Part shown: piece after piece, positions 1-64,000 of the stretch | Layout of the letters: each line of letters begins with the position of its first letter | Numbering within the stretch: position 1 is the first letter of the stretch | Position numbers and translations under genes: made by a program | Notes under the pieces: generated by a model | Seen by the model: only the letters and a program-made list of their open reading frames with translations | Databases searched by the model: none | What the model was told of the DNA's origin: nothing | Assembly: GCA_019750255.1 (NCBI GenBank) | Contig: JAIEOU010000006.1 | Span: 52,142 to 116,141, forward strand | Source of the DNA: Patescibacteria group bacterium | GTDB lineage: Bacteria; Patescibacteriota; Minisyncoccia; Phycocordibacterales; UBA918 | DNA length: 64,000 nucleotides | Direction of reading: 5' to 3'

Positions 1-3000
1 GCGATAGTCTCCGCCCCAGCTGTCGAATTAAAACGAACCGTTCCGCCATTCGCAGCAAAGGTCGCGTCGTTATCAAACGAACCGCCAACTGAAAGAGTGC
101 CATTTGGAAACGTGGCATCCCCACCGGTTTCGAGTACAAAATTTCCGAGAATAACAGCGTTTGAGTCAGTAAACGTACGTTGTCGCCGCAACTCTTCCCC
201 GCTCACTGCATAGAAGGTGGTTGAACTTGCCTGATTATTGCGCTCTGTGGTCATCCAACCTCCGGTTCGCGCGACTGAAGCAATACGGAACTCATCGATG
301 CGACCATCATGGTATTGGGATGCCCCCAAACTACCCAAAGAGAAGCCGGTAAGAGTTGCGCTTGGGTCACCGGCCGCACTACTCGCAATAAACGCACCAT
401 CCAGGAAGATACTCATATTCCCACCTCCCGCTCCGGGCGATATCAAACCCATATGCGTCCACTTATCGCGGTACGATGCATAGGACGTCGTAACTCGTCC
501 TGGTACGCCAGCCGTTCCAAAGTCCCAATACAATACCGCGTCGCCCCATGGCCCATGTGCTGCAATGCGTTGTCCTCCACTTTCTGTAAACCCAAAGAGA
601 TTAGCATTTTTTGTTTCCGCAGTAGAAACATTATTCCAAGCAGTGACAGTAATGGTGTTAGAAGCATTTGGCCAGACAAAACCGGCATTTGCCAAATAGT
701 CATTCACACCATCAAAATCAATACCATTACCAAGGACGGCTGGTACGCTGTCGCTACCATCCATCGCACCAAACGAAGTCAAATTGCGTGCGTTCTGGGT
801 ACTGTCTACCATCAAGCCTGTCGGGATTGTTTCTAAGTGATACACCGCTTCGTAACCATTAGTCCACACGTTGTTTCTGCCAAACGTTGAACTGGCAGTA
901 TTTGTTGCAGCTGATGCATTACCGTAATAGACATAGAAGACCGTGTTCGTGGATGATGAAATTGTAGGCGCCTTAAAGTGAACCTCACCAGTTTTAGCCA
1001 CAGTATTAATTGCCACCACTTCAACCGGCACTTCGGTCACCCCATCTGCAGTCGTCATGCGAATATCACCCCCATCAGACCGTACCCCGCTGAAGAACGC
1101 GTCGGGTAGATTAGACAGATTAATGTAGACAGGAAAATCAGTGAGAGTTGTTGGCACTTGTGAACTCTGTACCGTTACTGAGATTCGCTTAGTCCAACCC
1201 GAGCCATACCACGATCCGCTAGATCCGCGAGTTCTAAGATTGTTAAAAGAAGAACCATTAGTGCTAACGGTATTAGCTTGCTGCACCAAAAGGATAACTT
1301 CGCCGTTGTTGTGGGCAAACACACCGGTTCCGGTAGTAAGAAAGTCTCCACCCACAGTCAAAGTACCGCCTGGGAACGTGACAGTTCCGGCAGTGATGCG
1401 GAAATTTCGTGAGGTGGTAGCTGCGCTTTCAGTAAAGCTCCAAGCGCCGGAACCGGTAAATACCAGATCATAGAAGGCATTATTAAATACAGTAGCTGAT
1501 TGCGTTATGGTGCGCCCCGCAACGGTTGATGTCATGCGCACTTCACCGTTGTTGTGAAGGAAAATTCCGTTATTAGTAAACGAACCAGCAATGGTTGTGG
1601 TGCCGGTCGGGAGCGTTACCGTGCCGGTAGCGATTGAAAGTGAACCAGACACCACCAAGGTAGCAGTTGCGAATGACCAGCTACTGCCAGCGCCAGTAAA
1701 CGAGAGATTATTAAACGCCGAAACCCCTCGACTGATCGTGCCACTCGTTGATGTTCCAACAAACGTTACGGTGCCCCCTTGCGCCACAAAGGCATTGTTA
1801 TTTGTCCAGTTTTGGAAAACGCTTATATTGAAGCCTGAACCTGAAGCATTGAGGGTGTCATCGCCACCAATCGTAACGCTTTGCGCACCGACATTAGCGC
1901 TCAGTGTAATAGTCTTGGCCGCACCATCGATTACTGCAAAGCCAATATTGGTACTAGAGGCCTTACTATCTCCCCATGTGTTACTTCCCGTGCCATCAAA
2001 CGTGGTAGTGGCGATTCCCGACATCGTACCACCGAAGCCAATTGCTAAGTTACCAGCAACTGTGATTGTCGAAGTTGCACGCGCCAAGGTGCCGTGGGTA
2101 ATCGTTAGAGAACCATTCACATCCAAACTTCGGGATAGAACGTAGCTTGCAGTACTCGATGCCTCTCCAAAACTGAGGTTAAAGAAGCTGTATTGAGTTC
2201 CCGTGGCAGTTAAAGTTTCCGTACCCGAGGTCGCGGTAAAAAGAATCGTTGACGTATCTTCGATGAAAGTCCCCTGCTGATTGTATGATCCGCTAATACG
2301 TAGCGTGTTCGTGGCCGGACGGAACGTACCGAAGTTCGCAAAGTCATGAGTTGCAACAAGGGCTCCTGGTTGATATACCGATCCGCTCCGCACTTTCAGT
2401 CGTCCGTCCCCACAGACCGCCTCTACACAAACAGTGAGCACATCCCCGACACCCACAGTGAAGAAAAGGTCCTCGTCATCGACGTTATCGAAACCAGCAA
2501 ACTGAGCATTGGTCGTCGTCGCACCATCATCGCTTCCTATAGTTAGATGGCGCTTGGTTAACTCCATATTTGTTACGTTACCAATACCATCATAGGTTGT
2601 GACGCCGACAGCTTCATTTGCATCGGTGGCACCATCGACAAAAACAGTTATTGTATCTCCGGCAAAAGCACTCACGTTACTAACCGACCAGGTTCCCGTG
2701 GCGGTAATCGATCCAGTCTTCCCTGCCTGGAGCACGCCGTTTACCGCAACGGCGACTGTACCACTCGTGGTGGTTGCAATCCCATCAAATTCACGCGCAC
2801 TTCCCGAAACAGTGATGCCTTCCGACCACTCAACTGCCCACTCATTTAGTGACGGACAGTTTCCTGCCACACAGATAAACTGAGCATCGAGTTGTAGCTC
2901 GTTGAATATCGAGGTGTCTAATGAAGAGATGTTAATCGGACCGCTCCCAAAACCTACACTATTGCCGGGCAGCACTGCGTCGGGAACAAGCGTAAACAAA

Positions 3001-6000
3001 CTGGTAGAAGCGCGGTAATACAACCGGTACTCAATCGTGCTGGCACCTGGGGTGGCCTCATTCAGGGTTATCTCTTCCCAGCGTGGACCGTCCCCATCGT
3101 CAAAGTCAATGCTTGTCGAACGCATTGATCCTCCCGTGAAAATTGGGTATGTGCGTGCCGCCATATTTGAGGCATTGGTGTACTCGGGATTTGCATCTTG
3201 GCTTGAGTTACCGGTAATGGTGGTAAGAGCACTAAAGCTTCCGGACCAGTCAGAGGCCAAAATGTCGTCATTCGTAAGAGCACCATCATCAAATGCGGTG
3301 ACATGTATCCGACCGTCTCCAGCGCGCACCACCTCCATTTCATATCCGTCAGGCATAGTACTAAGAGGAAGCTCTCCTGACAGCACCGTTGAAAATGTCT
3401 GATAAAACGAAAGCGTGCCGTTGTCTGAGTAGGTAATCATCAGGTTTCCATCCCGACCAGCAGCGGTTTCAAACGCACAATCAATAGGAAGCGCATTATT
3501 GCCGTTAGCAGCTACCGGTTCGACTTCAACCGGTGCATCCCATGATGATCCGTTCCAAAGAGCAAATCCGGAATTATTATCGTTATCAACATAACAGAGC
3601 GCCAAACGATCAGTCCCGACATCTGGCCGCAGTACGCCAAATTCCATATGATCACCAAGCGTTGCGCTACTAGCAACACTCCAGGCTGACCCGTTCCAAG
3701 TTCGAAAGAAAAGCGAGCCTGCTGCCGTTGAGGTGGTAGTTGAAACGACGAGAACGGCTTGATTGCCCGACTCTTCATAGGTGAGGGCCATACCTTCTGA
3801 TTCCGGCTCTACCAGTTCACCAAAGGTAGTAGTCGCAGTCCAGCTACTGCCATTCCATACCATTGCTTCGTAATCCACACCAGCAGCAACCGTGTGTCTA
3901 AAGACGGCAATAATTTCATCCGAAACCGGATCAGAAGCGGCGAGTACCCACTCACAGCTATTTGTATTTACCAGGTTGATTGAGGACGTTGCGGACCACG
4001 AGGTGCCATTCCAGATTGCATAGACTGCGTCAGTGCCAGCACAACTAATTGCCATCAAATCACCTGACGTGGTCTCATACGCAAGATCAACAGCGCGACG
4101 CTCGGCATTGACCACGTTATTAAAGAGCTCGAGGACGTTAGACCAGGTATCGGAGTCACTATTATATATCTGAACATTGACGTCGTTGTCGGTTCCAGTG
4201 GTACCGAGGGCATATTCCGGCCGGGTCGGAGCCGCTTTCAGTCGAACCGTCCGAACCTGAGCTCCAACACTTTCTGCTGTTTGTGCAGCATCCCAGGCTG
4301 TACCATTCCATAAACGATAACGCGGTGCCTGACCCGTCCCCTCACCATAGGTCACCATAACTTCATTCACCACCGTCGAAATCACGGCCGCGCCGGTGGT
4401 TGTAGAAATGTCTTCACGGCTATTGGTAGAGAATTGATCCCCGGTTGTTTGACTCCATACCGATGTTGTTATGGACGTATCAATCGTAAAGCTGCGTGGT
4501 GATGAATACCGAGTCCAGGTATCACTACCTCCAGGATCACGAGCCCGGACTCGCCACCAGTAGGTTGTACCGTTAAGGAGAGGACTTTGGAATTGATACC
4601 GAATTACATTCCCTGTCCTAAACGGAGATGTGTCAGAGCTCGATGCGGTGTTAATGAATCCGCCATCAATTCCCGACAAAAAGGTAGAGGACGAGGTAAA
4701 CAAGGGACTAGTGGATACTTGTACTTCATATCTAATATCTTGACTCTCTGGGTCAGTTGAAGAAAAGGTGACAGCCGGAGTAGTCGTTCCGGATTTTGCG
4801 TTATCAAATAACGTTACCAATGACGGTACAGTTGTCGTTTCTGCCCACGTCACAGTCCAAGCCTGGAGCCTTGGCACTGTGCTGTTTCCGGACAATACTG
4901 CCCTAATACGAAGCTCGTTATATGTAGAAGTGTTTAAGTTAGTCAGCGTTACTGGAGACGAGGTGAAGCCAGCACTGTTTCCAGGCAAGGCTGCATCAGG
5001 GACCAGTGCAAAAGTGTCCCCACCCACACGATACTCAATGTAATACCGAATAGAGCCAGACGTTACGTCGTGCACATAACTGAACGCTCCCCAAGCATTA
5101 CCCGTATCACGATCGTCGTAGTCAATAACGGAAGACGTTACGGTCGCTACTGTAAAACCACTATCGATACCCGTATCATTTGAACTCGTTGATACCACGG
5201 CATCGAATAGAATATTTGTGGCAAACTGCTCGCCGGTAGTCTGGAACCATGTGGTTATCGTAGTTCCGGAATTAACCGTAACACTGGTCGGAACTGACCA
5301 CTCACCGGTTGTATTTGAACCAAAATCATCACGACCCCTTACCCGCCACCAGTAGGTTGTATTGTTTGCGAGCGCAGCATTCGGAATAAAACGGATTGTT
5401 TGTCCGCTCGTATATTGACTACGTTCTGACGGATTAGAGAGGTTAGTAAACAATGCAAAGGTATCGACAGAGTTACGAGTGACTACCGGAGAGCTAAAGT
5501 CAGCCGAGTCATCAATCTCGATTTCATAGGAAATAAGATCACCAAGCGCATCATTGGCGTAAAACTCAAACCACGGTGACGTAGAAGCTGTCTGTTCGTT
5601 ATCAAAAGGGGCTTCATTAATCGGATTAGCTGGTGGCGCGTTGGTAATAAGACGCGGGTAATTCGTGTACGTATTTAGCGTAGCACCGTCGTTATAGACG
5701 AGCCGGAAACAATAGTTAGTATTTGCGGCTGCACCATTATTTTGTAGTGCAAAGTCCCACTCAGCATCGTTGCCGACAACAAGACCATTACGATTAGCAA
5801 GCGTAGGGTTACGTTCTTCATATGTCTCGGCGTAATCTGACGCAGACAAGACAGTGCTTGGCAACACTCTTCCGTCACCAATAAGCTCCTCAGATGAAAC
5901 CGCATAGAAACCGGTAGGATTTGACTGATTAGTTCTTTCAGTCAATATCCAGCCCGCTGATCGCTCAACAGACGCAATGCGGAACTCATCAATTCGACCA

Positions 6001-9000
6001 TCATGGTGATTTCCGCCAGTCGTAAGATCGCTACCGAGCGAAAAGCCGGTCAGGGCGACATTTGGATCATCTGAAATCGTCGAAGTGGCGACCGCAGTAC
6101 CATCTAAGTAGATACCCATAAACCCTGGTGTGGCTACACCGCGTGACACAAGCCCAATATGGGTCCACTTATTGCGAATGGCTGAGTAATTTGTCGTCAA
6201 TCGACCTCCGACACCACAGCAGGTACCATAATCCCAATAAAGCACCGCATCATTCCATGGCGCATGAGTTGCGAGTCGCTCAGTGCCCGACACATTAAAA
6301 CCAAACAGGCTCGCAGTCTTAGTTTCGGCTGTGGACACGTTGTTCCAAGCCGTCACAGTCACAGCATTAGAGGTATTCAGCCATGACCACGCAGTGTTAG
6401 TGAGTCGGTCATTAATCCCATCAAAATCGACACCGTTCCCCATCACACTACTGGTACTCTGGCTCCCCAACATACCACCATTAGTGGTTAGCGTTCTGCC
6501 ATTACTCGTACTATCCGTCAGGTTACTGGCAGGACTTGTCTCTAAGTGGTAAACCGCCTCGTAGCCATTAGTCCAAACATTATTTCGACCGAAGGGAGCG
6601 GTCACCGCATACCCTGAAGCCGACGGATTACCATAGTAAATATAGAACTCAGAATCAGTGCTTGTGGAGAGATCTCCCTTAAAATGAAGCTCACCCATTC
6701 TGGTTGTCGTATTAATCGATACCAGCTCAAATGGGACTTCGGTCAAGCCGTTACTCGTGGTCACTCGTATATCATCACCGTCCGACTGCACCTGAGTAAA
6801 GAAGGAGTCGGGTAGGTCATCGAGGTTTACATAGACCGGAAAATTTGTGATCACTCCACTTACGAGCGATTTGTTTACTGTGATTTTCAATCTTCGTAGC
6901 CACGACGCACTATACCAGTCACTACCAACAATACTATTTTCATAACCCCTCCATAGCGCTGTAGTCGAACTAGTATCTCCCACATCAGCCCACGCCAGGC
7001 CAGGACTACACGTAAAGCCTGGGGCATACTGCAATTTAAATTGCTCGGTCGATGTGGGTTGTATAACATTTGCCCCCCGAAGCGCGATTCGCAAACGAAT
7101 CGCTTCGCTATTACTGACCGCATAGCTCGAGTCAATAGCAGTACTTTCTGCGATGTCTACACCTCCTATAGGCCACGCATCGGTCGGTGTTAGGAAACTA
7201 CCATTGCTATACCAACGGTACGCACTTTGAATAAGTCGAGGTTCGCGAACCCACGACAATATCCAGTCTTCAAGGCTTGCCGACTCACTCCCCTGTGTCG
7301 TCAGGGTTGCTTCAAGACAAATTTGGCTGAACGTAGTCGTCGAAAGCCCAGTGAGGTTAATTGGGGACTGAGTGACATCAAATCCGGCACTGTTGCCCGA
7401 CAGGGCGCCGTTGGGCACATAAGTATCGCACGTCGTCGAGGCGGTATAGCGCAGTCGCAGCTTAACGTCGGTACCAAATGGCTCGCTGGTTGAAAACGTT
7501 ATATCTCCCCACGTCGCTTGGTTTGGTACAAAGTTGAAATTAATTATTGGAGTGCGCACAGTTCCTTGTACGAACTGGAAACGCTTAGCACTCATCGACA
7601 TCGCTTCATAGATACCTCCGGCTGGAATAACCGCCTCGAGTGTCTCGCTCGTTGTCCAACCGCTACCGTTCCAACGGGCAGTATCAAGACGATCATTCTC
7701 GTCGTCGTAATGGAGAGCCATCACAATACCATCGCTGGTACGCTCCGTTTGTACCCATAGCGCATCATTCATGTTTGATCCGGCTTGATTGGTTGTCCAG
7801 CTATTCGTTGTAGTCGAGAATGTTGCATGATAATCACCATCGACGCCCGTATCTGAGTACGGGGCAATGATATTGCCACTGCGTCCTGCCACCGTTTCGT
7901 ACTCACAGTCAATAGGCCGCCCGGTAATCGCGTTACCGGTAGTCGTCAACTCAGACGTCGCTGACCACACTCCCCCATCCCAACGAATTGCTCCGATGTC
8001 AGCATCGGCATCAACATAACAGAGCACAATGGCATCTGAGTCTGGATTTGGTGACAATGACGCATAGTATAGGTCATTTCCTATCCCCTGGGTCGTGTTA
8101 GCACTGAACTCTGATCCGTTCCAGGTGGTATAAGCAAAACTGGCCGCAGTGCCATTAGCCGCCACGATAAGCGCCTGCTCACCCGAACTTTCATAGACGA
8201 CGTCAACCCCCTCGGGCGCAACCGCGGGAGGGACACCAATAATTCGGTTATTCACCCAGGCTGTACCATCCCACACCATCGCCTCATACTGAGTGCCTGT
8301 GTCACGCACAACTACAATTATTTCGTCTGAGGTTGGATCTGAAGCGGCTTGAATGTAGTTACAGTTATTGAGTGAAGAGACGTCGATGGTACTCGTTGCG
8401 CTCCAGGACGAACCGTTCCAGATGCGAAACACTGGGTCCGCACCATTCGTGCACGAAATGGCCATGAGGTCTCCCGACAAACTTTCGTAGGTCAAGGCAA
8501 TACCGCGGTATATGTTACTCGTCAGGACGTTTGAAAGCAGCACTTGATTACCCCACGAACTACTTGAGGCTTGATAAATCTGCGCAAAGGCATCGTTTGA
8601 TTGATCAAGCGTTACCATCGCGTATTCATTACGATTGACTGCCGCTGCCGTTTCTACCCAATTTATGGTGTTACTTACCGCCACCGCATTTAACTCGAGA
8701 CCCCAACTCGTTCCATTCCACAAGCGATACCGAGGCGTCGCCACCGTACCCTCGGCATATGCCGCAAGCAATTCTTGATTGACTGTTGCATCAACCTGAA
8801 TACGATCATTTCCACTACTAACCGTGCCCACAAAACTATTTCCCTCAAACTGACCGTCAAAAGACTGGTACCAGTTAGGCACCGCCACGGCTAGATCCAC
8901 CGTCAGACTTTGTGTTACTGACCAATCACCATACTCCCCAGAGCCTGACACATCCCGGGCACGCACGCGCCAGTAGTAGGTAGCACGGTCAGTCAGGGCA

Positions 9001-12000
9001 TCAGCTGGTTGTAATTGGAATCGAATTGTTTCATTCTCATTGAACGGAGACGTATCTGTTGTTGAAGCAGTGTTGCGGAAACCGGCACTCGACGATGAAA
9101 AGCGAGTGATGCCGTTCGAGAAATCTGCACTGGTAGCAAGGGCAAACTCATAGGTAAGATTCGACGCCCCATCTGGATCAACCGACCTGAAATCAAAGAA
9201 CGGCGTTGTGGAGGCAAACCGAATGTTATCGAACGGGGTGTTAAACGTAGTCGGAGCCGCTGGGCGTTCATCGACGTCTAATTTCTTAGTCAGTGTAATT
9301 ACGGCATCAGTGACGTCATCGGTGGTAGCGTTTGCACCCTCCTGCTCTACCATCACGTTGATGGTGGCGCTAGCAGCAAGGTTCTCTAGCAGAAACACGA
9401 GCACGCCCGAGCTGTTGTCGTGTGCGTTCTGACCACGCACGTAATGTGATTTTGTTTGGGCACCAGATACAGCAACACCATTGACCTCGACCGTAATACG
9501 CGTATTTGCGTGCTGAGTACCCGAGATAAGGGCATTGTTGTAGGTGAGCAGATAGGTGCCGGCTTGATCAACAATAATATCGTCATTATTCGTCGTTGTT
9601 GAATGTGTAAAGGCGGCTTCATCTTTGATGACAGACGTATCAAACAGGAGCGACTCCCGCGGCGAATCACTCCAGTCAATACCTCCCGATAGGTTACGCC
9701 CGCGGAGCACAATCGTGTCGGCTGTGGTCATCTTTTCAATATAAATTGAACCAACAAAGCCGGTAGAGGTGGAAACAGTCACGGTTCCTGTATTTGCTTC
9801 ACGTTCTGCCGTGATCGTGAGCACCTGATTTGTGGTGGTTGCCACAACCACACCTGACCAATGCAGTGATGAATTAAAGTCGGCATCAGCATCTGCATTT
9901 GCTGCCGTATAAGCTTGCGAAAATACTCCACCAGAGACTTGCACGCCATTAAGAAGGACTCTGCCGAGAATATTCTGGTTTGAAGTAGTGTCGCCAGTAA
10001 CCGGGACACTCAGGTGAACCCGATAGGTGCCGGGGTTCAAAATAGTAATATTCTCCGGCGATATCGTATTTGAGTGTATATATCCAGCGTCTTGTCTCGT
10101 TTCGGTCCACTGGAACGGAAACGGGGTGACCTGATTGAGGTTCGTTGAGTTTGTGGTGCGCGTAGTGGTCGCCGCAAAAACATCATTGGTCGGCTGTACA
10201 TACTCAACGTACATACTCGCCTGCCCTGAAACATTAACAATATCGGTTACTTCAATTGTTCCAAGACCCTGCACCTGCACCGTTACCTCATCACCCGCCT
10301 GTGCGCCACTCAACATAAACTGAGCATGTGAAGACGATTCGGAATGACTATTGGCATTACGTATAAATCCACTCCGTCCAAGACCTTGCGGTACGGCCAC
10401 ACCATTTACACGCACCTCGACACCAACACGACTGCGACTGGCAGCACCGTCAGTTCGGGTCATCGGAAGCGTCACGGCCATGAAATAATCACCCGACTGT
10501 CTCAGGGTGACCGTCTGCGAGTTCGTAGAGGTTGAATGGGAAAAGTAATACGAGTCAACGGTCGAGGTGCTCCACTGTAGTGGGCTGGCGGCATTATTAA
10601 GGTTCGTACTGCCAACTGTTCTCGTTCCAGTAAACCACCCAATACCCGAAAGCGCGTCGGAAGCTATCTGCCAGCTACGCAATTCTCTAAAGCCATCCAT
10701 ATCCAGCGGACCGAGTAGGTAGGTATACGGACTAAGATCAGGAGCATCAAAGCGGTAGCTGAACGTCCGCTTTTCACCCTCCTTGAGTTCAACCGCTTTC
10801 CACACGAGCTCAGTAAAATCCGGTCGAGATACGACCTCAGCACCGCCAGTATCTTCAAACACAAAACCTCGGGGCACTCGCTCTACAATATCCCCGACAA
10901 AACTGCGACGCGCCTCCACCGTAATTGCAACGTCATACGCCGCCAACGGATAAATACGCGTAGGCGCGGTACGCTCAATGTCGAACGGAATATACTCATG
11001 CACCTCGAAGAAATCTTCGATTACATGAACAACGGAACCGGCAGCATTTCGGTGGGTTAGCTGAACGGTATACCGTCCAGGCGTGTTGGTGTCACCAAAC
11101 TGTGACTCGTAGTCTGGAATATTCGTCACGTTATTCTTCCCACAAGCTCCCGACTGCACAACCGGAACTTCAGATATTGCATTATTGGGATCAATAATTT
11201 TTAACTCAAGATTGGCATCACAAATTGTGTCGCCTCGATCAGTCAAGGCGGCCATCTGGAGACGCACCCGCTCTCCCGGTCCATACATCGTTTTTGTGCT
11301 ATTGACCGCCAGCACTCCCCAGTAAAATTCAAATGAATCTACATAAATATGGTCGTTTTCATTAATAGAAATTGAAAGCGCGTATTTCCCAGCAACGAGT
11401 TTCTGCGGGCGGCCCTTAAAGTGCACTATCCAGGTTGTCTCGTCATGATATTCGATAGATACAGGCACATCGACCACTTCGCCAAAAGCATCAGTCAGCC
11501 GTACTGAGTCAACGCTGTAGATGTTTTCACTAAAGACAGCATTCCACATCCGGCGTAAGAAGCCATCTTGGGGAGCGTAGCTGAGAGTAAACGATGGAAG
11601 CGAACTAAGCGTCTGATCAATGTCAGGATTATGCAGCCCATGGAACTTAGGCAGGGCCAAATCGCGCTCATAGGTTATCTGGTCAGTCGTACTCGCGAGA
11701 CTAGCATCCTCGTAAAAACTTCCCGCCGTCACCTCGAGCCAGACACTCTCCACATACGCCGACTCCATCGCCTCGAGGTTACCCTCAAAGACGACTCGCA
11801 CCTCTAAGTTGGATAAGTCCGCAAGCTGTGGTGGTGTTTCAAAAGAAATGAGGTAATAACCCCCGTTAATACCATTGGAAACTTCATCTTCTACATCAAT
11901 AATTGATGCGACTTTAAATTCAGTCGTACTACCGTATCTGAACTCAATAGAAAAGCGCTGGGGACCACTGTAATCCGTTGCTGAGTTTCTTTTTGCTGCT

Positions 12001-13049
12001 AAAGACAACCGCAGTTGAGCATTATCAAGAACACTAGCCCCATCAAACTCGGGTAGAGTAAAGCCACTGAAACTGACCGGGTACTTACCGCACCCATCCT
12101 CCGCCTCACAAGCCGGAATACTTGCAACAAACTCTCCTGCACCGAGTGCTGGTCCAGACGGTACAACGCTCGTCTCAGCTGGTGCGATTTCGTTGACATT
12201 CGCAACTTCGCTATCACCACCAGCTTCGTCTTCTCCATCTATACCCTCATCTGCGGAAAAACTTTCTATAGCTGAGGATTCCTCATCCACTACCGGAACG
12301 CTCTCCAGCTCACCATCAAGAACCAGAACCTCTTCATTCACGAGCGGTACTTCATTAGGCGCTAACAGCGCTGGTTCCGCAGTAATTTCGGTCGGTTCCG
12401 ATTGTGACTCGGCATCGACGGCTGCTTCAGACACTTCTTGGGCATGCGGAAAAACGCCCCGACTAGTGGGAAACACTCCCCACACTATCGACGAATCACT
12501 CGGTACTCTAACTTGTGGTTCGGTCACCGGATCTGGCGACGGCGCGGGCTGTGGTTCAGTGTCGCTCGGAACCTCATTCACCGACTCCTCCACAATAGGC
12601 TCGGGTCGTTCCGCTTGAGGTAGAGCGGCTGCATCGGGTTGTACCGACCCTTCACCTTCGCTCTCTTCCACAGGAACCTCTACTGACTGTCCGCCTTCCG
12701 AATAAACCGAATCAATCGATACGCCCACTCCCTCTCCCGATGGACTACCATCCAGAGCAGGGGCAGACTCATCACCCCCACTCTCATTAGAAATCTGAGG
12801 CGTGACCACGGGGTAGGCAGCATTACCAGCGTTGAACTCTTGATACAACGCATATTCGCCAACATCCTGAACGAGAACCGACTCGATACCGGTCCAACTT
12901 GTCGTCTCTACCACTCCAGGAATCAATACGAGTTCAGTGGTTGTGTATACCGTTGTATCAATCGTCGCGTATACCAAAATTCCTCCGATGAAACACGGTA
13001 TGAGCAGCACCCAAGCGTAGGTGTGAAGGAGGGCTTTTTTAATAGTCAC
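1..13049 (-). CDS. Giant secreted/surface adhesin-like protein (>4,340 aa, 3' end runs off the left window edge). It has an N-terminal signal anchor, an acidic Pro/Glu-rich linker, a DUF2341-like module plus a LamG-type jelly-roll, FN3-like modules ending in 'TYYWRVRARD', and many beta-propeller-like repeats with 'WNG[ST]xW' signatures.
   Basis: Hand translation of the minus strand from a GTG at ~13049 gives a continuous reading frame to position 1. The ORF track shows no minus-strand fragments in this frame, and that is what you would expect if the ORF is open at the window edge and therefore not reported. The N-terminus 'VTIKKALLHTYAWVLLIPCFIGGILVYA' is signal/TM-like. The motif 'FYIYYGNPSAS' fits DUF2341, and 'GRIDEFRIASVERSAGWI' fits a LamG_3 fold. 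The repeated 'TYYWRVRARD/TYWWRVRGRD' matches an FN3 C-terminal strand. Repeated 'RYRLWNGTSW', 'VFRIWNGSSWSAT' and 'AMVWNGSSWTA' appear as recurring ccgttcca/ccattcca motifs on the plus strand. An upstream in-frame stop sits at 13086-13088. Confidence 0.6.
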   Translation of the reverse strand, partial: MTIKKALLHTYAWVLLIPCFIGGILVYATIDTTVYTTTELVLIPGVVETTSWTGIESVLVQDVGEYALYQEFNAGNAAYPVVTPQISNESGGDESAPALDGSPSGEGVGVSIDSVYSEGGQSVEVPVEESEGEGSVQPDAAALPQAERPEPIVEESVNEVPSDTEPQPAPSPDPVTEPQVRVPSDSSIVWGVFPTSRGVFPHAQEVSEAAVDAESQSEPTEITAEPALLAPNEVPLVNEEVLVLDGELESVPVVDEESSAIESFSADEGIDGEDEAGGDSEVANVNEIAPAETSVVPSGPALGAGEFVASIPACEAEDGCGKYPVSFSGFTLPEFDGASVLDNAQLRLSLAAKRNSATDYSGPQRFSIEFRYGSTTEFKVASIIDVEDEVSNGINGGYYLISFETPPQLADLSNLEVRVVFEGNLEAMESAYVESVWLEVTAGSFYEDASLASTTDQITYERDLALPKFHGLHNPDIDQTLSSLPSFTLSYAPQDGFLRRMWNAVFSENIYSVDSVRLTDAFGEVVDVPVSIEYHDETTWIVHFKGRPQKLVAGKYALSISINENDHIYVDSFEFYWGVLAVNSTKTMYGPGERVRLQMAALTDRGDTICDANLELKIIDPNNAISEVPVVQSGACGKNNVTNIPDYESQFGDTNTPGRYTVQLTHRNAAGSVVHVIEDFFEVHEYIPFDIERTAPTRIYPLAAYDVAITVEARRSFVGDIVERVPRGFVFEDTGGAEVVSRPDFTELVWKAVELKEGEKRTFSYRFDAPDLSPYTYLLGPLDMDGFRELRSWQIASDALSGIGWFTGTRTVGSTNLNNAASPLQWSTSTVDSYYFSHSTSTNSQTVTLRQSGDYFMAVTLPMTRTDGAASRSRVGVEVRVNGVAVPQGLGRSGFIRNANSHSESSSHAQFMLSGAQAGDEVTVQVQGLGTIEVTDIVNVSGQASMYVEYVQPTNDVFAATTTRTTNSTNLNQVTPFPFQWTETRQDAGYIHSNTISPENITILNPGTYRVHLSVPVTGDTTSNQNILGRVLLNGVQVSGGVFSQAYTAANADADADFNSSLHWSGVVVATTTNQVLTITAEREANTGTVTVSTSTGFVGSIYIEKMTTADTIVLRGRNLSGGIDWSDSPRESLLFDTSVIKDEAAFTHSTTTNNDDIIVDQAGTYLLTYNNALISGTQHANTRITVEVNGVAVSGAQTKSHYVRGQNAHDNSSGVLVFLLENLAASATINVMVEQEGANATTDDVTDAVITLTKKLDVDERPAAPTTFNTPFDNIRFASTTPFFDFRSVDPDGASNLTYEFALATSADFSNGITRFSSSSAGFRNTASTTDTSPFNENETIRFQLQPADALTDRATYYWRVRARDVSGSGEYGDWSVTQSLTVDLAVAVPNWYQSFDGQFEGNSFVGTVSSGNDRIQVDATVNQELLAAYAEGTVATPRYRLWNGTSWGLELNAVAVSNTINWVETAAAVNRNEYAMVTLDQSNDAFAQIYQASSSSWGNQVLLSNVLTSNIYRGIALTYESLSGDLMAISCTNGADPVFRIWNGSSWSATSTIDVSSLNNCNYIQAASDPTSDEIIVVVRDTGTQYEAMVWDGTAWVNNRIIGVPPAVAPEGVDVVYESSGEQALIVAANGTAASFAYTTWNGSEFSANTTQGIGNDLYYASLSPNPDSDAIVLCYVDADADIGAIRWDGGVWSATSELTTTGNAITGRPIDCEYETVAGRSGNIIAPYSDTGVDGDYHATFSTTTNSWTTNQAGSNMNDALWVQTERTSDGIVMALHYDDENDRLDTARWNGSGWTTSETLEAVIPAGGIYEAMSMSAKRFQFVQGTVRTPIINFNFVPNQATWGDITFSTSEPFGTDVKLRLRYTASTTCDTYVPNGALSGNSAGFDVTQSPINLTGLSTTTFSQICLEATLTTQGSESASLEDWILSWVREPRLIQSAYRWYSNGSFLTPTDAWPIGGVDIAESTAIDSSYAVSNSEAIRLRIALRGANVIQPTSTEQFKLQYAPGFTCSPGLAWADVGDTSSTTALWRGYENSIVGSDWYSASWLRRLKITVNKSLVSGVITNFPVYVNLDDLPDSFFTQVQSDGDDIRVTTSNGLTEVPFELVSINTTTRMGELHFKGDLSTSTDSEFYIYYGNPSASGYAVTAPFGRNNVWTNGYEAVYHLETSPASNLTDSTSNGRTLTTNGGMLGSQSTSSVMGNGVDFDGINDRLTNTAWSWLNTSNAVTVTAWNNVSTAETKTASLFGFNVSGTERLATHAPWNDAVLYWDYGTCCGVGGRLTTNYSAIRNKWTHIGLVSRGVATPGFMGIYLDGTAVATSTISDDPNVALTGFSLGSDLTTGGNHHDGRIDEFRIASVERSAGWILTERTNQSNPTGFYAVSSEELIGDGRVLPSTVLSASDYAETYEERNPTLANRNGLVVGNDAEWDFALQNNGAAANTNYCFRLVYNDGATLNTYTNYPRLITNAPPANPINEAPFDNEQTASTSPWFEFYANDALGDLISYEIEIDDSADFSSPVVTRNSVDTFALFTNLSNPSERSQYTSGQTIRFIPNAALANNTTYWWRVRGRDDFGSNTTGEWSVPTSVTVNSGTTITTWFQTTGEQFATNILFDAVVSTSSNDTGIDSGFTVATVTSSVIDYDDRDTGNAWGAFSYVHDVTSGSIRYYIEYRVGGDTFALVPDAALPGNSAGFTSSPVTLTNLNTSTYNELRIRAVLSGNSTVPRLQAWTVTWAETTTVPSLVTLFDNAKSGTTTPAVTFSSTDPESQDIRYEVQVSTSPLFTSSSTFLSGIDGGFINTASSSDTSPFRTGNVIRYQFQSPLLNGTTYWWRVRARDPGGSDTWTRYSSPRSFTIDTSITTSVWSQTTGDQFSTNSREDISTTTGAAVISTVVNEVMVTYGEGTGQAPRYRLWNGTAWDAAQTAESVGAQVRTVRLKAAPTRPEYALGTTGTDNDVNVQIYNSDSDTWSNVLELFNNVVNAERRAVDLAYETTSGDLMAISCAGTDAVYAIWNGTSWSATSSINLVNTNSCEWVLAASDPVSDEIIAVFRHTVAAGVDYEAMVWNGSSWTATTTFGELVEPESEGMALTYEESGNQAVLVVSTTTSTAAGSLFFRTWNGSAWSVASSATLGDHMEFGVLRPDVGTDRLALCYVDNDNNSGFALWNGSSWDAPVEVEPVAANGNNALPIDCAFETAAGRDGNLMITYSDNGTLSFYQTFSTVLSGELPLSTMPDGYEMEVVRAGDGRIHVTAFDDGALTNDDILASDWSGSFSALTTITGNSSQDANPEYTNASNMAARTYPIFTGGSMRSTSIDFDDGDGPRWEEITLNEATPGASTIEYRLYYRASTSLFTLVPDAVLPGNSVGFGSGPINISSLDTSIFNELQLDAQFICVAGNCPSLNEWAVEWSEGITVSGSAREFDGIATTTSGTVAVAVNGVLQAGKTGSITATGTWSVSNVSAFAGDTITVFVDGATDANEAVGVTTYDGIGNVTNMELTKRHLTIGSDDGATTTNAQFAGFDNVDDEDLFFTVGVGDVLTVCVEAVCGDGRLKVRSGSVYQPGALVATHDFANFGTFRPATNTLRISGSYNQQGTFIEDTSTILFTATSGTETLTATGTQYSFFNLSFGEASSTASYVLSRSLDVNGSLTITHGTLARATSTITVAGNLAIGFGGTMSGIATTTFDGTGSNTWGDSKASSTNIGFAVIDGAAKTITLSANVGAQSVTIGGDDTLNASGSGFNISVFQNWTNNNAFVAQGGTVTFVGTSTSGTISRGVSAFNNLSFTGAGSSWSFATATLVVSGSLSIATGTVTLPTGTTTIAGSFTNNGIFLHNNGEVRMTSTVAGRTITQSATVFNNAFYDLVFTGSGAWSFTESAATTSRNFRITAGTVTFPGGTLTVGGDFLTTGTGVFAHNNGEVILLVQQANTVSTNGSSFNNLRTRGSSGSWYGSGWTKRISVTVQSSQVPTTLTDFPVYINLSNLPDAFFSGVRSDGGDIRMTTADGVTEVPVEVVAINTVAKTGEVHFKAPTISSSTNTVFYVYYGNASAATNTASSTFGRNNVWTNGYEAVYHLETIPTGLMVDSTQNARNLTSFGAMDGSDSVPAVLGNGIDFDGVNDYLANAGFVWPNASNTITVTAWNNVSTAETKNANLFGFTESGGQRIAAHGPWGDAVLYWDFGTAGVPGRVTTSYASYRDKWTHMGLISPGAGGGNMSIFLDGAFIASSAAGDPSATLTGFSLGSLGASQYHDGRIDEFRIASVARTGGWMTTERNNQASSTTFYAVSGEELRRQRTFTDSNAVILGNFVLETGGDATFPNGTLSVGGSFDNDATFAANGGTVRFNSTAGAETI

Positions 13050-13101
13050 GTTACACAACCACCGCACTCCAAATGGAATGAGGGGCTATTTTAAATTATA
13101 A

Positions 13102-13135
13102 GCGACACGCCTCCCAGAAATGGGAGGCGTGTCGC
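13102..13135. terminator. Intrinsic terminator hairpin (stem gcgacacgcctccca / tgggaggcgtgtcgc, loop gaaa) flanked by A/T-rich sequence. It lies downstream of the cohesin-like gene and immediately upstream of the giant gene start.
   Basis: Perfect 15-bp inverted repeat seen directly in the sequence. The minus-strand side is followed by ttataatttaaaat. Confidence 0.6.
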
Positions 13136-13161
13136 TAAATTCTGGGGATGAATCCAGAAAC

Positions 13162-14706
13162 TTACTTTAGTATTGATTTTACATCACTGATTTCCTTTTC
13201 AATCAATGTTTCAGACACTTCAAGCGCCTGGGTCAATCCTTCAACTGCAATGCGCTCGTTCTTGGAGAGTCGCTTCTGCTTGGTGATCATATTTACCTGA
13301 TCATAGATTTCGTCTCGTAGCGCTGAGAATATTTTCTCCATTTGATCTTGAATCTCTCGCGTCTCCTTGCGCAATTTCTCTTCCTTAATACGCAGTTGCT
13401 TACGTTCATACCACATATATATGAGCTGTAATATCACGACAACAATGAGGAAGAAAATGAGGAGATTGACCGCGGTGAAGTAATCCCAAATCGACGTCAC
13501 GTCCTCTACTTCAAGCGGTTTGACCCAGCCTGACTGAATGAGTACCGCCTTGCTTCCCTCTCGCTTGTTGCCCGCCTTGTCGAATGCATCAATCTTTACA
13601 GTGTAGGTCCCATCCTCTAATTCCTTAAGTAGGTATCCGAGCTTAGCTTCATCTGGAGTAACTCTAATTGGTTCCTTGTCAGCAATCGTCATCTCGTAGT
13701 AATCAATCCCTGAAGTGACGTCCATCGCTTCAAAGGTAAGAAGTGGGAAGTCGGTCGGTAGCGTGCCGGGTACTACCAGTATTTCAAACGGTTCAGGTGG
13801 CGTGGTATCGATGCGTAGCTTTCGGTTAAGGATTCCGCCCCACCCAACTTGGTTCTGATACTGAATGCTAAAATATTGTTCACCATCGACAATCAGACCC
13901 TTATTAATGACAAACTCATCAATTGGTGGGTCATAAATCGCGTTTTGGTTCTTTGAGGGATCGTTATCTGACGAGGTGGCAATTTCAATCGCTACAGCAG
14001 TCACATCAAACGGCAATGTCCAAGTAAACACGCCGTCAGTTGATTTGTACCAAATCTCAGGATCGAGGAAGATTTGTGAACCGACTTCAGGAGCCCGTGG
14101 GGGATCTCCAAAGATAATCGCCTCTTCGCTTTCCTCCTCTTCTGCTTCTGGCTCTGCTGTTGGTGTGGCGGGAGGAGTTGCAGGCGGTGGCGGAGTGGCG
14201 GTAGCACTAATGGTAAAACTGCCCTGCGTCGAGTTTTCAAATACGTCCGTCCCCCGACCATCAGCCGCCAGCACCGAAGCACTAGAGAACGTAACAGCTG
14301 CGGTACCAGCCGCAACAGTTCGGAACGTAACGTTAATTAAATTTGATGTAGCAGTAAAGGGTGTGGGGCTACCACCACCAAAAGTAACAGTACCGGCAGT
14401 GTTTGAAAACGCAGGCTCAGTTGTCCATAAAGAAAATACCGAACCGTCTTTACTGACACTCACCACACTGAGAAGAGTGGGGTCGAACTTCAGTGCGGCT
14501 TCAACCGCGTTTACATTTGCACCACCGGGCGCCACACGAATGGTGGCGGTGAACGTCTGGCCAATGTTGTACGTACCCGTCGACGGTGCGATCACAACGT
14601 CAGCAGCAAAAACCGGGTTAACCCACACATGCGCTGCAGCGATGAATAAAAAAGCAACAAACAGATTTATGCAGACCTTACGTGATAAAGAAAAGAACGA
14701 AGTCAT
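13162..14706 (-). CDS. Cohesin-like domain membrane protein. It has a signal peptide, an N-terminal cohesin/Ig-like beta-sandwich, a Pro/Thr then Glu-rich linker, a second extracellular domain, a single TM helix and a cytoplasmic coiled-coil tail.
   Basis: The 514-aa ORF includes 'IGQTFTATIRVAPGGANVNAVEAALKFDPTLLSVVSVS', which matches the cohesin-domain pattern. The linker is 'TPPPPATPPATPTAEPEAEEEESEE'. The TM helix is 'AVNLLIFFLIVVVILQLIYMWY', followed by a K/E-rich heptad tail. Confidence 0.7.
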   Translation of the reverse strand: MTSFFSLSRKVCINLFVAFLFIAAAHVWVNPVFAADVVIAPSTGTYNIGQTFTATIRVAPGGANVNAVEAALKFDPTLLSVVSVSKDGSVFSLWTTEPAFSNTAGTVTFGGGSPTPFTATSNLINVTFRTVAAGTAAVTFSSASVLAADGRGTDVFENSTQGSFTISATATPPPPATPPATPTAEPEAEEEESEEAIIFGDPPRAPEVGSQIFLDPEIWYKSTDGVFTWTLPFDVTAVAIEIATSSDNDPSKNQNAIYDPPIDEFVINKGLIVDGEQYFSIQYQNQVGWGGILNRKLRIDTTPPEPFEILVVPGTLPTDFPLLTFEAMDVTSGIDYYEMTIADKEPIRVTPDEAKLGYLLKELEDGTYTVKIDAFDKAGNKREGSKAVLIQSGWVKPLEVEDVTSIWDYFTAVNLLIFFLIVVVILQLIYMWYERKQLRIKEEKLRKETREIQDQMEKIFSALRDEIYDQVNMITKQKRLSKNERIAVEGLTQALEVSETLIEKEISDVKSILK

Positions 14707-14708
14707 AT

Positions 14709-15176
14709 TTATACAGGCCGCGAAGCACGCTTCTCTTGAGTAACTCGCAATCGCACCCTTTCTTTCTCCTCCGGCTTCAGTAGTGGGAGCGTTAATATTA
14801 AAACACCATTTTTTATCTTTGCTTCCGCTTTCTCAATGTCTACACTCTCCGGCAATATAATACGTCGGTAGAAATCTCCCCAAATACATTCCTCAGCCAC
14901 AAACGCACCCTGCACTTTCTTCTTCGGAAAAACTAAATATTCAGGGCGCACTCTCCTGCCCTCAATAAGAATGATATCTGCGTCGCCTTCAATCGAAACA
15001 TGCACGTCATTCATATCAGCGCCAGCTGATTGGGCATACACGACAATCAAACGGTCACTTTGAAATACATCAACATCAAGTTGGGCAACTTTATCAACTG
15101 CAGTTTCTTCCGCTGCTGATTGTAGCGCGTCGCCGGATTTAACACCTCTACCTTTGAGTCGCTGCAGAAAGGACAT
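14709..15176 (-). CDS. Small heat-shock protein, Hsp20/alpha-crystallin family
   Basis: 155-aa ORF with an alpha-crystallin domain and the signature 'GVLILTLPLLKPEE'. Its stop is 2 nt from the start of the cohesin-like gene. Confidence 0.8.
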   Translation of the reverse strand: MSFLQRLKGRGVKSGDALQSAAEETAVDKVAQLDVDVFQSDRLIVVYAQSAGADMNDVHVSIEGDADIILIEGRRVRPEYLVFPKKKVQGAFVAEECIWGDFYRRIILPESVDIEKAEAKIKNGVLILTLPLLKPEEKERVRLRVTQEKRASRPV

Positions 15177-15354
15177 ATGTGTACAGTATATGGTATTGCA
15201 TAGTTTTTTACGTTACGTTTACCCACAGACATAATAAAGTTTAACCACCTTTCTTTTCGAACGAAGCGATGCAATCCAATGCCGCCTTAGCACGTCGCAG
15301 CCACTCGTTATACATACATCAACGCAAGGACGTTACCGGCTAAAGTATAGACAT

Positions 15355-15398
15355 GCAGGTTGCCGCCACTACTTTACGCGCTTTGATGCGCAAAAGTA
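15355..15398. terminator. Imperfect hairpin (cactactttacgcgc ... gcgcaaaagtagtg) downstream of the dockerin protein gene; possible terminator
   Basis: Inverted repeat seen in the sequence. There is no strong T-tract, so confidence is low. Confidence 0.3.
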
Positions 15399-15555
15399 GT
15401 GACAAGGAGAGCTAAGGAGACCGTAGGTCGACTACAGCTTCCTTGGTCAAACACTTCAATATATTCGACCTTCAGAGGGAGAATATATTGACTTAGTGTT
15501 TGTAGGCAACTGACGAAGTAAACTATAGTCGGCCTACGGCCTCGTTAGTTCCACT

Positions 15556-17466
15556 TCAACCGGTCCAATTGAATAGCAGAATCGAGAAGTCGGTCAAGTT
15601 TACCCGCGTATCGCCGTTTATATCAGCCGGAGGACTGGAATCACCACCACTGGTAGACCACCAGAAGAGGAGAATAGAGAAGTCGGTCAAGTTAACCCGA
15701 CCGTCAGTATTCAAATCCGCGTTCATGCGACGGTCCGCTGTTTCCCCCACTCCGTAGAGTGTGTAGTTAGAAAAATTGGTTGCCAAGGTACCCTCTCCAA
15801 CCGCCCGCGCTCGAACTTTATACGTTCCGTTTGAAAATCCGGCCGTATCGAGTGGAATTGACCAAGCCCCGCCAGCGTCACTTGTTGCGGTTAGGACCTT
15901 ACGCGACGCGACACTTCCCTGCTTTTCGTTTTCAATGGTAATAGTGGCGTTAGGCATTGCATAACCCGACAACGTAGCCGCCGTTCCCGGCGTAACTGGA
16001 TCGGGGGAAACCTTAATCGATGGGGCGACATTAATATTCGAAAGCGCTGTGGTGCGGGCACCACTTACGGTGAACGACGTACTGAACGTACTGGACTTAA
16101 CTTGAGCCGCATCGGTAGCAAACACACCGAATGTGTACACTCCCCGCGCAATCTGGTCTATCGTGGCCGAGTACGAGCCTGTATTTCCAGCGGTTACCTG
16201 AGCAGCTTGTTTACCATCAACCAACACAGTGACCCTCGCTCGCGGAAACGCAAAACCAGTGATTTCTACCCGACCGTCCCCACTGCGGAAAGGTCCGTCG
16301 GTAGACTCAAAGCCTCCTCCAGCCGTGCTCCCGGAACCAGGTCCACGTCCACCCCCACCCCCACCCCCGGCCCCGCCCGTTCCCGACGACCCACCAAGTT
16401 CCGGAGCCTCGCCGTTGGACTCGCCGGTGGTTCCTCCAGCTCCACCTCCATCTCCCGTTCCATTATTACCTTGACCGCTACCATCACCAGAAACCGCACC
16501 GGCAGTGTTAGCCTGACCAGTCGGAACGTCGTTTACGGAAAACTGAATCAAGAAGTCATCGGTGTTAAAGTTCCCTTCATCATCCATACAGCGCACGTAG
16601 TAACGCTGCACCGAATTTGGAATGATTGTAACAATGGTGGAATGGAAAATGAGTCCCGTATTTGCGAACGTTGACGGCATGGCACCATAGGCGACGCTCG
16701 AGGAAGCGGAAAACTTACAAATCGCTAACTCATCAGTTTCTAGACTTATTTCTACACTAAGGGTTGTCCCACCCACCGTACTCGTTGGAGTGGGATTAAA
16801 ACGAAATGGAGGGATGGTTTCAGTTGTATCAACAGGACCGACCCCCACGCGTTCAACGATGGCAATTGAAAAACCGGCGTTGGCAACTTCTGTACCGTCA
16901 TAAATCCGAACATCCACCACGTGCGTTCCCGCCACACTACTATTCACCACTCCTGGTGTATCTTCAGGGGTCGTGGACGTGCCGGTAGTGGTACTAAATG
17001 ATTCACTAAAAACCGAAGACATTGACGTGTGGTCACCAATCTTTAACTCTAGCCTACTCCCGGCTGAAAGACCGACTGTTGGTTCCAGTGTGTACCGGAT
17101 CATTCCCGGTGTTCCCGGAAAAATTTCAACCTGGTCAACACCTGGTGAAGCGACCACGTCCGCCGTGCGCAGGGTGCCATCCACAATCAGCTCGACGTTG
17201 CGCTCATTAAATGAGCTACTGGCAATCACCTCAAACCCGGGCGGCGGTACGACCTCGATGTAGCCACCGGGAGATACGGCCGTATCGAGACGAAAGGCAA
17301 GAGTATGGTTAGCCAGGAAGGTTGGGGCGGAGGTTGAAATCGTATCTTTGTATTCGTTGATATTGCGCGCCTGTAATAATCCGGGAAATAGCGAAAAGGC
17401 CCAGATAAAAGCTAAAAAACTACAGGCAAATAATCCCGCCCATAATTTAGCGACTGTACTTCTCAT
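15556..17466 (-). CDS. Dockerin-containing secreted surface protein (signal peptide, beta-sandwich domains, Gly-rich linker, C-terminal type-I dockerin with two Ca-binding repeats)
   Basis: The C-terminus carries 'ADLNTDGRVNLTDFSILLFWW' and 'ADINGDTRVNLTDFSILLFNWTG', which is the dockerin duplicated DxNxDGxVNxxD repeat. The Gly-rich linker is 'GGGAGGTTGESNGEAPELGGSSGTGGAGGGGGGG'. The start is set at the internal Met 'MRSTVAKLWAGLFACSFLAFIWAFSL' (signal peptide, rc ATG at 17464-17466). The ORF track's upstream Met at 17565 adds 33 non-signal residues. Confidence 0.75.
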   Translation of the reverse strand: MRSTVAKLWAGLFACSFLAFIWAFSLFPGLLQARNINEYKDTISTSAPTFLANHTLAFRLDTAVSPGGYIEVVPPPGFEVIASSSFNERNVELIVDGTLRTADVVASPGVDQVEIFPGTPGMIRYTLEPTVGLSAGSRLELKIGDHTSMSSVFSESFSTTTGTSTTPEDTPGVVNSSVAGTHVVDVRIYDGTEVANAGFSIAIVERVGVGPVDTTETIPPFRFNPTPTSTVGGTTLSVEISLETDELAICKFSASSSVAYGAMPSTFANTGLIFHSTIVTIIPNSVQRYYVRCMDDEGNFNTDDFLIQFSVNDVPTGQANTAGAVSGDGSGQGNNGTGDGGGAGGTTGESNGEAPELGGSSGTGGAGGGGGGGRGPGSGSTAGGGFESTDGPFRSGDGRVEITGFAFPRARVTVLVDGKQAAQVTAGNTGSYSATIDQIARGVYTFGVFATDAAQVKSSTFSTSFTVSGARTTALSNINVAPSIKVSPDPVTPGTAATLSGYAMPNATITIENEKQGSVASRKVLTATSDAGGAWSIPLDTAGFSNGTYKVRARAVGEGTLATNFSNYTLYGVGETADRRMNADLNTDGRVNLTDFSILLFWWSTSGGDSSPPADINGDTRVNLTDFSILLFNWTG

Positions 17467-17675
17467 ATATATGTATTGTACCGTGCTACAAAACGAAACC
17501 ACCCCGTCATGCACAGTGAGCAGAAGCAAGGAGGGCGAAGGACGACTATTGTTTTGCTTATGCAAGCGCTTCAGCAGATTCTACTTTTAAGAGGAGAATA
17601 TGCTGGTAGCGACTTGCCTAGTAAAGTGAGTTATGTGTGACAATAGCAACACATCGGCCGATGCACTAGAAACTC

Positions 17676-19469
17676 CTACACAAATCCCCCAGACTGATGC
17701 TCCCACAACCGCGCGTACACGCCCCCGTAAGCAACAAGCGCATCGTGCGATCCGTCCTCAACAATTTTGCCCTCTTCGAGCACAATAATCCGGTCCATTT
17801 CGCGTAAGGTAGAGAGCCGGTGCGCTATCGCGATTACCGTTTTTCCGGCCATAAGCACATGCAGCGCCTTCTGAATAGCCACCTCACTTTCACTATCAAG
17901 TGCTGAAGTAGCCTCATCAAGAACGAGAATTGGCGCATCCTTAAGCATGGCACGGGCAATTGCCACCCGCTGCTTCTGTCCTCCCGAAAGCTTTATGCCG
18001 CGCTCGCCCACAAGCGTGTCGTATTTTTGCTCAAGCTTCTCGATAAACTCATGGGCATAGGCCTTGCGAGCCACCGCTTCTACCTCAGCCTGCGTTGCGT
18101 GTGGCATTCCATAAAGAATATTTTCGCGAATAGTACGGTGAAATAGGAGGGGTTCTTGGGGAACTAAAGAAATCGTCTCACGCAGCGAGTCCTGGGTTAC
18201 TGTAGCGATGTCCTGACCATCAATACTAATACTACCTTTAGGAATGTCATGTTGGCGGAGCAAAAGCGATACAAAAGTACTCTTTCCAGCACCCGAAGAT
18301 CCCACCAATCCCACTCGCTGCCCAGCCGGGATAGTCAGGGAGAAATCATTAAATACCTGGTGTGACTGGAAACTAAACGATACATGTTGCCACGACACTT
18401 CCCCACCATTGGATACGAGATTCTTAGCATTGGGTCGGTCGGTAATGTCATACGGTACATAGATGTCATCGAGCCCTTCCTGCATTTCTCCATACGAACG
18501 AGCCACGCGGTTGAGCATTTGGCCAATAAACATGAGGGAGCCTGTTAACTGCGCATATAAGGCCAAGGCCAACACCACCTCGCCAGGAGACACCGCCCCC
18601 TCTTGCCACCGCACGACGAGAAGCCATATCATTAGCGTAGCAAAGGCAAACAGAACGATATTATTGACTAAAAACGTCCACTCGGTGAAAAACCAACTAC
18701 GTTTTTGCGCATTCATCTGCAATTCACTCAAATCAAAAAGTCCATTGCGTTCGTTGACTGCCTTGGTGTATTGACGCACTGCCGAAATGTTAGTAATCGT
18801 ATCAATCAGTCGCGCCTGAAATCTGCTACTGATATCGGCCGAGACAGTGGAAAGCTTTGATTTATGCTTACTAAATGGAATATTAAGGAGAACGAGACAA
18901 ACAATGAGAATAACAAATATAAGCGCCGCGAGCGGGTCCACTGTCGCAATCAGAGCCACCGTTACGATGTAGGTAACGAGGGTATCGAGCAGGTTCCAAA
19001 GCAGGTCCGGAATTGTACTATCAACCGCACCGGTAACATTACGAATCTTATTGCCCACAGCTCCCGCAAATCGACCACTGTAATACGTGTGCCCATGAGA
19101 TAACACGTGCTCAGTAACGGTGTCACGAGCTCGCTTGGTGGCATTATTCGTCAGTATGGCACCCATAAAGCCACTCCCGCGGTAGAGTAACTGGACAAAA
19201 AAGATAACCACAGGGAACGAGAGGCCCCACCACATAGCCGCTGTTGCGTCCCCCTGCTCTACCGCATCAATAATCAACTTAAATAAGTAGTTTGACCCCT
19301 GACTTATACCAGCGGCAAAAATAACAAGAACGACCGCCGCAAAAAGGTATATATACGAAGATTTAACCGAATGCCAGAAAAAGGCATATGGGTTACGGAG
19401 TTGGTGGTGCTCTTCATTTGTATTAAGCGTCTTTTTCATGTGTATCGTGTTATGACGGTATACGCTCAC
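17676..19469 (-). CDS. ABC transporter, fused permease/ATP-binding subunit (MsbA-like type I exporter)
   Basis: 597-aa ORF with six predicted N-terminal TM helices. It has Walker A 'GSSGAGKST', the ABC signature 'LSGGQKQRVAIARAM' and Walker B 'ILVLDEATSALD'. A GTG start is preceded by an AAGGTGA RBS, with an alternative ATG at 19439. Confidence 0.9.
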   Translation of the reverse strand: MSVYRHNTIHMKKTLNTNEEHHQLRNPYAFFWHSVKSSYIYLFAAVVLVIFAAGISQGSNYLFKLIIDAVEQGDATAAMWWGLSFPVVIFFVQLLYRGSGFMGAILTNNATKRARDTVTEHVLSHGHTYYSGRFAGAVGNKIRNVTGAVDSTIPDLLWNLLDTLVTYIVTVALIATVDPLAALIFVILIVCLVLLNIPFSKHKSKLSTVSADISSRFQARLIDTITNISAVRQYTKAVNERNGLFDLSELQMNAQKRSWFFTEWTFLVNNIVLFAFATLMIWLLVVRWQEGAVSPGEVVLALALYAQLTGSLMFIGQMLNRVARSYGEMQEGLDDIYVPYDITDRPNAKNLVSNGGEVSWQHVSFSFQSHQVFNDFSLTIPAGQRVGLVGSSGAGKSTFVSLLLRQHDIPKGSISIDGQDIATVTQDSLRETISLVPQEPLLFHRTIRENILYGMPHATQAEVEAVARKAYAHEFIEKLEQKYDTLVGERGIKLSGGQKQRVAIARAMLKDAPILVLDEATSALDSESEVAIQKALHVLMAGKTVIAIAHRLSTLREMDRIIVLEEGKIVEDGSHDALVAYGGVYARLWEHQSGGFV

Positions 19470-19481
19470 TCATCTTTCACC

Positions 19482-20306
19482 TTACCGTACACAGCGAAAT
19501 CCAATCGCCTCCCCAGTAAACTCTGGTGGAGTATGGGCATGAACAGCATGCACACCAGCGTCTGCTCGACTTCCGTAAAATCCGCCCCGAATCATCCCAT
19601 AATTTCCTTGCGGTTCAGACCAAAAATAGGCAGTCCCGTATACATTTCCGGCACTCTCGTCACTCGTCATTATGGCCACTCCGCTGACATCAGCTTGCGC
19701 CACATACCCCGATGGCGGGAGTGGCCGATCACGAAACTGCCCCGCCACCACATCATCTTCTACCCACTCCCAGACGTTACCAACCGCATCATACACTCCC
19801 GCTGCCGAACGACAATCTGACGCCTCACCCGTCTTCCCGACCGCACCGGTTGCCGTACGACACGCACTCTCTTTGGTATCAAGCGCAAGCGTGTACCATT
19901 CAGCAGCGGTTGGTAACCGCTTGCCGGCTCGGGCGCACAGACGTTGTGCATCACTGCGCGCTACCGAACGCCACGGAACCGCTCCGGGTACACTAGCGAT
20001 CCCACATGCAGCCGCTTCGATATTGCTACTAGTATCAAGTGATCGTGAGGGTTCCGGATGTGGACAGTCACTAAGGGCAGAGGCTTCATATTGATCCGCA
20101 CACACAAATGTCCTTCCGGTTGCGACCTCAACCATCCCGTCGGGACAGACCCCATCATTTGTACTACCAATAAGCTGGGCAAGCATGGTTGACTGTGATC
20201 CGCGCCACGTGTCTGAAGCATCGATACCAAGCGCCGTAATAACGAGCGCACCCATGATAACCCCAATTATTCTTAGTTGTTTCATAACTAGAGAGACAGT
20301 GCGCAC
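19482..20306 (-). CDS. Secreted/membrane-anchored FGE-sulfatase (SUMF1/formylglycine-generating-enzyme) fold protein, paralogue 1
   Basis: The sequence carries 'GKRLPTAAEWYTLA', 'AVGNVWEWVEDD', 'MIRGGFYGSRADAG' and 'IGFRCVR', which are hallmark FGE-sulfatase domain motifs. It has an N-terminal signal/anchor. An alternative start Met8 at 20285 would remove the overlap with the upstream paralogue. Confidence 0.8.
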   Translation of the reverse strand: MRTVSLVMKQLRIIGVIMGALVITALGIDASDTWRGSQSTMLAQLIGSTNDGVCPDGMVEVATGRTFVCADQYEASALSDCPHPEPSRSLDTSSNIEAAACGIASVPGAVPWRSVARSDAQRLCARAGKRLPTAAEWYTLALDTKESACRTATGAVGKTGEASDCRSAAGVYDAVGNVWEWVEDDVVAGQFRDRPLPPSGYVAQADVSGVAIMTSDESAGNVYGTAYFWSEPQGNYGMIRGGFYGSRADAGVHAVHAHTPPEFTGEAIGFRCVR

Positions 20307-21112
20307 CGGAAACCTACCGCAGCACTCGCGAATTCAGGAGCTACCGCAGCGTGGAGGGTATACACACCAGCATCATCCCGACTGCCATGGAAACCGCCGC
20401 GCATGAGCGCAAACGTCCCTACCGAATCAGCCCAAAGATAGTCATTGTTGTAGACAGCATCACCAGTGGACGCAGTAGCCGTAGGCACTCCTTCTGGAGA
20501 CACCGCCGTTACAAAACCTTCGGGCGGTAGCGCAGTCCCCTCGAATGCTCCCACTCTGGCTTCTCCAGCTACCCACTCCCAAACATTTCCGACCATATCA
20601 TACACAGCCATACCAGATAGGCATTCGGTAGAAGCTCCGGTCTTTGTAAGTCCACCGTTTACGTTACACGAAGCGCTACTATCGGGTGTACCGCGGGCCG
20701 CCAAATACCATTCGTGAGAGGTAGGAAGCCGTTTACCGGCCCTAGCACACAGCTGCTCGGCCTGCACCCGCGCAACCTGGACCCACGGCAACTGGAGCGG
20801 TCTAGGCACGGGGGAACACTCTCCATCATTGGCATTCGCAGCGGTTTCCACACTACTTGCCGGTACAGCAAATGGGCATTCTCTACTTGGACTCACTTCA
20901 TAGGCGTCGATACAAAACCTCATTCGATTCGGATTCTCAATTTCGACCATCCCGGTTGGACACGTCGCAGTGGTAACATCACGAGCCAAGAGACCAAGTG
21001 CCGATTGTGACCCACGCAAAAGATCGGTGGCGTCGATACTTACGCTCGTGAGCGCAATAATTCCCACCGTTACTAAAAAGAAGCGCACCGAGCGCGAGAC
21101 ATACCTCATCAC
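20288..21112 (-). CDS. FGE-sulfatase (SUMF1) fold protein, paralogue 2
   Basis: The sequence carries 'GKRLPTSHEWYLAARG', 'MVGNVWEWVAGE', 'LMRGGFHGSRDDAG' and 'VGFRCALSL', with an N-terminal anchor 'FFLVTVGIIALTSVSI'. Confidence 0.8.
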   Translation of the reverse strand: MMRYVSRSVRFFLVTVGIIALTSVSIDATDLLRGSQSALGLLARDVTTATCPTGMVEIENPNRMRFCIDAYEVSPSRECPFAVPASSVETAANANDGECSPVPRPLQLPWVQVARVQAEQLCARAGKRLPTSHEWYLAARGTPDSSASCNVNGGLTKTGASTECLSGMAVYDMVGNVWEWVAGEARVGAFEGTALPPEGFVTAVSPEGVPTATASTGDAVYNNDYLWADSVGTFALMRGGFHGSRDDAGVYTLHAAVAPEFASAAVGFRCALSL

Positions 21113-21150
21113 ACTTCATAGTATAGCGCGACCTTAGTCCTGAACGACCA

Positions 21151-22002
21151 TTACTGCACATCACGCACACACCTAAATCCCACACCAGCAGCAGCAAAAT
21201 CAAGCGCTACCGACATGTTTTGAGCAAACACACCCCCGTCACTGCCGCTTGTGTAAAATCCTCCACGCAACATTCCGCGGACCCCTTCATGCTGGACCCA
21301 GGCATAGTCATCACCAAACGCCGGGACGGGCTGATTGCTGGTCTTTAAGACCACACCACCATCATCGACCAGTTCAACATATCCTGACATCGGAACGTGG
21401 CGCCCTTCAATCATTCCGTCACTCACGGTATCACCCATCCATTCCCATACATTTCCGACAAGATCATGGACCCCGAGTGGCGAAACGCAGTTCGCACTAC
21501 CCGTCAAGGCTGGGCTTGTGGCATCCAGAACACAGGATTCTGTGTCAGCCTGACCGACGGCAACGCGGTACCATTCCTGTGCCGTTGGTAGCCGCTTCCC
21601 CGCTCGAGCGCACAGCTGGGTTGCTTCGGTATAACTGACAAACCGCCACGGTTCTTGCCCGGGCTGACTAACCGGTACACAGGCCGGTGTTTCCACATTG
21701 CTCACAGTGGCACTATCGCCCGTTGCGCTACGGTACGGACAGGTGTGTGCAGGACTGGCTTCATAGCTATCAATACACAGCGCATACGCGCCAAATCGCA
21801 ACAGCACCTCGTGCTCGTTACAAGGCCCACTACTGGTCACTGCTGAACCCATGAGTTTGCCGGAAATGCCGTTAGCCATATCAGATGCCTGAATACCCAC
21901 CGTCGATAGCACGAACGCTCCAAGACCGATGAGTAAACCCTTATGCCAATTCCGTCTTTTGGCGCGTGGTGTCATAGAGCTCACGTGACCTGACGAAATC
22001 AA
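21151..22002 (-). CDS. FGE-sulfatase (SUMF1) fold protein, paralogue 3
   Basis: The sequence carries 'GKRLPTAQEWYRVAVG', 'LVGNVWEWMGDT', 'MLRGGFYTSGSDGG' and 'VGFRCVRDVQ'. An N-terminal signal follows 'MTPRAKRRNWHKGLLIGLGAFVLS', so the start is possibly at the internal Met (21975). Confidence 0.8.
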   Translation of the reverse strand: MISSGHVSSMTPRAKRRNWHKGLLIGLGAFVLSTVGIQASDMANGISGKLMGSAVTSSGPCNEHEVLLRFGAYALCIDSYEASPAHTCPYRSATGDSATVSNVETPACVPVSQPGQEPWRFVSYTEATQLCARAGKRLPTAQEWYRVAVGQADTESCVLDATSPALTGSANCVSPLGVHDLVGNVWEWMGDTVSDGMIEGRHVPMSGYVELVDDGGVVLKTSNQPVPAFGDDYAWVQHEGVRGMLRGGFYTSGSDGGVFAQNMSVALDFAAAGVGFRCVRDVQ

Positions 22003-22378
22003 GCGCGTAGTTTAATACAATCAGTACCAACATAATGAACAGAATACCCGCCAGAACAAACGTTGAGGTCGGTGAGGTTCCAGCACTTCCAAGCAACCCA
22101 ACATCTAAATCACGCAGCATCGCATCCTTCTTTCCCACCTCTTGCTCCAACTCAGCAATACGAGTAGTGAGCGTATTAACACCATTTTCTGAAACACCGA
22201 CATAAACACCCACAGCATTAGCTAGATATAACCCTGTCTGATCAGCCAATCGCGCGGTAGCACTGGTGAAGAGCCCGCTCTCAAAGATCAAAACGGTCGC
22301 CATAACAACACAGCTTACCCTAAGAATCTTATGATAGGCCGAATGTTCAAGGGAGTAATTCATAACAAAACAATACAT
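21941..22378 (-). CDS. Small membrane protein with a coiled-coil segment and a C-terminal TM helix (hypothetical)
   Basis: 145-aa ORF. 'TRIAELEQEVGKKDAMLRDL' is coiled-coil-like and 'FVLAGILFIMLVLIVLNYAL' is a TM helix. The start is uncertain (internal Mets at ~22363 and ~22303). The annotated ORF overlaps the FGE paralogue 3 start. Confidence 0.5.
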   Translation of the reverse strand: MYCFVMNYSLEHSAYHKILRVSCVVMATVLIFESGLFTSATARLADQTGLYLANAVGVYVGVSENGVNTLTTRIAELEQEVGKKDAMLRDLDVGLLGSAGTSPTSTFVLAGILFIMLVLIVLNYALDFVRSRELYDTTRQKTELA

Positions 22379-22381
22379 CCA

Positions 22382-23479
22382 CTACGCAAAGATAAGCAAG
22401 AGAAGGATGAGGAAAAGTACGGTTGTTGCCAACATGGCAATGAAAGTCATGAGCAGCACCGGACTACCCCGGCGACGGACCGTGCGCACCATCCGACGCT
22501 CTCCTGCCCCGGACATAATTGCCATTGTGCGGCGTACATAGAGTTTTACCCCAACGTAAATCGCCAAAAGAATCAGCGCGAGGGTAATTGCTGCTGGACC
22601 AATTATATTCATTGGCAATACCCAGAACGACACCGTACTCGAGATAGTACTCTTGCTCCCGGCCTCTCCATAAATCGGACTGACCCGAGCAAGGTAGCGA
22701 CCAAAGCCGATCCCATCATCCGACCATTTAAAAGAATACTCGCGCACGACACCCGGAAACACACTAGCTTGAGAATCATTAAATACAAGCGTTGCCACAT
22801 TTTCGCCGAACATGTTGGTAATCTCAAGCGGACCCGTTGGTCTCACGAGAACATTACCTAAGTTTTCAATCCGTAAACTAAAATCTACATTGGTTGATCC
22901 GTAAAAATACTGCCCTGTCGAAAATTGTCGAATCTCAGCTTTTTCGTTAGCATCACCGGCTACTCGGATACTAACAATGTTTGCCACCTCATAACCCACA
23001 GCAGCACCGGTTGTGCGCAGGCGCGGCGGCTCAACACTAACGAACACTGCCCCAAAGTGACTTCCCGGAGAGGCAGTATCAGGGACCGTCAGAGTGAACG
23101 AAAGCGGAGCCTCGGTACCGGGAGCAACTACCAACTCCTCAGCATCAAGCTGTACCCATGAACTTAACTCAAACCCGGTTGGCTCGACTCCCTCTTCTGC
23201 ATACACTGGTGAGTTATCATTCTTAACACCAACAATGTCGCGAACGTATAAATAATATTTCTGCTCTGTGTCACTTAAATTAGCGACCGATACTGTGTAG
23301 CGCTTAACCTCACCCGGAGTCGCACCCTCTTCAATGATGGCAGGGCTTATCCCTATTCCTGCTCCAAGATTCGCCTGCGCTCGTACGGTTGATGCTGATA
23401 ATCCTAATAAAACACACGCGAGCACACCGACCAAACGGGCCATAAAGGGCAACGAAAACTGCATAATTGTACGTATCAC
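22382..23479 (-). CDS. Cell-surface protein with a signal peptide, two beta-sandwich domains, a C-terminal TM anchor and a short basic cytoplasmic tail (DUF916/DUF3324-like architecture)
   Basis: 365-aa ORF. The N-terminus 'MARLVGVLACVLLGLSASTVRAQA' is a signal peptide. The C-terminus 'AAITLALILLAIYVGVKLYVRRT' is a TM helix plus basic tail. The architecture matches the CscA-type partners of WxL proteins. The family assignment is tentative. Confidence 0.6.
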   Translation of the reverse strand: MIRTIMQFSLPFMARLVGVLACVLLGLSASTVRAQANLGAGIGISPAIIEEGATPGEVKRYTVSVANLSDTEQKYYLYVRDIVGVKNDNSPVYAEEGVEPTGFELSSWVQLDAEELVVAPGTEAPLSFTLTVPDTASPGSHFGAVFVSVEPPRLRTTGAAVGYEVANIVSIRVAGDANEKAEIRQFSTGQYFYGSTNVDFSLRIENLGNVLVRPTGPLEITNMFGENVATLVFNDSQASVFPGVVREYSFKWSDDGIGFGRYLARVSPIYGEAGSKSTISSTVSFWVLPMNIIGPAAITLALILLAIYVGVKLYVRRTMAIMSGAGERRMVRTVRRRGSPVLLMTFIAMLATTVLFLILLLLIFA

Positions 23480-23649
23480 TATACCACCATAGCCTGCTAC
23501 GGCTTAAAATTTTATTAACAGTATCTTGTCTCCACATCACGACGGTGCTGAACAATAATTACCACAACTAACCGAACGGTAAAAACAACAAAACCCGCCG
23601 AAGCGGGTTTTGTTGAATCCTCGTAACCAGGTAGTTACATTGATGAACT

Positions 23650-24729
23650 TTAGAACGTTGGCGTTGCGATGTAGGTAAGAGTCGTGTTGTAGTCATCTCC
23701 AGCTTCCTGAAGTGGACTGATTTGAATCTGGTACCCTACTTCTGCCTGACCATAGTCCTGCGTTGTACCGTCTGATGGTCCGGTGTGAGCAAAAATTGCC
23801 CGTGGAGTGGTACTAGCCGCGACCCATCTATTGCCCCCGCTGTTGGTGAATTCACCACCATTGAGATCACTGTCATTTGAGGTAAGACCCCAGTGACCAT
23901 AGGTGTTCTCGTTGAGCAAAGTATTAGCTGGTGCTACCCACGCCGTTGGAGAGTTTGTGTACGCTCCGTTGATAAACCCGTCAATGTCAGCTCCGGTAGA
24001 TGATTCAAGATTACTATCCTGTTCTACCGTGACCACAAATCCGTTACGTGCATTTGTCTGAACCGTGAGCTGCTGTGCCAATGTTTCAATCTGTCCCGCT
24101 GTTACGATTCCAAACGGAACCGCTGTTGGACTAGTTGAACCAGTGGTCGATGTAGCATTGATTGCTGTCGAAGTAGCAAGACCGATGACGCGGAACTCAA
24201 ATGAGGTCTGCACTTCAGCGGTGACTTCAACAGTATCGACAATCGCTACACGTGTACGACCGATGTCAGCTGGGGTGTTAATCACAAACTCATAGGACCC
24301 GACTGCTGGATTCGTTACCTTGGTTGCCGGTATGACCACCCGTACCACTTGTGTTGCAGTTGCTGCTACACCCGTGAACGAAATTGTCTGACCGGTAACA
24401 TTAAACGTTGCTGGTGCGTCTGGAGTTCCGTTAACGGTGACGGTTAGATCACCGATTACCAGTGTTCCTACTCCCGTGAATCCTGCCGGAAAAGTAATTG
24501 AGGTAGTGGCACCGACGAGTAGGTTCGAACTGGTTGGAACTGTAAATCTGATGTCGTGGCCCGAAAGCACTGCCGGCGCTGAGTCAGAAAGTGTATTACT
24601 GACAGAGTTTAGGTTAGCAGCTTCTGCAGTCATCTGATGAAACCCGAAGGTTGCTAAGACTACTGCGAACGCAACGAGCATCGCGACTGCCCGGTACGTA
24701 AAGCCAACGCGAGTTGGAATTACGAACAT
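23650..24729 (-). CDS. Secreted Thr/Ser-rich surface protein, possible WxL-like C-terminal domain
   Basis: The start is set at the internal Met 'MFVIPTRVGFTYRAVAMLVAFAVVLATFGF' (signal peptide, rc ATG 24727-24729, AT-rich upstream). C-terminal motifs 'YGHWGLTSND' and 'TLTYIATPTF' resemble the two WxL-domain motifs. The WxL assignment is tentative. Confidence 0.6.
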   Translation of the reverse strand: MFVIPTRVGFTYRAVAMLVAFAVVLATFGFHQMTAEAANLNSVSNTLSDSAPAVLSGHDIRFTVPTSSNLLVGATTSITFPAGFTGVGTLVIGDLTVTVNGTPDAPATFNVTGQTISFTGVAATATQVVRVVIPATKVTNPAVGSYEFVINTPADIGRTRVAIVDTVEVTAEVQTSFEFRVIGLATSTAINATSTTGSTSPTAVPFGIVTAGQIETLAQQLTVQTNARNGFVVTVEQDSNLESSTGADIDGFINGAYTNSPTAWVAPANTLLNENTYGHWGLTSNDSDLNGGEFTNSGGNRWVAASTTPRAIFAHTGPSDGTTQDYGQAEVGYQIQISPLQEAGDDYNTTLTYIATPTF

Positions 24730-26266
24730 GTTCTTATATTTTTTTATATTTAATAACTTGTACTCTCTCGCCCGTAGTGTTGGAAATACGAACGAACTCT
24801 GAGAGTAGTGGTTGCAGCATATGTGGAGATGTGTACGGTCGGAGTTTTTTGAAAAGCTCAGCCAACTCGTCGGTACACCACTGCAACCTCTACCGATCAT
24901 TGTACTAGAGGAACTATCACTCCGTCTTAAAGGTTGTGTTGATAACCCTATAAACCATCTGTCGTTTACTTTAGAATAGCTTTATTTTAATTGTTTTAAC
25001 TCAACGACTCACCGCCCTCGCCTTTAAAGCCGTATCGTACAAGTGTCTTCTAGTAAAACTTTTTACTGGACACAGGTTGCACCTTAAGACTTCCCTACCG
25101 CGTCGCATACGGATGCGGAAACGTGTCGTCACTCGCTTCCCAGCACTCTTCCCCATGGGCACTTCCTACCCGCACAACTGCAGCACAATCGGCCACATAT
25201 TTTCCGAACGTACCGAAAACTAACTCTAAAGTTATTTCCTTTCACTCCCTAAATATCCCAATTAATTCATCGTATGTTGAGTACCGTTACGTACCCCAAT
25301 CGGCACTATGTCCACTGCGGCCATATCGAACACTTCTTCCCGGTGGTTTCATCCCAACTAAATATAATCTATCGCAGTATCGCAGGCCCATGTGTGCCTC
25401 GTGTCGCGCAGTCCTCGGCAATTTTCAGCACACGTAACGTGCTATACACCTTTATAAATAATCACCCATCCAGCCCGCACTTCGACTGCTCACTCATGCT
25501 CAAAGACCCATTCTAAGCCCACCTAAGTCTTTAATGTTGACATCCAAATATACCAACGGTATGTGTCTCTTGTATTCGCCACCCAGATTGTATTGGACCG
25601 TCCTCCAAGCCCAAACAGAACGATTACTTTCAAAACATAATACACCACCACCAAACGAAATTAATATCTTTTGAATGCGAATATCGACAGCAACCAAGTG
25701 CGAACCCACATCCTAGCTACCCCATGTTTATTTTAAAAACCGTACTGGGAACATCAGGAATATCAGTCGGACCACCATGAGAGCCCAGACTCCCTCTCAC
25801 CTGCTGCAAGGCCTACTGTTCACATTACCCGCGCCACGACAAACAACCCCAGCCCGCGAAACAGGCAGCGACACACCTCGCATGGAGATGTCCTTTAACT
25901 GTTCCATTACCTACCATCTCGAGCGACCCAAACACTACGAAACATGATTAGTAGAACTATTGTGAGCCCATACCTGCTGCCCTTATCATTAAAAATAACC
26001 CCGCAATATTTAAAAAATCCAACTTGGGAAATAATGGAAAGCACGCACCAGCCTTGTCTTTTATCTTGTCTTTTTTAATTGGTTATCAAGGACATAGCTA
26101 TAATTAGCACTGTCCTTTAGTCTCGTGAGGCGTACGACGAAACTCCTCTGAATAGTCGTGATGATAGGCTGCCGTTCTCCCGGTACGTACTTGAATGCCG
26201 ACCGCACGGAACCCCGGAGCTACTGCTATGAACGCATCTCAGGCAGACTGGACCAAATTAGAGACA

Positions 26267-26908
26267 CTACACCACTAGCGTTCCCCCCGGAAGTAGCGAA
26301 GAAAAGGCAATCCCCTTCTCAGCCAGAATTCGCTCCGCAAGGCCATGACTGATAGATAAGCGATCCACCCGTTCGATACCATCATGGACCGGAAAAGCTG
26401 CTGTAGGCGATATCCTAATTGCATAATGTAGCGCGTCGGTCATGCGACACCACGGTCCCCCAACCGGCAGCGCCAATACTCCTACTGGCTTCCCTGGCTC
26501 TGCGTAGCTATCTCCCGGATAGAAGAGTCGCTCGCCTACAAAGTATCCGGTATTCTGTACCTGACCCACATCCTCAAAGATCTCGGCGTGACGGGCATCA
26601 AAGGCTTCAAGTGTCACCCCAGCAACCGTAGCGCTTTCAGTCCCCTCCAGCACCTGCGCTACTATTCCTTCGACTTCCAGCAAACGAGCGACACTCGAAT
26701 TTGAAACCACCACCACCTCGGGAAGACGCGCTATGATGTCTCGAACTGTCGGTACATGAAGATGGTCGGCGTGCTCGTGCGTGATCAAAATAATATCAAA
26801 CTGCTCGGGCAGCTCCACCCCGGCTGTAAACGACCCGGGGTCTGTCACTACCGTTTTGTTTTCAATCTGTATCACCAGGCAGCAGTGGCCGATTTTAGTA
26901 ATAGTCAT
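26267..26908 (-). CDS. Metallo-beta-lactamase fold hydrolase
   Basis: 213-aa ORF with the 'HEHADH' HxHxDH zinc-binding motif and 'GHCCLVI' near the N-terminus. Confidence 0.8.
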   Translation of the reverse strand: MTITKIGHCCLVIQIENKTVVTDPGSFTAGVELPEQFDIILITHEHADHLHVPTVRDIIARLPEVVVVSNSSVARLLEVEGIVAQVLEGTESATVAGVTLEAFDARHAEIFEDVGQVQNTGYFVGERLFYPGDSYAEPGKPVGVLALPVGGPWCRMTDALHYAIRISPTAAFPVHDGIERVDRLSISHGLAERILAEKGIAFSSLLPGGTLVV

Positions 26909-26924
26909 ATTGGTTTAGTATAGC

Positions 26925-26956
26925 AAAAACACCCCCGGATAACCGGGGGTGTTTTT
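26925..26956. terminator. Bidirectional intrinsic terminator (aaaaacacccccgg-ataa-ccgggggtgttttt)
   Basis: Perfect GC-rich 9-bp stem with an A-tract on one side and a T-tract on the other, seen directly in the sequence. Confidence 0.7.
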
Positions 26957-27190
26957 CATTCTTTATTTCTACTTAGCAAGTCGCTACTATTACTTTTTAC
27001 GCTTTTAAAGCTTGAAAGAAATGAAGTGTTTACATAAGAATAAATACCGAGTGACGTAGTCACGAGTATATTTTTCTTATTTGAAAACTTCACTCGTTTC
27101 GAGCTTAAAAGCGAGATAACGAGTGGTAGTTTTCGGGAAGTAAAACATAGTTAAGCAAAACAATGAGCGTAGCGATTATGTTTTGCGTAT

Positions 27191-27224
27191 GTCAGATTTT
27201 CCTCTACCCTGAGGAAAATCTGAC
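27191..27224. terminator. Terminator hairpin downstream of the GH18 gene (gtcagattttcctc-taccct-gaggaaaatctgac)
   Basis: Perfect 14-bp inverted repeat about 20 nt after the stop at 27246. Confidence 0.55.
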
Positions 27225-27245
27225 CGGCTTTCAGCCTCCTTGTTT

Positions 27246-28499
27246 CTACTTAAACAGTGACCAGATTTTTTGATCTTCCTCGCCATCAATCTTGAAGAAG
27301 GCCACACCGCGCAGGCCGTACTTCTCTGCCATTTCAATCCGCCTTTTTGCGGTCGTAGCATCGCTATAGCTTGCGAATCGCACAGACACCTCTTGTCCCG
27401 ACATCGTGGCGTAGGTGAGAGCCTGGGCCGCTGACTCAAAGCCCTTTGGAGTACCCTTTGGTACCGGGAGCGCCCGCAAGAGTTCATACGGTGAACCCTT
27501 AGGGAAGTACGTAATGACGGCCTCACCTCCTACCGTTCGCCCTTCCTCAATATCATACTCCTTCGCCAGTTCAAGTAATCGGGGATGATTCAGGGCTGCG
27601 ACAGACGTGTAGTCGCGGTACCAGTCCGGGGCTACTGTTACATCCCAGGCCCGGCCGTAGGTAGGGATACCAAGAAGCACTTTCTTTTCATCGAAATCCT
27701 TAAGAGCAAGCTCTACCACCTTTTCTACCCACTCATCATCAGCGACGGGGGCATACGGCACGCCCTGACGCTTTTTATTAAGGGTAAGGTCAGCCCGCTG
27801 CTGGTCGTACGTCATGAGCTCAATCCGGTCGCAGTGACGCGCAATTTCATCGTAGTCGTTGGCGTATTTGAGAGGATTTGGCACCGTTACGAAGAGATCT
27901 TCAGGTGGGGTTCGGGCCTCTATGGCACACGTAACGAGCTTTCGCCCCAGTTTTTTGTTGAGCTCTTCTAAAAATTTCGAAAAGTCATCAATGGTGTCGG
28001 TCTTCTTGCCTTCGTAATCGATGTTTACGCCATCATACTTCCCTTTTTCCACCATACTAACAATGGCTTTGATGTGGGCGTTGCGACTCTTTCTGTTACC
28101 AAGGACGTTATCTATCTGCTCCCCGTCAAACCACATCACTGATGGAATTACCTCGACATCATGTTTATCTGCCAGCTTCATGAAGTCTCGCCACTGCTTC
28201 TCGGACATATTGGCCTTATCAACCAACTTTCCGTCTGGTGTTACCTCAAATGAAAACGGATATACTGTATCGAGCTTCTTTATCTGCTTGGTAGCGCTCT
28301 TTAAACCCATCGTGTCTTGCCACCAGGGTATCCAGCCTGAGACCTCAACATCGCTCGTTGCCGCTCGTGCGGAAGGGGTGCCACCAAGGAGTACCAGCCC
28401 TCCCACCATCACCACCGCCATAGCGCACCCTAAAGTTCGCGCCGTATTTACATGTGTCTGCATAATCATAGAGACGGATATCCCAATCGTTTCTTTCAC
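27246..28499 (-). CDS. Secreted glycoside hydrolase family 18 (chitinase-like) protein
   Basis: 417-aa ORF with a signal peptide and the GH18 catalytic motif '[11 protein letters not shown]' (DxxDxDxE). It also has 'GIPTYGRAW'. Confidence 0.75.
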
Positions 28500-28711
28500 G
28501 TTTATTTATTAAAGGTACCGCACAATTCTGTGTCACCAGTTCCTGATAATTACAGGATCAGCCTCAGGTACCGGTATAGGATATGTCGAATATTCAAACA
28601 CAAACAGTGCTCAACTAGACTTTACCACGCAGCGCCTTACTACCACCCCGTCATACCCGGCATTTAGCATCACGCCAACAGCCTCTATAACTGCCGAGTC
28701 ACCATTCCTTA

Positions 28712-29155
28712 TTATGGTGCTTTAGACTTTGACTTGGCCGTCAACCACGAAGATGACTGTACCTTTCCGCCAAAACCGACATTAAAAATCATTTCAATCC
28801 CCAGCTCCTTACACACCACTGCTTCAGGAATATCTTCCACACCTTTACGATCACCACCATTTGCAAACACGTCGGGTCGAACCAGTGCCAGCGTGCGACA
28901 CACCGACCGGTCAGCATCGTTTGGGCCGTGGTCCGTGAGCACCACCTCATCAACAACCCGGAGCGCCCGCAGTACTTCGACGCGTTCTGCCTCGGGCATA
29001 AATACAAAACCCTTCTTAGTCATCAACCAGTCATCGTTATTTAAAATCACCACCAGACGGTCCCCTAAGGCCTTCGCCTCCTCAAACATTCGAATATGTC
29101 CAATATGGACCGGATCAAAACCTCCTGATACCGCCACAGTGCGTATTGTTGACAT
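28712..29155 (-). CDS. Cytidylyltransferase-like nucleotidyltransferase (HIGH-motif family; TagD/RfaE-domain-II/NMNAT-like)
   Basis: 147-aa ORF with 'VSGGFDPVHIGHIRMF', the (H/T)xGH nucleotidyltransferase signature. Confidence 0.7.
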   Translation of the reverse strand: MSTIRTVAVSGGFDPVHIGHIRMFEEAKALGDRLVVILNNDDWLMTKKGFVFMPEAERVEVLRALRVVDEVVLTDHGPNDADRSVCRTLALVRPDVFANGGDRKGVEDIPEAVVCKELGIEMIFNVGFGGKVQSSSWLTAKSKSKAP

Positions 29156-29198
29156 ACACCTATTTAAACTACCAATCCCTCAAAAAAGATACACGCAC

Positions 29199-30383
29199 CT
29201 ACACCACAACCGCTCCTCCAGTCAGATACAAGTGCAGGGTGATAAGGCCCCCCGTAAGAATAAGAAGAGCTAAGCTGTAGACAATTTGCCATGGACGATG
29301 CGAGCGAACAGCGAGCGCGATAGAAAGCAGTAACATCATGGCAATCGCTGTGGTGAGTACGCTATAGACGATTGTCAGGAGCATATTTGGCTGGGTCGCA
29401 ATCCGCGATAAAAATGCGGTCTTGGTAGCGCCTGCCGACACATCGGGAGCGGCTTGCAATAACACGGGAAGGCCCGAAGAAGTAGCCACTGTGCCAGAAT
29501 ACAGCGATACCATGTCCTCCTCTACCTGATATTCCTCTACAGAGAGTGCGGGTTCAGGCGGCAATGGAATGTCCACCGGGGTGCGCGGTGTCGATTCATA
29601 GGCCAACGCCATAGCAGTGGCAGAAGCAGTCTCGGTTACGAGCACCGATGAACTAGCGATGGCATCAACGCTACTACTAGCACTCGTTTCCGCCCCCGAC
29701 ACAACCGCAGCCAATGTGGTTGAGGTGGTTGAGCCGATAGTTACTTCAGGTACCACCACCGGCACATTAGGCACAACCGCTAGTGGAGCGGCCACTTGCG
29801 GTGTTGGACGAGCGATTGGCAAGGCCGGGGTACCAAATAGCTGCACGACAAAAATGGTGTCGTAGCCCTGATAGGTACCTTTAGCGGTACCGACACCGAT
29901 TTCAGTGTAGTTTCCGTTCACGATATTGGCGCGGTGCGTGGGTGACTTCATCCACGCTTCGACGACCTCTCCAGAATCACTGAAGTGAATAGCCAAATTC
30001 TCTCCGGCATGAGCGTAGACATACCCCACCTCATCAAACCAGTCCCACGGCGTCACACCCTTTGGACTATAGTGAGCAAAATAGCCTTCCGCAGCCATGT
30101 GTTCAGCTTTTAGCTGTGCCGCTTCATCGAGCACACTACTACGACGCAGAGCCCCTGCTGCGGCAACTGCCCGCTCTTCGTTTGTGAGTTCAACCACAAT
30201 CGCCGGAAGAATCGTTGATACGAGCCACTGTGATGACTGCCACAAGAGCGCCTGCAAGTTAGCGACCGCGAATGACAAGAGCACCATCCCCAGCATGCCA
30301 AGCATTGCTCCGCGACGCAGCAGCTGCGGCACGTGGTCTGCATCACCAGAAAATAAGAAAGCCGACTGAAGAAAACGCCTCAT
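29199..30383 (-). CDS. CAP/SCP/PR-1-like domain protein with N- and C-terminal TM segments
   Basis: 'TNEERAVAAAGALRRSSVLDEAAQLKAEHMAAEGYFAHYSP' and 'MKSPTHRANIVNGNYTEIGVG' match the CAP (YkwD-like) domain. It also has a Pro/Thr/Ser-rich linker and two C-terminal TM helices. Confidence 0.7.
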   Translation of the reverse strand: MRRFLQSAFLFSGDADHVPQLLRRGAMLGMLGMVLLSFAVANLQALLWQSSQWLVSTILPAIVVELTNEERAVAAAGALRRSSVLDEAAQLKAEHMAAEGYFAHYSPKGVTPWDWFDEVGYVYAHAGENLAIHFSDSGEVVEAWMKSPTHRANIVNGNYTEIGVGTAKGTYQGYDTIFVVQLFGTPALPIARPTPQVAAPLAVVPNVPVVVPEVTIGSTTSTTLAAVVSGAETSASSSVDAIASSSVLVTETASATAMALAYESTPRTPVDIPLPPEPALSVEEYQVEEDMVSLYSGTVATSSGLPVLLQAAPDVSAGATKTAFLSRIATQPNMLLTIVYSVLTTAIAMMLLLSIALAVRSHRPWQIVYSLALLILTGGLITLHLYLTGGAVVV

Positions 30384-30434
30384 ATATTACTAAGTGTAGC
30401 ATGCACCGCAGTGGCAAAACCCTGGGGCTGTTTA

Positions 30435-31058
30435 TTAAGAATCCGCGAGCTTCGCGTAGACGATCAGATTATGAGTATACCGCGCCGCGCCTCGGTCATA
30501 CGTACCCGAGCAGGTAATGAGCCGCAGTCCTGGGTAATCAATATCACCATAGACAGCGCGAGTGGGAAACTCGTCCTGATCCACCCGCGTCAGGTCGGTC
30601 ACTACAAATCGAGCGGTGCTGCCATCAGCGCGATCGACAAGCACCTCATCTCCCACTTCGACTTGCCCTAGGGACCAAAATACAGCGGGGCCGGATTTCG
30701 AATCAACATGGCCAAGAATCACGGCGGGACCAAGTTCGCCGGGGGTTGGTCCAAACTTATACCATCCCACCTCGGTAAATGAATCGGGTACTTCTGAAGT
30801 CTTATCGGGATTAAGCCCCAGACCGCCCTCGAACCCCGCGTCGATGCCTACCTCGGGTATCCGCAGCCGTACCGGCTCGGATTCCGCAAGAGCATACCCT
30901 GGCAAGGATGAGGTCGCGACTACGGCAACCTCTGGCAACACCTCCACACGCGATACCGACCACAGATACACCACAGCAGATAGCCCTATGCCTACACCGG
31001 CAACTACGAGTATTCGCCACCCTGATACATCCTTAAAATATCCCGACATACTTGACAC
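30435..31058 (-). CDS. Sortase family transpeptidase (class E/F-like)
   Basis: 207-aa ORF with an N-terminal TM anchor, the His motif 'VILGHVD' and the active-site Cys motif 'LRLITCSGTYD'. The conserved Arg is in 'RYTHNLIVYAKL'. Confidence 0.75.
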   Translation of the reverse strand: MSSMSGYFKDVSGWRILVVAGVGIGLSAVVYLWSVSRVEVLPEVAVVATSSLPGYALAESEPVRLRIPEVGIDAGFEGGLGLNPDKTSEVPDSFTEVGWYKFGPTPGELGPAVILGHVDSKSGPAVFWSLGQVEVGDEVLVDRADGSTARFVVTDLTRVDQDEFPTRAVYGDIDYPGLRLITCSGTYDRGAARYTHNLIVYAKLADS

Positions 31059-31251
31059 TATCTATAGTACGTTGCAAACAACCTAACGGCAATACCTGTA
31101 GTTAAAAAGGGAAACGTTCTTTCAGATGAAGTGGACCAGTTCGTAATGCTTTAGCCGTTGCGACGGCTTCATGGTAACGGGAGCTTATTACTTGCTCTCC
31201 AGTGATTTATGTTTTAATGTTGACCTCGGCTTTCAAACAGAGGAGTTCCTA

Positions 31252-31440
31252 ATGAACGAAATAGTAAGAGTATATGACGGGCGAAATCCGCCCAAAATCC
31301 GTGGCTTCGAGAAGCAAATGGTCCCGCCAGCTCACACGCAGCCAGGCGGACCGGTCTATCGCCCAATAGAGCATCGCCCTGAAGAAAGCGCGAGCACCAA
31401 GACGGACGAGTCCGAACAGCCCCAGCGGCAGGACGCCTGA
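31252..31440 (+). CDS. Small hypothetical protein (62 aa, basic N-terminus, acidic C-terminus)
   Basis: The ATG at 31252 is preceded by GAGGAG at 7-nt spacing, the only strong RBS in this spacer. A terminator hairpin follows at 31480-31507. The longer ORF-track version (31171) lacks an RBS. Confidence 0.45.
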   Translation: MNEIVRVYDGRNPPKIRGFEKQMVPPAHTQPGGPVYRPIEHRPEESASTKTDESEQPQRQDA

Positions 31441-31479
31441 CCACAACCCTCCACCCCCCATAAAATCCCCCACACAAAA

Positions 31480-31507
31480 AGGCGCACGCGACATACCGCG
31501 TGCGCCT
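31480..31507. terminator. Intrinsic terminator (aggcgcacgcg-acatac-cgcgtgcgcct) with a T-run on the minus-strand side. It serves the DUF11/hydrolase gene and probably the small plus-strand ORF.
   Basis: Perfect 11-bp GC-rich stem. The reverse complement is followed by tttttgtgtggggg. Confidence 0.7.
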
Positions 31508-31525
31508 CTCTACATTTCCTCGTTC

Positions 31526-33004
31526 TTAGCGTAGAGCCGAAAACGGTTCAAAGTAATGTACCGCCATTCCGCCAAAGCCGGTCTTTGGTGAAAAACGGTC
31601 ACGAATCTTTTCTAGTTCAGTCTGGTACCTTACTTTGGGCAATCCGTAGAAGGTAACGTATCCGGGATCAACTTTTCCAAACTCTTGACCCACGATTACC
31701 TTAGTCTTTCGTCCTGGCACCGAAGCCTCATTCACTTCAACCTCAGAAATTTGTATCGTCCCATCGTTTCCTTCAGCAAAGTTTCGGTATGACATCAAGA
31801 TGATTGTACTATCGGCGCGAGTATCAAGTATGCGCATCAGGTGGGTGAAGGTGTGAGTGGTCACTCCTTTATGCGTTACCTTCGGGGTCCAGGCCTGAGC
31901 ACTGTCGTAAAAGTGCGGGATCGTCACGGCAAACCGGAGATTACTGTTCCCGAGACGGGCGTTTGTTTCATCAATCAGTGCCACAAACTCAGTTAAGACT
32001 TGTCCCTTATTGGATTCGTAGGTGGCAAGCAGATATGGTTCAACGTCATACTGCAGTGATCGCAGCGGATTACTGCTGCGCGCCCGGTTATAGGCCACAA
32101 CCATGTCGACAATGGCAAATGCCTTGTACTTCATTGCCGGTTGTGCCCAATCTTTCCAGCCAGCGAGCGCATCAATCGCCACATCATTCTTTTTTGCCTC
32201 AATTACTAATTTCTCGATGGCATCGAAGTAGGCCTTCTTTTTCGCCTCCTTTTGGGCGCCTTCCGGTAAGCTATGGATGAGCAAGTAATCATCGACTGTG
32301 ACATAGAGGGCGTTAAAACCATTATCGCGGGCCGAAGCCATGAGCGAACTGATGTAGGCTGCCGACATGTTAATTGGCGACTCCCACACCCACATGCCAT
32401 ATTCCAGCGTGCTCTTGTCGGGCGAAACGACTACTGGTGGCTGCGGCACCTCTTTTACCGGCTCCCGCGGAACGGGGGTATTTGGGGTCGGCTCTTCTGC
32501 GACCTGATCGCGTGGGACCGGGACAGTGGGCGTAGGTGTGACGGGCGGCGGTACCGTTCCTTCAGCGTCCGTAGCGGTCGTGATGCAGGAATCGCTACCA
32601 TTCTCGGCGGCCGCACAGGCTTCGAGCCCATCAAGCGCACTCTGCGTAGCGTTTAGCTGTACCGTTACCGTGCGCACAGCCTGCGGGGCAAGCGGTCCAA
32701 GATACCAGTAATAGTTCTTGGCGGTAGCGCGAGGAACCACAGATATGACGCGCACTCCCTCAGCGTAGTGATTTGTAATCGAGACATCGTTACAGGCACG
32801 CGAGCCTACATTCTTTACGGTCAATGTGTACGCGACGCGATTATTCACAGAGAGGTCCTTCAGGCTTCGGATAGATGTGAGGGAGAGTGAACAGTCCGGC
32901 ACCTGCGCTAACGCACTTTGACTGACACCTCCCGTTAGTAAGCTGCTTGCTAGCACCATGAGTGCCAGCAGAATTCCATTGGAGATTTTATTTCTTCGTA
33001 ACAT
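31526..33004 (-). CDS. Secreted protein with an N-terminal DUF11/CARDB-like beta-sandwich, a Pro/Thr-rich linker and a C-terminal TIM-barrel glycoside-hydrolase-like domain (family unassigned); paralogue A
   Basis: The signal peptide is 'MLRRNKISNGILLALMVLASSLLTGG'. 'VAYTLTVKNVGSRACNDVSITN' is a DUF11-type repeat. The domain after the linker has 'YGMWVWESPINMS...NGFNALYVTVDDY', 'LQYDVEPYLL' and 'AVTIPHFYD'. It shares ~55% identity with the 36803..38311 product. Confidence 0.65.
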   Translation of the reverse strand: MLRRNKISNGILLALMVLASSLLTGGVSQSALAQVPDCSLSLTSIRSLKDLSVNNRVAYTLTVKNVGSRACNDVSITNHYAEGVRVISVVPRATAKNYYWYLGPLAPQAVRTVTVQLNATQSALDGLEACAAAENGSDSCITTATDAEGTVPPPVTPTPTVPVPRDQVAEEPTPNTPVPREPVKEVPQPPVVVSPDKSTLEYGMWVWESPINMSAAYISSLMASARDNGFNALYVTVDDYLLIHSLPEGAQKEAKKKAYFDAIEKLVIEAKKNDVAIDALAGWKDWAQPAMKYKAFAIVDMVVAYNRARSSNPLRSLQYDVEPYLLATYESNKGQVLTEFVALIDETNARLGNSNLRFAVTIPHFYDSAQAWTPKVTHKGVTTHTFTHLMRILDTRADSTIILMSYRNFAEGNDGTIQISEVEVNEASVPGRKTKVIVGQEFGKVDPGYVTFYGLPKVRYQTELEKIRDRFSPKTGFGGMAVHYFEPFSALR

Positions 33005-33540
33005 TTTTGAACTCTCTAAATTAATCTAAGTAACAATGATGAAGTGTAGACGCACACATGTCGCAACTGAGGTGCGGTTTTCATCACCGCGGAAAAGCCT
33101 ACCACGCCAAAATCGCCCTTCTGGATTTCAGCGACATTACCCCACATTTTCTATTACCTGGGCAAATATCTTTTAATACAACGATATTCTATCTTGATTC
33201 CTTAAAAAAACTCTTAAAAATCGCACCCTTTGACAACGGCCACTCTTCACGCTGTAAGTATCAATTAACTAACACGGCAGTAGTAAAAGGCACAACCTTT
33301 GCCTTATACGGGTGAACTGGTTATCCAAAATGGATACCCTGTTTAGTAGCTTGGGTCATGCACAAGAACTCAAATCGCTCCAAAGCGGGTCGAGTTGGTA
33401 ACGTGTATGGCTCAAATTAGTAAACCTAACCAAACCAATGCGTTGTGAGTACCCGGCAATACTTTTTGTTATTAATCAATATCAACATTGTTAAGATATA
33501 GTCTCTTACTACGTCTAAATAATTGAAAGGGGCAAAAAAG

Positions 33541-33843
33541 ATGTATGTACAAGCGTCATATACCGTTGTTTTCATTGCGCATGGATGTTTAAAGGTTGCT
33601 TTACTCGGACTGACATTAGTAGAAAAAATTATGCCAAGAAAAGTTACTAAGACACGCAAGACTTCTTCTCTTACCCTCCTTTATAGTGGCGTAGCTCTGG
33701 CAACCCTAGCGCTAGCCTACTTTGCAATCACTCGCATTGATACCCTCACCTACAAAATTGTAGTGGTTTTCCTTTCTCTCATTATTTTATCTAATTGCGC
33801 CGCCAAATTGTATGGCCGGCATGTTTTAAACGAGAACATATGA
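33541..33843 (+). CDS. Small two-TM membrane protein translationally coupled to the GT2 synthase (possible PgaD-like accessory subunit)
   Basis: The ATG at 33541 has a GAAAGGGG RBS 8 nt upstream. Two hydrophobic helices are present. The TGA stop overlaps the ATG of the next gene (ATGA at 33840-33843). A paralogue lies at 36599..36817. Confidence 0.55.
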   Translation: MYVQASYTVVFIAHGCLKVALLGLTLVEKIMPRKVTKTRKTSSLTLLYSGVALATLALAYFAITRIDTLTYKIVVVFLSLIILSNCAAKLYGRHVLNENI

Positions 33844-35399
33844 TTCAAAGACTCGTTACTTTTTTCTCACCGGCTGTACGCACAAAATTTTTAGTGTACG
33901 CCTTTCTCTATGTCGTACTTATTGTCATCATCCTCTCGACTTTTTTACTAGAGCCCGAAGAAAACGCTTCGTTTCCGATTCTCCGTATTATTATCATCGG
34001 CTTTGCTTCAATTCTCCTCACCAAGTACTTTTTATACATGGTGCTTAGTCCCTGGAACGAAATTCTTACCCTACACCGCGAGCGGCGACGTCGCCCAGCT
34101 GTCGATGATATGCATTACTATCCAAAAGTAAGCATCCTGGTGCCAGCCTGGAATGAAGAAGTTGGTGTTATAACGACAATAAATGGGCTCTTAAAGAGTA
34201 CCTATAAAAACGTTGAGATACTGGTTATTGATAATGCGTCAAAGGATAATACGGCTCGTAACGTAAAAGCGCTTATCAAGCAGTACAATGCTGAACAACC
34301 GAGCCCTGTTCATGCTCACCATATCGAACTGAAATATTTTTATGAAGGTACGCAAGGTAAAGGTCACGCGCTGAACCACGGCTTGCGCGTTGCTACCGGG
34401 GATATCATTATGTCAATTGATGCTGATTGCTTCGTCGCCCCCGCCACGGTCGGTAATTTTGTTAAGTACTTTAACGACCCAACTGTCATGGCAGCGGTTG
34501 GTAATGTACGTATTGGCAATACCGATACTATTGTTGGTGTGGTCCAGTACCTCGAATTCCTCTTTTCCTTTTACTTTAAAAAAGCCGAATCACTTGTAAA
34601 TACCATCTACATCATTGGTGGCGCGGCTGGTGCCTTCCGCCGCGAAGTATTCGACATCATCGGTCCCTACAGCACCACTAATATTACTGAAGACATTGAA
34701 CTGTCTATGCGTATTCAAGCAGCCGGAATGCGTATCGTCTACGCACACGACGCCCACGTGCTCACCGAAGGAGCCGTCACCTTAAACGGCCTCATGAAAC
34801 AGCGGCTACGCTGGAAGCGTGGTCGCTTTGAGACTTTGGTTGAACACAAGTACATGCTCTTTAGTCGAGAGAAACACCACAACAAACTCCTAACCTGGTT
34901 CCTCCTTCCCCTCACATTACTTGGTGAACTGCAGCTTGGCCTAGAAATAACGTTCCTAGTTTTCCTGTACGTCTTCTCATACCTCACTAATGACTTCTCG
35001 TCATTTTACTCCGGAATTATGGTCGTCAGTTCGATGTTTATAATCCAGGTACTATTTGATAAGCATCGCGAAAAACTTGGTGGCTTTATACTGCTGGCGC
35101 CTATTGGTTGGCTGCTCTTCTATGTGAGTACCCTCGTCGAAACCAATGCCCTCTTTAAAGCACTCTGGGGCTCACTGCGTAAAACCGAACTGACATGGCA
35201 AAAATGGGAGAGACAAGGCGTCCTTACCGGCAAGACTGTTGCGCAAAGCCTCAAAGAAGTAACCCCCCTCTATAACCTAACGAAGTATGCGACAACCACT
35301 AAACCTCTGGGCTGCGGTTGCCGGCATAATGCTAGGACTAAGCGTCGGCCTTACCCTCAGAAGCCCACAGCCACTACCTCCAGCACCCCCACCGACTGA
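33840..35399 (+). CDS. Processive family-2 glycosyltransferase, PgaC/IcaA/NodC-like polysaccharide (poly-GlcNAc-type) synthase; paralogue A
   Basis: GT2 motifs are 'VSILVPAWNEE', 'VIDNASKDNT', 'IMSIDADC', 'TEDIELSMR' and the processive 'QRLRWKRG' (QxxRW). It has N- and C-terminal TM helices. The start is set at the ATGA overlap with the upstream small ORF. Confidence 0.8.
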   Translation: MIQRLVTFFSPAVRTKFLVYAFLYVVLIVIILSTFLLEPEENASFPILRIIIIGFASILLTKYFLYMVLSPWNEILTLHRERRRRPAVDDMHYYPKVSILVPAWNEEVGVITTINGLLKSTYKNVEILVIDNASKDNTARNVKALIKQYNAEQPSPVHAHHIELKYFYEGTQGKGHALNHGLRVATGDIIMSIDADCFVAPATVGNFVKYFNDPTVMAAVGNVRIGNTDTIVGVVQYLEFLFSFYFKKAESLVNTIYIIGGAAGAFRREVFDIIGPYSTTNITEDIELSMRIQAAGMRIVYAHDAHVLTEGAVTLNGLMKQRLRWKRGRFETLVEHKYMLFSREKHHNKLLTWFLLPLTLLGELQLGLEITFLVFLYVFSYLTNDFSSFYSGIMVVSSMFIIQVLFDKHREKLGGFILLAPIGWLLFYVSTLVETNALFKALWGSLRKTELTWQKWERQGVLTGKTVAQSLKEVTPLYNLTKYATTTKPLGCGCRHNARTKRRPYPQKPTATTSSTPTD

Positions 35400-36495
35400 A
35401 GCCTGCCCGATTATAGTCTGCACGGACTCTTCAGCTGGAACCACTTCCAGCGAAATGCTTGAACCTGCTGCCACGAGTAGCGCCGAAGAGCCGAATCCCA
35501 CCACCACCTCACCCCGAGCGATTACTTCCTTACCAACCTACTCCATGCCCCGGTCACCGAACCCAACCTCAGTCACCAGCGCTCCAAGTGGGGTGCAGGT
35601 TATGGCCTGGCTCTACCCAAGCGCACCAGGCTGTGGCGCATCGGCCGAGTACCGTGACGGTCGAACCGTCGACGTCCTAAAACCCGAGTTTTTTACCATC
35701 AATGGTGGTTCGCTCACGCGCATTGATAACACCGGCTGTAATGGGTACAGTCCGGCTTTTGTGGCGGAATTAAAGCGCCACTCGAAAGAGCAATACGTCA
35801 CCATTTCTTCAGCCAGCGCTGGCGACATGGAAACCTTTCTGACCGGTGCACTCGCGGATAATACCGACATCACCACCCTCGTTTCCTTCATTGTTGATAA
35901 TGGCCTGACAGGCATCGAACTAGACTTTGAGGACTTTGGCGGCTGGAACGCTAACGCCTACGCTAACTACAAGACCTTTGTCACCCAATTAGGCACCGCG
36001 CTGCGTGCGCAAAACAAAAAGCTCATGCTCGCCGGTCCGGCGATTGCCGACAGCACTGAACAGGGTTGGTTCTTGTGGCGCTACGAAGATTTTGCCACCC
36101 TGCCCGTCGATCACATGGTCGTAATGGCCTACGACTACCAGTTTGATCATGGTGTCGGCGAACCGGTTGCCCCCCTAGACTGGATAACCAGAGTTACGAA
36201 CTGGGCCGGCGCCCGGTATCCCAAGAACAAACTGACCATCGGTGTCCCATCCTATGGCTATGAAGGCACCGACGGTAGTCGCCCCCTCATCCGTACCTAC
36301 GACCAACTGAAGGCTACTCCTGGGTTTGCCACCGCCCCCCGAGATGCCCGTTCTGGCGAACGCATCTGGAAAAACAGCGGCACCACCTACGTCTACCAGG
36401 ACAGCGAAAGCCTGCGCCTAAAAATCGCCGCCATTAAAGCCACGGGAGTTAACTCAATTTCTATCTGGCATTTAGGTGGCAACCAGTGGTTCTAA
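35287..36495 (+). CDS. Secreted/membrane-anchored glycoside hydrolase family 18-like protein
   Basis: It has an N-terminal TM/signal and a Pro/Ser/Thr-rich linker. The GH18 catalytic motif is 'LTGIELDFEDFGG' (DxxDxDxE variant), with 'GVPSYGYEG' and 'ISIWHLGGNQWF'. The 5' end overlaps the GT2 3' end by ~110 nt, so the start is uncertain. Confidence 0.65.
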   Translation: MRQPLNLWAAVAGIMLGLSVGLTLRSPQPLPPAPPPTEACPIIVCTDSSAGTTSSEMLEPAATSSAEEPNPTTTSPRAITSLPTYSMPRSPNPTSVTSAPSGVQVMAWLYPSAPGCGASAEYRDGRTVDVLKPEFFTINGGSLTRIDNTGCNGYSPAFVAELKRHSKEQYVTISSASAGDMETFLTGALADNTDITTLVSFIVDNGLTGIELDFEDFGGWNANAYANYKTFVTQLGTALRAQNKKLMLAGPAIADSTEQGWFLWRYEDFATLPVDHMVVMAYDYQFDHGVGEPVAPLDWITRVTNWAGARYPKNKLTIGVPSYGYEGTDGSRPLIRTYDQLKATPGFATAPRDARSGERIWKNSGTTYVYQDSESLRLKIAAIKATGVNSISIWHLGGNQWF

Positions 36496-36598
36496 TACTG
36501 CCCGCCATTACTACTATACGCATCAAGTCTGAAGCCCTCAGTCAACTTTCGCACAATCTCCGGTTTGACTTGATGGCTATTTTTGCCATTATGAAGGA

Positions 36599-36817
36599 AT
36601 GACTAAAAGCTCGTTCATTTTTAGGTTCGCCGGACACTGCGTAGTGGCAATTGCACTAGTCTTTACCGTGGTTGCCTCTTTCTACTATTTTGATCGTCCA
36701 ATTTACAAGGTTGTATCGTTATTCATTGGACTCGTGTTCATCTCTAACGCTATCGCTAGAGCTGCACTAATACTGCTCATGTATCAACACAGAGATACCT
36801 CCTTAGCGCAGAAGTAG
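36599..36817 (+). CDS. Small two-TM membrane protein, paralogue of 33541..33843
   Basis: 72-aa ORF with an AAGGA RBS 3 nt upstream. 'YKVVSLFIGLVFISNAIARAAL' aligns to 'YKIVVVFLSLIILSNCAAKLYG' of the other copy. Confidence 0.5.
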   Translation: MTKSSFIFRFAGHCVVAIALVFTVVASFYYFDRPIYKVVSLFIGLVFISNAIARAALILLMYQHRDTSLAQK

Positions 36818-38311
36818 GTAGGGATCATAGTGATGGATTGCCACGCCCCCAAAACCAGACTCAGTTCCAAAAGTGTTATTTATAAGCGCAATGTTACTGG
36901 TAAGTAATGATTTTGTGGTGCCAAAATAGGTAACATAGTCTGGCTCGACATTACCGACCTCTTGAGCAACGATAACTTTAGTAGCGCTCCCGCGAGCCTC
37001 CGTTATTTCAGGCGAGGATAACTGACGCACACCGTTATTTCCCTCAAAAAAATTTCGGTATGACATGACAATTATGGTGCTATTGGTTTTCCGATTTAGA
37101 ATGCGCAGAAGATGCGTGAAGGTATGGGCGGTTTGGTTACCATAGGTAATTGCTGGAGTCCACGCTTGTTCGGAATCATAAAAGTGCGGAATAACCACAC
37201 CAAACCGGAGAGGTGAGGATTCAAGCTTTGCCGTCGACACATCAATGAACTCTACAAAATTCGTGAGCACAGGCGCTTTATTGCTCTCATAGGTTGAGAG
37301 CAAATACGGTTCTACATCAAATTGAAACCCTCGCAGCGGAAGACCTTGTGCCTTGTAGGCGAGCACAAAATCAATCACACCATAACCCTTCTCACGGTGC
37401 GCTGGTTCTGCCCAGTTCGCCGCACCCGCCAGGGCGTCTACCGCAATCCCCTGCGCCTCCGCCTTACGTACAAACGTCGCCAACGCCGCATAGTACTCGG
37501 CCGAGTCGTATGCCATCCAATCGTCTACTGTTATATAAATTACATTGAAGCCCGCCCTCTTGGCATCCGCAATCACCGTATCCATTTTCGTTCCAGAAAG
37601 CGTCACTGCTGAGTGCCAGAGCCATAGTCCATACTCACCAGACACCGTTGTGCTGGCGGGCACTGCCGGGACAACCTCCGGGGATGTAGTCACTACCGGA
37701 CCCACAGGAACAGAAGGAGCCGCCGCTACCGCACACACATCTCCAGAGAGACTGCTCGTGGTCGCACACACATCAACGCCTGGTTCATTTTCGCCATCAT
37801 GTTTAGTTGTCATAGTGTAGGTGCGACTTATTCCCGGATTTAAGCTTCCCACCTTCCAATAGTAATTACTAGCGCTTGGCGGCGGATTACCAGTTGCATA
37901 CTCCTCACCGCTCGGGTAGTACGCTGAAAAAGCAATATCTCGACACACGCTACGGCCAGCATTCTTTAGCGTAATAATATATCGAAACGTAGTGGCAGAA
38001 GTTTTTTCCGCTACCATGCTCGCCGTGAGGCCACACGACTTCGTTCGGCGGACCGCAGCCGTATTATCATTTTCATCAAGGAAGCTTTCAATCACAGAAC
38101 CCCCTTCGGTGTCAGTTGTTGTCGAGGCCGGTATATTTGAACTAAGGATTCCTCCCTGCAACAGAGACAATTTACTATCAATCTCTGCATTAGTCATGGT
38201 TTCGGAACCTTCATTCTGTGTGCTGCTCGAATTAAAAAATACCACCACGAGCAGTATTGTCAGTCCTGCCAAAAGTCCTATCGAGGTGTATAAAACTTTT
38301 TTTGATTTCAT
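36803..38311 (-). CDS. Secreted DUF11/CARDB-like plus TIM-barrel glycoside-hydrolase-like protein; paralogue B
   Basis: 502-aa ORF with a signal peptide. 'FRYIITLKNAGRSVCRDIAFS' is a DUF11-like repeat. The C-terminal domain has 'EYGLWLWHSAVTLS', 'FQFDVEPYLL' and 'VVIPHFYDSEQAW', which parallel paralogue A. Confidence 0.65.
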   Translation of the reverse strand: MKSKKVLYTSIGLLAGLTILLVVVFFNSSSTQNEGSETMTNAEIDSKLSLLQGGILSSNIPASTTTDTEGGSVIESFLDENDNTAAVRRTKSCGLTASMVAEKTSATTFRYIITLKNAGRSVCRDIAFSAYYPSGEEYATGNPPPSASNYYWKVGSLNPGISRTYTMTTKHDGENEPGVDVCATTSSLSGDVCAVAAAPSVPVGPVVTTSPEVVPAVPASTTVSGEYGLWLWHSAVTLSGTKMDTVIADAKRAGFNVIYITVDDWMAYDSAEYYAALATFVRKAEAQGIAVDALAGAANWAEPAHREKGYGVIDFVLAYKAQGLPLRGFQFDVEPYLLSTYESNKAPVLTNFVEFIDVSTAKLESSPLRFGVVIPHFYDSEQAWTPAITYGNQTAHTFTHLLRILNRKTNSTIIVMSYRNFFEGNNGVRQLSSPEITEARGSATKVIVAQEVGNVEPDYVTYFGTTKSLLTSNIALINNTFGTESGFGGVAIHHYDPYLLLR

Positions 38312-38312
38312 G

Positions 38313-39728
38313 TTAAGAGCTTAATTTATTCAAACTTACCCCAACTCCCGTCCGAGTCCACGTTCCCCATGTGGCCTCTCTTCGCCGAACAATATCACCG
38401 AGTGAGCCAATGAGTGCACGGTACTCAACATACGTGCTGATATGGAATAATATCCAACTTATTGGCGCAATCGCGAAAAACGAAACTTTGCGCAAGGTAC
38501 GATCATCATACAACGCATGCACGAAGAATGGCAGGCTTTCCAATATAATCCAGGTAATAAATGGAGTGTAGTCCTGCGTCAGTGTACAGTAAATGTAGAG
38601 CAACAAGATAATCCAAGGCTCAACAAACAATAGTGCACTGGTAAAGTAATTAAGAGGAATCGCAAACCAACACAGAATCTTGTTGTGCTGCTTCTTTCGG
38701 CTAAAAATCATGTTGGTGTGGTTCGCAAACGTCATCAGCCAGCCATATTTCCAACGAATGCGCTGCTTTACTAGACCCTTTAAAGTATTTGCACCCTCGG
38801 TGTAGACCACAGCGTCATCGGCATATACAATATTCATCCCTTCCGACTGTATCTTCACAGACAGGTCAATATCCTCAGTAATGGTAGAAACATCATAGCC
38901 ACCAAATTTTTCAAACACTTCACGACGGAAGGCGCCCGCAGCCCCACCGATAATATAAATAATTCCCATCACTGACTCGGCTTTTTTCCAATAGAATGTA
39001 AATTGGAACTCAAGCTTCTGAAGCATGGTAACGGGATTATCAGGATTCCCTACTTTTACGTTACCAACCGCTGCCATCACGGTCGGATTGTCAAAACGAC
39101 GAACAAAATTTCGTACAGTATTCTTCTCGAGCAGACAGTCAGCATCAATAGACATAATAATGTCACCCGTTGCTCGCTCGAGTGCGTAATTGAGAGCCCG
39201 GCCCTTTCCGCCATTCTCTTTATAAAAATATAATAACTTTTTCCCTCGCGGTAGTTTTACCGATGCGACATAATCACGCATCATCGTATCTGAATTATCT
39301 TTTGATCCGTCATTAACAACAATGAGCTCAATATGAGGGTAATCATTCATCAGTACACTCTTTACGGTTGAAAGCAGACCAACCTCCTCGTTATAGGCAG
39401 GAATCAGGATGGATACCGTATGAGGCTTGGCCGCGTATGTACGGTTGTCTAAATACTTCCACACGTCATACCATGGACCAACGACCATAAATGCAAATCC
39501 CTTAACGTATTTCGTGATGAGGGTTGAAGCAAAAACCGCAATAATTAAAGCTATGAATTTAAGACCCTCATCAACTTCGGGAGATGCCAAAAACATACTA
39601 GTCACGATAAAAATCGTTAGCCCGTACATCGCTCCGTAAATAATGAGGTTTTTTAGCATAACTCCACCGGTTTTTTTGAGAAATACCGACATCAAGCGCC
39701 CTGTATCGAATGTGGCGAAATATAACAT
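38313..39728 (-). CDS. Processive family-2 glycosyltransferase, PgaC/IcaA/NodC-like synthase; paralogue B
   Basis: The motifs are 'VSILIPAYNEE', 'VVNDGSKDNS', 'IMSIDADC', 'TEDIDLSVK' and 'QRIRWKYG'. The stop/start nearly abuts the downstream hydrolase (38311/38313). The true start may be an internal Met (~39692) because a sigma70-like promoter overlaps the annotated ATG. Confidence 0.8.
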   Translation of the reverse strand: MLYFATFDTGRLMSVFLKKTGGVMLKNLIIYGAMYGLTIFIVTSMFLASPEVDEGLKFIALIIAVFASTLITKYVKGFAFMVVGPWYDVWKYLDNRTYAAKPHTVSILIPAYNEEVGLLSTVKSVLMNDYPHIELIVVNDGSKDNSDTMMRDYVASVKLPRGKKLLYFYKENGGKGRALNYALERATGDIIMSIDADCLLEKNTVRNFVRRFDNPTVMAAVGNVKVGNPDNPVTMLQKLEFQFTFYWKKAESVMGIIYIIGGAAGAFRREVFEKFGGYDVSTITEDIDLSVKIQSEGMNIVYADDAVVYTEGANTLKGLVKQRIRWKYGWLMTFANHTNMIFSRKKQHNKILCWFAIPLNYFTSALLFVEPWIILLLYIYCTLTQDYTPFITWIILESLPFFVHALYDDRTLRKVSFFAIAPISWILFHISTYVEYRALIGSLGDIVRRREATWGTWTRTGVGVSLNKLSS

Positions 39729-39748
39729 TTTTATACATGATTGTCAAA
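39718..39748 (-). promoter_or_regulatory. Sigma70-like promoter (TTGACA-17 nt-TATATT) for GT2 paralogue B
   Basis: On the minus strand the sequence reads ttgaca-atcatgtataaaaatgt-tatatt. It sits immediately after the terminator hairpin of the upstream gene. Coordinates are +/-2 nt. Confidence 0.4.
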
Positions 39749-39752
39749 TAAT

Positions 39753-39782
39753 AAACACCACACTTCTCAGGGTGTGGTGTTT
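39753..39782. terminator. Intrinsic terminator hairpin (aaacaccacac-ttctcagg-gtgtggtgttt) downstream of the DUF642/InlB-B gene
   Basis: Perfect 11-bp stem followed by a T-rich tract on the minus strand. Confidence 0.65.
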
Positions 39783-39802
39783 ATTATTTGTGGTCTTAAC
39801 TA

Positions 39803-41296
39803 TTACTTCTTCACCGTTACCCGGCGTGAAGCCACATAGAGGAACGAAAGTATTGTCTGCCCACCAAAGGTTGCAGCACCGCCAGCACCAGTATCAGGAG
39901 CGCCGTAAGGCACGGCCGTTACCTGCTCACCGAGCACCTGACCTTCTGGAGCCTCATGGAGGTTAGTGTTGTCACGGTTTGAGCGACGTCCACCACCGCC
40001 ACCGCCGCCAGTCCGAACATCATTAAGATCGAAGTGTGCGGTGAGGCTGTAATCCTGTGTCATGGTCACGGTACATGGTGTGGTGTTGCCAGTACAGGTA
40101 CCGCCGCCAACAGTCCAGCTGTTATCAAAGTTTGATCCCTCAGCCGGAGTGACCGTTAGTGTCACCACCGTACCGCTCGCATAGGTGTGTGAGCAGTCGT
40201 TAGCTTCACCGCCGTTAGTTGAACAGATGATACCCTCAAGCTCGCCATCAGTCACACCACCAAACCCTTCGCCGGTCAGGGCAAGACTCAAGGTGAAGAC
40301 ATCGTCTTCTGAATCATCATCGTCATCATCACGACCTGCACAATTGACCGATACCGCGTCGATTAAGGTACCAAAGGTATCCTGCGTACCCGCGTCTTCA
40401 AATGAGACCACTGCCTCACTGTCGGTAGCAACAAACGTATAGGTGTACGGAGTCCAGTTGGTATCTGAAAGCTCAGAACCGTCAGCACTGTGAGTACCCT
40501 TCACCACACCATCAACCTTTGCCACCAGCACGTTTGAGTCAGCATCGTAGCCCGGCTTTGGAGAAAACTGGTATGACACGGTGTACGTGTAACCAGGAAT
40601 GGTTGGAATCGTCTGGAGGATACGGACACCGGCCTGTTCGCCGTTATATTCACCACCTGGCGCTGGATTGTAGTTTGAGTCGAGCTCGGCGTACTGGTCA
40701 CCGTCGGCTGGGGTAAAGTAGCCACCCTGGAGCTCAAGGACCGGAGTCTTTGGCGCACCGTCACTTGGGAAGAGCCACTCCACAATCCAGGCAAGACCAT
40801 TCAGCTCAGATGGAAATACATCCCAACCAAAACCGTCCTCATCAAGCACCGGGACTTCAAAGCTGCCATTTTCAATCAAATTTGCCTCTACGTTACATTC
40901 TAAAACCGCTTCCGTTACGGGCACTTCTTCCTCCTGTGGCGGTACCTCGGTTTCCATCTCAGGGTCGGTAGAAGAAGGCGCTTCCACAAGTAATTCATCG
41001 CTTAGTGGCTGATCCTCTTGCGGAGGAACGCCGGTTTCAGTCTCCGGGTCGGTAGTTGAAGCTTCGCCCTCAATCACTTCATCTTCGATATCGAACACGA
41101 ACGCAACCGGATCTGGTGACTCACCCGGCTCAGTTGGGCTTGGGTTTCCATCAATGAGTAACGGAGTTGGGTCAACCACGTCCTCTGCCGCGGCCACAAA
41201 GACAGACGCTGGCAGCACACTTAAGGTAAGGGCGAACATAGTAATAAACGCCACTGTGCGGACTCCAACAACCGTCGGGGTGATAAACGAGTTCAT
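39803..41296 (-). CDS. Secreted protein with an acidic Pro/Glu/Thr-rich linker, a DUF642-like beta-sandwich ('NLIENGSFE'), a poly-Asp tract, a divergent InlB B-repeat domain and a C-terminal sorting-signal-like tail ('APDTGAGG' + hydrophobic + RRVTVKK)
   Basis: The signal peptide is 'VAFITMFALTLSVLPASVFVAAA'. 'VEANLIENGSFEVP' is DUF642-like. 'GIICSTNGGEANDCSHTYASGTVVTLTVTPAEGSNFDNSWTVGGGTCTGNTTPCTVTM' fits the divergent InlB B-repeat. The C-terminus 'APDTGAGGAATFGGQTILSFLYVASRRVTVKK' has the tripartite layout of sortase substrates. Confidence 0.7.
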   Translation of the reverse strand: MNSFITPTVVGVRTVAFITMFALTLSVLPASVFVAAAEDVVDPTPLLIDGNPSPTEPGESPDPVAFVFDIEDEVIEGEASTTDPETETGVPPQEDQPLSDELLVEAPSSTDPEMETEVPPQEEEVPVTEAVLECNVEANLIENGSFEVPVLDEDGFGWDVFPSELNGLAWIVEWLFPSDGAPKTPVLELQGGYFTPADGDQYAELDSNYNPAPGGEYNGEQAGVRILQTIPTIPGYTYTVSYQFSPKPGYDADSNVLVAKVDGVVKGTHSADGSELSDTNWTPYTYTFVATDSEAVVSFEDAGTQDTFGTLIDAVSVNCAGRDDDDDDSEDDVFTLSLALTGEGFGGVTDGELEGIICSTNGGEANDCSHTYASGTVVTLTVTPAEGSNFDNSWTVGGGTCTGNTTPCTVTMTQDYSLTAHFDLNDVRTGGGGGGGRRSNRDNTNLHEAPEGQVLGEQVTAVPYGAPDTGAGGAATFGGQTILSFLYVASRRVTVKK

Positions 41297-41657
41297 ACAA
41301 GAATATTATGGTAAATAAGGCAAAATTTCACGCCACACGACAGAGTTGCTCGTGTTATGCGCTATAGTACCTTTGTCATGTCAAATTTGCAAGATAGACC
41401 ACATTTTAAGTGAAATATCAAATCTTAATGGTTCTCCTGCCCTGCCAATAGAGGTAAGTCGATCTTAATAGGTGACAGTACCAGCCCTTCCGCGTGCGCT
41501 TCGCGTAGCGGCCCACAAACTCTGGCCCGTCCCGTACTGTATTCAGAATCTGCCTCCTCTGCACGACCCAAGGCTTTGGTCGGATGTTTTTACAGAAAAC
41601 GCACTTATTAAATGTATACTAGAATCTCTCCCCCACTCCCCTCAAATGTTTTAAATC

Positions 41658-42161
41658 ATGAAAGACCGACTGCTCTCATATTATAAGAACGACTTTTTGC
41701 GCCATAACGTCATCTTTTTTATTGGTTCTATGACGGTGGCGGTACTCAACTATGTCTACCACCCCATCGTCAGCCGCCTCCTTTCAGTTGAGGAATTTGG
41801 TGAACTGCAAGCCTACTTCTCTCTCATTGTACAAATTGGGGTTATTTCCGGCGTGTTTGGGCGCATCATCCTTAACATAAAGACCAATATCTCCGATACC
41901 GATGACGGTCAAATCGTTGTTAGTCACCTGTATTCCCTGTCTACCATTGTGACAGCTCTCATTGCCGCCACTCTCATAATCTTTTCTCCATACATCGGTG
42001 CCTTCTTTAACCTGCCCGGCACCATTGGCCTCCTCCTTACCGGCGCAATCCTCATCATCTCCATTCCCCTTACTTTTGCCAAGTTTGAACTTCAAGCGAT
42101 GTTTCTCCGGAGACCGGGACTCCGGGATTTTGAAGTCGACGCCTGCCACATCCTCATCTGA
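41658..42161 (+). pseudogene. 5' fragment of a Wzx-like polysaccharide-biosynthesis/oligosaccharide flippase (MOP superfamily) gene, truncated after ~150 codons by the tandem repeat at 42105
   Basis: The N-terminus 'MKDRLLSYYKNDFLRHNVIFFIGSMTVAVLNYVYHPIVSRLLSVEEFGELQAYFSL' is typical of ~450-aa flippases. The reading frame runs into repeat sequence at codon ~150 and stops, and no remainder lies downstream. Confidence 0.55.
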
Positions 42162-42332
42162 ACCGCGGCCTCGGCCGCAACCCTGCCGTCAGGAGATCCC
42201 TCCTGACGGCAGTTTTTTCTCCGGAGACCGGGACTCCGGGATTTTGAAGTCGACGCCTGCCACATCCTCATCTGAACCGCGGCCTCGGCCGCAACCCTGC
42301 CGTCAGGAGATCCCTCCTGACGGCAGTTTAAC
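42105..42332. repeat. Perfect tandem duplication of a 114-bp palindrome-rich element (2 copies; the unit contains tctccggaga, gcggcctcggccgc and ccgtcaggagatccctcctgacgg hairpins)
   Basis: Copies at 42105..42218 and 42219..42332 are identical by eye. The ORF-track peptides 'FSGDRDSGILKSTPATSSSEPRPRPQPCRQEIPPDGS' x2 are read-through artefacts of this repeat. Confidence 0.85.
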
Positions 42333-42368
42333 TTATCAAGATCCAATAAACGCTGTACTATACGGCGT

Positions 42369-43355
42369 ATGAAATCAATCTTCCCAGACAAGCTCAAGAA
42401 GGGTGACAAGATAATGGTGGTCGCACCATCTGACTCATTAGCGCTTATCGATGAAAAGGTACAAAACGTTGCAAAGAGCCGTTTTGAACAACTTAGCCTG
42501 GAACTATCCTTTGCCAACAACGTGTCTGAGTTAAATGTTTTTGACTCTTCAAGCATCGAGTCTAGAGTTAATGATATCCACCAAGCATTTCTTGATTCGA
42601 GCGTGAGAGGTATATTCACTGCCTACGGTGGATATAATGCTAACCAACTCCTGCGCTACCTTGACTGGGATCTCATTAAGAATAACCCGAAAGTATTCAT
42701 CGGTTTTTCTGATACAACGGTACTGCAAAATGCTATTTTTGCAAAAACTGGTTTAGTGACCTACTCCGGTCCATCATATGCACGTTTTGGACAAGAACTA
42801 TTTTTTGATTACACATTAGAGTATTTTAAGAAGTGCTTACTCAATAGTGAAACTTTTCGAATTTTTCCTAGCGAATTATGGAGTGATGATTGGTGGCTAC
42901 AGGAACAGGACCAGCGAATACAAACTATAAATACCGGTTGGCACACCATTAACGTTGGAAAGACTACCGGCATAATGCTTGGGGGTAATCTCTCAACACT
43001 TAACCTCCTCCAGGGAACAGAGTATTTCCCTAACATCGCTGAAAGTATTCTCTTCTTAGAAGACGACTCAGAATCTAGCCTGGCTCACTTTGATCGTGAT
43101 TTACAGTCCCTCATACATCTCCCCAACTTCGATAGAGTGCGCGGTCTGATGATTGGGCGGTTCCAGAAATCAAGTAAGGTCACCCTGGAAAATCTAACGA
43201 CGATGATTCAATCCAAGAAGGAATTACAACACATACCGGTAGTGGCAAATATAGACTTTGGACATACCGACCCGATCCTTACACTTCCTATTGGTGGAGA
43301 AGTCGAGATGACTCTCTCCGACCGCGAGTCAATTATAACGGTTCTACAACACTAG
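42369..43355 (+). CDS. LD-carboxypeptidase (peptidase S66, LdcA/MccF-like)
   Basis: 'VFIGFSDTTVL' carries the Ser nucleophile and 'ANIDFGHTDP' the His. 'GIMLGGNLSTL' is also present. Length is 328 aa. Confidence 0.8.
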   Translation: MKSIFPDKLKKGDKIMVVAPSDSLALIDEKVQNVAKSRFEQLSLELSFANNVSELNVFDSSSIESRVNDIHQAFLDSSVRGIFTAYGGYNANQLLRYLDWDLIKNNPKVFIGFSDTTVLQNAIFAKTGLVTYSGPSYARFGQELFFDYTLEYFKKCLLNSETFRIFPSELWSDDWWLQEQDQRIQTINTGWHTINVGKTTGIMLGGNLSTLNLLQGTEYFPNIAESILFLEDDSESSLAHFDRDLQSLIHLPNFDRVRGLMIGRFQKSSKVTLENLTTMIQSKKELQHIPVVANIDFGHTDPILTLPIGGEVEMTLSDRESIITVLQH

Positions 43356-43365
43356 AAATTTCTAG

Positions 43366-43406
43366 TTTCTCCGGAGCTAAATTACTTCAGAGACCGGGAC
43401 TGCGGA
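43366..43406. repeat. Partial copy of the 42105 repeat cores (ttctccggag ... agaccgggactgcggag), preceded by the ctagaaatttctag palindrome just after the LdcA stop
   Basis: Shared 10-12-nt cores seen directly in the sequence. Confidence 0.5.
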
Positions 43407-43505
43407 GTTGGTCCAGTGGAGTTGTGGTACCACTATATACTATGCATGATTACGAACGAGTAGCGCTCGTAGCGCAAACAGTACCTTAGGCCGTTCGTGA
43501 ATTAC

Positions 43506-44150
43506 CTACGGCTGGCAGGTTGTAGTTGGTAGACCACTAGAGTTTAAGGCATACCAATAACTTGTAGTCTGACTACAGCTCCCGGCAAAGGGATCTCGGC
43601 GCGCACTGCCAGAAAATCCGTTTGGTCTGATTTCAAAGTGTAGATGCGGACCAGATGACTGGCCCGATGAGCCACTATTACCAATCCGAGCACCACACAG
43701 AACGGATGACAAACCAACCACAGTACCTAACTTCATATGGGCGTATACAGCCATTTCTCCACCGGCACCGTCGTATGGTGATTGGTGGTCAATACGTACA
43801 TGGTTACCATACCGTCCTCCACAGGTGCTACTCAAAGACCCATACGTAGGACAAGAATCAACGCGATAGTACAAACCACCTTTTGCAGCGGCAAATACAG
43901 TTGTTCCTTCACTAACCGAAAAATCGGTACCTTGGTGGTTTTCATAGACTTTTGTGGTACTGCACGAATACCTTTTTGCGACCGTTGTGCTTACATCATC
44001 GTCCTTGAAATACGTAATATTTGGGGTCCCACTTATGGGGCTTCGGTATTTTATTTGGGCGGACATTACCTTAGGCATAGCTGAAATAACTACAACAAAC
44101 AACGTCATGACGAGGATACTCTTTACCGGAATAGTTATCATATATCCCAT
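43506..44150 (-). CDS. M23 family metallopeptidase (LytM-like peptidoglycan endopeptidase), secreted
   Basis: The motifs are 'HQGTDF', 'GNHVRIDH' and 'GNSGSSGQSSGPHLHFEI'. The start is moved to the internal Met at 44150 (signal peptide 'MGYMITIPVKSILVMTLFVVVISA'), 4 nt after the upstream stop. The ORF-track start at 44246 overlaps the previous gene. Confidence 0.8.
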   Translation of the reverse strand: MGYMITIPVKSILVMTLFVVVISAMPKVMSAQIKYRSPISGTPNITYFKDDDVSTTVAKRYSCSTTKVYENHQGTDFSVSEGTTVFAAAKGGLYYRVDSCPTYGSLSSTCGGRYGNHVRIDHQSPYDGAGGEMAVYAHMKLGTVVGLSSVLCGARIGNSGSSGQSSGPHLHFEIRPNGFSGSARRDPFAGSCSQTTSYWYALNSSGLPTTTCQP

Positions 44151-44154
44151 AAGG

Positions 44155-45192
44155 CTACTTGATAATATTTCCTTCCAGATCAAGCGTAATAATGGAGGAA
44201 TCCTTGGCCTTACCACGAGCTGAGACCACGAGGATCTGCGTTCCATCCTGAGACCAGGTTGGCATCACACCAAACCCGATCACCTTTGCAGAGACAAGTC
44301 GACGATTAGCAAAATCGACTTCATGGACCCAAATTCGACGGTCTGATTCGTACACGAAGTGTCGTCCGGTAGTTGACCATACTGGTAACTCGGAAGGACT
44401 ATCGATGGTTTCACTCGACACAAACTCTTGGCCAAGGTTAGTGAGCTGCGTGCGGTTATTACCATCTGCATCAACCATATAGAGCGAGATTAGCCCTGCC
44501 GGATTAGTGCTATAAAAAAATATATAGTTACCATCCGAGGACCAAAAAGGCGCATAATCTTCAGTTTCATTAGTGAGCTGAATTTCTTTACCTGTCCCAA
44601 CCTCAACTATCGACAAACCCGGTGACCCGTCGAGGTAATCGCCCACTTGCCAGGTTTCGGCTAATTTCTTATACACGACTTTTGACCCATCAAAACTAAT
44701 ATCAGGGTTTAACGCTTTACTAGCCACCAGGTTACTTTGGCGTGTAGCCAAATCGTAAATACTAACTTCTGCCTTCTTATTTACATACACAACCTTTTCT
44801 CTACCCGACTTATCGTACGCTGCCCATTCAACATTTTCCGCAAGCTGCTCTTGCATACCCGTACCACCGTCGATGACAACTAGATTAACCGTCTCTACTT
44901 GTTCAGAACTTGGGAGTGCGTCTTTAGTTTTCTTACCTGCAAGCAGTCTTCCATTTTGCTCACCGTATAAAAAAAGAACGTCACCGCCCGTGGTGACTCT
45001 CCTTGAGTTGTCTACTGTCGAATAATAAATGTCATTGTTTTCGAGCCTAAACTTTCCCGCCTCTACGAGTGAAGGACTGGTTATTCCCCACCGCAATATT
45101 CCAAGCCCTCCCAAAACGATAAGTCCTGTTATGGACAGAACAACTGCGTGCTTACGCATGACAAAATTATATTTTTTATTAAGTAAACTCAT
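44155..45192 (-). CDS. TolB-like beta-propeller protein (WD40-like PD40 repeats), membrane-anchored
   Basis: The repeats are 'ISFDGSKVVY', 'APFWSSDGNYIFFYS', 'PVWSTTGRHFVYESD' and 'MPTWSQDGTQILVVS'. The N-terminal TM is 'AVVLSITGLIVLGGLGIL'. Confidence 0.65.
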   Translation of the reverse strand: MSLLNKKYNFVMRKHAVVLSITGLIVLGGLGILRWGITSPSLVEAGKFRLENNDIYYSTVDNSRRVTTGGDVLFLYGEQNGRLLAGKKTKDALPSSEQVETVNLVVIDGGTGMQEQLAENVEWAAYDKSGREKVVYVNKKAEVSIYDLATRQSNLVASKALNPDISFDGSKVVYKKLAETWQVGDYLDGSPGLSIVEVGTGKEIQLTNETEDYAPFWSSDGNYIFFYSTNPAGLISLYMVDADGNNRTQLTNLGQEFVSSETIDSPSELPVWSTTGRHFVYESDRRIWVHEVDFANRRLVSAKVIGFGVMPTWSQDGTQILVVSARGKAKDSSIITLDLEGNIIK

Positions 45193-45255
45193 AGTACTCC
45201 CGGCGATTGCGTTGTCAACAAAGCAGCAGATTAGTACGAAGTGTCAATTTATCCC

Positions 45256-45315
45256 GAGACCGGGACTAGGGAGAGGCGAGGAAATGGAGATACGTCCGTT
45301 ATTTTTCTCCGGAGG
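45256..45315. repeat. Further copies of the repeat cores (gagaccgggact at 45256; tttctccggagg at 45304) in the spacer upstream of the TolB-like gene
   Basis: Sequence identity to the cores of the 114-bp unit. Confidence 0.45.
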
Positions 45316-45455
45316 TCCGGCCTCCCGGATCAGCAATTGCTAGCCGTCTGGGACAGTGTTCGAACTTTATAGATCACCGTAGGGAAACAACCTGCGCATT
45401 ACAACGATTGTTTTATAAAGACTTCGAGTGAATGAGCAAGGCTACGCGCTGATCT

Positions 45456-46433
45456 TTAATCCCGCAAACGCTTTACCGCTGCGATATCGCCACACTGTGA
45501 TTCGGTTTGTGACTGATCTACTGACTCGGGTATCGCTGACGTCGCGAGGGTCATCGTCTCGTCGCTGCCACTCGCACTGCGAACCCCCTCTTTAGCGGCT
45601 TGGTAGGTTTCGCGGGCGCGCTCGAGCATGCGGTCGCGGTGTTCGTGGAGGCGCAGGATGGCGTCTTCACGGTCGTGTTTAAAATCGGCCATGGTCATCA
45701 TCTTGCTATAGAGCCACGGGAACACCCCACAGGCGTGGAAAGACGAGTCTTCCCCACTCGGCTGGCTACCGAGGATGCGGACCTGCTTCCCCTCTCGTAG
45801 GAGCGCTACGTCTTTAGGGAAAAGCTCGGAAATATTCACCTCCCACTGTGTACCCTCGGCGTCGACCACGATCGCGGTCGTGCCACTTGCGGTTTCTTCG
45901 CGCAGGGTGGCGAGGAGTCGCCCATCGTGTGGGTTTTGCCAAAAACGCTTCTCTTGCATGGCTTGCGAGACGTACATACCGGGCAGGTATTTGCCAAGGG
46001 CGTCATCAAACACAAAACTCATACCGAGGTAGTGGAAAAACAGTCCACCTACGAAGCTCGAGAGTACTGTAGCGCCGGCGATCGTGAGGAAAGAGTAGCG
46101 GTAGCCGCGCTTGGTATTACGGAAGTGGTAGAGCGCAAGGATTGCCGCCGCAGCGAAGACGAGGAGCCACAGGTACGGCAGGACATCGAGCATAAGCGCC
46201 AGGAAGCTGTCGTGCGTCGCCTCGAAAATTGCATACTGCCGATGCATAATGACAAAGAAGGAAATGGCCACCGCCACCGCTGCCACTAGGACGGTAATGA
46301 TCCAGGTCGTCCAGACTAAGAATTCCTTCCCTCGATAAAACCAGCGACCACGCGGGCAGATATTCTCGCACTCGATGCGGGAGAGGACGTCTTTTTTAAG
46401 GCCTGAGGCCGGCGGAGGAGTATCCAATTTCAT
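45456..46433 (-). CDS. Membrane protein co-transcribed with the ECF sigma factor; putative anti-sigma factor
   Basis: Its start lies 4 nt after the stop of the sigma gene. It has a Cys-containing N-terminal segment, several TM helices and a C-terminal soluble domain. Assignment rests on position and topology only. Confidence 0.45.
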   Translation of the reverse strand: MKLDTPPPASGLKKDVLSRIECENICPRGRWFYRGKEFLVWTTWIITVLVAAVAVAISFFVIMHRQYAIFEATHDSFLALMLDVLPYLWLLVFAAAAILALYHFRNTKRGYRYSFLTIAGATVLSSFVGGLFFHYLGMSFVFDDALGKYLPGMYVSQAMQEKRFWQNPHDGRLLATLREETASGTTAIVVDAEGTQWEVNISELFPKDVALLREGKQVRILGSQPSGEDSSFHACGVFPWLYSKMMTMADFKHDREDAILRLHEHRDRMLERARETYQAAKEGVRSASGSDETMTLATSAIPESVDQSQTESQCGDIAAVKRLRD

Positions 46434-46436
46434 ACC

Positions 46437-47027
46437 CTATATACGCACTGCGTCGTGATTTAATACAGTTAATAACTGCTTTTTACCCCGGTGAATCAGG
46501 GTACCCACCGATCCAATTGGAATCTGCAAAATGTCCGAAATTTCGTCGTACTCTTTGTGCTCAAAGAAACGCAGAATGAGTACCTCGCGGTACTTATCAT
46601 CAAGCTTGGCGAGTGCCGCCGTTACCTCTTCAGCATTGAGGCCCAGGTCAAAACGTACCTCCGGCGAGTCCTGAGTGCTTGCGATAAACTCGAGCACTTC
46701 ATCGCCATCACTGACCATATTACCCTCGGGCCGAACGCTGCGACGCCTAAACCACGTCATCGCCTCGTTATGGGCAATGCGGTATATCCACGAGGAAAAC
46801 GAGAGTGAGGTATCGAAACTGTTGAGATTGCGGTACGCCTTAATGAAAGTCTCTTGCAGTACGTCATCCTGGTCATCCGGGACCCGGAGGCCGAGGCGCA
46901 TGATGTACCGGCGCAGCTTGGTCTCGTACCGTTCAATGAGTACACCAAATTGCTCGCGGTCAGCGAGCGTAGCGCGTACGACATCGGTATCAGTACGAGA
47001 ATCAAGATCCGGGGTTAGGAGCTCCAT
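46437..47027 (-). CDS. RNA polymerase sigma-70 factor, ECF subfamily
   Basis: Region 2 is 'QETFIKAYRNLNSFDTSLSFSSWIYRIAHNE'. Region 4 is 'REVLILRFFEHKEYDEISDILQIPIGSVGTLIHRGKKQL'. Confidence 0.85.
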   Translation of the reverse strand: MELLTPDLDSRTDTDVVRATLADREQFGVLIERYETKLRRYIMRLGLRVPDDQDDVLQETFIKAYRNLNSFDTSLSFSSWIYRIAHNEAMTWFRRRSVRPEGNMVSDGDEVLEFIASTQDSPEVRFDLGLNAEEVTAALAKLDDKYREVLILRFFEHKEYDEISDILQIPIGSVGTLIHRGKKQLLTVLNHDAVRI

Positions 47028-47066
47028 AGGTATGACACCCCCAAAGGGCTGTAGTAGAATAGTGGC

Positions 47067-47609
47067 ATGAAAGCATACAAAATAAAAACCCTTATCGGTG
47101 CACTCGCCCTTAGCCTCTGTATTCCCATCGTTCCCGCACAGGCGTATGAGGTAAAGGACGTGCAGGCCACCCGCCTCACAAGCGAGTACAGCCTCTTTAC
47201 CATCACCTACGAATTTGGGTTTTTAAACCGTGAAGTACTCATTCCGCTTGATGCGATGCGCGGTGGCAGTCGCCGCGATAAGAGCGTTGGCTTTGCCCTT
47301 ATGGGCGAAAACGGGACCACCAGCCTGCATACGGCTCTTGGCGTGGTGCTCAGTGACGTTGAACTGCGCGGCCGTGACTATTACCTCCCGAAGGGCAAGA
47401 ATGGTGACTTCACCCTCGTCGCGATTGTGAAGACTGCGGACGTAAGTGCCCTTGGCCTTGCCATCACCCGGCTTCCCTTTGTACTCATTGATGGCCAAGT
47501 AAGCGTTGGGGCTAGTATCGCCGCAGATAACCTCGGACCATACAAAACACCACTCCTCCCTGCCCTCACCGCTTCTTCACCCGCTCCCTACACACCGGTA
47601 GGCAAGTAA
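47067..47609 (+). CDS. Secreted hypothetical protein, divergently transcribed from the ECF sigma operon
   Basis: 180-aa ORF with signal peptide 'MKAYKIKTLIGALALSLCIPIVPAQA'. A strong terminator follows. Confidence 0.6.
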   Translation: MKAYKIKTLIGALALSLCIPIVPAQAYEVKDVQATRLTSEYSLFTITYEFGFLNREVLIPLDAMRGGSRRDKSVGFALMGENGTTSLHTALGVVLSDVELRGRDYYLPKGKNGDFTLVAIVKTADVSALGLAITRLPFVLIDGQVSVGASIAADNLGPYKTPLLPALTASSPAPYTPVGK

Positions 47610-47629
47610 TTAAAAAAAATACACAGACC

Positions 47630-47658
47630 GGGCCCGGCACGCGTAGCGTGTCGGGCCC
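47630..47658 (+). terminator. Intrinsic terminator (gggcccggcacgc-gta-gcgtgtcgggccc + tttgtgt)
   Basis: 13-bp stem with one G-U pair, followed by a T-tract, immediately after the 47609 stop. Confidence 0.7.
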
Positions 47659-47686
47659 TTTGTGTACCAGCCACCGCCACCGAGTC

Positions 47687-48049
47687 TCACATCAGCGGTG
47701 GCGGGAAAAAGCAGTAGATAGTTGGCGGTACACCGTTGTTTCGGAATAGCAGTGTGATTCCAGGAAACGGAGTCGGGTCTTGCGGGTTGTGCCGCATCAT
47801 TCGACCTGCAGGAACCCGGTGCCATTCATTGTTGTACCGGATCTCATAATGGCCATTATTCATTCGCCACTCAGGATCTTGCAGAACGAAGAAGTCATAC
47901 GGTGCACAGCACTTCATACCGTCCACGGCATACTGTCGCATCATCCACTCGGCCTCCGCGGGTGTGTACTGTGGACCATGTGCACCCGCGGGAGTGCTTT
48001 TTACAGCCAGCGCTGCCACCATCATCGGCAAGAAAGAACGTCTCTGCAT
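47687..48049 (-). CDS. Small secreted hypothetical protein
   Basis: 120-aa ORF with signal peptide 'MQRRSFLPMMVAALAVKSTPAGA'. It is Trp/His-rich and has no recognisable family. Confidence 0.45.
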   Translation of the reverse strand: MQRRSFLPMMVAALAVKSTPAGAHGPQYTPAEAEWMMRQYAVDGMKCCAPYDFFVLQDPEWRMNNGHYEIRYNNEWHRVPAGRMMRHNPQDPTPFPGITLLFRNNGVPPTIYCFFPPPLM

Positions 48050-48213
48050 CTGATTAGCCTCCGGGTTGTTTTATACCGTGCGCGAATCCTCTTCGACGTG
48101 CAGAACATTTACCCCCTCCACAATATCTTCCCAACTTTCAGGTGTCAAAGAAATCCTTGCTTCAGCTGCACACTCTTGCAAAATTAGCTATTTTATGCTC
48201 TAATTACGGCTCT

Positions 48214-48927
48214 ATGGAGTTCCCAATTCGCCTCAACAAATACCTCGCCGATACTGGCGTAGCGTCACGCCGCGAAGCCGACACCCTCATTGAAGCCGGC
48301 AAGGTGCTGATTAATGGTAAAAAGGCAGCGCTTGGTACCAAGGTACAAGACGGTGACGAGGTTACCCTCGCCGGCCAAACCAAAGACAAGGTCTACCTCG
48401 CCTACTACAAAGGCCGTGGTGTGATTGCCCACTCTCCGGCCGAAGGAGAGGTTGATATCGCGACCCGCCTTAAGAAGGACTTTGGCCTCACCGGACTCTC
48501 ACCAGTCGGTCGCCTCGATAAGGACTCTGAAGGTCTCCTTATTATCACGAACGACGGCCGCATCACTGCCCCACTGCTCGATTCAAAGAATAAACTCGAA
48601 AAAGAGTATGAGGTGCAGGTAGATAAGCGAGTCACCACGGTGTTTGTAAAGGCTATGGCCGGCGGTGTCCAAATCGAACGCTATTATACGAAGCCGGCGG
48701 TGTGCGTACCTAGTACCAAAAACGACAAGAAGTTTAACCTCACCTTGACTGAAGGCAAGAAACACCAAATTCGGCGCATGTGCGCGGCCCTCGGCTACCA
48801 GGTACAATCACTCAAGCGCGTACGCATCGGTCCAATTGCTGTCGGAGCCCTAAAACCGAACCAGTATCGCAAGATTATTGGTCACGAGCTCAAGACCTTT
48901 CTCGCTACCCTCGACGTCTCGGCCTAG
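48214..48927 (+). CDS. rsuA: Pseudouridine synthase, RsuA/RluB family (S4 RNA-binding domain + catalytic domain)
   Basis: 'IRLNKYLADTGVASRREADTLIEAGKVLINGK' is an S4 domain. 'GRLDKDSEGLLIITNDG' carries the catalytic Asp motif, and 'KHQIRRMCAALG' is present. The start is at ATG 48214 (the ORF track gives an upstream Met at 48142). Confidence 0.85.
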   Translation: MEFPIRLNKYLADTGVASRREADTLIEAGKVLINGKKAALGTKVQDGDEVTLAGQTKDKVYLAYYKGRGVIAHSPAEGEVDIATRLKKDFGLTGLSPVGRLDKDSEGLLIITNDGRITAPLLDSKNKLEKEYEVQVDKRVTTVFVKAMAGGVQIERYYTKPAVCVPSTKNDKKFNLTLTEGKKHQIRRMCAALGYQVQSLKRVRIGPIAVGALKPNQYRKIIGHELKTFLATLDVSA

Positions 48928-49002
48928 TTACGAGGCCTTGAGCGCTTGTAAAATACTTCAGTTGTTGTATAGTTTTGGCTGCTTTAACAGAAAGGTTCTT
49001 CG

Positions 49003-49380
49003 ATGCCCAGCAAAGCTGACGTCACCATCATGGCTCAGGGTGTGCCGGAACTTGTTGCAAAGGTTCGAGATGCACAGAGCAAATTCGCCGAACTGGTGTG
49101 CCCTCCCCACTATCTGCCGATACTGTCGGTAGAGTTTCAGGACAGCCTGCCCGGATCCTTGCCTCTATACCGCCGAAACGAAAAACTCCCAGAACTGACC
49201 ATCGTCATCGGTGTTTCTGACGGGCTACGGCAAAGGCGCCACATCGAGCTGCCGGCCAGTCGAGTGTTGCGGCAGATTCAAGTGCTCTTGGGCATCATCC
49301 CCGGAGACTACTCCATCGTCGTATTTACAGACGATCACATCTGCCGCAAGTGCAGCCAGCCCAAGCGATTGGCCGCCTAA
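49003..49380 (+). CDS. Hypothetical protein
   Basis: 125-aa ORF with no recognised motifs. Two terminator hairpins follow. Confidence 0.4.
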   Translation: MPSKADVTIMAQGVPELVAKVRDAQSKFAELVCPPHYLPILSVEFQDSLPGSLPLYRRNEKLPELTIVIGVSDGLRQRRHIELPASRVLRQIQVLLGIIPGDYSIVVFTDDHICRKCSQPKRLAA

Positions 49381-49411
49381 TCTCCGGGGCACAGCACAGC
49401 TATCAAATCAC

Positions 49412-49485
49412 CGCCGGCCACATCCGTGGCCGGCGCTTTTTCTGTCCAAAAACAGCGTGGACCCGGAGGGGTCCACGCTGTTTTC
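49412..49485. terminator. Two tandem intrinsic terminators between convergent genes (cgccggccac-atcc-gtggccggcg + ctttttc; aaaaacagcgtggaccc-ggag-gggtccacgctgttttc)
   Basis: Two perfect GC-rich hairpins, the second flanked by A- and T-tracts (bidirectional). They lie downstream of both the 49003 ORF and typA. Confidence 0.75.
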
Positions 49486-49500
49486 TGTAAAACTTCAAAT

Positions 49501-51285
49501 CTACTTTTTCTTTCGATCAGTCTCCCTGAGATACTGCTTGCGCAAACGCACACTCTGCGGGGTGACCTCGAGATATTCATCGTCAGCCATAATTTCAAGG
49601 CCTACTTCGATTGAAAGTGACCGTGGTGGCACGAGGTTGATCGCATCGTCAGAACCAGAGGCGCGCATGTTGGTGAGCTGCTTTCCCTTCGTTGGATTGA
49701 CCGTCATTTCCTCACCTTTACTCGTGTTTCCCACCACCATACCTTCGTACACTTCAGTACCAGGCGTGATGTAGAGCTGGCCACGGTCCTGGAGACCATA
49801 GAGCGCAAAACCAAGCGCCTTGCCTTGTACCATTGAAATCATTGAACCAACCTGGCGCTTCTTGATTTCACCCGCGTATGGACGGAAACCTAGCACGCGT
49901 GAGGCAAGGATACCTTCACCCTTGGTATCAACCACAAACTGGTTCTTGTAGCCGAGGAGACCGCGAGTTGGTCCTTCGAAAATGAGACGTACCTGATTTT
50001 CGTGAGTAATCATGTTTACCATCACAAAGCCGCGGTTACCGAGGCGTTCAATCACAGGACCCTGGAATTCAGACGGAATGTCAGCCGTTACTTCTTCAAA
50101 CGGTTCGAGCTTGTGTCCATTCTCTTCCTTAATAATTACGCGAGGCTGTGATACCGCAAGTTCGTAGCCTTCACGACGCATGTTTTCAAGGAGAATCGAA
50201 ATATGCATTTCGCCACGACCACGGACTTCAAAGGTATCGCCAGACTCAAAATCAACCTGGAGACCTACGTTTACCTCAAGTTCCTTTTCGAGACGATCCT
50301 TAATCTGGCGTGAGGTGACAAACTTGCCTTCTCGACCAGCAAACGGTGATGAGTTTGGCATGAACTCGAGTGCAATTGTTGGTTCATCAACCTTGATCGA
50401 CGGGAGAGGTTCGGTGGCTTCGCTGTCGGTGAGCGTGTCACCAATATTGATATCAGGGAAGCCAGCAATCATCACAATGTCGCCCGCAAATACTTCAGCG
50501 GCTTCAAGCTTAGACACGCCCTTAAAGGTCGACATCTTCACGACCTTGCCTTTCTTTACCGTGTCCTCGCCTTCGTGCTTCACAAAGAGCGCCTGGTTAC
50601 TCTTTACCGAGCCTTCACAGACGCGGGCTACCGCGAGACGACCGAGAAAGTTGTCGTAGCCAAGGTTAAATACCTGGGCACGGAGCGATTCCCCTGCCAC
50701 ATACGGTCGTGCCGCTGGCACCATCTCGAGCACCACATCAAGCAGCGGTGAGAGATCTACCATTTCGTCACCGAGATTGCGCTTCGCCTTCCCTTCACGC
50801 CCAATGGCATAAACAGTGGTGAAATCGCATTGCTCCTCATTGGCACCGAGCTCAATAAAGAGTTCAAGTACCTGCTCTTCAGTCCGAGGAATGTCAGCCG
50901 CTGGCTTATCAATCTTGTTTACCACCACAATTGGCTTTAGACCAAGCTCGAGTGACTTCTTGAGCACAAAGCGAGTCTGTGGCATGGGGCCTTCCTGCGC
51001 GTCTACAATGAGGAGCACCGAGTCAATAGAGCGAAGTACACGCTCCACTTCAGACCCGAAGTCGGCGTGGCCCGGGGTATCAACAATGTTGATTTTCGTA
51101 CCCTTGTAGTCAATTGAAGTATTCTTGGCGTAAATGGTAATACCACGCTCTTGTTCAAGCGCGTTACTATCCATTGAGGCGTCTCCCTCGCGGGCGCCTG
51201 TCTGGTCCATGAGCGCGTCGGTCAAGGTGGTCTTGCCGTGGTCCACGTGCGCGATAATGGCGATATTACGAATCTCCTGTGACAT
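49501..51285 (-). CDS. typA: Translational GTPase TypA/BipA
   Basis: 594-aa ORF. 'IRNIAIIAHVDHGKTTLTDAL' is the G1 motif, followed by 'DTPGHADF' and 'NKIDKP'. An EF-G-like domain architecture follows. Confidence 0.95.
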   Translation of the reverse strand: MSQEIRNIAIIAHVDHGKTTLTDALMDQTGAREGDASMDSNALEQERGITIYAKNTSIDYKGTKINIVDTPGHADFGSEVERVLRSIDSVLLIVDAQEGPMPQTRFVLKKSLELGLKPIVVVNKIDKPAADIPRTEEQVLELFIELGANEEQCDFTTVYAIGREGKAKRNLGDEMVDLSPLLDVVLEMVPAARPYVAGESLRAQVFNLGYDNFLGRLAVARVCEGSVKSNQALFVKHEGEDTVKKGKVVKMSTFKGVSKLEAAEVFAGDIVMIAGFPDINIGDTLTDSEATEPLPSIKVDEPTIALEFMPNSSPFAGREGKFVTSRQIKDRLEKELEVNVGLQVDFESGDTFEVRGRGEMHISILLENMRREGYELAVSQPRVIIKEENGHKLEPFEEVTADIPSEFQGPVIERLGNRGFVMVNMITHENQVRLIFEGPTRGLLGYKNQFVVDTKGEGILASRVLGFRPYAGEIKKRQVGSMISMVQGKALGFALYGLQDRGQLYITPGTEVYEGMVVGNTSKGEEMTVNPTKGKQLTNMRASGSDDAINLVPPRSLSIEVGLEIMADDEYLEVTPQSVRLRKQYLRETDRKKK

Positions 51286-51520
51286 ATTCTTGGGCTAAAT
51301 CAACGATTATTAAATGCTCCCTATAAAGAGAAAGGCGCGCCCATAGGTTTAGCTTGGGAGCGCGCCCATAACGTGGAGTAGAATACCGTTATTTGTAGGG
51401 TTTGTCTAGTGCTCGAGACCAACAGTCTGTTTGTTGACACCTCTTTAGACTACAGTATAATATAAAAAACTACAGGAAAGCGCACTTCGTATGACTTCGT
51501 GTCTACGCGGTGCGTTTTCA

Positions 51521-51996
51521 TTAGTCTCCACCAATTTTCTTATCAAGATTACTCATGTAGTTAATCTTCTCCTTAGCTTCAGCCTTTAGCAACTTAGAAC
51601 ACGTATTGGAATATGGACTAAGTACCATTTCCAATTTCCCTTCGCTATATAGGTGTCTTACTAGAGAATAAAAATCACCATCACTAGTGACAATAACGGC
51701 CTTATCATAATTATCTTTTTCAGGCAAAGCCACAGCACCAAATCTGCATCACAATTTCCTTTTGCTTTTCCTCCAGAATCAAAAATTATTGGCTTAAACA
51801 CTAAAACATAGCCTGCATTTTGTAGGGCCGTGAACAGTTCTTGATTAGTATCTAAAAATCCTATAAATAAATAGGCGATATTGACAGAATACTTATCTTT
51901 TAGGTAGACCCTAAACTTTTTCCAGTCCAGTCTCCAACCCAATGATTTGATACCCAGATGAAGGTTTTGTGCATCAATAAACGCAACGTTGTTCAT
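51521..51996 (-). pseudogene. NYN (LabA-like, PF01936) domain protein gene disrupted by a -1 frameshift (split into 51661..51996 and 51521..51733)
   Basis: The N-terminal half has 'VAFIDAQNLHLGIKSLGWRLDWKKFRVYLKDKY...GNCDADLVL'. The C-terminal half 'ALPEKDNYDKAVIVTSDGDFYSLVRHLYSEGKLEMVLSP' continues in another frame. The junction at ctg|tgg/gtggctttgcct (~51725-51735) is consistent with a 1-nt deletion. Confidence 0.6.
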
Positions 51997-52067
51997 ATTA
52001 AAAGTGTACCGCGGTACTCACTCACGCCTGTTCGAAACCAAAATATAATCATCAATATTTTAACCAC

Positions 52068-52325
52068 CTACCCAGAAATTAGCGACTCCTTAGCCGTCCG
52101 CGGCAGCTTCTTCAGCGCCGCCTCACGCTTAAGAGCCGCGCTCCGGTCAGCCGCCTCTTCAGTATAGGCCAGGGATACCGGTTGGCGACCGCGCGTGTAG
52201 CGGGCCGCGAGGCCGGTACCGTTGTGTTCTTGCAGGCGCCGCTCCAAATCGGTGGTAACGCCGGTATAGAGCGTTCCGTCAACACAGCGCACAATATAAA
52301 CCCACCAGATGACAGGCTCTATCAT
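52068..52325 (-). CDS. GIY-YIG nuclease superfamily small protein (UPF0213/YhbQ-like)
   Basis: 'WVYIVRCVDGTLYTGVTTDLERRLQEHN' and 'ARYTRGRQPVSLAYTE' match the GIY-YIG/UPF0213 pattern. Length is 85 aa. Confidence 0.7.
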   Translation of the reverse strand: MIEPVIWWVYIVRCVDGTLYTGVTTDLERRLQEHNGTGLAARYTRGRQPVSLAYTEEAADRSAALKREAALKKLPRTAKESLISG

Positions 52326-52406
52326 AGCGAAAATTGATACGTACCACCAAAGGCCCGATAGGCAAAATACGCAAACACGGCGGCAGCGAGAGCTATAACT
52401 AAAAAT

Positions 52407-53072
52407 TTAACCATGCGTTAGATTAGCAACATGCTGCTGCCTACGACTCCACCATGGTCGACCGTACCGCCATCCGAGCCACAAGCCAGCCAGCACAAAC
52501 AGGTGGGCGAGAACAAAATAGGAAGTCATTAGTGAAAAAATGGAGCGACCAAGGAAGTCATTAACGGCCAGAAGTCGCTTCCAGGTAGCCACATACCCAC
52601 TTGCCCGCTCTCTATCCCCCACCGTCAATCGGTACTTTCCTTGATTAACGGGACTACTCACCTCAATACGGTACGTGCCAGCCGCCAACTCGGCTTGATA
52701 AGGCTCGCCTCCCCACCACGATACCCCGAGCAGACGGTCACTACGCTCGATCCAGACAGTATCACGTGCAGCCTGCCGCACCACCTTCTCCACCCGACCA
52801 TCTTCAAGCACTCGCACAACGAGCAACGAAAGCGGTGCAGGTTCAGTACCGAGCGGCTGCTCCAGATGTGCCGAGAGGGTAAACGTTTCAGGCGAGACGA
52901 GTTCATACATTACAGGATCTTCGATGAGCTCTCCGTAGTACTCACGCTCTGTGGTCGGGTCGCTGCCGAGCGACAATACTTCGTACTGTACTTGTGGCTT
53001 GAGGAAGAAATACTCAGCGGCCATTGCCGGAAATGCTAACAAAGAAAGTAGGCCGAGCACAATAAACTTCAT
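52407..53072 (-). CDS. Secreted hypothetical protein with a C-terminal TM anchor
   Basis: 221-aa ORF. The signal peptide is 'MKFIVLGLLSLLAFPAMA' and the C-terminal helix is 'FSLMTSYFVLAHLFVLAGLWLGW'. Confidence 0.55.
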   Translation of the reverse strand: MKFIVLGLLSLLAFPAMAAEYFFLKPQVQYEVLSLGSDPTTEREYYGELIEDPVMYELVSPETFTLSAHLEQPLGTEPAPLSLLVVRVLEDGRVEKVVRQAARDTVWIERSDRLLGVSWWGGEPYQAELAAGTYRIEVSSPVNQGKYRLTVGDRERASGYVATWKRLLAVNDFLGRSIFSLMTSYFVLAHLFVLAGLWLGWRYGRPWWSRRQQHVANLTHG

Positions 53073-53166
53073 GATGCCCTAGTATAGCAAAATACCACCG
53101 AGCCCAAGAGGCCGGTGGTGTTTTGTAATTAGTGTTCTGTTCCCCTCGCGCAATAGAGCTCAGCAA

Positions 53167-53829
53167 CTACCGACCCCACCCATCGTTTTCGCCAGCTTCG
53201 TCTAGTATCGCGCGGACAGTTTCGCGATCGTTAGCTTGGCGAGCACTGCGGAGCGCATCGTGCTGGTCGTCATTAAGCGCACCATGCCGCGACACAGCAT
53301 GACTGTGGCCCGAACCCTTCCCGTGGTGGCCATTCTTGTGTTCACCACGGCCCGGAAGTCCTAAATTCTCAAAAATTTCTTGTGCCTCGGTGTGAGCTCC
53401 TGATCGTTTGAGTTCGTGCGCTTCGGCAAATAGTTCAAAATCAGCCTCGGTGGTGATGATATCCGCGAGTGGCGTATCCTTAATAGCCTGCGTAAAGGCG
53501 GCATAATCACCATCCTTGAGCGCCTGATGCATCGCGAGACGGGCGACATGCGCGGCTTTGCGCACCGCTGCCAGGGCTTCTTCATCAATGCCGGCTTGCA
53601 CTAATACATCACGAGCTTTTTCAACTTCACCTTCAATCCGGAGGGTACGAGCTTCTTGAAAGGCAGAGACTTGCTCAGTCGTTAATCCGGCGCGTAGTAG
53701 TACATCACTTCCAACGAAGGCTTGTGCCCCTGTTGCGGTTACCGCAAACGCGGCGATCGCGATGAGGAGCGATTTTGATGATTGCATACATACAAAGGTT
53801 ATGAACAATAAGAGCGGTAGCGTAACCAA
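53167..53829 (-). CDS. Secreted hypothetical protein, helical, with a His/Gly-rich segment
   Basis: The signal peptide follows an internal Met ('MQSSKSLLIAIAAFAVTATGAQA'). 'GHHGKGSGHSHAVSRHG' may bind metal. No family could be assigned. Confidence 0.5.
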   Translation of the reverse strand: MVTLPLLLFITFVCMQSSKSLLIAIAAFAVTATGAQAFVGSDVLLRAGLTTEQVSAFQEARTLRIEGEVEKARDVLVQAGIDEEALAAVRKAAHVARLAMHQALKDGDYAAFTQAIKDTPLADIITTEADFELFAEAHELKRSGAHTEAQEIFENLGLPGRGEHKNGHHGKGSGHSHAVSRHGALNDDQHDALRSARQANDRETVRAILDEAGENDGWGR

Positions 53830-53880
53830 TCAGAACCGCTCTCAATTACTACGCCACCCTTGTGTGGTTCTTTCGTACCC

Positions 53881-54387
53881 CTACAGTCCAACACTAGATA
53901 GAAGCCTCTGCAAGAGGTCTTGGGCCGCAGCATCGTTAGCCAAAGCCGTATCACAACTATCAAGTTCAAACTGCTCTTCGCCCACGGCAATTCTAAATCT
54001 ATATTCGATACCATCAGTATACGTTTCGCACATTTCAGGAGTGATGCTTTGCTCTAGCGCCGACAGGTAGTCGACAGTGAAAGTGTCGCGCAGTTCCCTT
54101 AAGAGTGGAGCAGAAATCTCTCCCTCTTCCTTTATTCGCGCTTCCCGGTCACCCGCCGCCGGAAAACTAGCATAGGTACCGTCAGTTGCGAGCTGGAAGC
54201 TGGCACAGAGCCCACCGCGCTCGCAGCCGCCGTACGCCCCACCAACTATGACGAGCGCGTCGGTGTCTTTAGTGAGTTCGCCGAAGAATGAAAATTGCTG
54301 AGAAAATCCATACAAATAGAGATATGAACCAACACACACTCCGACCACAAAGGTAATGAGGATGCTGACAATATCTTGGCGACGCAT
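53881..54387 (-). CDS. Membrane-anchored hypothetical protein
   Basis: 168-aa ORF. The N-terminal TM is 'IVSILITFVVGVCVGSYLYLY' and several Cys residues are present. Confidence 0.5.
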   Translation of the reverse strand: MRRQDIVSILITFVVGVCVGSYLYLYGFSQQFSFFGELTKDTDALVIVGGAYGGCERGGLCASFQLATDGTYASFPAAGDREARIKEEGEISAPLLRELRDTFTVDYLSALEQSITPEMCETYTDGIEYRFRIAVGEEQFELDSCDTALANDAAAQDLLQRLLSSVGL

Positions 54388-54491
54388 AGTTTTATTATAG
54401 CACCGACGCCGTTAGCGCTTTTATCTTGCTCACGTGTTCAATTGTCGATTACTCACTGACTTCTGTGACCTGCCCTCTTCGGGGCGTGGGG

Positions 54492-57400
54492 TTACTCAGG
54501 AAGCGGTGCGTCAGTGTCTGGCTCTGTCACCACTACTTCCGCTGGAACTGGTTCAGCTGGTACTGAATCATCAATCGGTTCAATGACTGGTTCTTCCACC
54601 TCCTCTACCACATTCACTTCCTCCTCTTCTGCAATCACTTCTTCACTCACCTCCTCGGGCAGTTCGGGGGTAGAAGTCGAAGTCGAAGTCGTATGAGGCA
54701 CGAGGGGCAGAGGCTCAGGTGACAGAGACGGTTCTGGGGTTGGGTCAGACTTATCTAGAATTTCTTGAAGCTGGCCTTTGTTGATACAAACATCTTCGAT
54801 ACACAACTCATCCGTCTCGACTTTTTTCGTCTTAAAGAACTCAGCAAAACCTGTCACTCTATCAGCCAACTCTTGCACGGCCTTCACCACCACCGCCACC
54901 AGATTACCGTACGAAATACTTTTAGAGCCTTCAACTCCATCAACGACTTCTGGAATGATGAGTTCCAGCTCTTGCGCAATGAACCCTACACGCATATCCT
55001 CGATATTTTTCATCTTGTAGGAACGCGGCTGCAGTTGCATGAGCGTATCAAGTCCATAGGTGAGCGTCTGTACATCTTCGTTATGTTCAACATCGGCTGG
55101 GGTGGTCCATTCACCAGCCACATTTAGTGTTGCGACGTTCAGCGTCCCACTACTGTCGCCTCCAAAGAACGAAAGCACGCCACTTGTGGCCATCGATAGA
55201 CTGCGGAAGTCAGTGTTCCCTGACTCAGAAATGATAAATCCGCCAAAGTAATCATTGCTTGACTGGGTCACGGAGAGGCGAGCGGCTGGGGTTGTGGTAC
55301 CAATACCAACATTGCCATCATCGGTAACGGTGACACCGAGTTCACCCAATGCTTCCTGTACTACATACGCCCAACGGGAAAGTTTTGAAGTAATTTTCTC
55401 TAAGAATGAAACCCCAAGGAAGGTGTGTGGGTTTACATAGACCAAAACCTTGCCTACCCCACTATCATCCAACGTTGTCGTGTCCAGATCTTCGAGCGCA
55501 ATACCCACGACACGGCCCGCATCAGTCGCTTTCATACCCACACCAGACCGTCCCGAGGACGTGATGTAGTCACCTTTTTTAATCATGCCGTTTTCCAGAG
55601 ATACCTTTGTTGGCACTCGACCGACGAGCGCTACTGGTTGTTTTTCAGCCGTACCGCCAGTGATATCAATGCCTAGTTTAATACCCGGAGTGGTGGTGAT
55701 GATACCAAGCGCATTGTCGTCGTAGGCATCAGTTGATTTCGCAATTAGACCGGCTGAGGACTGAGCTACGGTAACGATATCACCCGCCTCAAGCGTGTCG
55801 TCGTCGGTCGGGAAATATTCAGCAATGTCTGCCCCGCCCGAGTTCCATGAGCCACCGGTCTGCGTATAGGCATCACCTGCGGCACTAAAGCGGAAAAGAT
55901 TTTGGCCATTGAGAGAAAAGGCTGCCAGATCCGTACTATTAACTTGAAATACCTTATACGAAGTAATAGTTGGTCTAATAAAGACATTCGCTGGATTCAC
56001 CGATGTCGTACCTCCTTCGGCTTGTAGCGGGAGTCGGTTGTACACAACAGTGGACTCGCCCATGTAGACATTCTTTCCCGCATTAGGCTGCTGAGCAATT
56101 GGTCGTCTCATCACAACACGCACCTGCATCCACGCATCGCCACTTGCAGGGTTAATTAAGTCTCCGCTTTTCTTAATCGTTCGCCATGTGGATGTTCCCA
56201 ATCCAATCTCACTAGCGGCGGTTCGAACCGATATTGAGATGACACCCGGCCTGAATGTATCAGCGTTGCCGGTCCGGGCAAAAGCGGACTGACTATTTAA
56301 CTGACTATTATTAATGTGTTCCGAAAGGTATGTTCCCGTTGTAAGCCAACCAGCATCGTAGATTGCGGTAGTAAAGCCACCGCCCAGCACCATCATGTAG
56401 CGACCATCTGGACGCTGGATAGAGTGAGCACCCTGACCAGGTGTATTTCCAACACCAGGTCCGGTACTCATGGTATTTGCTACAGGATCGTAGATTGCGG
56501 TATTCGAACTGCCACCAAGTACCAGTAAGAACTTACCATCAGGACGCTGGATAGAGTGAGAACCGTTGCCAGCTACTGCCGGAAGAGCTGGTCCGGCAAC
56601 CGAGGTGTTCGTTACTGGATCGTAAATCGAGGTATTAGTACCGCCGGCACCAAACACCACCAAGAACTTACCATCCGGGCGTTTAATAGAGTGTCCGCCC
56701 GTACCAATACTACCCGCTGCGGTCCCCACTAGAGCTGGGCCAGTGTACATAGTATTAATAACTGGGTCGTAGATCGAGGTATCGGTATTTAATCCCGACA
56801 CTATCAAAAATGTGCCGTCAGGGCGTTGAATTGAGTGGGCGCCAAGATTAACTCCACTTCCTGCTATGTTCGGGCCTGGACTCATGGTATTCGCTACCGG
56901 GTCGTAAATAGTTGTTTGAGTACCGTTGTTACCCAACACAATCAAGAACTTTCCATCTGGACGCTGAATAGAGTGAGAGCCCACATTGGCCGAGCGTCCA
57001 ATCGCAGGTCCAGCCACTATCGTATTAGCAACCGGATCGTAGATGTTAGTGAGACCGCCATTATTACCCACCACAATCAAGAACTTTCCATCTGGACGCT
57101 GAATAGAGTGAGAGCCATTAGAAGGATTGCCACTAGCTATGGTCGGTCCTGCCGTGATGGTATTGGTGTCTGGATCGTAAATATTAGTAGCGTTACTATT
57201 GGCAGCTACCACGATCAAGAACTTTCCGTCTGGACGCTGAATGGAGTGAGCGCCTAAACTAGATGTGTTTGCCAAAGTTGGTCCTCCACTAAACACCCCT
57301 CGGTCGTCACTCTGCGTGGAGCTACTGACAAGTCCTATTCGGTACGGTAATGACAACCCATTATCTCCACCAATCAAACTAGCGAGTAGTGGCACAGAAG

Positions 57401-60400
57401 ATGAGGCGAAACTGAGTGCGGTAGACGTAGCAAAACCCGTTGCAAAATCAGCATTTTCCTTTCGAAAGACCGACTGATTATCAATCGTGAAGTTGTAAAG
57501 AGCCGGTTGAGCGAAATCTCGTCGGTATTTGGTATCGCTCTCTCCAAGCCAGGTGTTAGTTGGTGTAAACGGCTGTCGTGGTTGCGCATGTGGTGCAACT
57601 GATCGTGAGAGGGTGACCCGCACCTTTGCCCACTGCGCCCCATTTACCGGACGAATCGGAAAACGATTACTCGTCGTTGTGGCGTACGGTGCGCTTGTTA
57701 GTCCCCCTTGCGTAGTAGCCGTCTTTATAGCCACCTCAATTTTACCTCCTCCATTACCATTAAAGTTAAGGAGTGAGCTTTGATTAAGTTGAGAAATATT
57801 TAAGTCTTCTGATTCGTACGAGCCCGACATTACCCAGCCTGCGTCGTAGAGGGTGGAGGCAGTACTATTACCCAAAACCATCAAGTACCGTCCGTCCGGC
57901 CGCTGGAGCGTGTGAGCACCCAAACCTGCAGACGCCGTGAGGGTTGGGCCGGCCGTCATCGTATTTGCAATCGGATCGTAGATGTTGGTGGCTGTACCCC
58001 CACTAAGCACCACCAAGAACCTACCATCGGGGCGTTGGATAGAGTGAGCGAATGGCGAGACGGTTGCGGTGAGGCTTGGGCCGGTACTAAAAGTATTATT
58101 TATAGGGTCATAAATAGCGGTATTGGTTCCAAGAAATCCTAGCACCACCAAGAACCTACCATCGGGGCGTTGGATAGAGTGACCACCACCGCCAAGAATA
58201 TTAGGCAGCGTCGGCCCTGCCGCTATAGAATTAGCGACTGGGTCATAAATGTTGGTAACAGTACCGTTACCGATTAACACTAAGAACGTACCGTCTGGAC
58301 GCTGGATAGAATGCGAGCCTAGTGTAGCGGCGCTCGTTAACGTCGGGCCGCCACTTACTGTATTAGCCACCGGGTCATAAATATTAGTAGCAGTGGAACC
58401 ACCCGCTACAATCAAGTACGTACCGTTCGGACGTTGAATAGAGTGAGCACCCATGCCTGAGATACCGTTAGTGAGGGCTGGGCCTTCTATTATAGTATTG
58501 GCTACAGGGTCATAAATATTAGTTCTGGTAGGGGCGCCGTTACCTAAGACAATTAAGAACTTTCCGTCTGGACGCTGGATAGAGTGCGCACTTTGATAGG
58601 CTAGAGTGGTTAGGTTGGGCCCGGCACTAGTAGAGTTAGTCACCGGATTGTAGATAAGGGTATCTACGGTGTTGAATCCCCGCACAATTAAGAACGTACC
58701 ATCTGGGCGCTGAATGGAGTGGGCGCCATCACCGAGACTTGAGGATCCTAAAGTTGGGCCGGTGCTCATCACGCCTGCACCAAGATTGGTAGTCGTGGCA
58801 AACAACAACTTTATTTCATTAGAAGTTGTGGCTATGCCAGCACTAACACTGGCACCACTTACGGAAAAATCAGCGGTTGTTTGTTTTGTTACAGAGGACG
58901 TAGAGGTAGCATTCACAGAGAGTAACGCCAGTGGTCCCGTCGTACCAATTCCAAGCCTGCCTTGTGAATCTAACGTCATGCCGGTCACGCCATTAGTTCT
59001 AAACAGCAAGGATTGATTGTCATTAGTGCCAAAGATGGCCGTAGTTCCAAAAGCATTACCACCCTGAACAAAACTGTTGGCGGCACTACTGGTAATCCAT
59101 TGGGTTGACGTACCGGTTGATTGCAGAATTTGACCAACAGTTCCAGTAGCATTAGTACTATCGCGCAGTGCACCTGTAATGGTAAGGGCGGTGGTTGTAG
59201 CGGCGGTAGCCGTAACTCTTGTCAGGGTCGATAGTCCACTAGCGTTAAGGGTGACAACGTTAGAGGTGCTCGCGTTAGTAGTGGTGGCATTAAGCGTAAC
59301 AAAATTTGAAACGCCGGTTGCAGTCAAGCCAGCAAACGTTGGAGCCGTATTAAAAACAACTGTACCAGTACCGGTCTCGTCAGACAACAAGGCGGCTAAC
59401 TGAGCGGAGTTGGTGAAGGCGGCTGAGAACCCAAGTGATGAGGTGGCTGCCCATGCAGTCCCGTTGGTGGTTGAGGTGAGGACACTACCCACTGCCCCAG
59501 TACTTGAAGACGAATCGGCAAAGCGGCCGTTGAGACTGAAGTCGCCAGCCACAGTGAGCCTAGTAGCTGTAGCGTTGGTAGCCAAAAGTGAAGTCAAAGT
59601 AGAGAGGCCGGTGACGTTTAGCGTACCGATTGCGCTGATATTAGCACCCGTGAGATTACCAGTGAAGAACCCGTTACCAACTACTGATAGGCGATTTGTA
59701 GGTGAACTTGTACCTAGACCAAGGTTACCCATAGAATTCAACCGCATCGCTTCAGCTAAAGGTGTTTGTGTAACACCGCCACTGCCAACGAGATTTATGG
59801 CAATAGCTGCCTGTACCCAGTTATAATTTCCGGCCGTAGTCCAATTCATAATAGTGTTCGTAGTTACACCTTGACGATACGATCCGGCGGCAAACACCGA
59901 CTGCACGTCGTTCCATAAAAGTGTTTGTGCCGGATCGACTGTGGGTCCGCCCGTCTCAGTAGACACAACATCTAGTACGAGAGTGGACGGCGTAGAGCTT
60001 ACATTTACGCTCTGTGCGGTTCCACCATTTGTGGCTGTTGCAACCGCGTAAATTGGAGAAGCCTGATTAACGTTTGAGAGCGTTATAGCGGTCATTTGCG
60101 TGGCTCGGAAGCTAGAAAAGTTGGCGGTCAACGTGTTACTCCCAGTTGTAGGGTTCACCAAGTACCACACCTCAACCCGGTTAGCATTTGAACCATTTCC
60201 CACCGACGTAGCGAGCGTAAGCGGGGTGCCGTTATATGTTATAGACGATACGGTTGAACCATTTGAGGCAAAAGCCACCTGGACTACAAGTAGCGTATTA
60301 TCTACGGCGGCTGACACTGCGTGACTAGTCGTCAACTGATTAGTGTTACCGTTTTTAATAGTTGTGGTATTTTGAACATTTACCGGAGCCGCAACTGCAT

Positions 60401-61346
60401 TTCCAGTACGAAAGACCAAGTTACCGGAACCTCCAATGCCTGTTCCGCGTGATGCATCAAACCGTATATCACCACCGGCAACATCAGTACCGGAAGCATT
60501 CACTCCGCGCAGCGTGAATAACGACGGCGCACCACCTTCTCCTGTCCCAACCACCATGTCTGCCTTCGCAAGGTGAAGCCCCGCCACTGGGTTACTTACG
60601 CCAATCCCCACGTTGCCACCAGAACTAATCCGCATTACTTCACTGCCAGCATTGAGCCACTTATAGCCCGAACCCTGACTACCGTTAATCTGAAACATTC
60701 CATCGGAAGCGTTGCGACCTAGATCGAAAAAGAATTGACCGGTATTTTCGCTAACACGAATTTGGGTAGTAGTTCCATTTGCAATGTGCAAAGTATTCCC
60801 TGGCGTACTCGTCCCCACTCCTAGGTTCGTTCCCGTAAAGACGAAGTTCGATGACGAAGCAAGGGTGTTAACCGCACTCGTGTATAAAACAGTGTTCGCT
60901 CCCCCAAGTGCGGAGACTCCGGTACCACCCCGGTTTGCAGCGAGAGTACCGGTAGTATCACTAAGCGCAATCCCGAATGTTGACGTCGACACCCACTGCG
61001 ACGTCGCACCGTTCGTCTGCAGGATTTGTCCGACCGTACCAAGGGAGTTAGAAGAATCACGGAGCGCACTGATGCGCAGCGCCATGGCGGTTGATGAGCC
61101 AGTGAGGACAATACCGTCGGTTGCAGTGAGAGGATTGAGGAACACGCCGTTATCGACCCAGTTACTACCGCCGCCCCCTCCAAGGCCAAGAGTTGAAGTA
61201 GCTACCCAAGCAGTACCGGTTGCGGTAGCGGTGAGGACACTGCCTACTGCCCCAGTGCTTGAAGATGAGTCAGCGAAGCGGCCAATGAGACGCATGTCGC
61301 CGGCGACAGTGAGGCGTGCCGACGGTGAGGTTGTGCCGATGCCCAA
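54492..61346 (-). CDS. Giant surface protein (2,284 aa). It has tail-fibre-like N-terminal repeats ('IGTTSPSARLTV'), Gly/Thr/Ser-rich beta-helical-like regions, two seven-bladed Kelch-like beta-propellers ('HSIQRPDGKFLIV...NIYDPVANT' x14), a C-terminal peptidase-S74 intramolecular-chaperone auto-processing domain and an acidic Pro/Glu tail.
   Basis: The ORF starts at TTG and has no signal peptide. There are 14 repeats of 'AHSIQRPDG[KT]FL[IV]V.G......IYDP..NT', and each set of seven ends 'IYDAGW'. The C-terminal 'LQPRSYKMKNIEDMRVGFIAQELELIIPEVV...ISYGNLVAVVVKAVQEL' is the S74 chaperone domain signature. Confidence 0.85.
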   Translation of the reverse strand: MGIGTTSPSARLTVAGDMRLIGRFADSSSSTGAVGSVLTATATGTAWVATSTLGLGGGGGSNWVDNGVFLNPLTATDGIVLTGSSTAMALRISALRDSSNSLGTVGQILQTNGATSQWVSTSTFGIALSDTTGTLAANRGGTGVSALGGANTVLYTSAVNTLASSSNFVFTGTNLGVGTSTPGNTLHIANGTTTQIRVSENTGQFFFDLGRNASDGMFQINGSQGSGYKWLNAGSEVMRISSGGNVGIGVSNPVAGLHLAKADMVVGTGEGGAPSLFTLRGVNASGTDVAGGDIRFDASRGTGIGGSGNLVFRTGNAVAAPVNVQNTTTIKNGNTNQLTTSHAVSAAVDNTLLVVQVAFASNGSTVSSITYNGTPLTLATSVGNGSNANRVEVWYLVNPTTGSNTLTANFSSFRATQMTAITLSNVNQASPIYAVATATNGGTAQSVNVSSTPSTLVLDVVSTETGGPTVDPAQTLLWNDVQSVFAAGSYRQGVTTNTIMNWTTAGNYNWVQAAIAINLVGSGGVTQTPLAEAMRLNSMGNLGLGTSSPTNRLSVVGNGFFTGNLTGANISAIGTLNVTGLSTLTSLLATNATATRLTVAGDFSLNGRFADSSSSTGAVGSVLTSTTNGTAWAATSSLGFSAAFTNSAQLAALLSDETGTGTVVFNTAPTFAGLTATGVSNFVTLNATTTNASTSNVVTLNASGLSTLTRVTATAATTTALTITGALRDSTNATGTVGQILQSTGTSTQWITSSAANSFVQGGNAFGTTAIFGTNDNQSLLFRTNGVTGMTLDSQGRLGIGTTGPLALLSVNATSTSSVTKQTTADFSVSGASVSAGIATTSNEIKLLFATTTNLGAGVMSTGPTLGSSSLGDGAHSIQRPDGTFLIVRGFNTVDTLIYNPVTNSTSAGPNLTTLAYQSAHSIQRPDGKFLIVLGNGAPTRTNIYDPVANTIIEGPALTNGISGMGAHSIQRPNGTYLIVAGGSTATNIYDPVANTVSGGPTLTSAATLGSHSIQRPDGTFLVLIGNGTVTNIYDPVANSIAAGPTLPNILGGGGHSIQRPDGRFLVVLGFLGTNTAIYDPINNTFSTGPSLTATVSPFAHSIQRPDGRFLVVLSGGTATNIYDPIANTMTAGPTLTASAGLGAHTLQRPDGRYLMVLGNSTASTLYDAGWVMSGSYESEDLNISQLNQSSLLNFNGNGGGKIEVAIKTATTQGGLTSAPYATTTSNRFPIRPVNGAQWAKVRVTLSRSVAPHAQPRQPFTPTNTWLGESDTKYRRDFAQPALYNFTIDNQSVFRKENADFATGFATSTALSFASSSVPLLASLIGGDNGLSLPYRIGLVSSSTQSDDRGVFSGGPTLANTSSLGAHSIQRPDGKFLIVVAANSNATNIYDPDTNTITAGPTIASGNPSNGSHSIQRPDGKFLIVVGNNGGLTNIYDPVANTIVAGPAIGRSANVGSHSIQRPDGKFLIVLGNNGTQTTIYDPVANTMSPGPNIAGSGVNLGAHSIQRPDGTFLIVSGLNTDTSIYDPVINTMYTGPALVGTAAGSIGTGGHSIKRPDGKFLVVFGAGGTNTSIYDPVTNTSVAGPALPAVAGNGSHSIQRPDGKFLLVLGGSSNTAIYDPVANTMSTGPGVGNTPGQGAHSIQRPDGRYMMVLGGGFTTAIYDAGWLTTGTYLSEHINNSQLNSQSAFARTGNADTFRPGVISISVRTAASEIGLGTSTWRTIKKSGDLINPASGDAWMQVRVVMRRPIAQQPNAGKNVYMGESTVVYNRLPLQAEGGTTSVNPANVFIRPTITSYKVFQVNSTDLAAFSLNGQNLFRFSAAGDAYTQTGGSWNSGGADIAEYFPTDDDTLEAGDIVTVAQSSAGLIAKSTDAYDDNALGIITTTPGIKLGIDITGGTAEKQPVALVGRVPTKVSLENGMIKKGDYITSSGRSGVGMKATDAGRVVGIALEDLDTTTLDDSGVGKVLVYVNPHTFLGVSFLEKITSKLSRWAYVVQEALGELGVTVTDDGNVGIGTTTPAARLSVTQSSNDYFGGFIISESGNTDFRSLSMATSGVLSFFGGDSSGTLNVATLNVAGEWTTPADVEHNEDVQTLTYGLDTLMQLQPRSYKMKNIEDMRVGFIAQELELIIPEVVDGVEGSKSISYGNLVAVVVKAVQELADRVTGFAEFFKTKKVETDELCIEDVCINKGQLQEILDKSDPTPEPSLSPEPLPLVPHTTSTSTSTPELPEEVSEEVIAEEEEVNVVEEVEEPVIEPIDDSVPAEPVPAEVVVTEPDTDAPLPE
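56300..58800. repeat. Array of ~14 DNA repeats (~140 nt period) encoding the Kelch-like blades (recurring ccatctggacgctggatagagtg)
   Basis: Recurring near-identical 25-30-nt blocks on the plus strand. The plus-strand ORF-track peptides 'ELSIWTLNRV' recur as antisense shadows. Confidence 0.7.
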
Positions 61347-61358
61347 ATTTCCATTATC

Positions 61359-64000
61359 TTAAAGGGTCACCTTCGCCACCCCGGCACTGTCAAATAATTG
61401 TGCCAATAGACCGGTTGTAGTCCCCGCTCCCATCACCGTCAAACGGGCCGGCGTTCCAATAGTAGACGAAATACCGACATTTCCAGTTACTCCACTCATC
61501 ATCAGGGGTGAAACCGTACCATCATTAATATTGTTTGTCGGTTTAAAGAGTAGGTATCTATCCGTAGTCTCTCCCGCCGCAATCATGTACCAATTGTTGA
61601 GCTGACCAGCGCCTTCCATGTAGTACCCAGCTCGCCCTGTCCCGCCGGTTGTTCGGGCATTAACAAACGCGTTAAATGGATCCTCGACCCTGATTTGTTG
61701 ACCAAAGCTATTACCCCCAACAACGTGTACTGGTGCTTGCGGTGCTGCTGTTCCAATCCCGATGGCACCTACAGCAGTATCAGCAAACAAGAGCGGAGTT
61801 GATGACGTACCAACCCTAAGGTTACCCCAGACATCAAGCCTAGTAGATGGCGTACTTGTTCCCACTCCCAAGTTCGTTCCTGTAAAGACAAACAATGATG
61901 AAGTCGCTAAGGTATTGACCGCACTGGTGTACAAAATAGTACCAATCCCCCCAAGCGCGGAGACGCCGGTACCGCCACGGTTAGCAGCTAAGGTGCCAGT
62001 CGTATCACTAAGAGCAATCGCTAAAGACGACGTCGATACACTATCAACCGTACCGTTGGAGGCTACCCGGGCGAGGAAGCCGTTGGTCCAGGTGGTGGTG
62101 GTAGCGAGGTAGATGGTACCGGCAGCCGCGTTTAATGTATTGCCCGACCAGGATAGTCCCGAACCAGCGGTGATGCGAGTACTCGGGGTGTTATAGAAAG
62201 AATTCCAGTTGGTTCCGGAAGCGGACAGGAAACCCTCGTAGCCGGCGGCGTAGCCGAGGGTGAGCGTGCCGCTAGTAGTGACGGGGCCACCGGCGGTGGT
62301 AAAGCCAGTGGGGACGCCGAGGTTGACGGAGGTGACGGTGCCGCCACCGAGCCCGAGACTTCCGGTCGCCACCGTGAGGGCGCCATTTGATTCGATGTAG
62401 AGGCCAACGCCGGTAAAGTCGGTGATCGAGTCACCGTTCATAGTAATGCGCGCAGCGGCCAGCGTGCCGGTCGCGGTAATGTTCGTAGCCACGATACCGT
62501 TAAAGGTCGAGGTGCCAGTAAATGTAGGGGCGTTGTTAAAGACCGCCTGACCCGTCCCCGTTTCGTCAGACAACAACGCCGCTAACTGAGCGGAGTTAGC
62601 AAAGGCGGCCGAGAGGCCTAAGCTTGACGTCGCCACACTATCAACCGTGCCGTTGCTGGCCACTCGAGCGAGGAAGCCGTTGGTCCAGGTGGTGGTGGTA
62701 GCGAGGTAGATGGTACCGGCAGCCGCGTTTAATGTATTGCCCGACCAGGATAGTCCCGAACCAGCGGTGATGCGAGTACTCGGGGTGTTATAGAAAGAAT
62801 TCCAGTTGGTTCCGGAAGCGGACAGGAAACCCTCGTAGCCGGCGGCGTAGCCGAGGGTGAGCGTGCCGCTAGTAGTGACGGGGCCACCGGCGGTGGTAAA
62901 GCCAGTGGGGACGCCGAGGTTGACGGAGGTGACGGTGCCGGCATTGGTTACACAAACACCATTGATTGAAAAGCAGCCACTAGTGAGGTTAACCGTCCCG
63001 CCAAAAGTAGAGGTGGCGGCACCTGACACATTAAGGACATTACCAATAGTGGCAGAGCCTCCAACCACCAAAGTGGTGGCGGTTGTGCTTGTGCTCACAC
63101 TAAGCCTAGTACCGTCGTAGGTAAAGTCAGCTGATTGAGTCAGGACTGAACCAGTCGCGTTCACAAAGGGAATGCTCGCTGCAATGAGGGTATTGGGTGT
63201 ATCAAGTAAGCCGGTATAGGTAATATCAGTTCCACCCACACACACGCCGTTTATTGAAAAACAGCCACCAGTGAGATTAACGGTACCGCCAAAGGTAGAG
63301 GTGGCAGTACCTAACACTGAAACTACATCATTAATTACAGCAGACCCTTCAACCGCGAGTGCATTTGAATTAAAAGTCGAGGAACCAACTACGATACTTG
63401 AAAAAAATGATCCAGCTCTTGTAGTTGATCCAATAACTACCCCATCAATAGAACCGCCGCTCAGCGTGAGTACGTTACTCACATCCGTATCAGTAACACA
63501 GTCTACACAACCACCTCGAGCACGTACGAGAGCCAATGTGTCGACAGAGCTAATTACAGTACCATTAACGGCAATACCTTCACCACCAGAAAAATCAACG
63601 TCTCCTGATTCCCCATTGATGCTCTCAACACCACTAAATTCTTCAGCAATGAACGATACTGTAGGAGCATTGGCCGGACCAGTAATGCGCACATTTGAAC
63701 CGCCTCGCACACGATTAACTACATTCGAAGCAAAGAGCTCACCAGTACCCAAATCAATAGTAGCTCCCCGCGTAACCACCCCTCCAGTTGCCTCGAGCAT
63801 ACCCTGAACCCCTAAGGAACCTGATACAGTCGCTTGCGCTAGTGCGGCCGCACCACTGACCGTCACATTTGTACTCGTTAATGAACCGGCATCTACGTTA
63901 CCTGTTGCTACCACACTACTCATTCTACTCACCCCCAACACTGTTAGCGGCGCCTCAATAGTGGTCGTTCCAAGTGTCGTGCTTAACCCTCGTACGGTAA
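61359..64000 (-). CDS. Giant tail-fibre-like Gly/Thr/Ser-rich surface protein. The N-terminus runs off the right window edge. It shares repeat modules with the 54492..61346 product.
   Basis: >860 aa within the window. 'IALSDTTGTLAANRGGTGVSALGG' and 'SSLGLSAAFANSAQLAALLSDETGTG' are shared with the downstream giant ORF. An internal 199-aa-period duplication is present. The reading frame is open up to position 64000 in this frame. Confidence 0.75.
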   Translation of the reverse strand, partial: TVRGLSTTLGTTTIEAPLTVLGVSRMSSVVATGNVDAGSLTSTNVTVSGAAALAQATVSGSLGVQGMLEATGGVVTRGATIDLGTGELFASNVVNRVRGGSNVRITGPANAPTVSFIAEEFSGVESINGESGDVDFSGGEGIAVNGTVISSVDTLALVRARGGCVDCVTDTDVSNVLTLSGGSIDGVVIGSTTRAGSFFSSIVVGSSTFNSNALAVEGSAVINDVVSVLGTATSTFGGTVNLTGGCFSINGVCVGGTDITYTGLLDTPNTLIAASIPFVNATGSVLTQSADFTYDGTRLSVSTSTTATTLVVGGSATIGNVLNVSGAATSTFGGTVNLTSGCFSINGVCVTNAGTVTSVNLGVPTGFTTAGGPVTTSGTLTLGYAAGYEGFLSASGTNWNSFYNTPSTRITAGSGLSWSGNTLNAAAGTIYLATTTTWTNGFLARVASNGTVDSVATSSLGLSAAFANSAQLAALLSDETGTGQAVFNNAPTFTGTSTFNGIVATNITATGTLAAARITMNGDSITDFTGVGLYIESNGALTVATGSLGLGGGTVTSVNLGVPTGFTTAGGPVTTSGTLTLGYAAGYEGFLSASGTNWNSFYNTPSTRITAGSGLSWSGNTLNAAAGTIYLATTTTWTNGFLARVASNGTVDSVSTSSLAIALSDTTGTLAANRGGTGVSALGGIGTILYTSAVNTLATSSLFVFTGTNLGVGTSTPSTRLDVWGNLRVGTSSTPLLFADTAVGAIGIGTAAPQAPVHVVGGNSFGQQIRVEDPFNAFVNARTTGGTGRAGYYMEGAGQLNNWYMIAAGETTDRYLLFKPTNNINDGTVSPLMMSGVTGNVGISSTIGTPARLTVMGAGTTTGLLAQLFDSAGVAKVTL
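62041..62939. repeat. Near-perfect ~300-bp direct repeat (62041..62342 and 62638..62939; period 597 bp = 199 codons) inside the giant gene
   Basis: Long identical runs (tagcgaggtagatggtaccggcagccgcgtttaatgtattgcccgaccagg...) appear at both positions. The ORF track gives identical 71-aa peptides at 62132..62434 and 62729..62944. Confidence 0.85.

Follow-up and report, generated by a model that had tools for sequence, protein, structure and literature searches.

In the CPR bacterium Vampirococcus, giant membrane proteins have been proposed to mediate attachment to the host (PMC8080830), and the ten longest proteins of Vampirococcus lugosii measure 1392-4163 aa (Moreira et al. 2021, PMC8080830). 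The TNF-like tips of the MAT fibres of Bdellovibrio bind GlcNAc and LPS at pockets located between protomers (PMC10769870). According to Tn-seq of a Saccharibacterium, epibiotic growth requires multiple adhesins, and lectin-like and dockerin-domain proteins are among the essential envelope proteins (PMC10633639). The DNA analysed here is a stretch of 64,000 nucleotides, referred to below as the window, which carries at its left edge the N-terminal part of a putative giant surface-protein gene. To our knowledge, almost nothing is known about the attachment of Paceibacteria, a huge uncultivated group, to their partners.

Open reading frame and gene size

Translation of positions 1-13049 of the window revealed 4349 stop-free codons on the minus strand, from a GTG at 13049 to position 3, where the last full codon ends. 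Each of the remaining five frames contains 139-399 stops over these 13 kb, and their longest open runs reach 77-199 codons. From the base composition, a stop-free run of 4349 codons has a probability of about 1e-95 of arising by chance. The original prediction, made by reading the DNA without database searches, had proposed one continuous minus-strand frame here, and the absence of in-frame stops bears it out. It had also stated that the ORF track misses the gene. Indeed, only ORFs of 108-184 aa are listed in 1-13049, because the list omits ORFs that run off the source; dropping edge-open frames in this way makes 13 kb of coding DNA look empty.

The start codon is the GTG at 13049 or possibly the TTG at 13058, which lies 9 nt after a GGAG; GTG 13067 is a further in-frame start. 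Upstream, the frame is closed by an in-frame TAG (13086..13088, minus strand), as predicted for position 13086. The cohesin-domain gene upstream has a terminator-like hairpin, which was expected at 13102-13135 and located at 13101..13136 on the minus strand, with a 16-bp stem and a 4-nt loop followed by TATAATTTAA.

The gene is open at the window edge (1..13049, minus strand), its real stop codon lies to the left of position 1, and its total length was estimated from orthologs. Because ten orthologs continue for 2638-2665 aa beyond the position aligned with the window edge, the 4349 codons would represent about 62% of the gene. By this comparison, the first 13 kb of the window correspond to the front part of a ~21-kb gene encoding a protein of ~7000 residues, the distal 38% of which is known from orthologs only. 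The predicted giant gene of more than 13 kb is thus real, and by orthology considerably longer than the part contained in the window.

Orthologs and source organism

More than fifteen collinear orthologs with 43-73% identity were found in Paceibacteria-type genomes and metagenomes, the best matches being 71% identical on genome contigs and 73% identical on metagenome contigs. The full-length orthologs P0056 (7083 aa) and P0047 (7169 aa) are collinear with the window protein from residue 5, and P0056 shares 44% identity with it across aa 5-4349. Loci L002-L009 and L080-L084 are also collinear with the window protein. The giant gene is real, and its size and domain order are conserved.

All close orthologs belong to Patescibacteria MAGs, with about one locus of the giant gene per Patescibacteria genome. 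TypA, encoded in the same window, shares 84-91% identity with proteins of Pacebacteria, Paceibacteria and Parcubacteria. These similarities place the source organism among the Patescibacteria, most probably in the class Paceibacteria, in agreement with the ultra-small, episymbiont-type organism that had been predicted.

Among the globular parts, the propellers and the TNF module described below have the lowest mean identity to the orthologs (46-48%), compared with 53-62% for the FN3-like, domX and repeat-region modules, although this gap is modest. Faster divergence of the heads would be expected for specificity-determining heads carried on a conserved stalk. Most orthologs possess a Gly-rich insertion of ~520 aa at aa ~3450, which the window protein does not have. 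The idea that this insertion corresponds to an ALK-type glycine-rich domain found no support in a Pfam scan of ortholog L002.

N-terminal region and anchoring

A Kyte-Doolittle scan identified a single strongly hydrophobic segment at aa 7-32 (12954..13031, minus strand), which is predicted to be a signal anchor or an uncleaved or cleaved Sec signal. The hydrophobicity scan detected no further transmembrane segment in the giant protein. P0056 and P0047 share the single N-terminal hydrophobic segment and have no C-terminal one. It is followed by an acidic, Pro/Ser/Val-rich low-complexity linker at aa 36-330 (12060..12944, minus strand), with a net charge of -56 and a composition of 15% E and 10% P. 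This linker is the least conserved part of the protein, with ~30% identity to the orthologs. An N-terminal anchor followed by an acidic linker had been read from the DNA before, and both were recovered.

LPXTG was not found at four ortholog C-termini (with endings such as …FTAISAD and …FTPVSP), the C-terminus of the window protein being outside the window. Together with the hydrophobicity profiles of P0056 and P0047, these C-termini do not correspond to those of a sortase-anchored LPXTG adhesin. The orthologs finish with a Cys-rich domain. Pfam did not detect N_methyl or PilX_N in the window protein, which accordingly does not classify as type IV pilin-like. The beta-rich N-terminal domains at aa 331-815 (10605..12059, minus strand) include an MG2-like Ig domain (aa ~586-670), and the Pfam matches in this region are weak, comprising MG2 with 19.5-22.4 bits, below the cut-off, and Wzt_C.

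TNF/C1q-like triple module

Three tandem TNF/C1q-like jelly rolls are predicted at aa 816-1250 (9300..10604, minus strand), on the basis of internal repeats and an AlphaFold2 model with a pLDDT of 87.9 and a pTM of 0.90. The top Foldseek match of this model was the engineered single-chain APRIL-BAFF-BAFF (4zch, E 2e-24, TM 0.69/0.75), and a single-chain C1q head (5hzf) was also matched (E 1.5e-20, TM 0.64/0.72). In the predicted model, each of the three repeats superposes on monomers of 4-1BBL, EDA, APRIL and BAFF with TMt values of 0.63-0.77. The Pfam TNF profile gave a borderline score of 22.6 bits in the window protein, against a cut-off of 23, and BclA_C reached 41.6 bits in homolog P0033, against a cut-off of 38.

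Members of the TNF/C1q superfamily are characterised by a ten-strand jelly-roll domain of ~130-150 aa and by a bell-shaped trimer of jelly rolls, and the prediction shows both the fold and the trimer. According to the prediction, the tandem jelly rolls assemble within one chain into a pseudo-trimer. The natural trimers of the TNF/C1q family are intermolecular, whereas the trimer predicted here is intramolecular. The closest solved structures to the triple repeat are engineered single-chain constructs. The gene neighbourhood of P0035, a homolog of the triple module, was uninformative. The original prediction had missed this module (aa ~816-1250).

WNG propellers

Two WNG propellers are predicted in the window protein, with 40% identity to each other. 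Propeller 1 (aa 1426-1825, 7575..8774, minus strand) consists of eight blades of ~50 aa belonging to two alternating types, and propeller 2 occupies aa 2895-3290 (3180..4367, minus strand). The motif W[ND]G[ST] occurs ten times, against 0.22 occurrences expected. AlphaFold2 modelled the WNG region as an eight-bladed beta-propeller (pLDDT 85.8, pTM 0.86). In this model the blades are radial and four-stranded and their number equals that of the sequence repeats, as is characteristic of beta-propellers. The propeller-like nature suggested for these repeats is thereby confidently predicted.

The observation that the WNG repeat maps to no nameable family also held, since no curated family was matched. 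Kelch, WD40, FG-GAP, BNR, Fungal_lectin and PilY1/PilC gave no Pfam or NCBIfam match above cut-off in aa 1426-1825 or 2895-3290. The sole Pfam match of the propeller segment was the 35-position DUF2510, with 25.1 bits summed and no single significant stretch. A classification of the repeat as Kelch or BNR/Asp-box was dropped because the window sequence gave it no Pfam support. The domain has no Pfam family, although matches were found in 6453 representatives of 50%-identity clusters, and one member of this group shows a weak Pfam Fungal_lectin match. The domain is spread over minor-pilin-like proteins of bacterial type IV pilus clusters, at least one archaeal protein and giant Patescibacteria surface proteins.

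Stand-alone WNG proteins carry PilX_N/N_methyl N-termini. Two of the four stand-alone WNG genes checked are located in operons with T2SSE ATPase, T2SSF and pilin genes, and one of these two operons also includes PilMNO and secretin genes. A third gene adjoins pilin genes. No pilus genes were found in the gene context of the archaeal WNG protein P0014.

The best Foldseek matches of the WNG model were the seven-bladed PLL/PHL fucose lectins of Photorhabdus and the six-bladed, AAL-type fungal fucose lectins (E 5e-13 to 1e-9), with which it shares Trp-rich blades of ~50 aa. The likeness to these fucose-binding propeller lectins is one of fold only, with a TM of 0.54/0.68 and 11-16% identity. Stand-alone WNG proteins also occupy the same genomic position as the PilY1-type and minor-pilin propeller adhesins, that of a pilus-associated adhesin. 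The PilY1 propeller, however, is seven-bladed, the PilY1/PilC Pfam family is not matched, and the N-terminus of the window protein does not resemble that of a pilin.

LamG, FN3-like, domX and repeat modules

The window protein possesses two DUF2341 + LamG (Laminin_G_3) modules, identified with Pfam. Module 1 is located at aa 2051-2400 (5850..6899, minus strand) and module 2, which shares 59-73% identity with the orthologs, at aa 3951-4300 (150..1199, minus strand). The two modules are 57-61% identical to each other, with 57% for DUF2341 copy 1 (aa ~2052-2198). Laminin_G_3 (PF13385) scored 55.7 bits over two stretches, against a cut-off of 27.6, the best stretch being aa 2224-2368 (profile positions 14-150 of 151). 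DUF2341 (PF10102) scored 36.4 bits, against a cut-off of 23.4, with its best stretch at aa 3992-4055. A DUF2341+LamG module had been predicted, and both profiles exceeded their cut-offs. In the C-terminal half of ortholog L002, DUF2341 scored 83.9 bits over two stretches, and by orthology the whole protein would contain more than two such modules.

Three FN3-like domains were found at aa 1251-1395 (8865..9299), aa 2481-2600 (5250..5609) and aa 2746-2870 (4440..4814), all on the minus strand. The first was recognised by Ig_Rha78A_N and contains the motif TYYWRVRARD, and the other two were recognised by internal repeats and the motif. The motif Y[YW]WRV[RQ] occurs at aa 1358, 2566 and 2830. Ig_Rha78A_N (PF25788) scored 50.9 bits over two stretches, against a cut-off of 27.4, while the classical fn3 profile (PF00041) reached only 14.5 bits on one sub-segment, against a cut-off of 25. 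Therefore, FN3-like denotes here a fold class and not membership in PF00041. The FN3-like modules of the original prediction were in this sense recovered through Ig_Rha78A_N, but not through the Pfam fn3 model itself.

A conserved beta-rich segment, named domX, is present in three copies on the minus strand. Copy 1, with the segment that follows it, spans aa 1826-2050 (6900..7574) and has a mean identity to the orthologs of 60-62%. Copies 2 (aa 2601-2745, 4815..5249) and 3 (aa 3291-3440, 2730..3179) were defined by internal repeats, and the internal-repeat comparison places the paralogous copies at aa 2632-2760 and 3293-3436. DomX had no significant match in PDB or Pfam. A resemblance to the tail tube of phage lambda was rejected, as the PDB profile matches reached only E ~0.005 and were taken as chance.

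Internal repeats also delimit a Gly/Thr/Ser-rich region at aa 3441-3950 (1200..2729, minus strand), with a mean identity to the orthologs of 59% and no match in Pfam or PDB. Judging from its sequence periodicity alone, this region may be beta-solenoid- or beta-helix-like. The window ends within the first part of the next repeat region (aa 4301-4349; 3..149, minus strand). When the Pfam scans were relaxed, the segments without a fold gave sub-threshold matches only (MG2, Wzt_C, Endotoxin_C). DomX, aa 331-815 and the repeat region, roughly one third of the sequence, received no fold from the Pfam and PDB searches. NCBIfam and phmmer against PDB sequences gave no match for the giant protein, and Rfam found nothing in the window.

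Neighbouring genes

Directly upstream of the giant gene are a cohesin gene (13162-14706) and a dockerin/Big_6 gene (15556-17565), in conserved synteny. An exact-sequence look-up of the cohesin protein gave no match. Pfam also identified GH18 and GT2 genes in the window, as well as a tail-fibre chaperone motif (Peptidase_S74) at the end of another large ORF (54492-61346). At locus L001 the synteny of the giant gene with cohesin, HSP20, Big_6/dockerin and ABC genes is kept, although the ortholog is broken into many short genes across its first ~5.8 kb.

Proposed function

With a probability of about 0.6, the whole of the evidence is best explained by an N-terminally tethered, multivalent, lectin-like adhesin. 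We infer from the domain types, the genomic context and literature precedent that the protein is located at the surface, is tethered and acts as an adhesin; the two folds, the WNG propeller and the TNF/C1q module, are predicted. Sec would export the protein by means of the hydrophobic segment at its N-terminus, the only one it has, which would probably also keep it tethered to the membrane, and the ~300-aa acidic proline-rich linker would cross the wall. Beyond the wall, a long chain of beta-rich modules would extend, with Ig/FN3-like spacers between binding-type heads, namely the single-chain TNF/C1q-like pseudo-trimer, the two eight-bladed WNG propellers and the DUF2341+LamG modules. These heads may bind glycans or proteins on the surface of a host or partner cell in a multivalent manner.

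It is unlikely that the giant protein is instead a structural envelope or fibre protein, forming a fibrous coat, spacer or protective layer with no recognition of a specific partner and using its binding-type domains for self-assembly or wall attachment. Such a role would fit the highly conserved domain order and length, the many Ig/FN3 spacer-type modules and the other surface proteins (cohesin, dockerin, Big domains) encoded nearby, and the giant proteins of Vampirococcus have also been credited with its fibrous cell surface look (PMC8080830). It fits less well with the repeated presence of the WNG propeller in pilin-like proteins encoded in type IV pilus clusters, with TNF-like heads being adhesive tips in other bacteria and with heads that diverge faster than spacers. 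The cohesin and dockerin/Big_6 genes immediately upstream, with their conserved synteny, and the GH18 and GT2 genes would suit a cellulosome-like scaffold that captures or degrades polysaccharide of environmental or prey origin for feeding. The LamG, propeller and beta-helix-like modules would do the binding and perhaps also the cleaving, maybe assembled with these neighbours. The FN3-like domains are similar to the domain found at the N-terminus of GH78 rhamnosidases, and a role in the degradation of cell walls has been proposed for giant genes of Omnitrophota (bioRxiv 10.1101/2023.11.21.568195). Nevertheless, a catalytic domain, cohesin or dockerin was detected neither in the giant protein nor in the C-terminal part of L002, and a terminator hairpin separates the giant gene from the cohesin gene, so that we rate this reading as somewhat less probable still.

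Phage fibres commonly contain TNF-like heads and beta-helix-like repeats, and the S74 motif of the window ORF at 54492-61346 also recalls a receptor-binding fibre of prophage or phage origin. However, the giant protein has no S74 domain of its own and carries an N-terminal membrane segment with an acidic linker, and its gene stays in synteny with HSP20 and ABC-transporter genes. A Pfam scan of 17 ORFs of the window detected no genes for phage structure or replication, and each Patescibacteria genome has about one locus with an ortholog. All of this makes such an origin very improbable. The short ORFs of the ORF track and the fragmented ortholog at L001 could suggest non-coding or decayed DNA, with the long frame as an accident or a pseudogene. 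The negligible chance of such a stop-free frame, the full-length collinear orthologs, the 43-73% protein conservation over thousands of residues at more than 15 loci and the confident fold predictions for two segments refute this explanation.

Conserved and ~7000 aa in length, the surface protein is an obvious candidate host-range determinant, with concrete modules for expression and glycan-array testing. A further proposal, possible although doubtful, is that two of the head types are new adhesion modules, the WNG propeller being a widespread, uncurated lectin-like adhesion domain and the TNF/C1q repeat a natural single-chain pseudo-trimer. If true, each of the three non-identical inter-domain TNF/C1q pockets could evolve freely towards a ligand site of its own, and the giant protein family would set the host range of Paceibacteria. 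It may be worthwhile to curate domain families for the type IV pilus-linked WNG propeller and for the single-chain TNF-like trimer.

Comparison with known systems

The giant genes of Omnitrophota (West-Roberts et al. 2023, bioRxiv 10.1101/2023.11.21.568195) encode, like the gene in the window, very large multi-domain extracellular proteins, and belong to ultra-small, host-dependent or predatory bacteria. These proteins reach tens of thousands of residues, form beta-helix filaments, carry dockerin repeats and are linked to cell-wall degradation, whereas no enzymatic or dockerin domain was found in the window protein.

Similar to the window protein, the MATs of Bdellovibrio (Caulton et al. 2024, PMC10769870) present a TNF/C1q-like head on a long surface fibre, and they come from a bacterium that lives on other bacteria. 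However, MATs are homotrimers of ~1000 aa in which every chain contributes a single TNF domain to the C-terminal tip, and some have an S74 motif at their end. The window protein has three tandem TNF-like domains in one chain, internally and near the N-terminal third, and no S74, which sets it apart from the MAT fibres.

The giant proteins of Vampirococcus and the window protein are both very long, membrane-associated and multi-domain, come from ultra-small Patescibacteria and contain interaction or adhesion domains (propellers, fibronectin/Ig-type), and for both the proposed role is to recognise and attach to a host. Compared by description, the domains in Vampirococcus are WD40, PKD, DUF11 and integrin, and those of the window protein are the WNG propeller, the triple TNF repeat and DUF2341+LamG. 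Vampirococcus belongs to Absconditabacteria, while the window protein is from Paceibacteria and is longer (~7000 aa by orthology). The CPR giant surface proteins are a class of more than 1000 aa with a predicted membrane or secretion signal and adhesion-type domains, encoded in a CPR genome (PMC8080830), and the window protein shows all of these features. Giant surface-protein genes are already known in Patescibacteria, and the gene in the window is another of them.

Giant gene and start region

The minus-strand frame from the GTG at 13049-13047 (residue 1 in our numbering) to the window edge comprises 4349 codons with zero stops. Each of the five remaining frames across these 13,049 bases is interrupted by 139-399 stops, leaving open runs of at most 77-199 codons. 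From base composition, so long a stop-free frame has a probability of ~1e-95, and a non-coding or decayed stretch is excluded. Because the mechanical ORF list drops ORFs running off the source, it gives only ORFs of 108-184 aa in this part of the window. An in-frame stop, TAG at 13088-13086, precedes the start, and the cohesin-domain gene upstream is followed by a 16-bp hairpin stem (13136-13101). The original prediction of a gene of more than 13 kb, in one continuous frame from about 13049 to position 1, with a stop at 13086, a terminator hairpin at 13102-13135 and an ORF track blind to frames open at the edge, is confirmed as an observation in every detail. The giant gene is real, and its size, conservation and taxon are demonstrated.

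Two alternative in-frame starts are possible, TTG 13058, located 9 nt past a GGAG, and GTG 13067. Translation from TTG 13058 would give an N-terminus equal in length to that of the ortholog P0056. Directly past the terminator stem, ~46 nt before the GTG, a perfect TATAAT hexamer (13095-13100, minus strand) may serve as the -10 box of a promoter belonging to the giant gene itself; scanning for promoters gave no complete site there, and no -35 to match it.

The TypA/BipA encoded at 49501-51285 shares 84-91% identity with proteins named Candidatus Pacebacteria, Paceibacteria, Parcubacteria, Nomurabacteria or Patescibacteria group, and the nearest giant-gene loci belong to MAGs labelled Paceibacteria, Parcubacteria, Kaiserbacteria or Patescibacteria. 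Both fit the ultra-small episymbiont type of bacterium originally suggested.

Domain organisation

The protein possesses a single strongly hydrophobic segment (aa 7-32), as do its full-length orthologs, followed by a Pro/Ser/Val-rich acidic linker (aa 36-330, net charge -56) and beta-rich domains (aa 331-815) with sub-threshold, MG2-like Pfam hints only. Three tandem repeats of ~145 aa (aa 816-1250), which the original prediction did not mention, precede an FN3-like domain (aa 1251-1395, Pfam Ig_Rha78A_N), the first WNG repeat region (aa 1426-1825), the conserved module domX with its following segment (aa 1826-2050) and a DUF2341+LamG module (aa 2051-2400). Next come FN3-like, domX and FN3-like modules (aa 2481-2870), the second WNG region (aa 2895-3290), the third domX copy (aa 3291-3440), a Gly/Thr/Ser-rich repeat region that looks solenoid-like from its periodicity only (aa 3441-3950), and a second DUF2341+LamG module (aa 3951-4300). 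The FN3-like/WNG/domX block is duplicated, with copies 33-49% identical, as is DUF2341+LamG (57-61%). The hydrophobic N-terminal segment, acidic linker, DUF2341+LamG and FN3-like modules had all been read correctly from the sequence.

Orthologs and full gene length

Searching 1.84 billion cluster representatives with a profile retrieved two full-length orthologs, P0056 (7083 aa) and P0047 (7169 aa). Residues 7-4427 of P0056 align with residues 5-4349 of the window protein at 44% identity. Scans of species-representative genomes and metagenomes revealed more than a dozen further collinear loci with 42-73% identity, the best values in the two collections being 71% and 73%; neither collection contains the contig of the window itself. 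In a 14-sequence alignment, all ten orthologs with the 3' end on the contig run 2638-2665 residues beyond the column matching the window edge; therefore, a gene of ~21 kb and ~7000 aa is expected in this organism, of which the window would hold the N-terminal 62%. Past that column, the orthologs have additional repeat modules, another two DUF2341 stretches and a terminal domain rich in Cys, with neither LPXTG nor a hydrophobic tail.

Where window aa ~3450 would align, most orthologs carry a Gly-rich insertion of ~520 aa with stretches of poly-glycine (…VTVKAWGAGGGAGGGG…). It is found in the ortholog locus L002 (~6940-8500, ortholog aa ~2313-2832), in L003, L005, L008, L081-L083 and P0059, and is absent from the window protein, L006, L009 and L001. 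Directly downstream of the giant gene, L002 encodes (19152-20645, plus strand) a protein of 497 aa whose N-terminus is hydrophobic and which, by eye, seems to have several FN3-like repeats. It may be a conserved partner; the corresponding region of the organism studied here falls beyond the window. In the syntenic ortholog L001 (JGI contig Ga0558126_00705, 5219-10986), the first ~5.8 kb of the gene are split into eight short gene calls ahead of a 5128-aa product, a pattern suggestive of assembly-error frameshifts, or of a decaying or phase-variable copy. L009 shows a frame change near the contig start.

Predicted WNG propeller

The WNG region is predicted by AlphaFold2 as an eight-bladed beta-propeller. 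As originally stated, the repeat maps to no nameable family: neither Pfam nor NCBIfam has a family that spans it, the sole match being to the short DUF2510 motif, for which no individual stretch is significant. The family is nonetheless large, since a 398-position profile matches 6453 cluster representatives at E<=1e-3, of which 1756 reach E<=1e-30, with protein lengths of about 430-7900 aa. Among 28 homologs, the N-termini include PilX_N (3/28), N_methyl (3/28) and T2SSJ (1/28). We viewed the genomic context of four stand-alone homologs. One gene lies directly behind T2SSE, T2SSF and a pilin gene, another within a T2SSE/T2SSF/pilin/PilM-N-O/secretin operon, and a third follows two pilin-like genes; in the fourth context, which is archaeal, no pilus genes were seen. 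The first three, stand-alone proteins with pilin-like N-termini (L158 6001-7719, L159 6001-8187, L160 6001-7611) in or beside type IV pilus/T2SS-like clusters, suggest an unannotated family of pilus-associated propeller proteins. The WNG domain is thus found repeatedly on type IV filament proteins, the classic place for an adhesin. This predicted propeller appears widespread, uncurated and linked to type IV pilus clusters.

Triple TNF/C1q-like module

A word-indexed search detected only nine homologs of the triple repeat, mostly of 490-710 aa and several with Big_6/Big_13 domains. The three repeats form their C-terminal part, except in the partial sequence P0040. Their N-termini are short, hydrophobic and often Cys-containing, and in our reading of the alignment look lipoprotein-like. 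Pfam TNF is borderline for the window segment (22.6 bits, cut-off 23), and BclA_C is matched in the homolog P0033 (41.6, cut-off 38). The AlphaFold2 model (pLDDT 87.9, pTM 0.90) has as top PDB Foldseek matches two engineered single-chain molecules, APRIL-BAFF-BAFF (4zch, E 2e-24, TM 0.69/0.75) and the C1q globular head (5hzf, E 1.5e-20, TM 0.64/0.72), followed by TNF-family monomers covering one repeat each. These matches lead to the prediction that the module is a naturally occurring TNF/C1q-like pseudo-trimer within a single chain.

Neighbouring genes

Immediately upstream of the giant gene are genes for a cohesin-domain protein (13162-14706) and a Big_6 and dockerin protein (15556-17565), both on the minus strand, which may represent a cohesin-dockerin surface assembly in a Patescibacterium. 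This synteny is kept in L001, where the genes upstream again encode an ABC transporter, the Big_6/dockerin protein, HSP20 and the cohesin protein. Also on the minus strand are three tandem paralogous FGE-sulfatase (SUMF1-like) domain genes (19482-22002, 274-283 aa) adjoining an ABC exporter. Other minus-strand genes with a predicted surface or glycan-related product encode two DUF11 proteins (31526-33004 and 36803-38311), a DUF642 and InlB B-repeat protein (39803-41296) and a GH18 chitinase-like protein (27246-28499), so that envelope proteins are unusually numerous in the window. A second very large minus-strand ORF (54492-61346, 2284 aa) has Kelch-like matches and, towards the C-terminal end, a Peptidase_S74 tail-fibre/endosialidase chaperone motif (aa 2090-2135). 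Such an ending is reminiscent of phage tailspikes and of the adhesive MAT fibres of Bdellovibrio. The ORF before it, of 860 aa (61359-63941, minus strand), has no Pfam match.

Predicted function

The single N-terminal hydrophobic segment, with no other membrane segment and no sortase signal in the orthologs, suggests export by Sec and tethering, or release, at the N-terminus. The acidic linker would span the wall, and beyond it a chain of beta-rich modules would extend outward. LamG, the lectin-like propeller and the TNF/C1q-like head are all binding modules. Among the globular parts, conservation across orthologs is lowest in the propellers (47-48% mean identity) and the triple module (46%), compared with 53-62% for FN3-like, domX and repeat-region modules, a modest difference that fits variable heads on a conserved stalk. 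In the CPR bacterium Vampirococcus, giant membrane proteins were proposed as mediators of host recognition (PMC8080830). In a cultivated Saccharibacterium, epibiotic growth proved by Tn-seq to depend on multiple adhesins as well as type IV pili, and the essential envelope proteins include lectin-like and dockerin-domain proteins (PMC10633639).

Modules, conservation and precedent therefore favour a multivalent lectin-like adhesin (probability about 0.6). A purely structural coat or fibre protein, in which these modules would serve self-assembly or wall attachment, we regard as clearly less probable. Slightly less probable again is a polysaccharide-capture scaffold working with the adjacent cohesin and dockerin proteins; no catalytic, cohesin or dockerin domain was found in the window protein or in the C-terminal part of the ortholog L002, and a terminator separates the giant gene from the cohesin gene. 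A phage fibre is the least likely of these, as the protein has a membrane segment, its cellular synteny is conserved, and no phage genes were seen among the window ORFs scanned. Size, layout and domains of the adhesin-type surface protein stand as originally claimed, whereas its adhesive role, like surface location, tethering and ligand type, is what we infer.

As a class, the giant multi-domain surface proteins of Patescibacteria are already recognised, although little studied. What goes beyond the expected, on predictions and genomic context, is the WNG propeller with its type IV pilus link and the single-chain TNF/C1q-like trimer, both folds being predicted. The TNF-like tips of Bdellovibrio MAT fibres are homotrimeric and bind GlcNAc and LPS in inter-protomer pockets (PMC10769870), whereas the predicted trimer of the window protein is a single chain and would have three non-identical pockets.

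Follow-up and report, generated by a model that had tools for sequence, protein, structure and literature searches.

In Clostridium thermocellum, the surface proteins OlpA and OlpC, which display glycoside hydrolases, are attached to the cell wall by SLH repeats. The use of cohesin-dockerin pairs outside cellulosomes is also established, for C. perfringens and Archaeoglobus, according to papers that cite Peer et al. (2009). In eukaryotes, the TMEM132 family combines a cohesin homologue, tandem Ig domains, a transmembrane (TM) helix and a conserved cytoplasmic tail for which a connection to intracellular structures was proposed (PMC6030884), and in the saccharibacterium Southlakia epibionticum a dockerin-domain envelope protein, SEML1_0315, is essential in Tn-seq (PMC10633639). 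Here we analysed a 64-kb stretch (64,000 nt, hereafter the window) of a MAG from an uncultivated, ultra-small bacterium (Patescibacteria/Parcubacteria), in which a dockerin protein gene (DOC), an Hsp20 gene, a cohesin protein gene (COH) and a giant surface-protein gene follow each other on the minus strand, the strand of all features given below. Most likely, this cluster contributes to the build of the cell surface and is unrelated to cellulose; no paper describing such a cluster was found in a literature search.

The COH gene (13162..14706) encodes a type-I membrane protein of 514 aa, whose layout was established from the ORF list, Pfam, AlphaFold2 (AF2) and Foldseek. From N- to C-terminus, a signal peptide (aa 1-34) is followed by the cohesin, a PT/acidic linker, a pair of Ig/FN3-like domains, the TM helix and a cytoplasmic tail that is helical. 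The cohesin module (14206..14604, aa 35-167; Pfam Cohesin and Foldseek) is membrane-distal, at the N-terminus of the mature protein, and matches Pfam Cohesin PF00963 with an E-value of 6.5e-07 and 30.1 bits (cut-off GA 24.1) over aa 44-164 (profile positions 9-137 of 139). The AF2 model (pLDDT 77) comprises a signal-peptide helix at 3-27, a nine-strand beta-sandwich at 35-167, a disordered Pro/Thr/Glu linker at 177-199, two Ig/FN3-like domains at ~225-390, and a TM helix continuing into a long helix (412-475), after which comes another (482-513). Cohesins are its best Foldseek matches in the PDB, with TM-scores of 0.70-0.76 (normalised by target) and rmsd of 2.6-3.0 A, including CaCohA2 (6kgf/6kge; TMt 0.74-0.76, rmsd 2.6 A), 1g1k/2vn6 (25% identity), 4dh2 (OlpC), 2xdh and 2w1n; FN3 and Ig arrays are also among the fold matches. 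Note that assignment to the cohesin family depends on Pfam profile and fold, because phmmer of the single COH cohesin segment against PDB sequences matched no cohesin. In solved type-I complexes, strands 3, 5, 6 and 8 form the dockerin-binding face, and in the orthologue alignment of COH these strands display a mean entropy of 0.70 bits versus 1.22 for the opposite sheet (p ~9e-4), the putative dockerin-binding sheet being the more conserved one. A conserved 8-3-6-5 sheet would be equally compatible with some other conserved ligand.

Below the cohesin, the two stalk domains (13531..14109, aa 200-392) were delimited by AF2 strands and a weak Big_13 match, and they carry the SiiE-type Ig motif D.AGN (PDB 2yn3 match, E 5e-05). 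The TM helix (13405..13473, aa 412-434; from the AF2 helix 412-475 and the sequence) is directly followed by a basic stretch (positive-inside), and the membrane anchor and cytoplasmic tail of the preliminary description agree with the AF2 model, in which the tail is helical. This tail (13165..13404, aa 435-514; orthologue alignment), with the consensus KEEKLRRETREIQDQMEKIFSALRDEIYDQ...LS..E..AVEGL.QALEVSETLIEKEI.DVK.ILK, is the most conserved segment of COH (38/80 positions invariant, entropy 0.47), with a mean identity among orthologues of 85% vs 68% for the cohesin, and its motif IFSA[LM]R.E...P.L[ST]..E...L.EALD[IV]SE is retained in homologues of ~30-38% identity. COH homologues number more than 1,165 (1,186 clusters of 50% identity at E <= 1e-30), and 115 of 120 have the same precomputed Pfam matches.

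The DOC gene (15556..17466; ORF, Pfam, AF2 and orthologues) encodes a secreted protein of 636 aa, for which orthologue alignments favour the ATG at 17466 and not the upstream TTG at 17565. Its signal peptide (aa 1-33) is followed by Ig-like beta domains at 34-205, 236-312, 397-476 and 477-575, with a disordered Gly-rich linker at 313-396, and by a dockerin at the C-terminus; apart from the dockerin, its Pfam matches are Big_6 and Big_13, and its fold matches are generic (multi-Ig and S-layer-like). The duplicated type-I-like dockerin (15559..15717, aa 584-636; Pfam and phmmer) occupies the extreme C-terminus and matches Dockerin_1 PF00404 with an E-value of 5.7e-07 and 30.1 bits (cut-off GA 22.9). 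Its motifs DLNTDGRVNLTD (aa 584-595) and DINGDTRVNLTD (aa 615-626) lie 31 residues apart and form two DxNxDGxVNLxD Ca2+ loops in which the Ca-ligand positions 1, 3, 5 and 12 are all intact; each is followed by DFSILLF(W/N)W, and DOC ends 10 residues later. The two helices are nearly identical (DFSILLFWW vs DFSILLFNW), an arrangement reminiscent, in our view, of the internal symmetry seen in dual-binding type-I dockerins. In phmmer searches against the PDB, the 69-aa dockerin segment matched C. thermocellum type-I dockerins (4fl4, 1daq, 2mte; E 1.6-1.8e-05) over both repeats and with the correct spacing. AF2 left this segment unfolded (pLDDT <50), probably because the alignment is almost invariant there. 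Indeed, 29 of the 53 dockerin positions are invariant in 53 orthologues, with a mean entropy of 0.44 bits vs 1.1-1.7 in the rest of DOC, which makes the dockerin its most constrained segment in the alignments, and 118/120 DOC homologues have the same precomputed Pfam matches. The cohesin and the duplicated type-I dockerin named in the preliminary description are thereby borne out by the Pfam search that it had proposed, with both modules above their curated cut-offs, as well as by the matches to solved cohesins and solved type-I dockerins; all three genes lie at the coordinates stated, on the minus strand, and its placing of Hsp20 between the other two also holds.

The gene order DOC-Hsp20-COH-giant is nearly universal in species-level relatives, and DOC is present beside Hsp20-COH in 59 of 61 loci at this level. 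DOC-Hsp20-COH recurs beside COH homologues of 35-40% identity (L116, L117), in otherwise different gene surroundings. This comparative evidence strongly supports a functional link between the COH and DOC genes, because their adjacency is kept both in 59/61 relatives and beside homologues of such low identity. Hsp20 had been treated as a bystander, but it is the most constant neighbour of COH: it lies directly upstream in 74/74 loci with enough flank (67-100% identity) and also upstream of COH homologues of 31-38% identity. Among distant homologues, Hsp20-COH is the deepest link. The Hsp20 gene (14709..15176) encodes an alpha-crystallin domain protein of 155 aa (Pfam HSP20 PF00011, 43 bits; NCBIfam Hsp20/Hsp14 matches fall below cut-off), which has no signal peptide (cytoplasmic) and bears a conserved N-terminal motif, MSFLQRLK; its stop codon lies 2 nt ahead of the COH start.

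The preliminary description placed the cohesin and dockerin genes in one operon, whereas the intergenic regions point to separate transcription units with Hsp20-COH as a bicistron. Three features indicate this: a conserved promoter-like element directly before Hsp20, a 379-nt gap between DOC and Hsp20 that is unconserved in related loci apart from this element, and a conserved hairpin with TATAAT between COH and the giant gene. The promoter-like element (15185..15226; sequence and related loci) comprises GTGGGTA at 15226-15220 and a -10-like TATACT at 15190-15185, with 8 nt left between its end and the ATG of Hsp20, which implies a leaderless or near-leaderless mRNA. GTGGG[TA]A occurs at -48..-52 in 55/75 related loci (against a background of 0.012 per 80 nt); a -10-like hexamer is present in 69 loci, and in 44 of these its end is likewise 8 nt from the Hsp20 ATG. 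The 94-nt spacer downstream of COH has a folding energy of -42.2 kcal/mol (z -7.8) and contains a perfect 16-bp hairpin followed by UAUAAU (13101..13136), with an equivalent hairpin in 76/79 loci and compensatory changes in all 7 consensus pairs; this hairpin probably terminates transcription of the Hsp20-COH unit, and the UAUAAU (TATAAT) would be the -10 box for the giant gene. Transcription of DOC appears to be separate from that of Hsp20-COH.

The giant gene, downstream of COH in 68/68 loci, is represented by its 5' part (3..13067; >4,355 codons, running off the window) and encodes a protein in which Laminin_G_3, Ig and DUF2341 domains accompany a TM anchor at the N-terminus; orthologues with gene calls on record reach 5,507 and 7,538 aa, and by extrapolation the protein of the source genome would have ~7,000 aa. 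On the other side (Pfam, NCBIfam), DOC is preceded by an MsbA-like ABC exporter (17676-19469) and three membrane-anchored FGE-sulfatase-domain paralogues (19482-20306, 20288-21112 and 21151-22002), neighbours that are variable (17676..22002; ABC in 16/56 loci, FGE in 27/56). The giant ORF and the FGE genes flank the cluster as the preliminary description had it, and the context is, as it also proposed, not cellulolytic, since the other modules of DOC are only Ig-like and neither a cellulase nor a CBM nor a multi-cohesin scaffoldin was found in the 64-kb window.

Altogether, domain identities, membrane topology, synteny and conservation are shown by the analysis, and we infer that COH and DOC are a cognate pair, as a well-supported reading of the sequences, within what would be a module of the cell envelope, lineage-wide in Paceibacteria-type Patescibacteria, and not a cellulosome. 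After signal-peptide cleavage, COH would expose a single cohesin atop a flexible Pro/Thr linker and a two-Ig stalk, anchored in the membrane by its C-terminal helix, while DOC would be secreted and its Ca2+-dependent C-terminal dockerin would plug into this cohesin. A 600-residue Ig-like chain would thereby be tethered non-covalently to the surface, forming a coat or a layer for attachment next to the membrane-anchored giant protein (~7,000 residues) of the neighbouring gene. The COH tail, nearly invariant, would bind a conserved cytoplasmic partner, for which the co-transcribed Hsp20-like protein is the best candidate on purely contextual grounds: the tail is 85% identical on average, Hsp20 is always adjacent, and the two genes share a conserved promoter-like element with a 2-nt gap. 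COH would then be an envelope-spanning connector. Mutual information between dockerin and cohesin columns does not stand out from the phylogenetic background. We consider this whole reading, dockerin in cohesin and tail on its cytoplasmic partner, somewhat probable.

A different arrangement, rather unlikely in our view, would make Hsp20, COH and the giant protein the functional core, with COH and a dedicated sHSP anchoring, chaperoning or positioning the giant protein, the cohesin-like domain binding a module of it (or of the FN3 protein whose gene follows), and DOC being an accessory specific to the lineage, with a dockerin for some other target. The trio is kept in every locus (74/74, 68/68) and occurs with no DOC at that position in one locus (L057) and beside a distant homologue of 31% identity (L114), and Hsp20-COH has a promoter-like element of its own. 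However, neither a dockerin motif nor a Pfam Dockerin match was found in the 4,355 aa of the giant protein within the window or in the C-terminal halves of its orthologues (3,243-aa part; L084-L098); the giant protein has its own TM anchor and is separated from COH by the strong conserved hairpin, and a canonical, near-invariant dockerin lies two genes away in 59/61 loci.

It is quite improbable that the two modules are orphans that do not bind each other, the dockerin being a Ca2+-binding stabiliser or binding host-cell or glycan ligands, and the adjacency reflecting a conserved envelope neighbourhood in streamlined, syntenic genomes. Many non-cellulosomal cohesins and dockerins have no known partner, at least as Peer et al. 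(2009) is reported in citing papers, the essential SEML1_0315 has no adjacent cohesin or Hsp20, and the synteny reaches well past these genes (FGE, ABC). Against this, the dockerin is the most conserved DOC segment, the canonical binding sheet of the cohesin is selectively conserved, and the pair recurs at 35-40% COH identity amid different genes. In addition, neither module has another candidate partner nearby, these being the sole cohesin and the sole dockerin found in the window. In ~1.4 Mb of related loci, the search for further dockerin-like motifs yielded nothing convincing, just three chance matches, each single and without duplication. Finally, that the calls are false positives, a generic beta-sandwich and a chance EF-hand-like repeat, is scarcely credible despite the modest Pfam scores (30 bits), the phmmer search of the cohesin segment and the unfolded dockerin, since both scores exceed gathering cut-offs, the Pfam matches recur among homologues, cohesins dominate the fold matches and the dockerin aligns with solved ones over both repeats.

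The proposed cohesin-dockerin module of the envelope resembles OlpA and OlpC (PDB 3ul4, 4dh2), in which a surface protein with one type-I-like cohesin tethers a single dockerin-bearing protein, and their cohesins are among the best structural matches of COH (TMt 0.70-0.72, Foldseek); COH differs in its TM-helix anchor, its conserved cytoplasmic tail and its presumed cargo of only Ig-like domains. As proposed here, C. perfringens GH84C/mu-toxin (2w1n) and Archaeoglobus fulgidus (2xdh) use the pair outside cellulose degradation, and the cohesin-FN3 tandem of 2w1n is the top Foldseek match (E 2.6e-10), mirroring the cohesin-then-Ig/FN3 order of COH. Unlike COH, these modules belong to enzymes that are secreted or to soluble proteins, do not combine a TM anchor, conserved tail, adjacent sHSP and giant protein, and do not form a lineage-wide syntenic cluster. 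The 'unusual use' of the preliminary description was therefore overstated, since non-cellulosomal use was already established, but the architecture, a cohesin anchor that spans the membrane and has a conserved tail, and the lineage are new here. TMEM132 shares an extracellular cohesin-like domain, tandem Ig domains, a single-pass anchor and a conserved tail, a likeness of architecture only, and differs in being holozoan and having no known dockerin partner. Judged by domain description, SEML1_0315 is, like DOC, a Patescibacteria surface protein with Ig/FN3-like domains, a dockerin and no enzyme domain, but it belongs to the class Saccharimonadia, has 927 aa and is adjoined by neither an Hsp20 nor a cohesin gene.

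The cohesin-bearing membrane protein COH (514 aa; 13162-14706) and the secreted Ig-domain protein DOC (636 aa; 15556-17466), which ends in a dockerin, are encoded on either side of the gene for a 155-aa small heat-shock protein, Hsp20 (14709-15176), and we consider it rather likely that a cohesin-dockerin tether links the two. In transcription order, all on the minus strand, the cluster opens with three FGE-sulfatase-domain genes (21151-22002, 20288-21112 and 19482-20306) and an MsbA-like ABC exporter (17676-19469), continues with DOC, Hsp20 and COH, and closes with a giant ORF (3-13067) that starts near 13067 and leaves the left end of the window after more than 4,355 codons. Indeed, the giant protein and the FGE genes (19482-22002) are the neighbours that the preliminary description had named. 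Database entries 100% identical to cluster proteins carry the locus tags K2Q16_02770 and K2Q16_02780, and neither a tRNA nor an Rfam family was found in the window.

Envelope and glycan-related functions are densely encoded in the window, with two GH18 (chitinase-like) and two GT2 (chitin/cellulose-synthase-like) genes together with CAP, M23 and LD-carboxypeptidase genes (27246-28499, 33795-36495 and 38313-39728). The window encodes a further very large protein, of 2,284 aa, which has Kelch-like repeats and, at its C-terminus, a Peptidase_S74 ('chaperone of endosialidase') domain of the type common in phage tail fibres and spikes; an 860-aa ORF without Pfam match precedes it (54492-61346 and 61359-63941, minus strand, both ORFs included). 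Other surface-filament systems may also be encoded in the window, since a 416-aa protein (23650-24900) weakly matches the NCBIfam model of the CPR 'Pam pilus' pilin C-terminal domain, below cut-off (23.4 vs 55 bits), and its surroundings include a sortase gene and two genes for DUF11 surface proteins (30435-31058, 31526-33004 and 36803-38311). Note that neither cohesin nor dockerin is involved in the paper on the CPR Pam pilus.

The arrangement around COH is widely conserved. More than 1,165 database homologues of COH were found, the best 120 of which are full-length and 64-87% identical, with named entries among these 120 assigned to Paceibacterota, Kaiserbacteria or Pacebacteria. When one genome per GTDB species was scanned with the alignment of COH homologues (A1), 109 species encoded a relative, and 80 loci were retrieved. 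Comparing the window proteins with the related loci by tblastn, Hsp20 lies directly upstream of COH in all 74 loci with enough flank and the giant gene downstream in 68/68, while a DOC orthologue with the terminal double dockerin lies upstream in 59 of 61 loci; the exceptions are L048, which is truncated or masked, and L057, which has the order FGE x3 - Hsp20 - COH - giant, with DOC missing from its usual position. FGE genes and the ABC exporter were found upstream in 27 and 16 of 56 loci, respectively. Many GTDB representative MAGs with the cluster are titled 'uncultured Candidatus Saccharibacteria bacterium' (L013, L014, L018 and others) and one 'Legionellaceae bacterium' (L045), which likely reflects submitter mislabelling or a mis-binned contig.

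At a larger scale, a HMMER scan of 1.84 billion cluster representatives returned 1,186 clusters at E <= 1e-30, many of which keep the full COH architecture at 30-50% identity; the family also includes forms of ~350 aa without cohesin but with Ig domains, transmembrane helix and tail, as well as forms of ~580 aa and 800-900 aa. Among four loci of distant homologues, L116 (38% identity) encodes DOC with its double dockerin, a 205-aa ORF, Hsp20, COH and a second COH paralogue, L117 (35%) the DOC C-terminus, Hsp20, COH and a large ORF, and L114 (31%) Hsp20-COH-giant with DOC absent at the usual position, while L115 (30%) has no DOC, Hsp20 or giant neighbour. The DOC-COH link is therefore old, and the Hsp20-COH link is the deepest. 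The second COH-like gene of L116 (4209-4622 in that locus) follows COH immediately and also bears a cohesin.

With the giant gene downstream of COH in 68 of 68 loci, the cohesin could instead serve the giant protein, DOC being an accessory; we regard this as unlikely. The giant protein has an N-terminal transmembrane helix, Laminin_G_3, Ig_Rha78A_N and several DUF2341 domains, and a length of ~7,000 codons as extrapolated from the match offset, called orthologues measuring 5,507 and 7,538 aa. A homologue search with its N-terminal 1,200 aa returned only four proteins, all truncated, and its C-terminus was reached by a metagenome scan with the last 600 aa present in the window (L084-L098). In these orthologous loci the protein ends in ...YWGIAVP.G..S..H.G.N.FTP, and its C-terminal half contains neither a dockerin motif nor a Pfam Dockerin match, so that the giant protein was rejected as dockerin bearer. 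The next genes downstream in orthologous loci encode a conserved FN3 protein of ~500 aa that ends in ...FVLFTPIQEKNIIDLILENFESTFGWVKNI, and an ABC ATPase. The other large ORFs of the window yielded no further cohesin or dockerin, and the 83 related loci first retrieved (about 1.4 Mb) no convincing dockerin motif other than that of DOC. In three species the giant ORF resumes after an interruption, either a frameshift or one in-frame stop (L016, about 20671; L019, about 20219; L072, 18490-18494), which could reflect assembly error, pseudogenisation or recoding.

Synteny of this kind would also be seen if cohesin and dockerin were orphan modules merely kept together, and here the distribution of conservation bears on the question. 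Within DOC, conservation is by far the strongest in the dockerin (mean column entropy of 0.44 bits vs 1.1-1.7 elsewhere), with 29/53 positions invariant and every Ca-ligand position retained. In COH, strands 3, 5, 6 and 8, as assigned from the structural model, show 0.70 bits vs 1.22 on the opposite sheet (Mann-Whitney p about 9e-4) and form, together with the 8-9 loop, the most conserved extracellular parts of the protein; in solved type-I complexes it is the 8-3-6-5 cohesin sheet that carries the dockerin. Mutual information between dockerin and COH columns was dominated by phylogeny, with top positions spread across all domains, and the few variable dockerin positions likewise follow phylogeny. 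K73 (strand 3), one of the top two COH positions for the variable dockerin positions 594 and 623, was not significant and was discarded as evidence. We consider orphan modules to be a decidedly improbable explanation and favour a tether between COH and DOC. The most conserved part of COH is its cytoplasmic tail, with 38/80 positions invariant and a mean identity of 85% vs 68% for the cohesin, and its core motif is recognisable down to about 30-38% overall identity.

The presence of the two modules, as first described, was confirmed. COH matches Pfam Cohesin PF00963 over profile positions 9-137 of 139 (30.1 bits, gathering cut-off 24.1, E 6.5e-07), and a precomputed match is present in 115/120 homologues. 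Its AlphaFold2 model, built from 28 homologues (pLDDT 77), begins with a signal-peptide helix and a nine-strand beta-sandwich (aa 35-167), which a disordered Pro/Thr/acidic linker separates from two Ig/FN3-like domains; a transmembrane helix then runs into a long cytoplasmic helix, and a second helix comes last. The flattened jelly-roll sandwich superposes on solved cohesins in a Foldseek search of the PDB (6kge, 6kgf, 1g1k, 2vn5, 4dh2, 2xdh and 3ul4; target-normalised TM 0.70-0.76, rmsd 2.6-3.0 A, prob 1.00). Indeed, the top matches are cohesins, namely 2w1n (C. perfringens cohesin-FN3), CaCohA2, C. cellulolyticum Coh1 (25% identity), OlpA, OlpC and A. fulgidus 2xdh, aligned at 10-25% identity. 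By sequence, no PDB cohesin was recovered at E <= 10 with phmmer (COH aa 31-170) or at E <= 1 with the A1 profile, a failed pairwise match that shows the putative cohesin to be divergent and is compatible with family membership. The A1 profile matched among PDB sequences only a SiiE Ig motif and, weakly, ATP-synthase b' over the transmembrane helix and tail (E 0.07), the latter judged to be coiled-coil noise.

For DOC, Pfam Dockerin_1 PF00404 scores 30.1 bits (gathering cut-off 22.9) next to Big_6 and Big_13 matches, and 118/120 DOC homologues carry PF00404. A type-I dockerin consists of two tandem ~22-residue repeats, ~30 residues apart, with a helix after each 12-residue Ca2+ loop, and the loop has D/N at positions 1, 3 and 5 and D at 12. 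The last 53 residues of DOC contain two DxNxDGxVNLxD loops, each followed by DFSILLF(W/N)W, and both loops (D584-L-N-T-D-G-R-V-N-L-T-D595 and D615-I-N-G-D-T-R-V-N-L-T-D626) have these residues; across 60 orthologues, the Ca-ligand positions are invariant or conservatively N/S. In addition, the 69-aa C-terminal segment matches the solved C. thermocellum type-I dockerins 1daq, 2mte and 4fl4 across both repeats (E 1.6-1.8e-05). For aa 581-636, where a type-I dockerin would adopt a two-helix F-hand fold, AlphaFold2 gave no helices and a pLDDT <50, which we attribute to the almost invariant alignment in this region and to the absence of Ca2+, which lies outside the model; the best fold matches of DOC as a whole are generic multi-Ig proteins, S-layer proteins among them, at low TM. 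With both Pfam scores above their cut-offs and solved structures matched by both modules, false domain calls are a very remote prospect. The preliminary description was therefore right about the duplicated type-I dockerin, about the cohesin-like N-terminal domain and, from the AlphaFold2 model, about a membrane anchor with a helical cytoplasmic tail.

It had also placed the pair in one operon, and on this point the predicted transcription units argue against it. The DOC-Hsp20 spacer, 379 nt long in the window, is unconserved save just before Hsp20. There, 55/75 loci have GTGGG[TA]A at -48 to -52, against a background of 0.012 per 80 nt, and 44/69 loci have a TATAAT-like box whose end lies 8 nt upstream of the Hsp20 ATG, which suggests a leaderless Hsp20-COH bicistron. 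In the window, this promoter-like element of the GTGGGTAA/TATAAT type lies at 15185-15226 (minus strand), and COH starts just 2 nt after the Hsp20 stop. Between COH and the giant ORF, the 94-nt spacer (13068-13161) contains a perfect 16-bp hairpin (13136->13101, minus strand) and folds at -42 kcal/mol (z -7.8). A strong equivalent hairpin is present in 76/79 related loci, with compensatory changes at all 7 consensus pairs; its interior is variable and co-varying, its outer arms TATA(A/C)CGCG are conserved in sequence, and it is flanked by AATCC[AC]CA before and by a conserved TATAAT and a GCCCC...GGGG element after. The hairpin has no Rfam match, and a generic promoter/terminator scan remained at background level except for this element. 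Our preferred reading is a terminator with the giant's own promoter behind it, a cis-regulatory element at the 5' side of the giant being the alternative; on the preferred reading, the genes would form a conserved neighbourhood with three or more transcription units instead of a single operon. After COH stands a AATCCACA motif whose reverse complement (TGTGGATT) is similar to the GTGGG[TA]A motif before Hsp20, so that one regulator or sigma factor may recognise both.

Taken as a mechanism, COH would be a single-cohesin transmembrane anchor, keeping the secreted Ig-rich DOC attached to the cell by a Ca2+-dependent lock of cohesin and dockerin at the surface, beside a giant membrane-anchored adhesin-like protein. 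The invariant COH tail would engage a conserved protein in the cytoplasm, the obvious candidate being Hsp20, which is probably co-transcribed with COH. Hsp20 matches the PF00011 alpha-crystallin domain (43 bits, cut-off 20.8, aa 43-141); the NCBIfam equivalogues Hsp20, Hsp14 and Hsp18 score far under their cut-offs, so that it is a family member with no named orthologue assignable. Its N-terminal motif M(S/A)FLxRLK is conserved even in homologues of ~45% identity (L114, L116 and L117), which is unusual because sHSP N-termini normally vary. We hypothesise that Hsp20 contacts the COH tail and that the system plays an S-layer or attachment role. Much more speculatively, and with little confidence, Hsp20-COH-giant and DOC might constitute an undescribed envelope-spanning apparatus, a hallmark of Paceibacteria-type CPR, in which the cohesin-dockerin lock tethers an Ig-domain lattice (possibly the S-layer of these ultra-small cells) beside a 7,000-residue adhesin, and a dedicated small heat-shock protein holds the near-invariant COH tail, through which contact at the surface or with a host is coupled to the cytoplasm mechanically or by signalling.

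Patescibacteria (CPR), which account for a large part of the diversity of bacteria, live attached to hosts, and to our knowledge their surfaces are almost entirely uncharacterised. The candidate COH-DOC modules can be expressed in the laboratory, are kept in at least 109 species-level genomes and >1,000 sequence clusters, and are linked with a giant putative adhesin and with a cytoplasmic tail of striking conservation. They thereby offer an experimental handle on CPR surface building: they could be used in binding assays, in imaging with antibodies or tags, and to capture uncultivated cells by affinity.

As to known systems, a cellulosome or amylosome was rejected. Cellulosome scaffoldins have several cohesins and a CBM; COH has a single cohesin and no CBM, DOC carries only Ig-like domains in place of an enzyme, and the two GH18 proteins of the window lack a dockerin, in line with the non-cellulolytic context proposed beforehand. 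Full-text literature searches returned no description of a cohesin/dockerin cluster in Patescibacteria, CPR or Parcubacteria. Saccharibacteria have an essential dockerin protein that is likewise rich in Ig domains (PMC10633639); unlike DOC, it has no adjacent cohesin or Hsp20. Peer and colleagues are said to have described non-cellulosomal cohesin-dockerin modules in 2009, and the surprise is limited because such pairs were already known; the unusual use of the assembly module put forward earlier thus stands only in part, for the transmembrane format, the invariant tail and the giant-protein link. These features, together with the breadth of conservation, constitute a directly testable lead in a poorly understood phylum and extend the cohesin-dockerin system to a transmembrane receptor format undescribed for bacteria in the literature searched. 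Closest in working to COH are OlpA and OlpC of C. thermocellum, likewise single-cohesin anchoring proteins, and the non-cellulosomal pairs of C. perfringens and A. fulgidus work similarly to COH-DOC. In contrast to all of these, COH is anchored by a transmembrane helix, its cytoplasmic tail is conserved and an sHSP is its constant partner; the anchor-and-tail architecture may be seen, by analogy, as reminiscent of eukaryotic TMEM132.

Follow-up and report, generated by a model that had tools for sequence, protein, structure and literature searches.

The window analysed here, a 64,000-nucleotide stretch of DNA, comes from an ultra-small bacterium of the Patescibacteria and carries a gene cluster which, from its domain content, is for a putative cell-surface fibre and a giant adhesin. 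Three tandem genes in this cluster, here termed A, B and C, are paralogues of ancient origin and belong to a subfamily of the FGE-sulfatase/C-type-lectin fold that was found almost only in patescibacterial contigs. Judging from the gene content of related loci, the FGE-fold genes are optional or accessory parts of a widely conserved cluster, and there is about an even chance that their products are non-catalytic, extracytoplasmic lectin-fold binding modules that would be accessory to the fibre/adhesin apparatus. Patescibacteria account for a large part of bacterial diversity, and their lifestyle appears to be one of attachment to host cells. Their attachment molecules are largely uncharacterised, and it is there that the locus is relevant; the main value of the analysis is this locus, rather than the pairing of FGE-fold genes with an ABC exporter that was first flagged in an earlier note on this DNA.

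Genes of the locus

The locus comprises the following features.

3..13085, minus strand: giant surface protein, at least 4,361 aa in the window; the stop-free reading frame passes the left end
13162..14706, minus strand: cohesin-domain protein (Pfam Cohesin, E 6.5e-7) that has a membrane helix and ends in a coiled-coil tail
14709..15176, minus strand: HSP20 small heat-shock protein (Pfam HSP20, E 5e-11), conserved between the dockerin and cohesin genes
15556..17565, minus strand: secreted protein containing Ig domains of Big type, with a dockerin at the C-terminus (Pfam Big_6, Dockerin_1, Big_13)
17676..19469, minus strand: MsbA-type ABC half-transporter, 597 aa (PF00664 ABC_membrane, 72.5 bits; PF00005 ABC_tran, 120.2 bits)
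19482..20306, minus strand: FGE-fold paralogue C, 274 aa from a GTG (Pfam PF03781, 48.0 bits, E 1.7e-12); tree clade C
20288..21112, minus strand: FGE-fold paralogue B, 274 aa (Pfam PF03781, 59.5 bits, E 5.3e-16); tree clade B
21151..21975, minus strand: FGE-fold paralogue A, 274 aa (Pfam PF03781, 62.9 bits, E 4.6e-17); tree clade A
21941..22378, minus strand: small membrane protein, 145 aa, with hydrophobic helices at the N- and C-terminus
22382..23464, minus strand: DUF916/WxLIP-like protein of PapD-type chaperone fold, having two Ig-like domains and membrane helices at the C-terminus
23586..23615, minus strand: terminator-like hairpin, 13-bp stem with 7 G-C pairs, then TTTTT, directly 3' of the pilin-like gene
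23650..24729, minus strand: pilin-like major subunit, 359 aa, with a signal peptide ending ...AEA before ANL and an invariant C-terminus ...ATPTF

The FGE-fold proteins A, B and C

All three proteins pass the gathering score of the Pfam FGE-sulfatase family (PF03781, 23.3 bits), and the motifs GKRLPTxxEWY, GNVWEW, RGGF and GFRC are found in each of them. The earlier note had described three tandem genes, each encoding an N-terminal anchor and an FGE domain with such motifs, and both the open reading frames and Pfam agree with this description. Gene A was called in the list of open reading frames as 21151-22002 (283 aa), and its start is probably the ATG at 21975, as in the 274-aa NCBI protein and in line with homologue lengths; homologue lengths also make an ATG at 20285 the more likely start of gene C, giving a protein of 267 aa. 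The 274-aa NCBI form of A is 100% identical to a protein of 'Patescibacteria group bacterium', which marks the genome as patescibacterial. Pairwise identities, proposed in that note as a check, were found to be 37% (A-B), 39% (A-C) and 43% (B-C). The N-terminus of each protein is positively charged and leads into a single hydrophobic helix, predicted to be either a signal anchor or part of a signal peptide with cleavage near an invariant A-x-D; a short disordered linker and an ectodomain of about 225 aa follow. The proteins can still be called minimal and, by predicted topology, outward-facing, where they had been termed minimal and secreted. No cysteine in A, B or C lies in the N-terminal helix or past it before residue 52, and there is no lipoprotein cysteine.

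An AlphaFold model of A (pLDDT 86) has a helix at residues 9-34, a disordered linker at 36-48 and then the FGE/C-type-lectin fold. Foldseek searches with this model placed DGR variable proteins and FGE on top, including TaqVP (6e-8), Mtd and human FGE (5e-7), with FGE matches (human, T. curvata and S. coelicolor) ranging from 5e-7 to 1e-5. The best match of a PDB profile search was the non-catalytic pFGE/SUMF2 (1y4j; E 1.5e-9). The FGE fold in A, B and C, on which the earlier note had staked its reading, is thus upheld by HMM for all three and, for the model of A, by structure search. Current annotations of such proteins read 'formylglycine-generating enzyme family protein' or else 'nonheme iron enzyme'.

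Orthologues of A, B and C share 50-78% identity, which is ordinary conservation and not fast evolution; host-recognition proteins are often fast-evolving, and these orthologues are not. Few positions are conserved inside one clade yet differ between clades A, B and C, which speaks little for distinct specificities of the three proteins.

Cysteines and catalytic residues

The catalytic copper-binding pair of human FGE is Cys336/Cys341, located after the RGG motif and before GFRC. A cysteine between WEW and GFRC was found in none of 44 family sequences, and the C-terminal tails of the remaining five family sequences have no such cysteine either. The copper-binding pair of FGE/SUMF1 is thus missing from the whole family, as the earlier note had suspected might be the case, and A, B and C cannot make formylglycine. 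The family has eight cysteine columns, each at least 98% conserved, and these cysteines are probably structural, forming four disulfides. No histidine is invariant in the family alignment. The A/B/C family has no DinB domain, and its members are therefore not EgtB/OvoA-type enzymes. NCBIfam matches to EgtB, SenA, OvoA and PvdO reach 15-31 bits against cutoffs of 360-500; for EgtB, OvoA and SenA the cutoffs are 360-420, and these alignments span about 75 residues of the shared fold rather than the full length. With no DinB domain, no invariant histidine and scores far under cutoff, a role as an EgtB, OvoA or SenA sulfoxide or selenoxide synthase was rejected. Further, the cluster proteins contain no C-x-P-x-R and a single S-x-P-x-R, in the giant protein. 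Candidate genes of the 64-kb window, taken from open reading frames of 130 aa or more, were scanned against Pfam, and none of them has a sulfatase domain, in agreement with the earlier note.

The surrounding cluster

The genes for the WxLIP-like protein, the small membrane protein, A, B, C and the ABC protein are spaced from a 35-nt overlap to a 42-nt gap, and the stop of the small membrane protein gene overlaps the start of gene A. From this spacing and the terminator-like hairpin behind the pilin-like gene, A, B and C are predicted to be co-transcribed with the WxLIP-like chaperone gene and the small membrane protein gene in a tight operon. The tight spacing that the earlier note had reported as overlapping or abutting genes was confirmed; with revised starts, C and the ABC gene do not overlap but are about 42 nt apart. 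The ABC gene probably starts at an ATG at 19439, its relatives being 587-589 aa in length. Its 597-aa product as called has a six-helix ABC_membrane domain fused to an ABC ATPase, as is characteristic of MsbA-type exporters; the best NCBIfam matches are MsbA-like (TIGR02204 MsbA_rel, 365 bits, under cutoff), and no equivalog cutoff is reached. The small membrane protein is kept at the same position in all related loci, including those that lack FGE-fold genes.

The WxLIP-like protein, named 'DUF916 domain-containing protein' by NCBI, matches Pfam WxLIP_PGBD (E 4e-4), and precomputed PF06030 matches exist for many of its orthologues. Its AlphaFold model (pLDDT 83.5) has two beta-sandwich domains followed by C-terminal helices. 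Foldseek matches of the model include CfaA (2.9e-11) and an E. faecium WxLIP (9i25_C, 1.3e-10), and also FimC, PapD, CsuC and Caf1M, with chaperones ranging from 3e-11 to 1e-7. RbmA (4kkp) was also among the matches, though no more than a generic Ig-fold one; an RbmA-like anchor, PamR, and a tip pilin, PamT, belong to the Pam pilus system.

Homologues of the pilin-like subunit, which is Ser/Thr-rich, show 60-87% identity across many Patescibacteria. NF058581 (CPR_Pam_pilin_C) is weakly matched by 31 of 37 members of this family, with a best E of 7.6e-8; the protein of the window scores 24.4 bits against a cutoff of 55, a weak match in which the last 39 residues alone align. Pfam finds no domain in the pilin-like protein and hence no WxL domain; a by-eye resemblance to WxL (GHWGL; C-terminal ...YIATPTF) is a lead only. 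The N-terminal domain of the pilin-like subunit matches the N-terminus of the dockerin protein, whose gene likely starts at 17463 and is conserved directly downstream of the FGE slot. The giant protein contains Pfam Laminin_G_3, Ig_Rha78A_N and DUF2341 domains, and its orthologues are 5,708-7,696 aa long. Glycan genes (GT2, GH18) are abundant in the window. As to context, the earlier note was right about the ABC neighbour, but it missed the conserved pilin, dockerin, cohesin and giant-adhesin cluster and the chaperone.

Conservation across related loci

The locus was compared among 25 distinct related loci of Patescibacteria, 23 of which bear FGE-fold genes. A gene order of pilin-like, WxLIP-like (one to three copies), small membrane protein, FGE-fold (one to three copies), dockerin, HSP20, cohesin and giant protein is shared by about 20 distinct loci. 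Between 0 and 3 FGE copies are present per locus. The pairs A+C, A+B and B+C all exist, and the paralogue order is fixed as A, then B, then C. All four combinations of presence and absence of FGE-fold and ABC genes occur among the 25 loci. The ABC gene is present in five of the 23 FGE-bearing loci and absent from 18; the combination of trio and ABC gene is limited to the window and the four loci most closely related to it (L001, L165, L166 and L169). One locus, L172, has an orthologous ABC gene (58% identity) at the same position and no FGE-fold gene, and another, L171, has the full cluster with neither. In L005, three EamA-type transporters lie between B and C, and in L095 the same slot also contains a genuine DGR, which diversifies another C-type-lectin-fold (Lcl_C-type) protein and not the FGE-like genes.

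Thus, a variable slot lies between the chaperone genes and the dockerin gene; its occupants can be FGE-fold genes, a transporter of ABC or EamA type and, as in L095, even a DGR. From the same comparison, the ABC exporter is best described as a separate accessory gene, a lineage-specific occupant of this slot. The neighbourhood survey proposed in the earlier note did find FGE-like and ABC genes together elsewhere, in the four relatives; the coupling of the trio to the exporter, however, did not survive it, given the counts above and the presence of the ABC gene without FGE-fold genes in L172.

Proposed role of the trio and alternatives

As non-catalytic binding modules, A, B and C would sit membrane-tethered on the outer face of the cell membrane. 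Their predicted operon adjoins, and lies downstream of, the gene for the highly conserved Pam-pilin-like subunit, with the dockerin-bearing pilin-like protein, HSP20, the cohesin-bearing membrane protein and the giant LamG/DUF2341 adhesin encoded downstream of it. There, A, B and C might optionally hold fibre or adhesin components, or bind, for example, cell-wall or host glycans. The DGR-diversified lectin-fold protein in the slot of L095 fits with lectin-fold binding proteins working at this locus. The 50-78% identity of orthologues and the scarcity of clade-specific positions count against such a role, and a novel enzymatic activity may reside in residues other than Cys or His.

It is unlikely that A, B and C are enzymes whose chemistry is independent of the FGE cysteine pair and which introduce modifications outside the membrane, be it on the adhesin, on fibre subunits or on a glycan. 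Characterized FGE-fold proteins are mostly enzymes, there are weak NCBIfam matches to EgtB, SenA, OvoA and PvdO, and both the GT2/GH18 genes of the window and the Ser/Thr-rich pilin-like protein would suit such an activity; yet the NCBIfam scores reflect shared fold motifs only, the family has no DinB domain, no invariant histidine and no cysteine beyond the eight probably structural ones, the inactive pFGE heads the PDB sequence matches, and the genes are dispensable in otherwise identical clusters. PvdO, itself an FGE-fold protein, is now named dihydropyoverdine dehydrogenase. Obligatory structural subunits, forming a hetero-oligomeric base or ring like PorK/GldK for assembly of the fibre or adhesin, appear distinctly improbable. 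PorK and GldK are a precedent for the FGE fold in a ring, and three old, stably retained paralogues in fixed order, membrane-tethered and putatively co-transcribed with a chaperone-like gene, would be expected of such a structure. However, clusters exist with 0, 1, 2 or 3 FGE copies, so that no fixed A-B-C stoichiometry is needed and the apparatus can do without these proteins; moreover, no GldK/PorK NCBIfam match was found at E <= 0.01, the proteins lack a lipoprotein cysteine, and an outer membrane is absent from these bacteria.

The pairing first flagged, in which the trio and the ABC exporter form one system and the trio processes, receives or chaperones the exporter's cargo, is very unlikely. 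In the window, L001, L165, L166 and L169, the genes stand side by side in the same orientation, no more than 42 nt apart, and the three EamA-type transporters between B and C in L005 mean that transporters recur near FGE-fold genes, but 18 of 23 FGE-bearing loci lack the ABC gene, L172 has it without FGE-fold genes, L171 has neither, and the exporter has neither a peptidase domain nor a dedicated partner to suggest a protein substrate. The commonest role of the fold in Patescibacteria is that of DGR variable proteins, and TaqVP and Mtd are the top structural matches, with a real DGR in the slot of L095. That A, B and C are such proteins is nevertheless extremely improbable, and for this window the proposal is effectively refuted: no repeat in the 64 kb pairs with any part of 19482-22002, and hence no template repeat was found; no reverse transcriptase occurs among the window's open reading frames scanned against Pfam; the C-terminal segment is conserved from one genome to another, and RGGFYGS..D.G and GFRC are invariant in it; and the DGR of L095 targets the Lcl_C-type protein instead.

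A bolder proposal, and an improbable one, is that the FGE-fold proteins are physical, membrane-proximal and lectin-like base or tether subunits of an undescribed patescibacterial surface organelle for host attachment, in which a Pam/WxL-type donor-strand fibre would be combined with a 5,700-7,700-aa adhesin held by a cohesin-dockerin pair. If true, the FGE fold would have been recruited independently into a surface machine for a second time, PorK/GldK being the first case.

An immediate outcome of the analysis is the removal of misleading enzyme labels from A, B and C, which do not have the residues for a role as FGE or as a nonheme iron enzyme. The three proteins are instead placed in a conserved locus that encodes, besides a pilin-like subunit and a chaperone of PapD/WxLIP fold, a cohesin/dockerin pair, HSP20 and a giant adhesin. 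This locus is not described in the searchable literature, and the earlier note's view of an undescribed system stands to that extent. The variability of the slot (FGE-fold genes, ABC or EamA transporter, DGR) makes it a sensible place to seek host-specificity factors.

Comparison with known systems

A, B and C resemble pFGE/SUMF2 in sharing the FGE-sulfatase fold, in lacking the catalytic cysteine pair and in keeping a structural disulfide equivalent to QLC...GFRC. However, pFGE is soluble, resides in the vertebrate endoplasmic reticulum and has FGE and sulfatases as partners, whereas A, B and C are membrane-tethered with no FGE or sulfatase nearby. They also carry about 30 additional residues after GNVWEW, an insertion specific to the family, as well as four further cysteines. 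Similarly, DGR variable proteins (TaqVP, 5vf4; Mtd, 1yu3) are the top Foldseek matches (6e-8 to 3e-7) and share the C-type-lectin fold, which in them is a scaffold for ligand binding at the surface of cells or phages; such proteins are common in Patescibacteria. In A, B and C, by contrast, the equivalent segment is conserved rather than hypervariable, and the window has no template/variable repeat and, among its open reading frames scanned against Pfam, no reverse transcriptase.

In PorK/GldK of type IX secretion, the FGE fold without FGE active-site residues is a membrane-associated part of a surface machine. A, B and C differ in having no match to these models, no lipobox, no outer membrane and no PorL/M/N neighbours, and in being dispensable and variable in copy number.

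The WxL/WxLIP (DUF916-DUF3324) clusters of Firmicutes share with the locus a DUF916 gene whose product has two Ig-like domains and a C-terminal membrane helix, and the WxLIP-like protein matches E. faecium WxLIP structures (PDB 9i25 and 9i1y) at 1e-10. The partner subunit differs in that Pfam finds no WxL domain in it, and FGE-fold genes are not listed among typical WxL cluster components in the abstract of one account (PMC10599100).

The match of the pilin-like protein of the window to the Pam pilin is far under the family cutoff (24 vs 55 bits), and the cohesin, dockerin, HSP20 and 5,700-7,700-aa adhesin are not among the components of the pam operon or its neighbourhood in the consulted sections of the Pam preprint, which also makes no mention of an FGE-fold or ABC gene and places Pam pilins mainly in Saccharimonadia and Microgenomatia (bioRxiv 10.64898/2026.03.03.709456). 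The likeness to the Pam pilus lies in a pilin-like subunit weakly but consistently similar to the Pam pilin C-terminal domain, in a tail-fibre-like giant protein nearby in the window, and in a chaperone of PapD/FimC fold with a C-terminal membrane helix, as described for PamC/PamD (bioRxiv 10.64898/2026.03.03.709456).

Three FGE-fold genes and an adjoining ABC gene

Three consecutive minus-strand genes (A, B and C) encode proteins with an FGE-sulfatase domain, all three above the curated Pfam threshold, and are followed by a gene encoding an ABC half-transporter, whose top NCBIfam matches are MsbA-like, none of them reaching the equivalog cutoff. The ORF list, Pfam and NCBIfam thus confirm this gene order, which an earlier note had read from the sequence alone. 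Its statement that the window holds no sulfatase also stands among the proteins scanned against Pfam, and the FGE substrate motif C-x-P-x-R is absent from the cluster proteins. The window is patescibacterial, protein A being 100% identical to one from 'Patescibacteria group bacterium'; relatives carry the label Kaiserbacteria.

FGE-fold and ABC genes of the window (Pfam matches), with neighbouring genes of the same locus
23650-24729, minus strand: pilin-like protein; no gene of the locus is better conserved (60-87% identity across many genomes)
22382-23464, minus strand: DUF916 protein, modelled as two beta-sandwich domains and C-terminal membrane helices
21151-22002, minus strand: FGE-fold gene A, ORF of 283 aa; FGE-sulfatase E = 4.6e-17
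20288-21112, minus strand: FGE-fold gene B, ORF of 274 aa; FGE-sulfatase E = 5.3e-16
19482-20306, minus strand: FGE-fold gene C, ORF of 274 aa; FGE-sulfatase E = 1.7e-12
17676-19469, minus strand: ABC half-transporter, ORF of 597 aa; ABC_membrane and ABC_tran
3-13085, minus strand: giant protein gene, at least 4,361 codons free of stops, running off the left end; Laminin_G_3, Ig_Rha78A_N and DUF2341

Homologue lengths suggest that three of these genes are shorter than their ORFs. Gene A probably starts at 21975, giving a 274-aa protein as in NCBI, gene C probably at 20285 and the ABC gene probably at 19439.

A conserved locus with a variable slot

Related loci were gathered by exact-protein lookups and pattern scans, and were annotated by using the window proteins as queries against every ORF in them. 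Scans of genomes and metagenome contigs yielded at least about 20 useful patescibacterial loci, in which counts of presence and absence describe a sample rather than a census. The locus is conserved. The recurrent order is a pilin-like gene, one to three DUF916/WxLIP-like genes, a gene for a small two-helix membrane protein, zero to three FGE-fold genes, a dockerin/Big protein gene, HSP20, a cohesin protein gene and, always last in the cluster, the gene for a giant protein (5,708-7,696 aa; LamG and DUF2341 domains). The HSP20 gene (14709-15176, minus strand in the window), which most related loci covering this region place between the genes for the dockerin and cohesin proteins, is an odd conserved member of a surface-protein cluster.

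Among the sampled loci, the window shares an ABC gene downstream of its FGE genes with just four close lineages, L001 (with L002 and L003), L165, L166 (with L167) and L169; at least 18 other FGE-bearing loci contain no ABC gene. In Parcubacteria OLB19 (L172) the same position is taken by an ABC orthologue (58% identity), with no FGE sequence detectable by tblastn, and locus L171 carries the complete cluster with neither. In locus L005, three tandem EamA/DMT-family transporter genes (12179-14905) are inserted between B and C, a different transporter type in the slot occupied by the ABC exporter in the window. The corresponding stretch of locus L095 also contains a toxin-antitoxin pair and a DGR. 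Because of this mixed presence and absence, and of the EamA and DGR occupants, the stretch between the small membrane protein gene and the dockerin gene is a variable slot, which FGE and ABC genes occupy independently of each other. The FGE genes are dispensable and variable in copy number. This survey of neighbourhoods contradicts the proposal of a trio 'feeding into' the exporter, and a link with the ABC exporter should no longer be the headline claim.

The only DGR found is that of L095, and its target is a different protein from the FGE-like genes.

DGR of L095 (11755-14961), inside the same variable slot as in the window
13738-14961, minus strand: reverse transcriptase
12241-12957: target, a Lcl_C/DUF1566-type lectin-fold protein

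The variable repeat at the 3' end of the target (12846-12973) differs from the template (13583-13710) at 18 positions, 17 of them at template A; the element is a genuine DGR. In the window, a repeat search of the whole stretch touched none of A, B and C, and the trio was rejected there as DGR targets.

Age and copy number of the trio

The paralogues, whose identities the earlier note had proposed to measure in order to date the duplication, share 37% (A-B), 39% (A-C) and 43% (B-C). Orthologues of A elsewhere are 50-78% identical to A, well above its identity to B or C. In a neighbour-joining tree, 49 family members from related loci gave three clades that follow gene position, the first gene being A, the middle B and the last C; single-copy forms branch outside all three. 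The closeness of the A orthologues and the position-matched clades point to an old triplication. Arrangements of A+C (L006, L012, L085-L087), A+B (L004 and one JGI contig) and B+C (L007, L090) are the products of later losses. Positions conserved within one clade and different among A, B and C, which might point to separate ligand specificities, number only about three, and orthologue variability of these proteins is not unusual.

Fold, topology and loss of catalytic residues

The FGE fold of the trio was upheld by Pfam for all three proteins and by AlphaFold and Foldseek for A. The model of protein A, built from 46 aligned sequences (mean pLDDT 86), has an N-terminal helix (9-34), a disordered linker (36-48) and then a compact domain. 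In Foldseek searches this domain matched TaqVP (6e-8) and Mtd, both of them DGR variable proteins, FGE of human and bacterial origin (5e-7 to 1e-5), and also pFGE, CalU17 and EgtB/OvoA-type enzymes. The top match of the family sequence profile in the PDB was the catalytically inactive pFGE/SUMF2 (1.5e-9). Positive charges precede the N-terminal helix, and eight cysteine columns of the ectodomain are at least 98% conserved in the family alignment; from these features the FGE-fold proteins are predicted to be N-in/C-out, extracytoplasmic and disulfide-bonded.

FGE catalysis requires a copper-binding cysteine pair (human Cys336/Cys341), located between the RGG and GFRC motifs. A check for this pair, also proposed in the earlier note, was run across the family: none of 44 members has a cysteine between WEW and GFRC, and cysteine is likewise absent from the C-terminal tails of five further members. 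The pair being absent, identity as FGE was rejected. Sulfoxide synthase identity was similarly rejected, since the proteins lack a DinB domain, the family alignment contains no invariant histidine, and NCBIfam matches to EgtB, SenA, OvoA and PvdO reach only 15-31 bits, where the cutoffs are 360-500, and span shared fold motifs only. A specific likeness to PorK/GldK was also rejected, as no GldK/PorK model in NCBIfam matched. Catalytic residues have been lost throughout the whole family.

Neighbouring genes of the fibre locus

The pilin-like protein has a signal peptide, and its mature N-terminus and its C-terminus are both invariant. A strong, terminator-like hairpin lies directly 3' of its gene. 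Weak matches to the C-terminal domain of the NCBIfam 'Pam pilus system pilin', all below cutoff (best E 7.6e-8), were found in 31 of 37 orthologues. In the Pam preprint of 2026, Pam pilins are reported mainly from other classes of the radiation, and FGE-fold and ABC genes are unmentioned (bioRxiv 10.64898/2026.03.03.709456).

The DUF916 model matched chaperones of chaperone-usher systems (CfaA, FimC, PapD, CsuC and Caf1M) and Enterococcus faecium WxLIP structures in Foldseek (3e-11 to 1e-7). This chaperone-like protein resembles PamC and PamD, which the preprint describes, for the Pam pilus of CPR bacteria, as PapD/FimC-fold chaperones with a C-terminal membrane helix (bioRxiv 10.64898/2026.03.03.709456). 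It also resembles, in its E. faecium matches and C-terminal membrane helices, the WxLIP of Firmicutes, which consists of DUF916-DUF3324 and a C-terminal membrane helix (PMC10599100). From the WxLIP-like gene through the small membrane protein gene, A, B and C to the ABC gene, neighbours are separated by between a 35-nt overlap and 42 nt, and this stretch contains no convincing terminator; in this operon arrangement the FGE trio is therefore co-transcribed with the chaperone-like gene.

The dockerin/Big protein (15556-17565, minus strand) and the pilin-like protein have similar N-terminal domains, with the motif T(L/I)S(D/T)SAP...H..F; in L171 the two N-termini are 33% identical over 113 aa (tblastn). 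The dockerin protein is a candidate second subunit of the fibre.

Other features of the window

Upstream of the pilin-like gene, 1.5 kb (24730-26267) contain no ORF above 126 codons. With 83% identity to the L165 intergenic region, the initial 325 nt may serve as a conserved leader or promoter. The other 1.2 kb gave no match and replace a Y-family polymerase gene present there in relatives, of which tblastn found no remnant; an Rfam search of the region returned nothing. The flank at 26267-39728 is dense in envelope genes (sortase, CAP-domain protein, two GH18, two DUF11 and two chitin-synthase-like GT2), and weak repeats at 31767-31940 and 37038-37211, spaced by 5,271 nt, are shared by two DUF11 genes that each adjoin a GT2 gene. 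At 42102-42329 a 114-nt unit occurs twice in tandem without any difference, in the overlap of a fragmentary polysaccharide-biosynthesis ORF with an ORF on the minus strand; a recent duplication or an assembly artefact may explain it.

A 2,284-aa protein (54492-61346, minus strand) has many Kelch-like repeats, each about 132-138 nt long, and ends in a Peptidase_S74 (endosialidase/tail-fibre chaperone) domain. The ORF directly upstream (61359-63941, minus strand; at least 860 aa) contains a 300-nt repeat at 97% identity (62029-62328 and 62626-62925). A 'tail fibre-like protein' is consistently near pam operons, according to the preprint (bioRxiv 10.64898/2026.03.03.709456).

Proposed function and comparison with known systems

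We infer, with some uncertainty, that the FGE-fold proteins are non-catalytic, lectin-fold binding modules. The trio would be placed at the external side of the membrane, where it would help the surface fibre/giant-adhesin apparatus. Binding modules are favoured because the closest structural kin are ligand-binding DGR variable proteins and inactive pFGE, because a DGR-diversified lectin-fold protein occupies the same slot in L095, and because no cofactor-binding residues are conserved. Less probably, the proteins would be unconventional enzymes. An obligatory ring built of A, B and C is unlikely, since zero, one, two or three copies occur across loci.

No description of the fibre/cohesin-dockerin/giant-adhesin locus was found in the literature searched. 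The FGE fold already has known non-catalytic uses, in pFGE, PorK/GldK and DGR variable proteins. PapD-fold chaperones that are anchored in the membrane and have pilin-like partners are a recent description from the Pam and WxL systems. Two elements are new: a subfamily of membrane-tethered FGE-fold proteins with eight conserved cysteines, found almost exclusively on patescibacterial contigs, and the position of this subfamily in the conserved locus.
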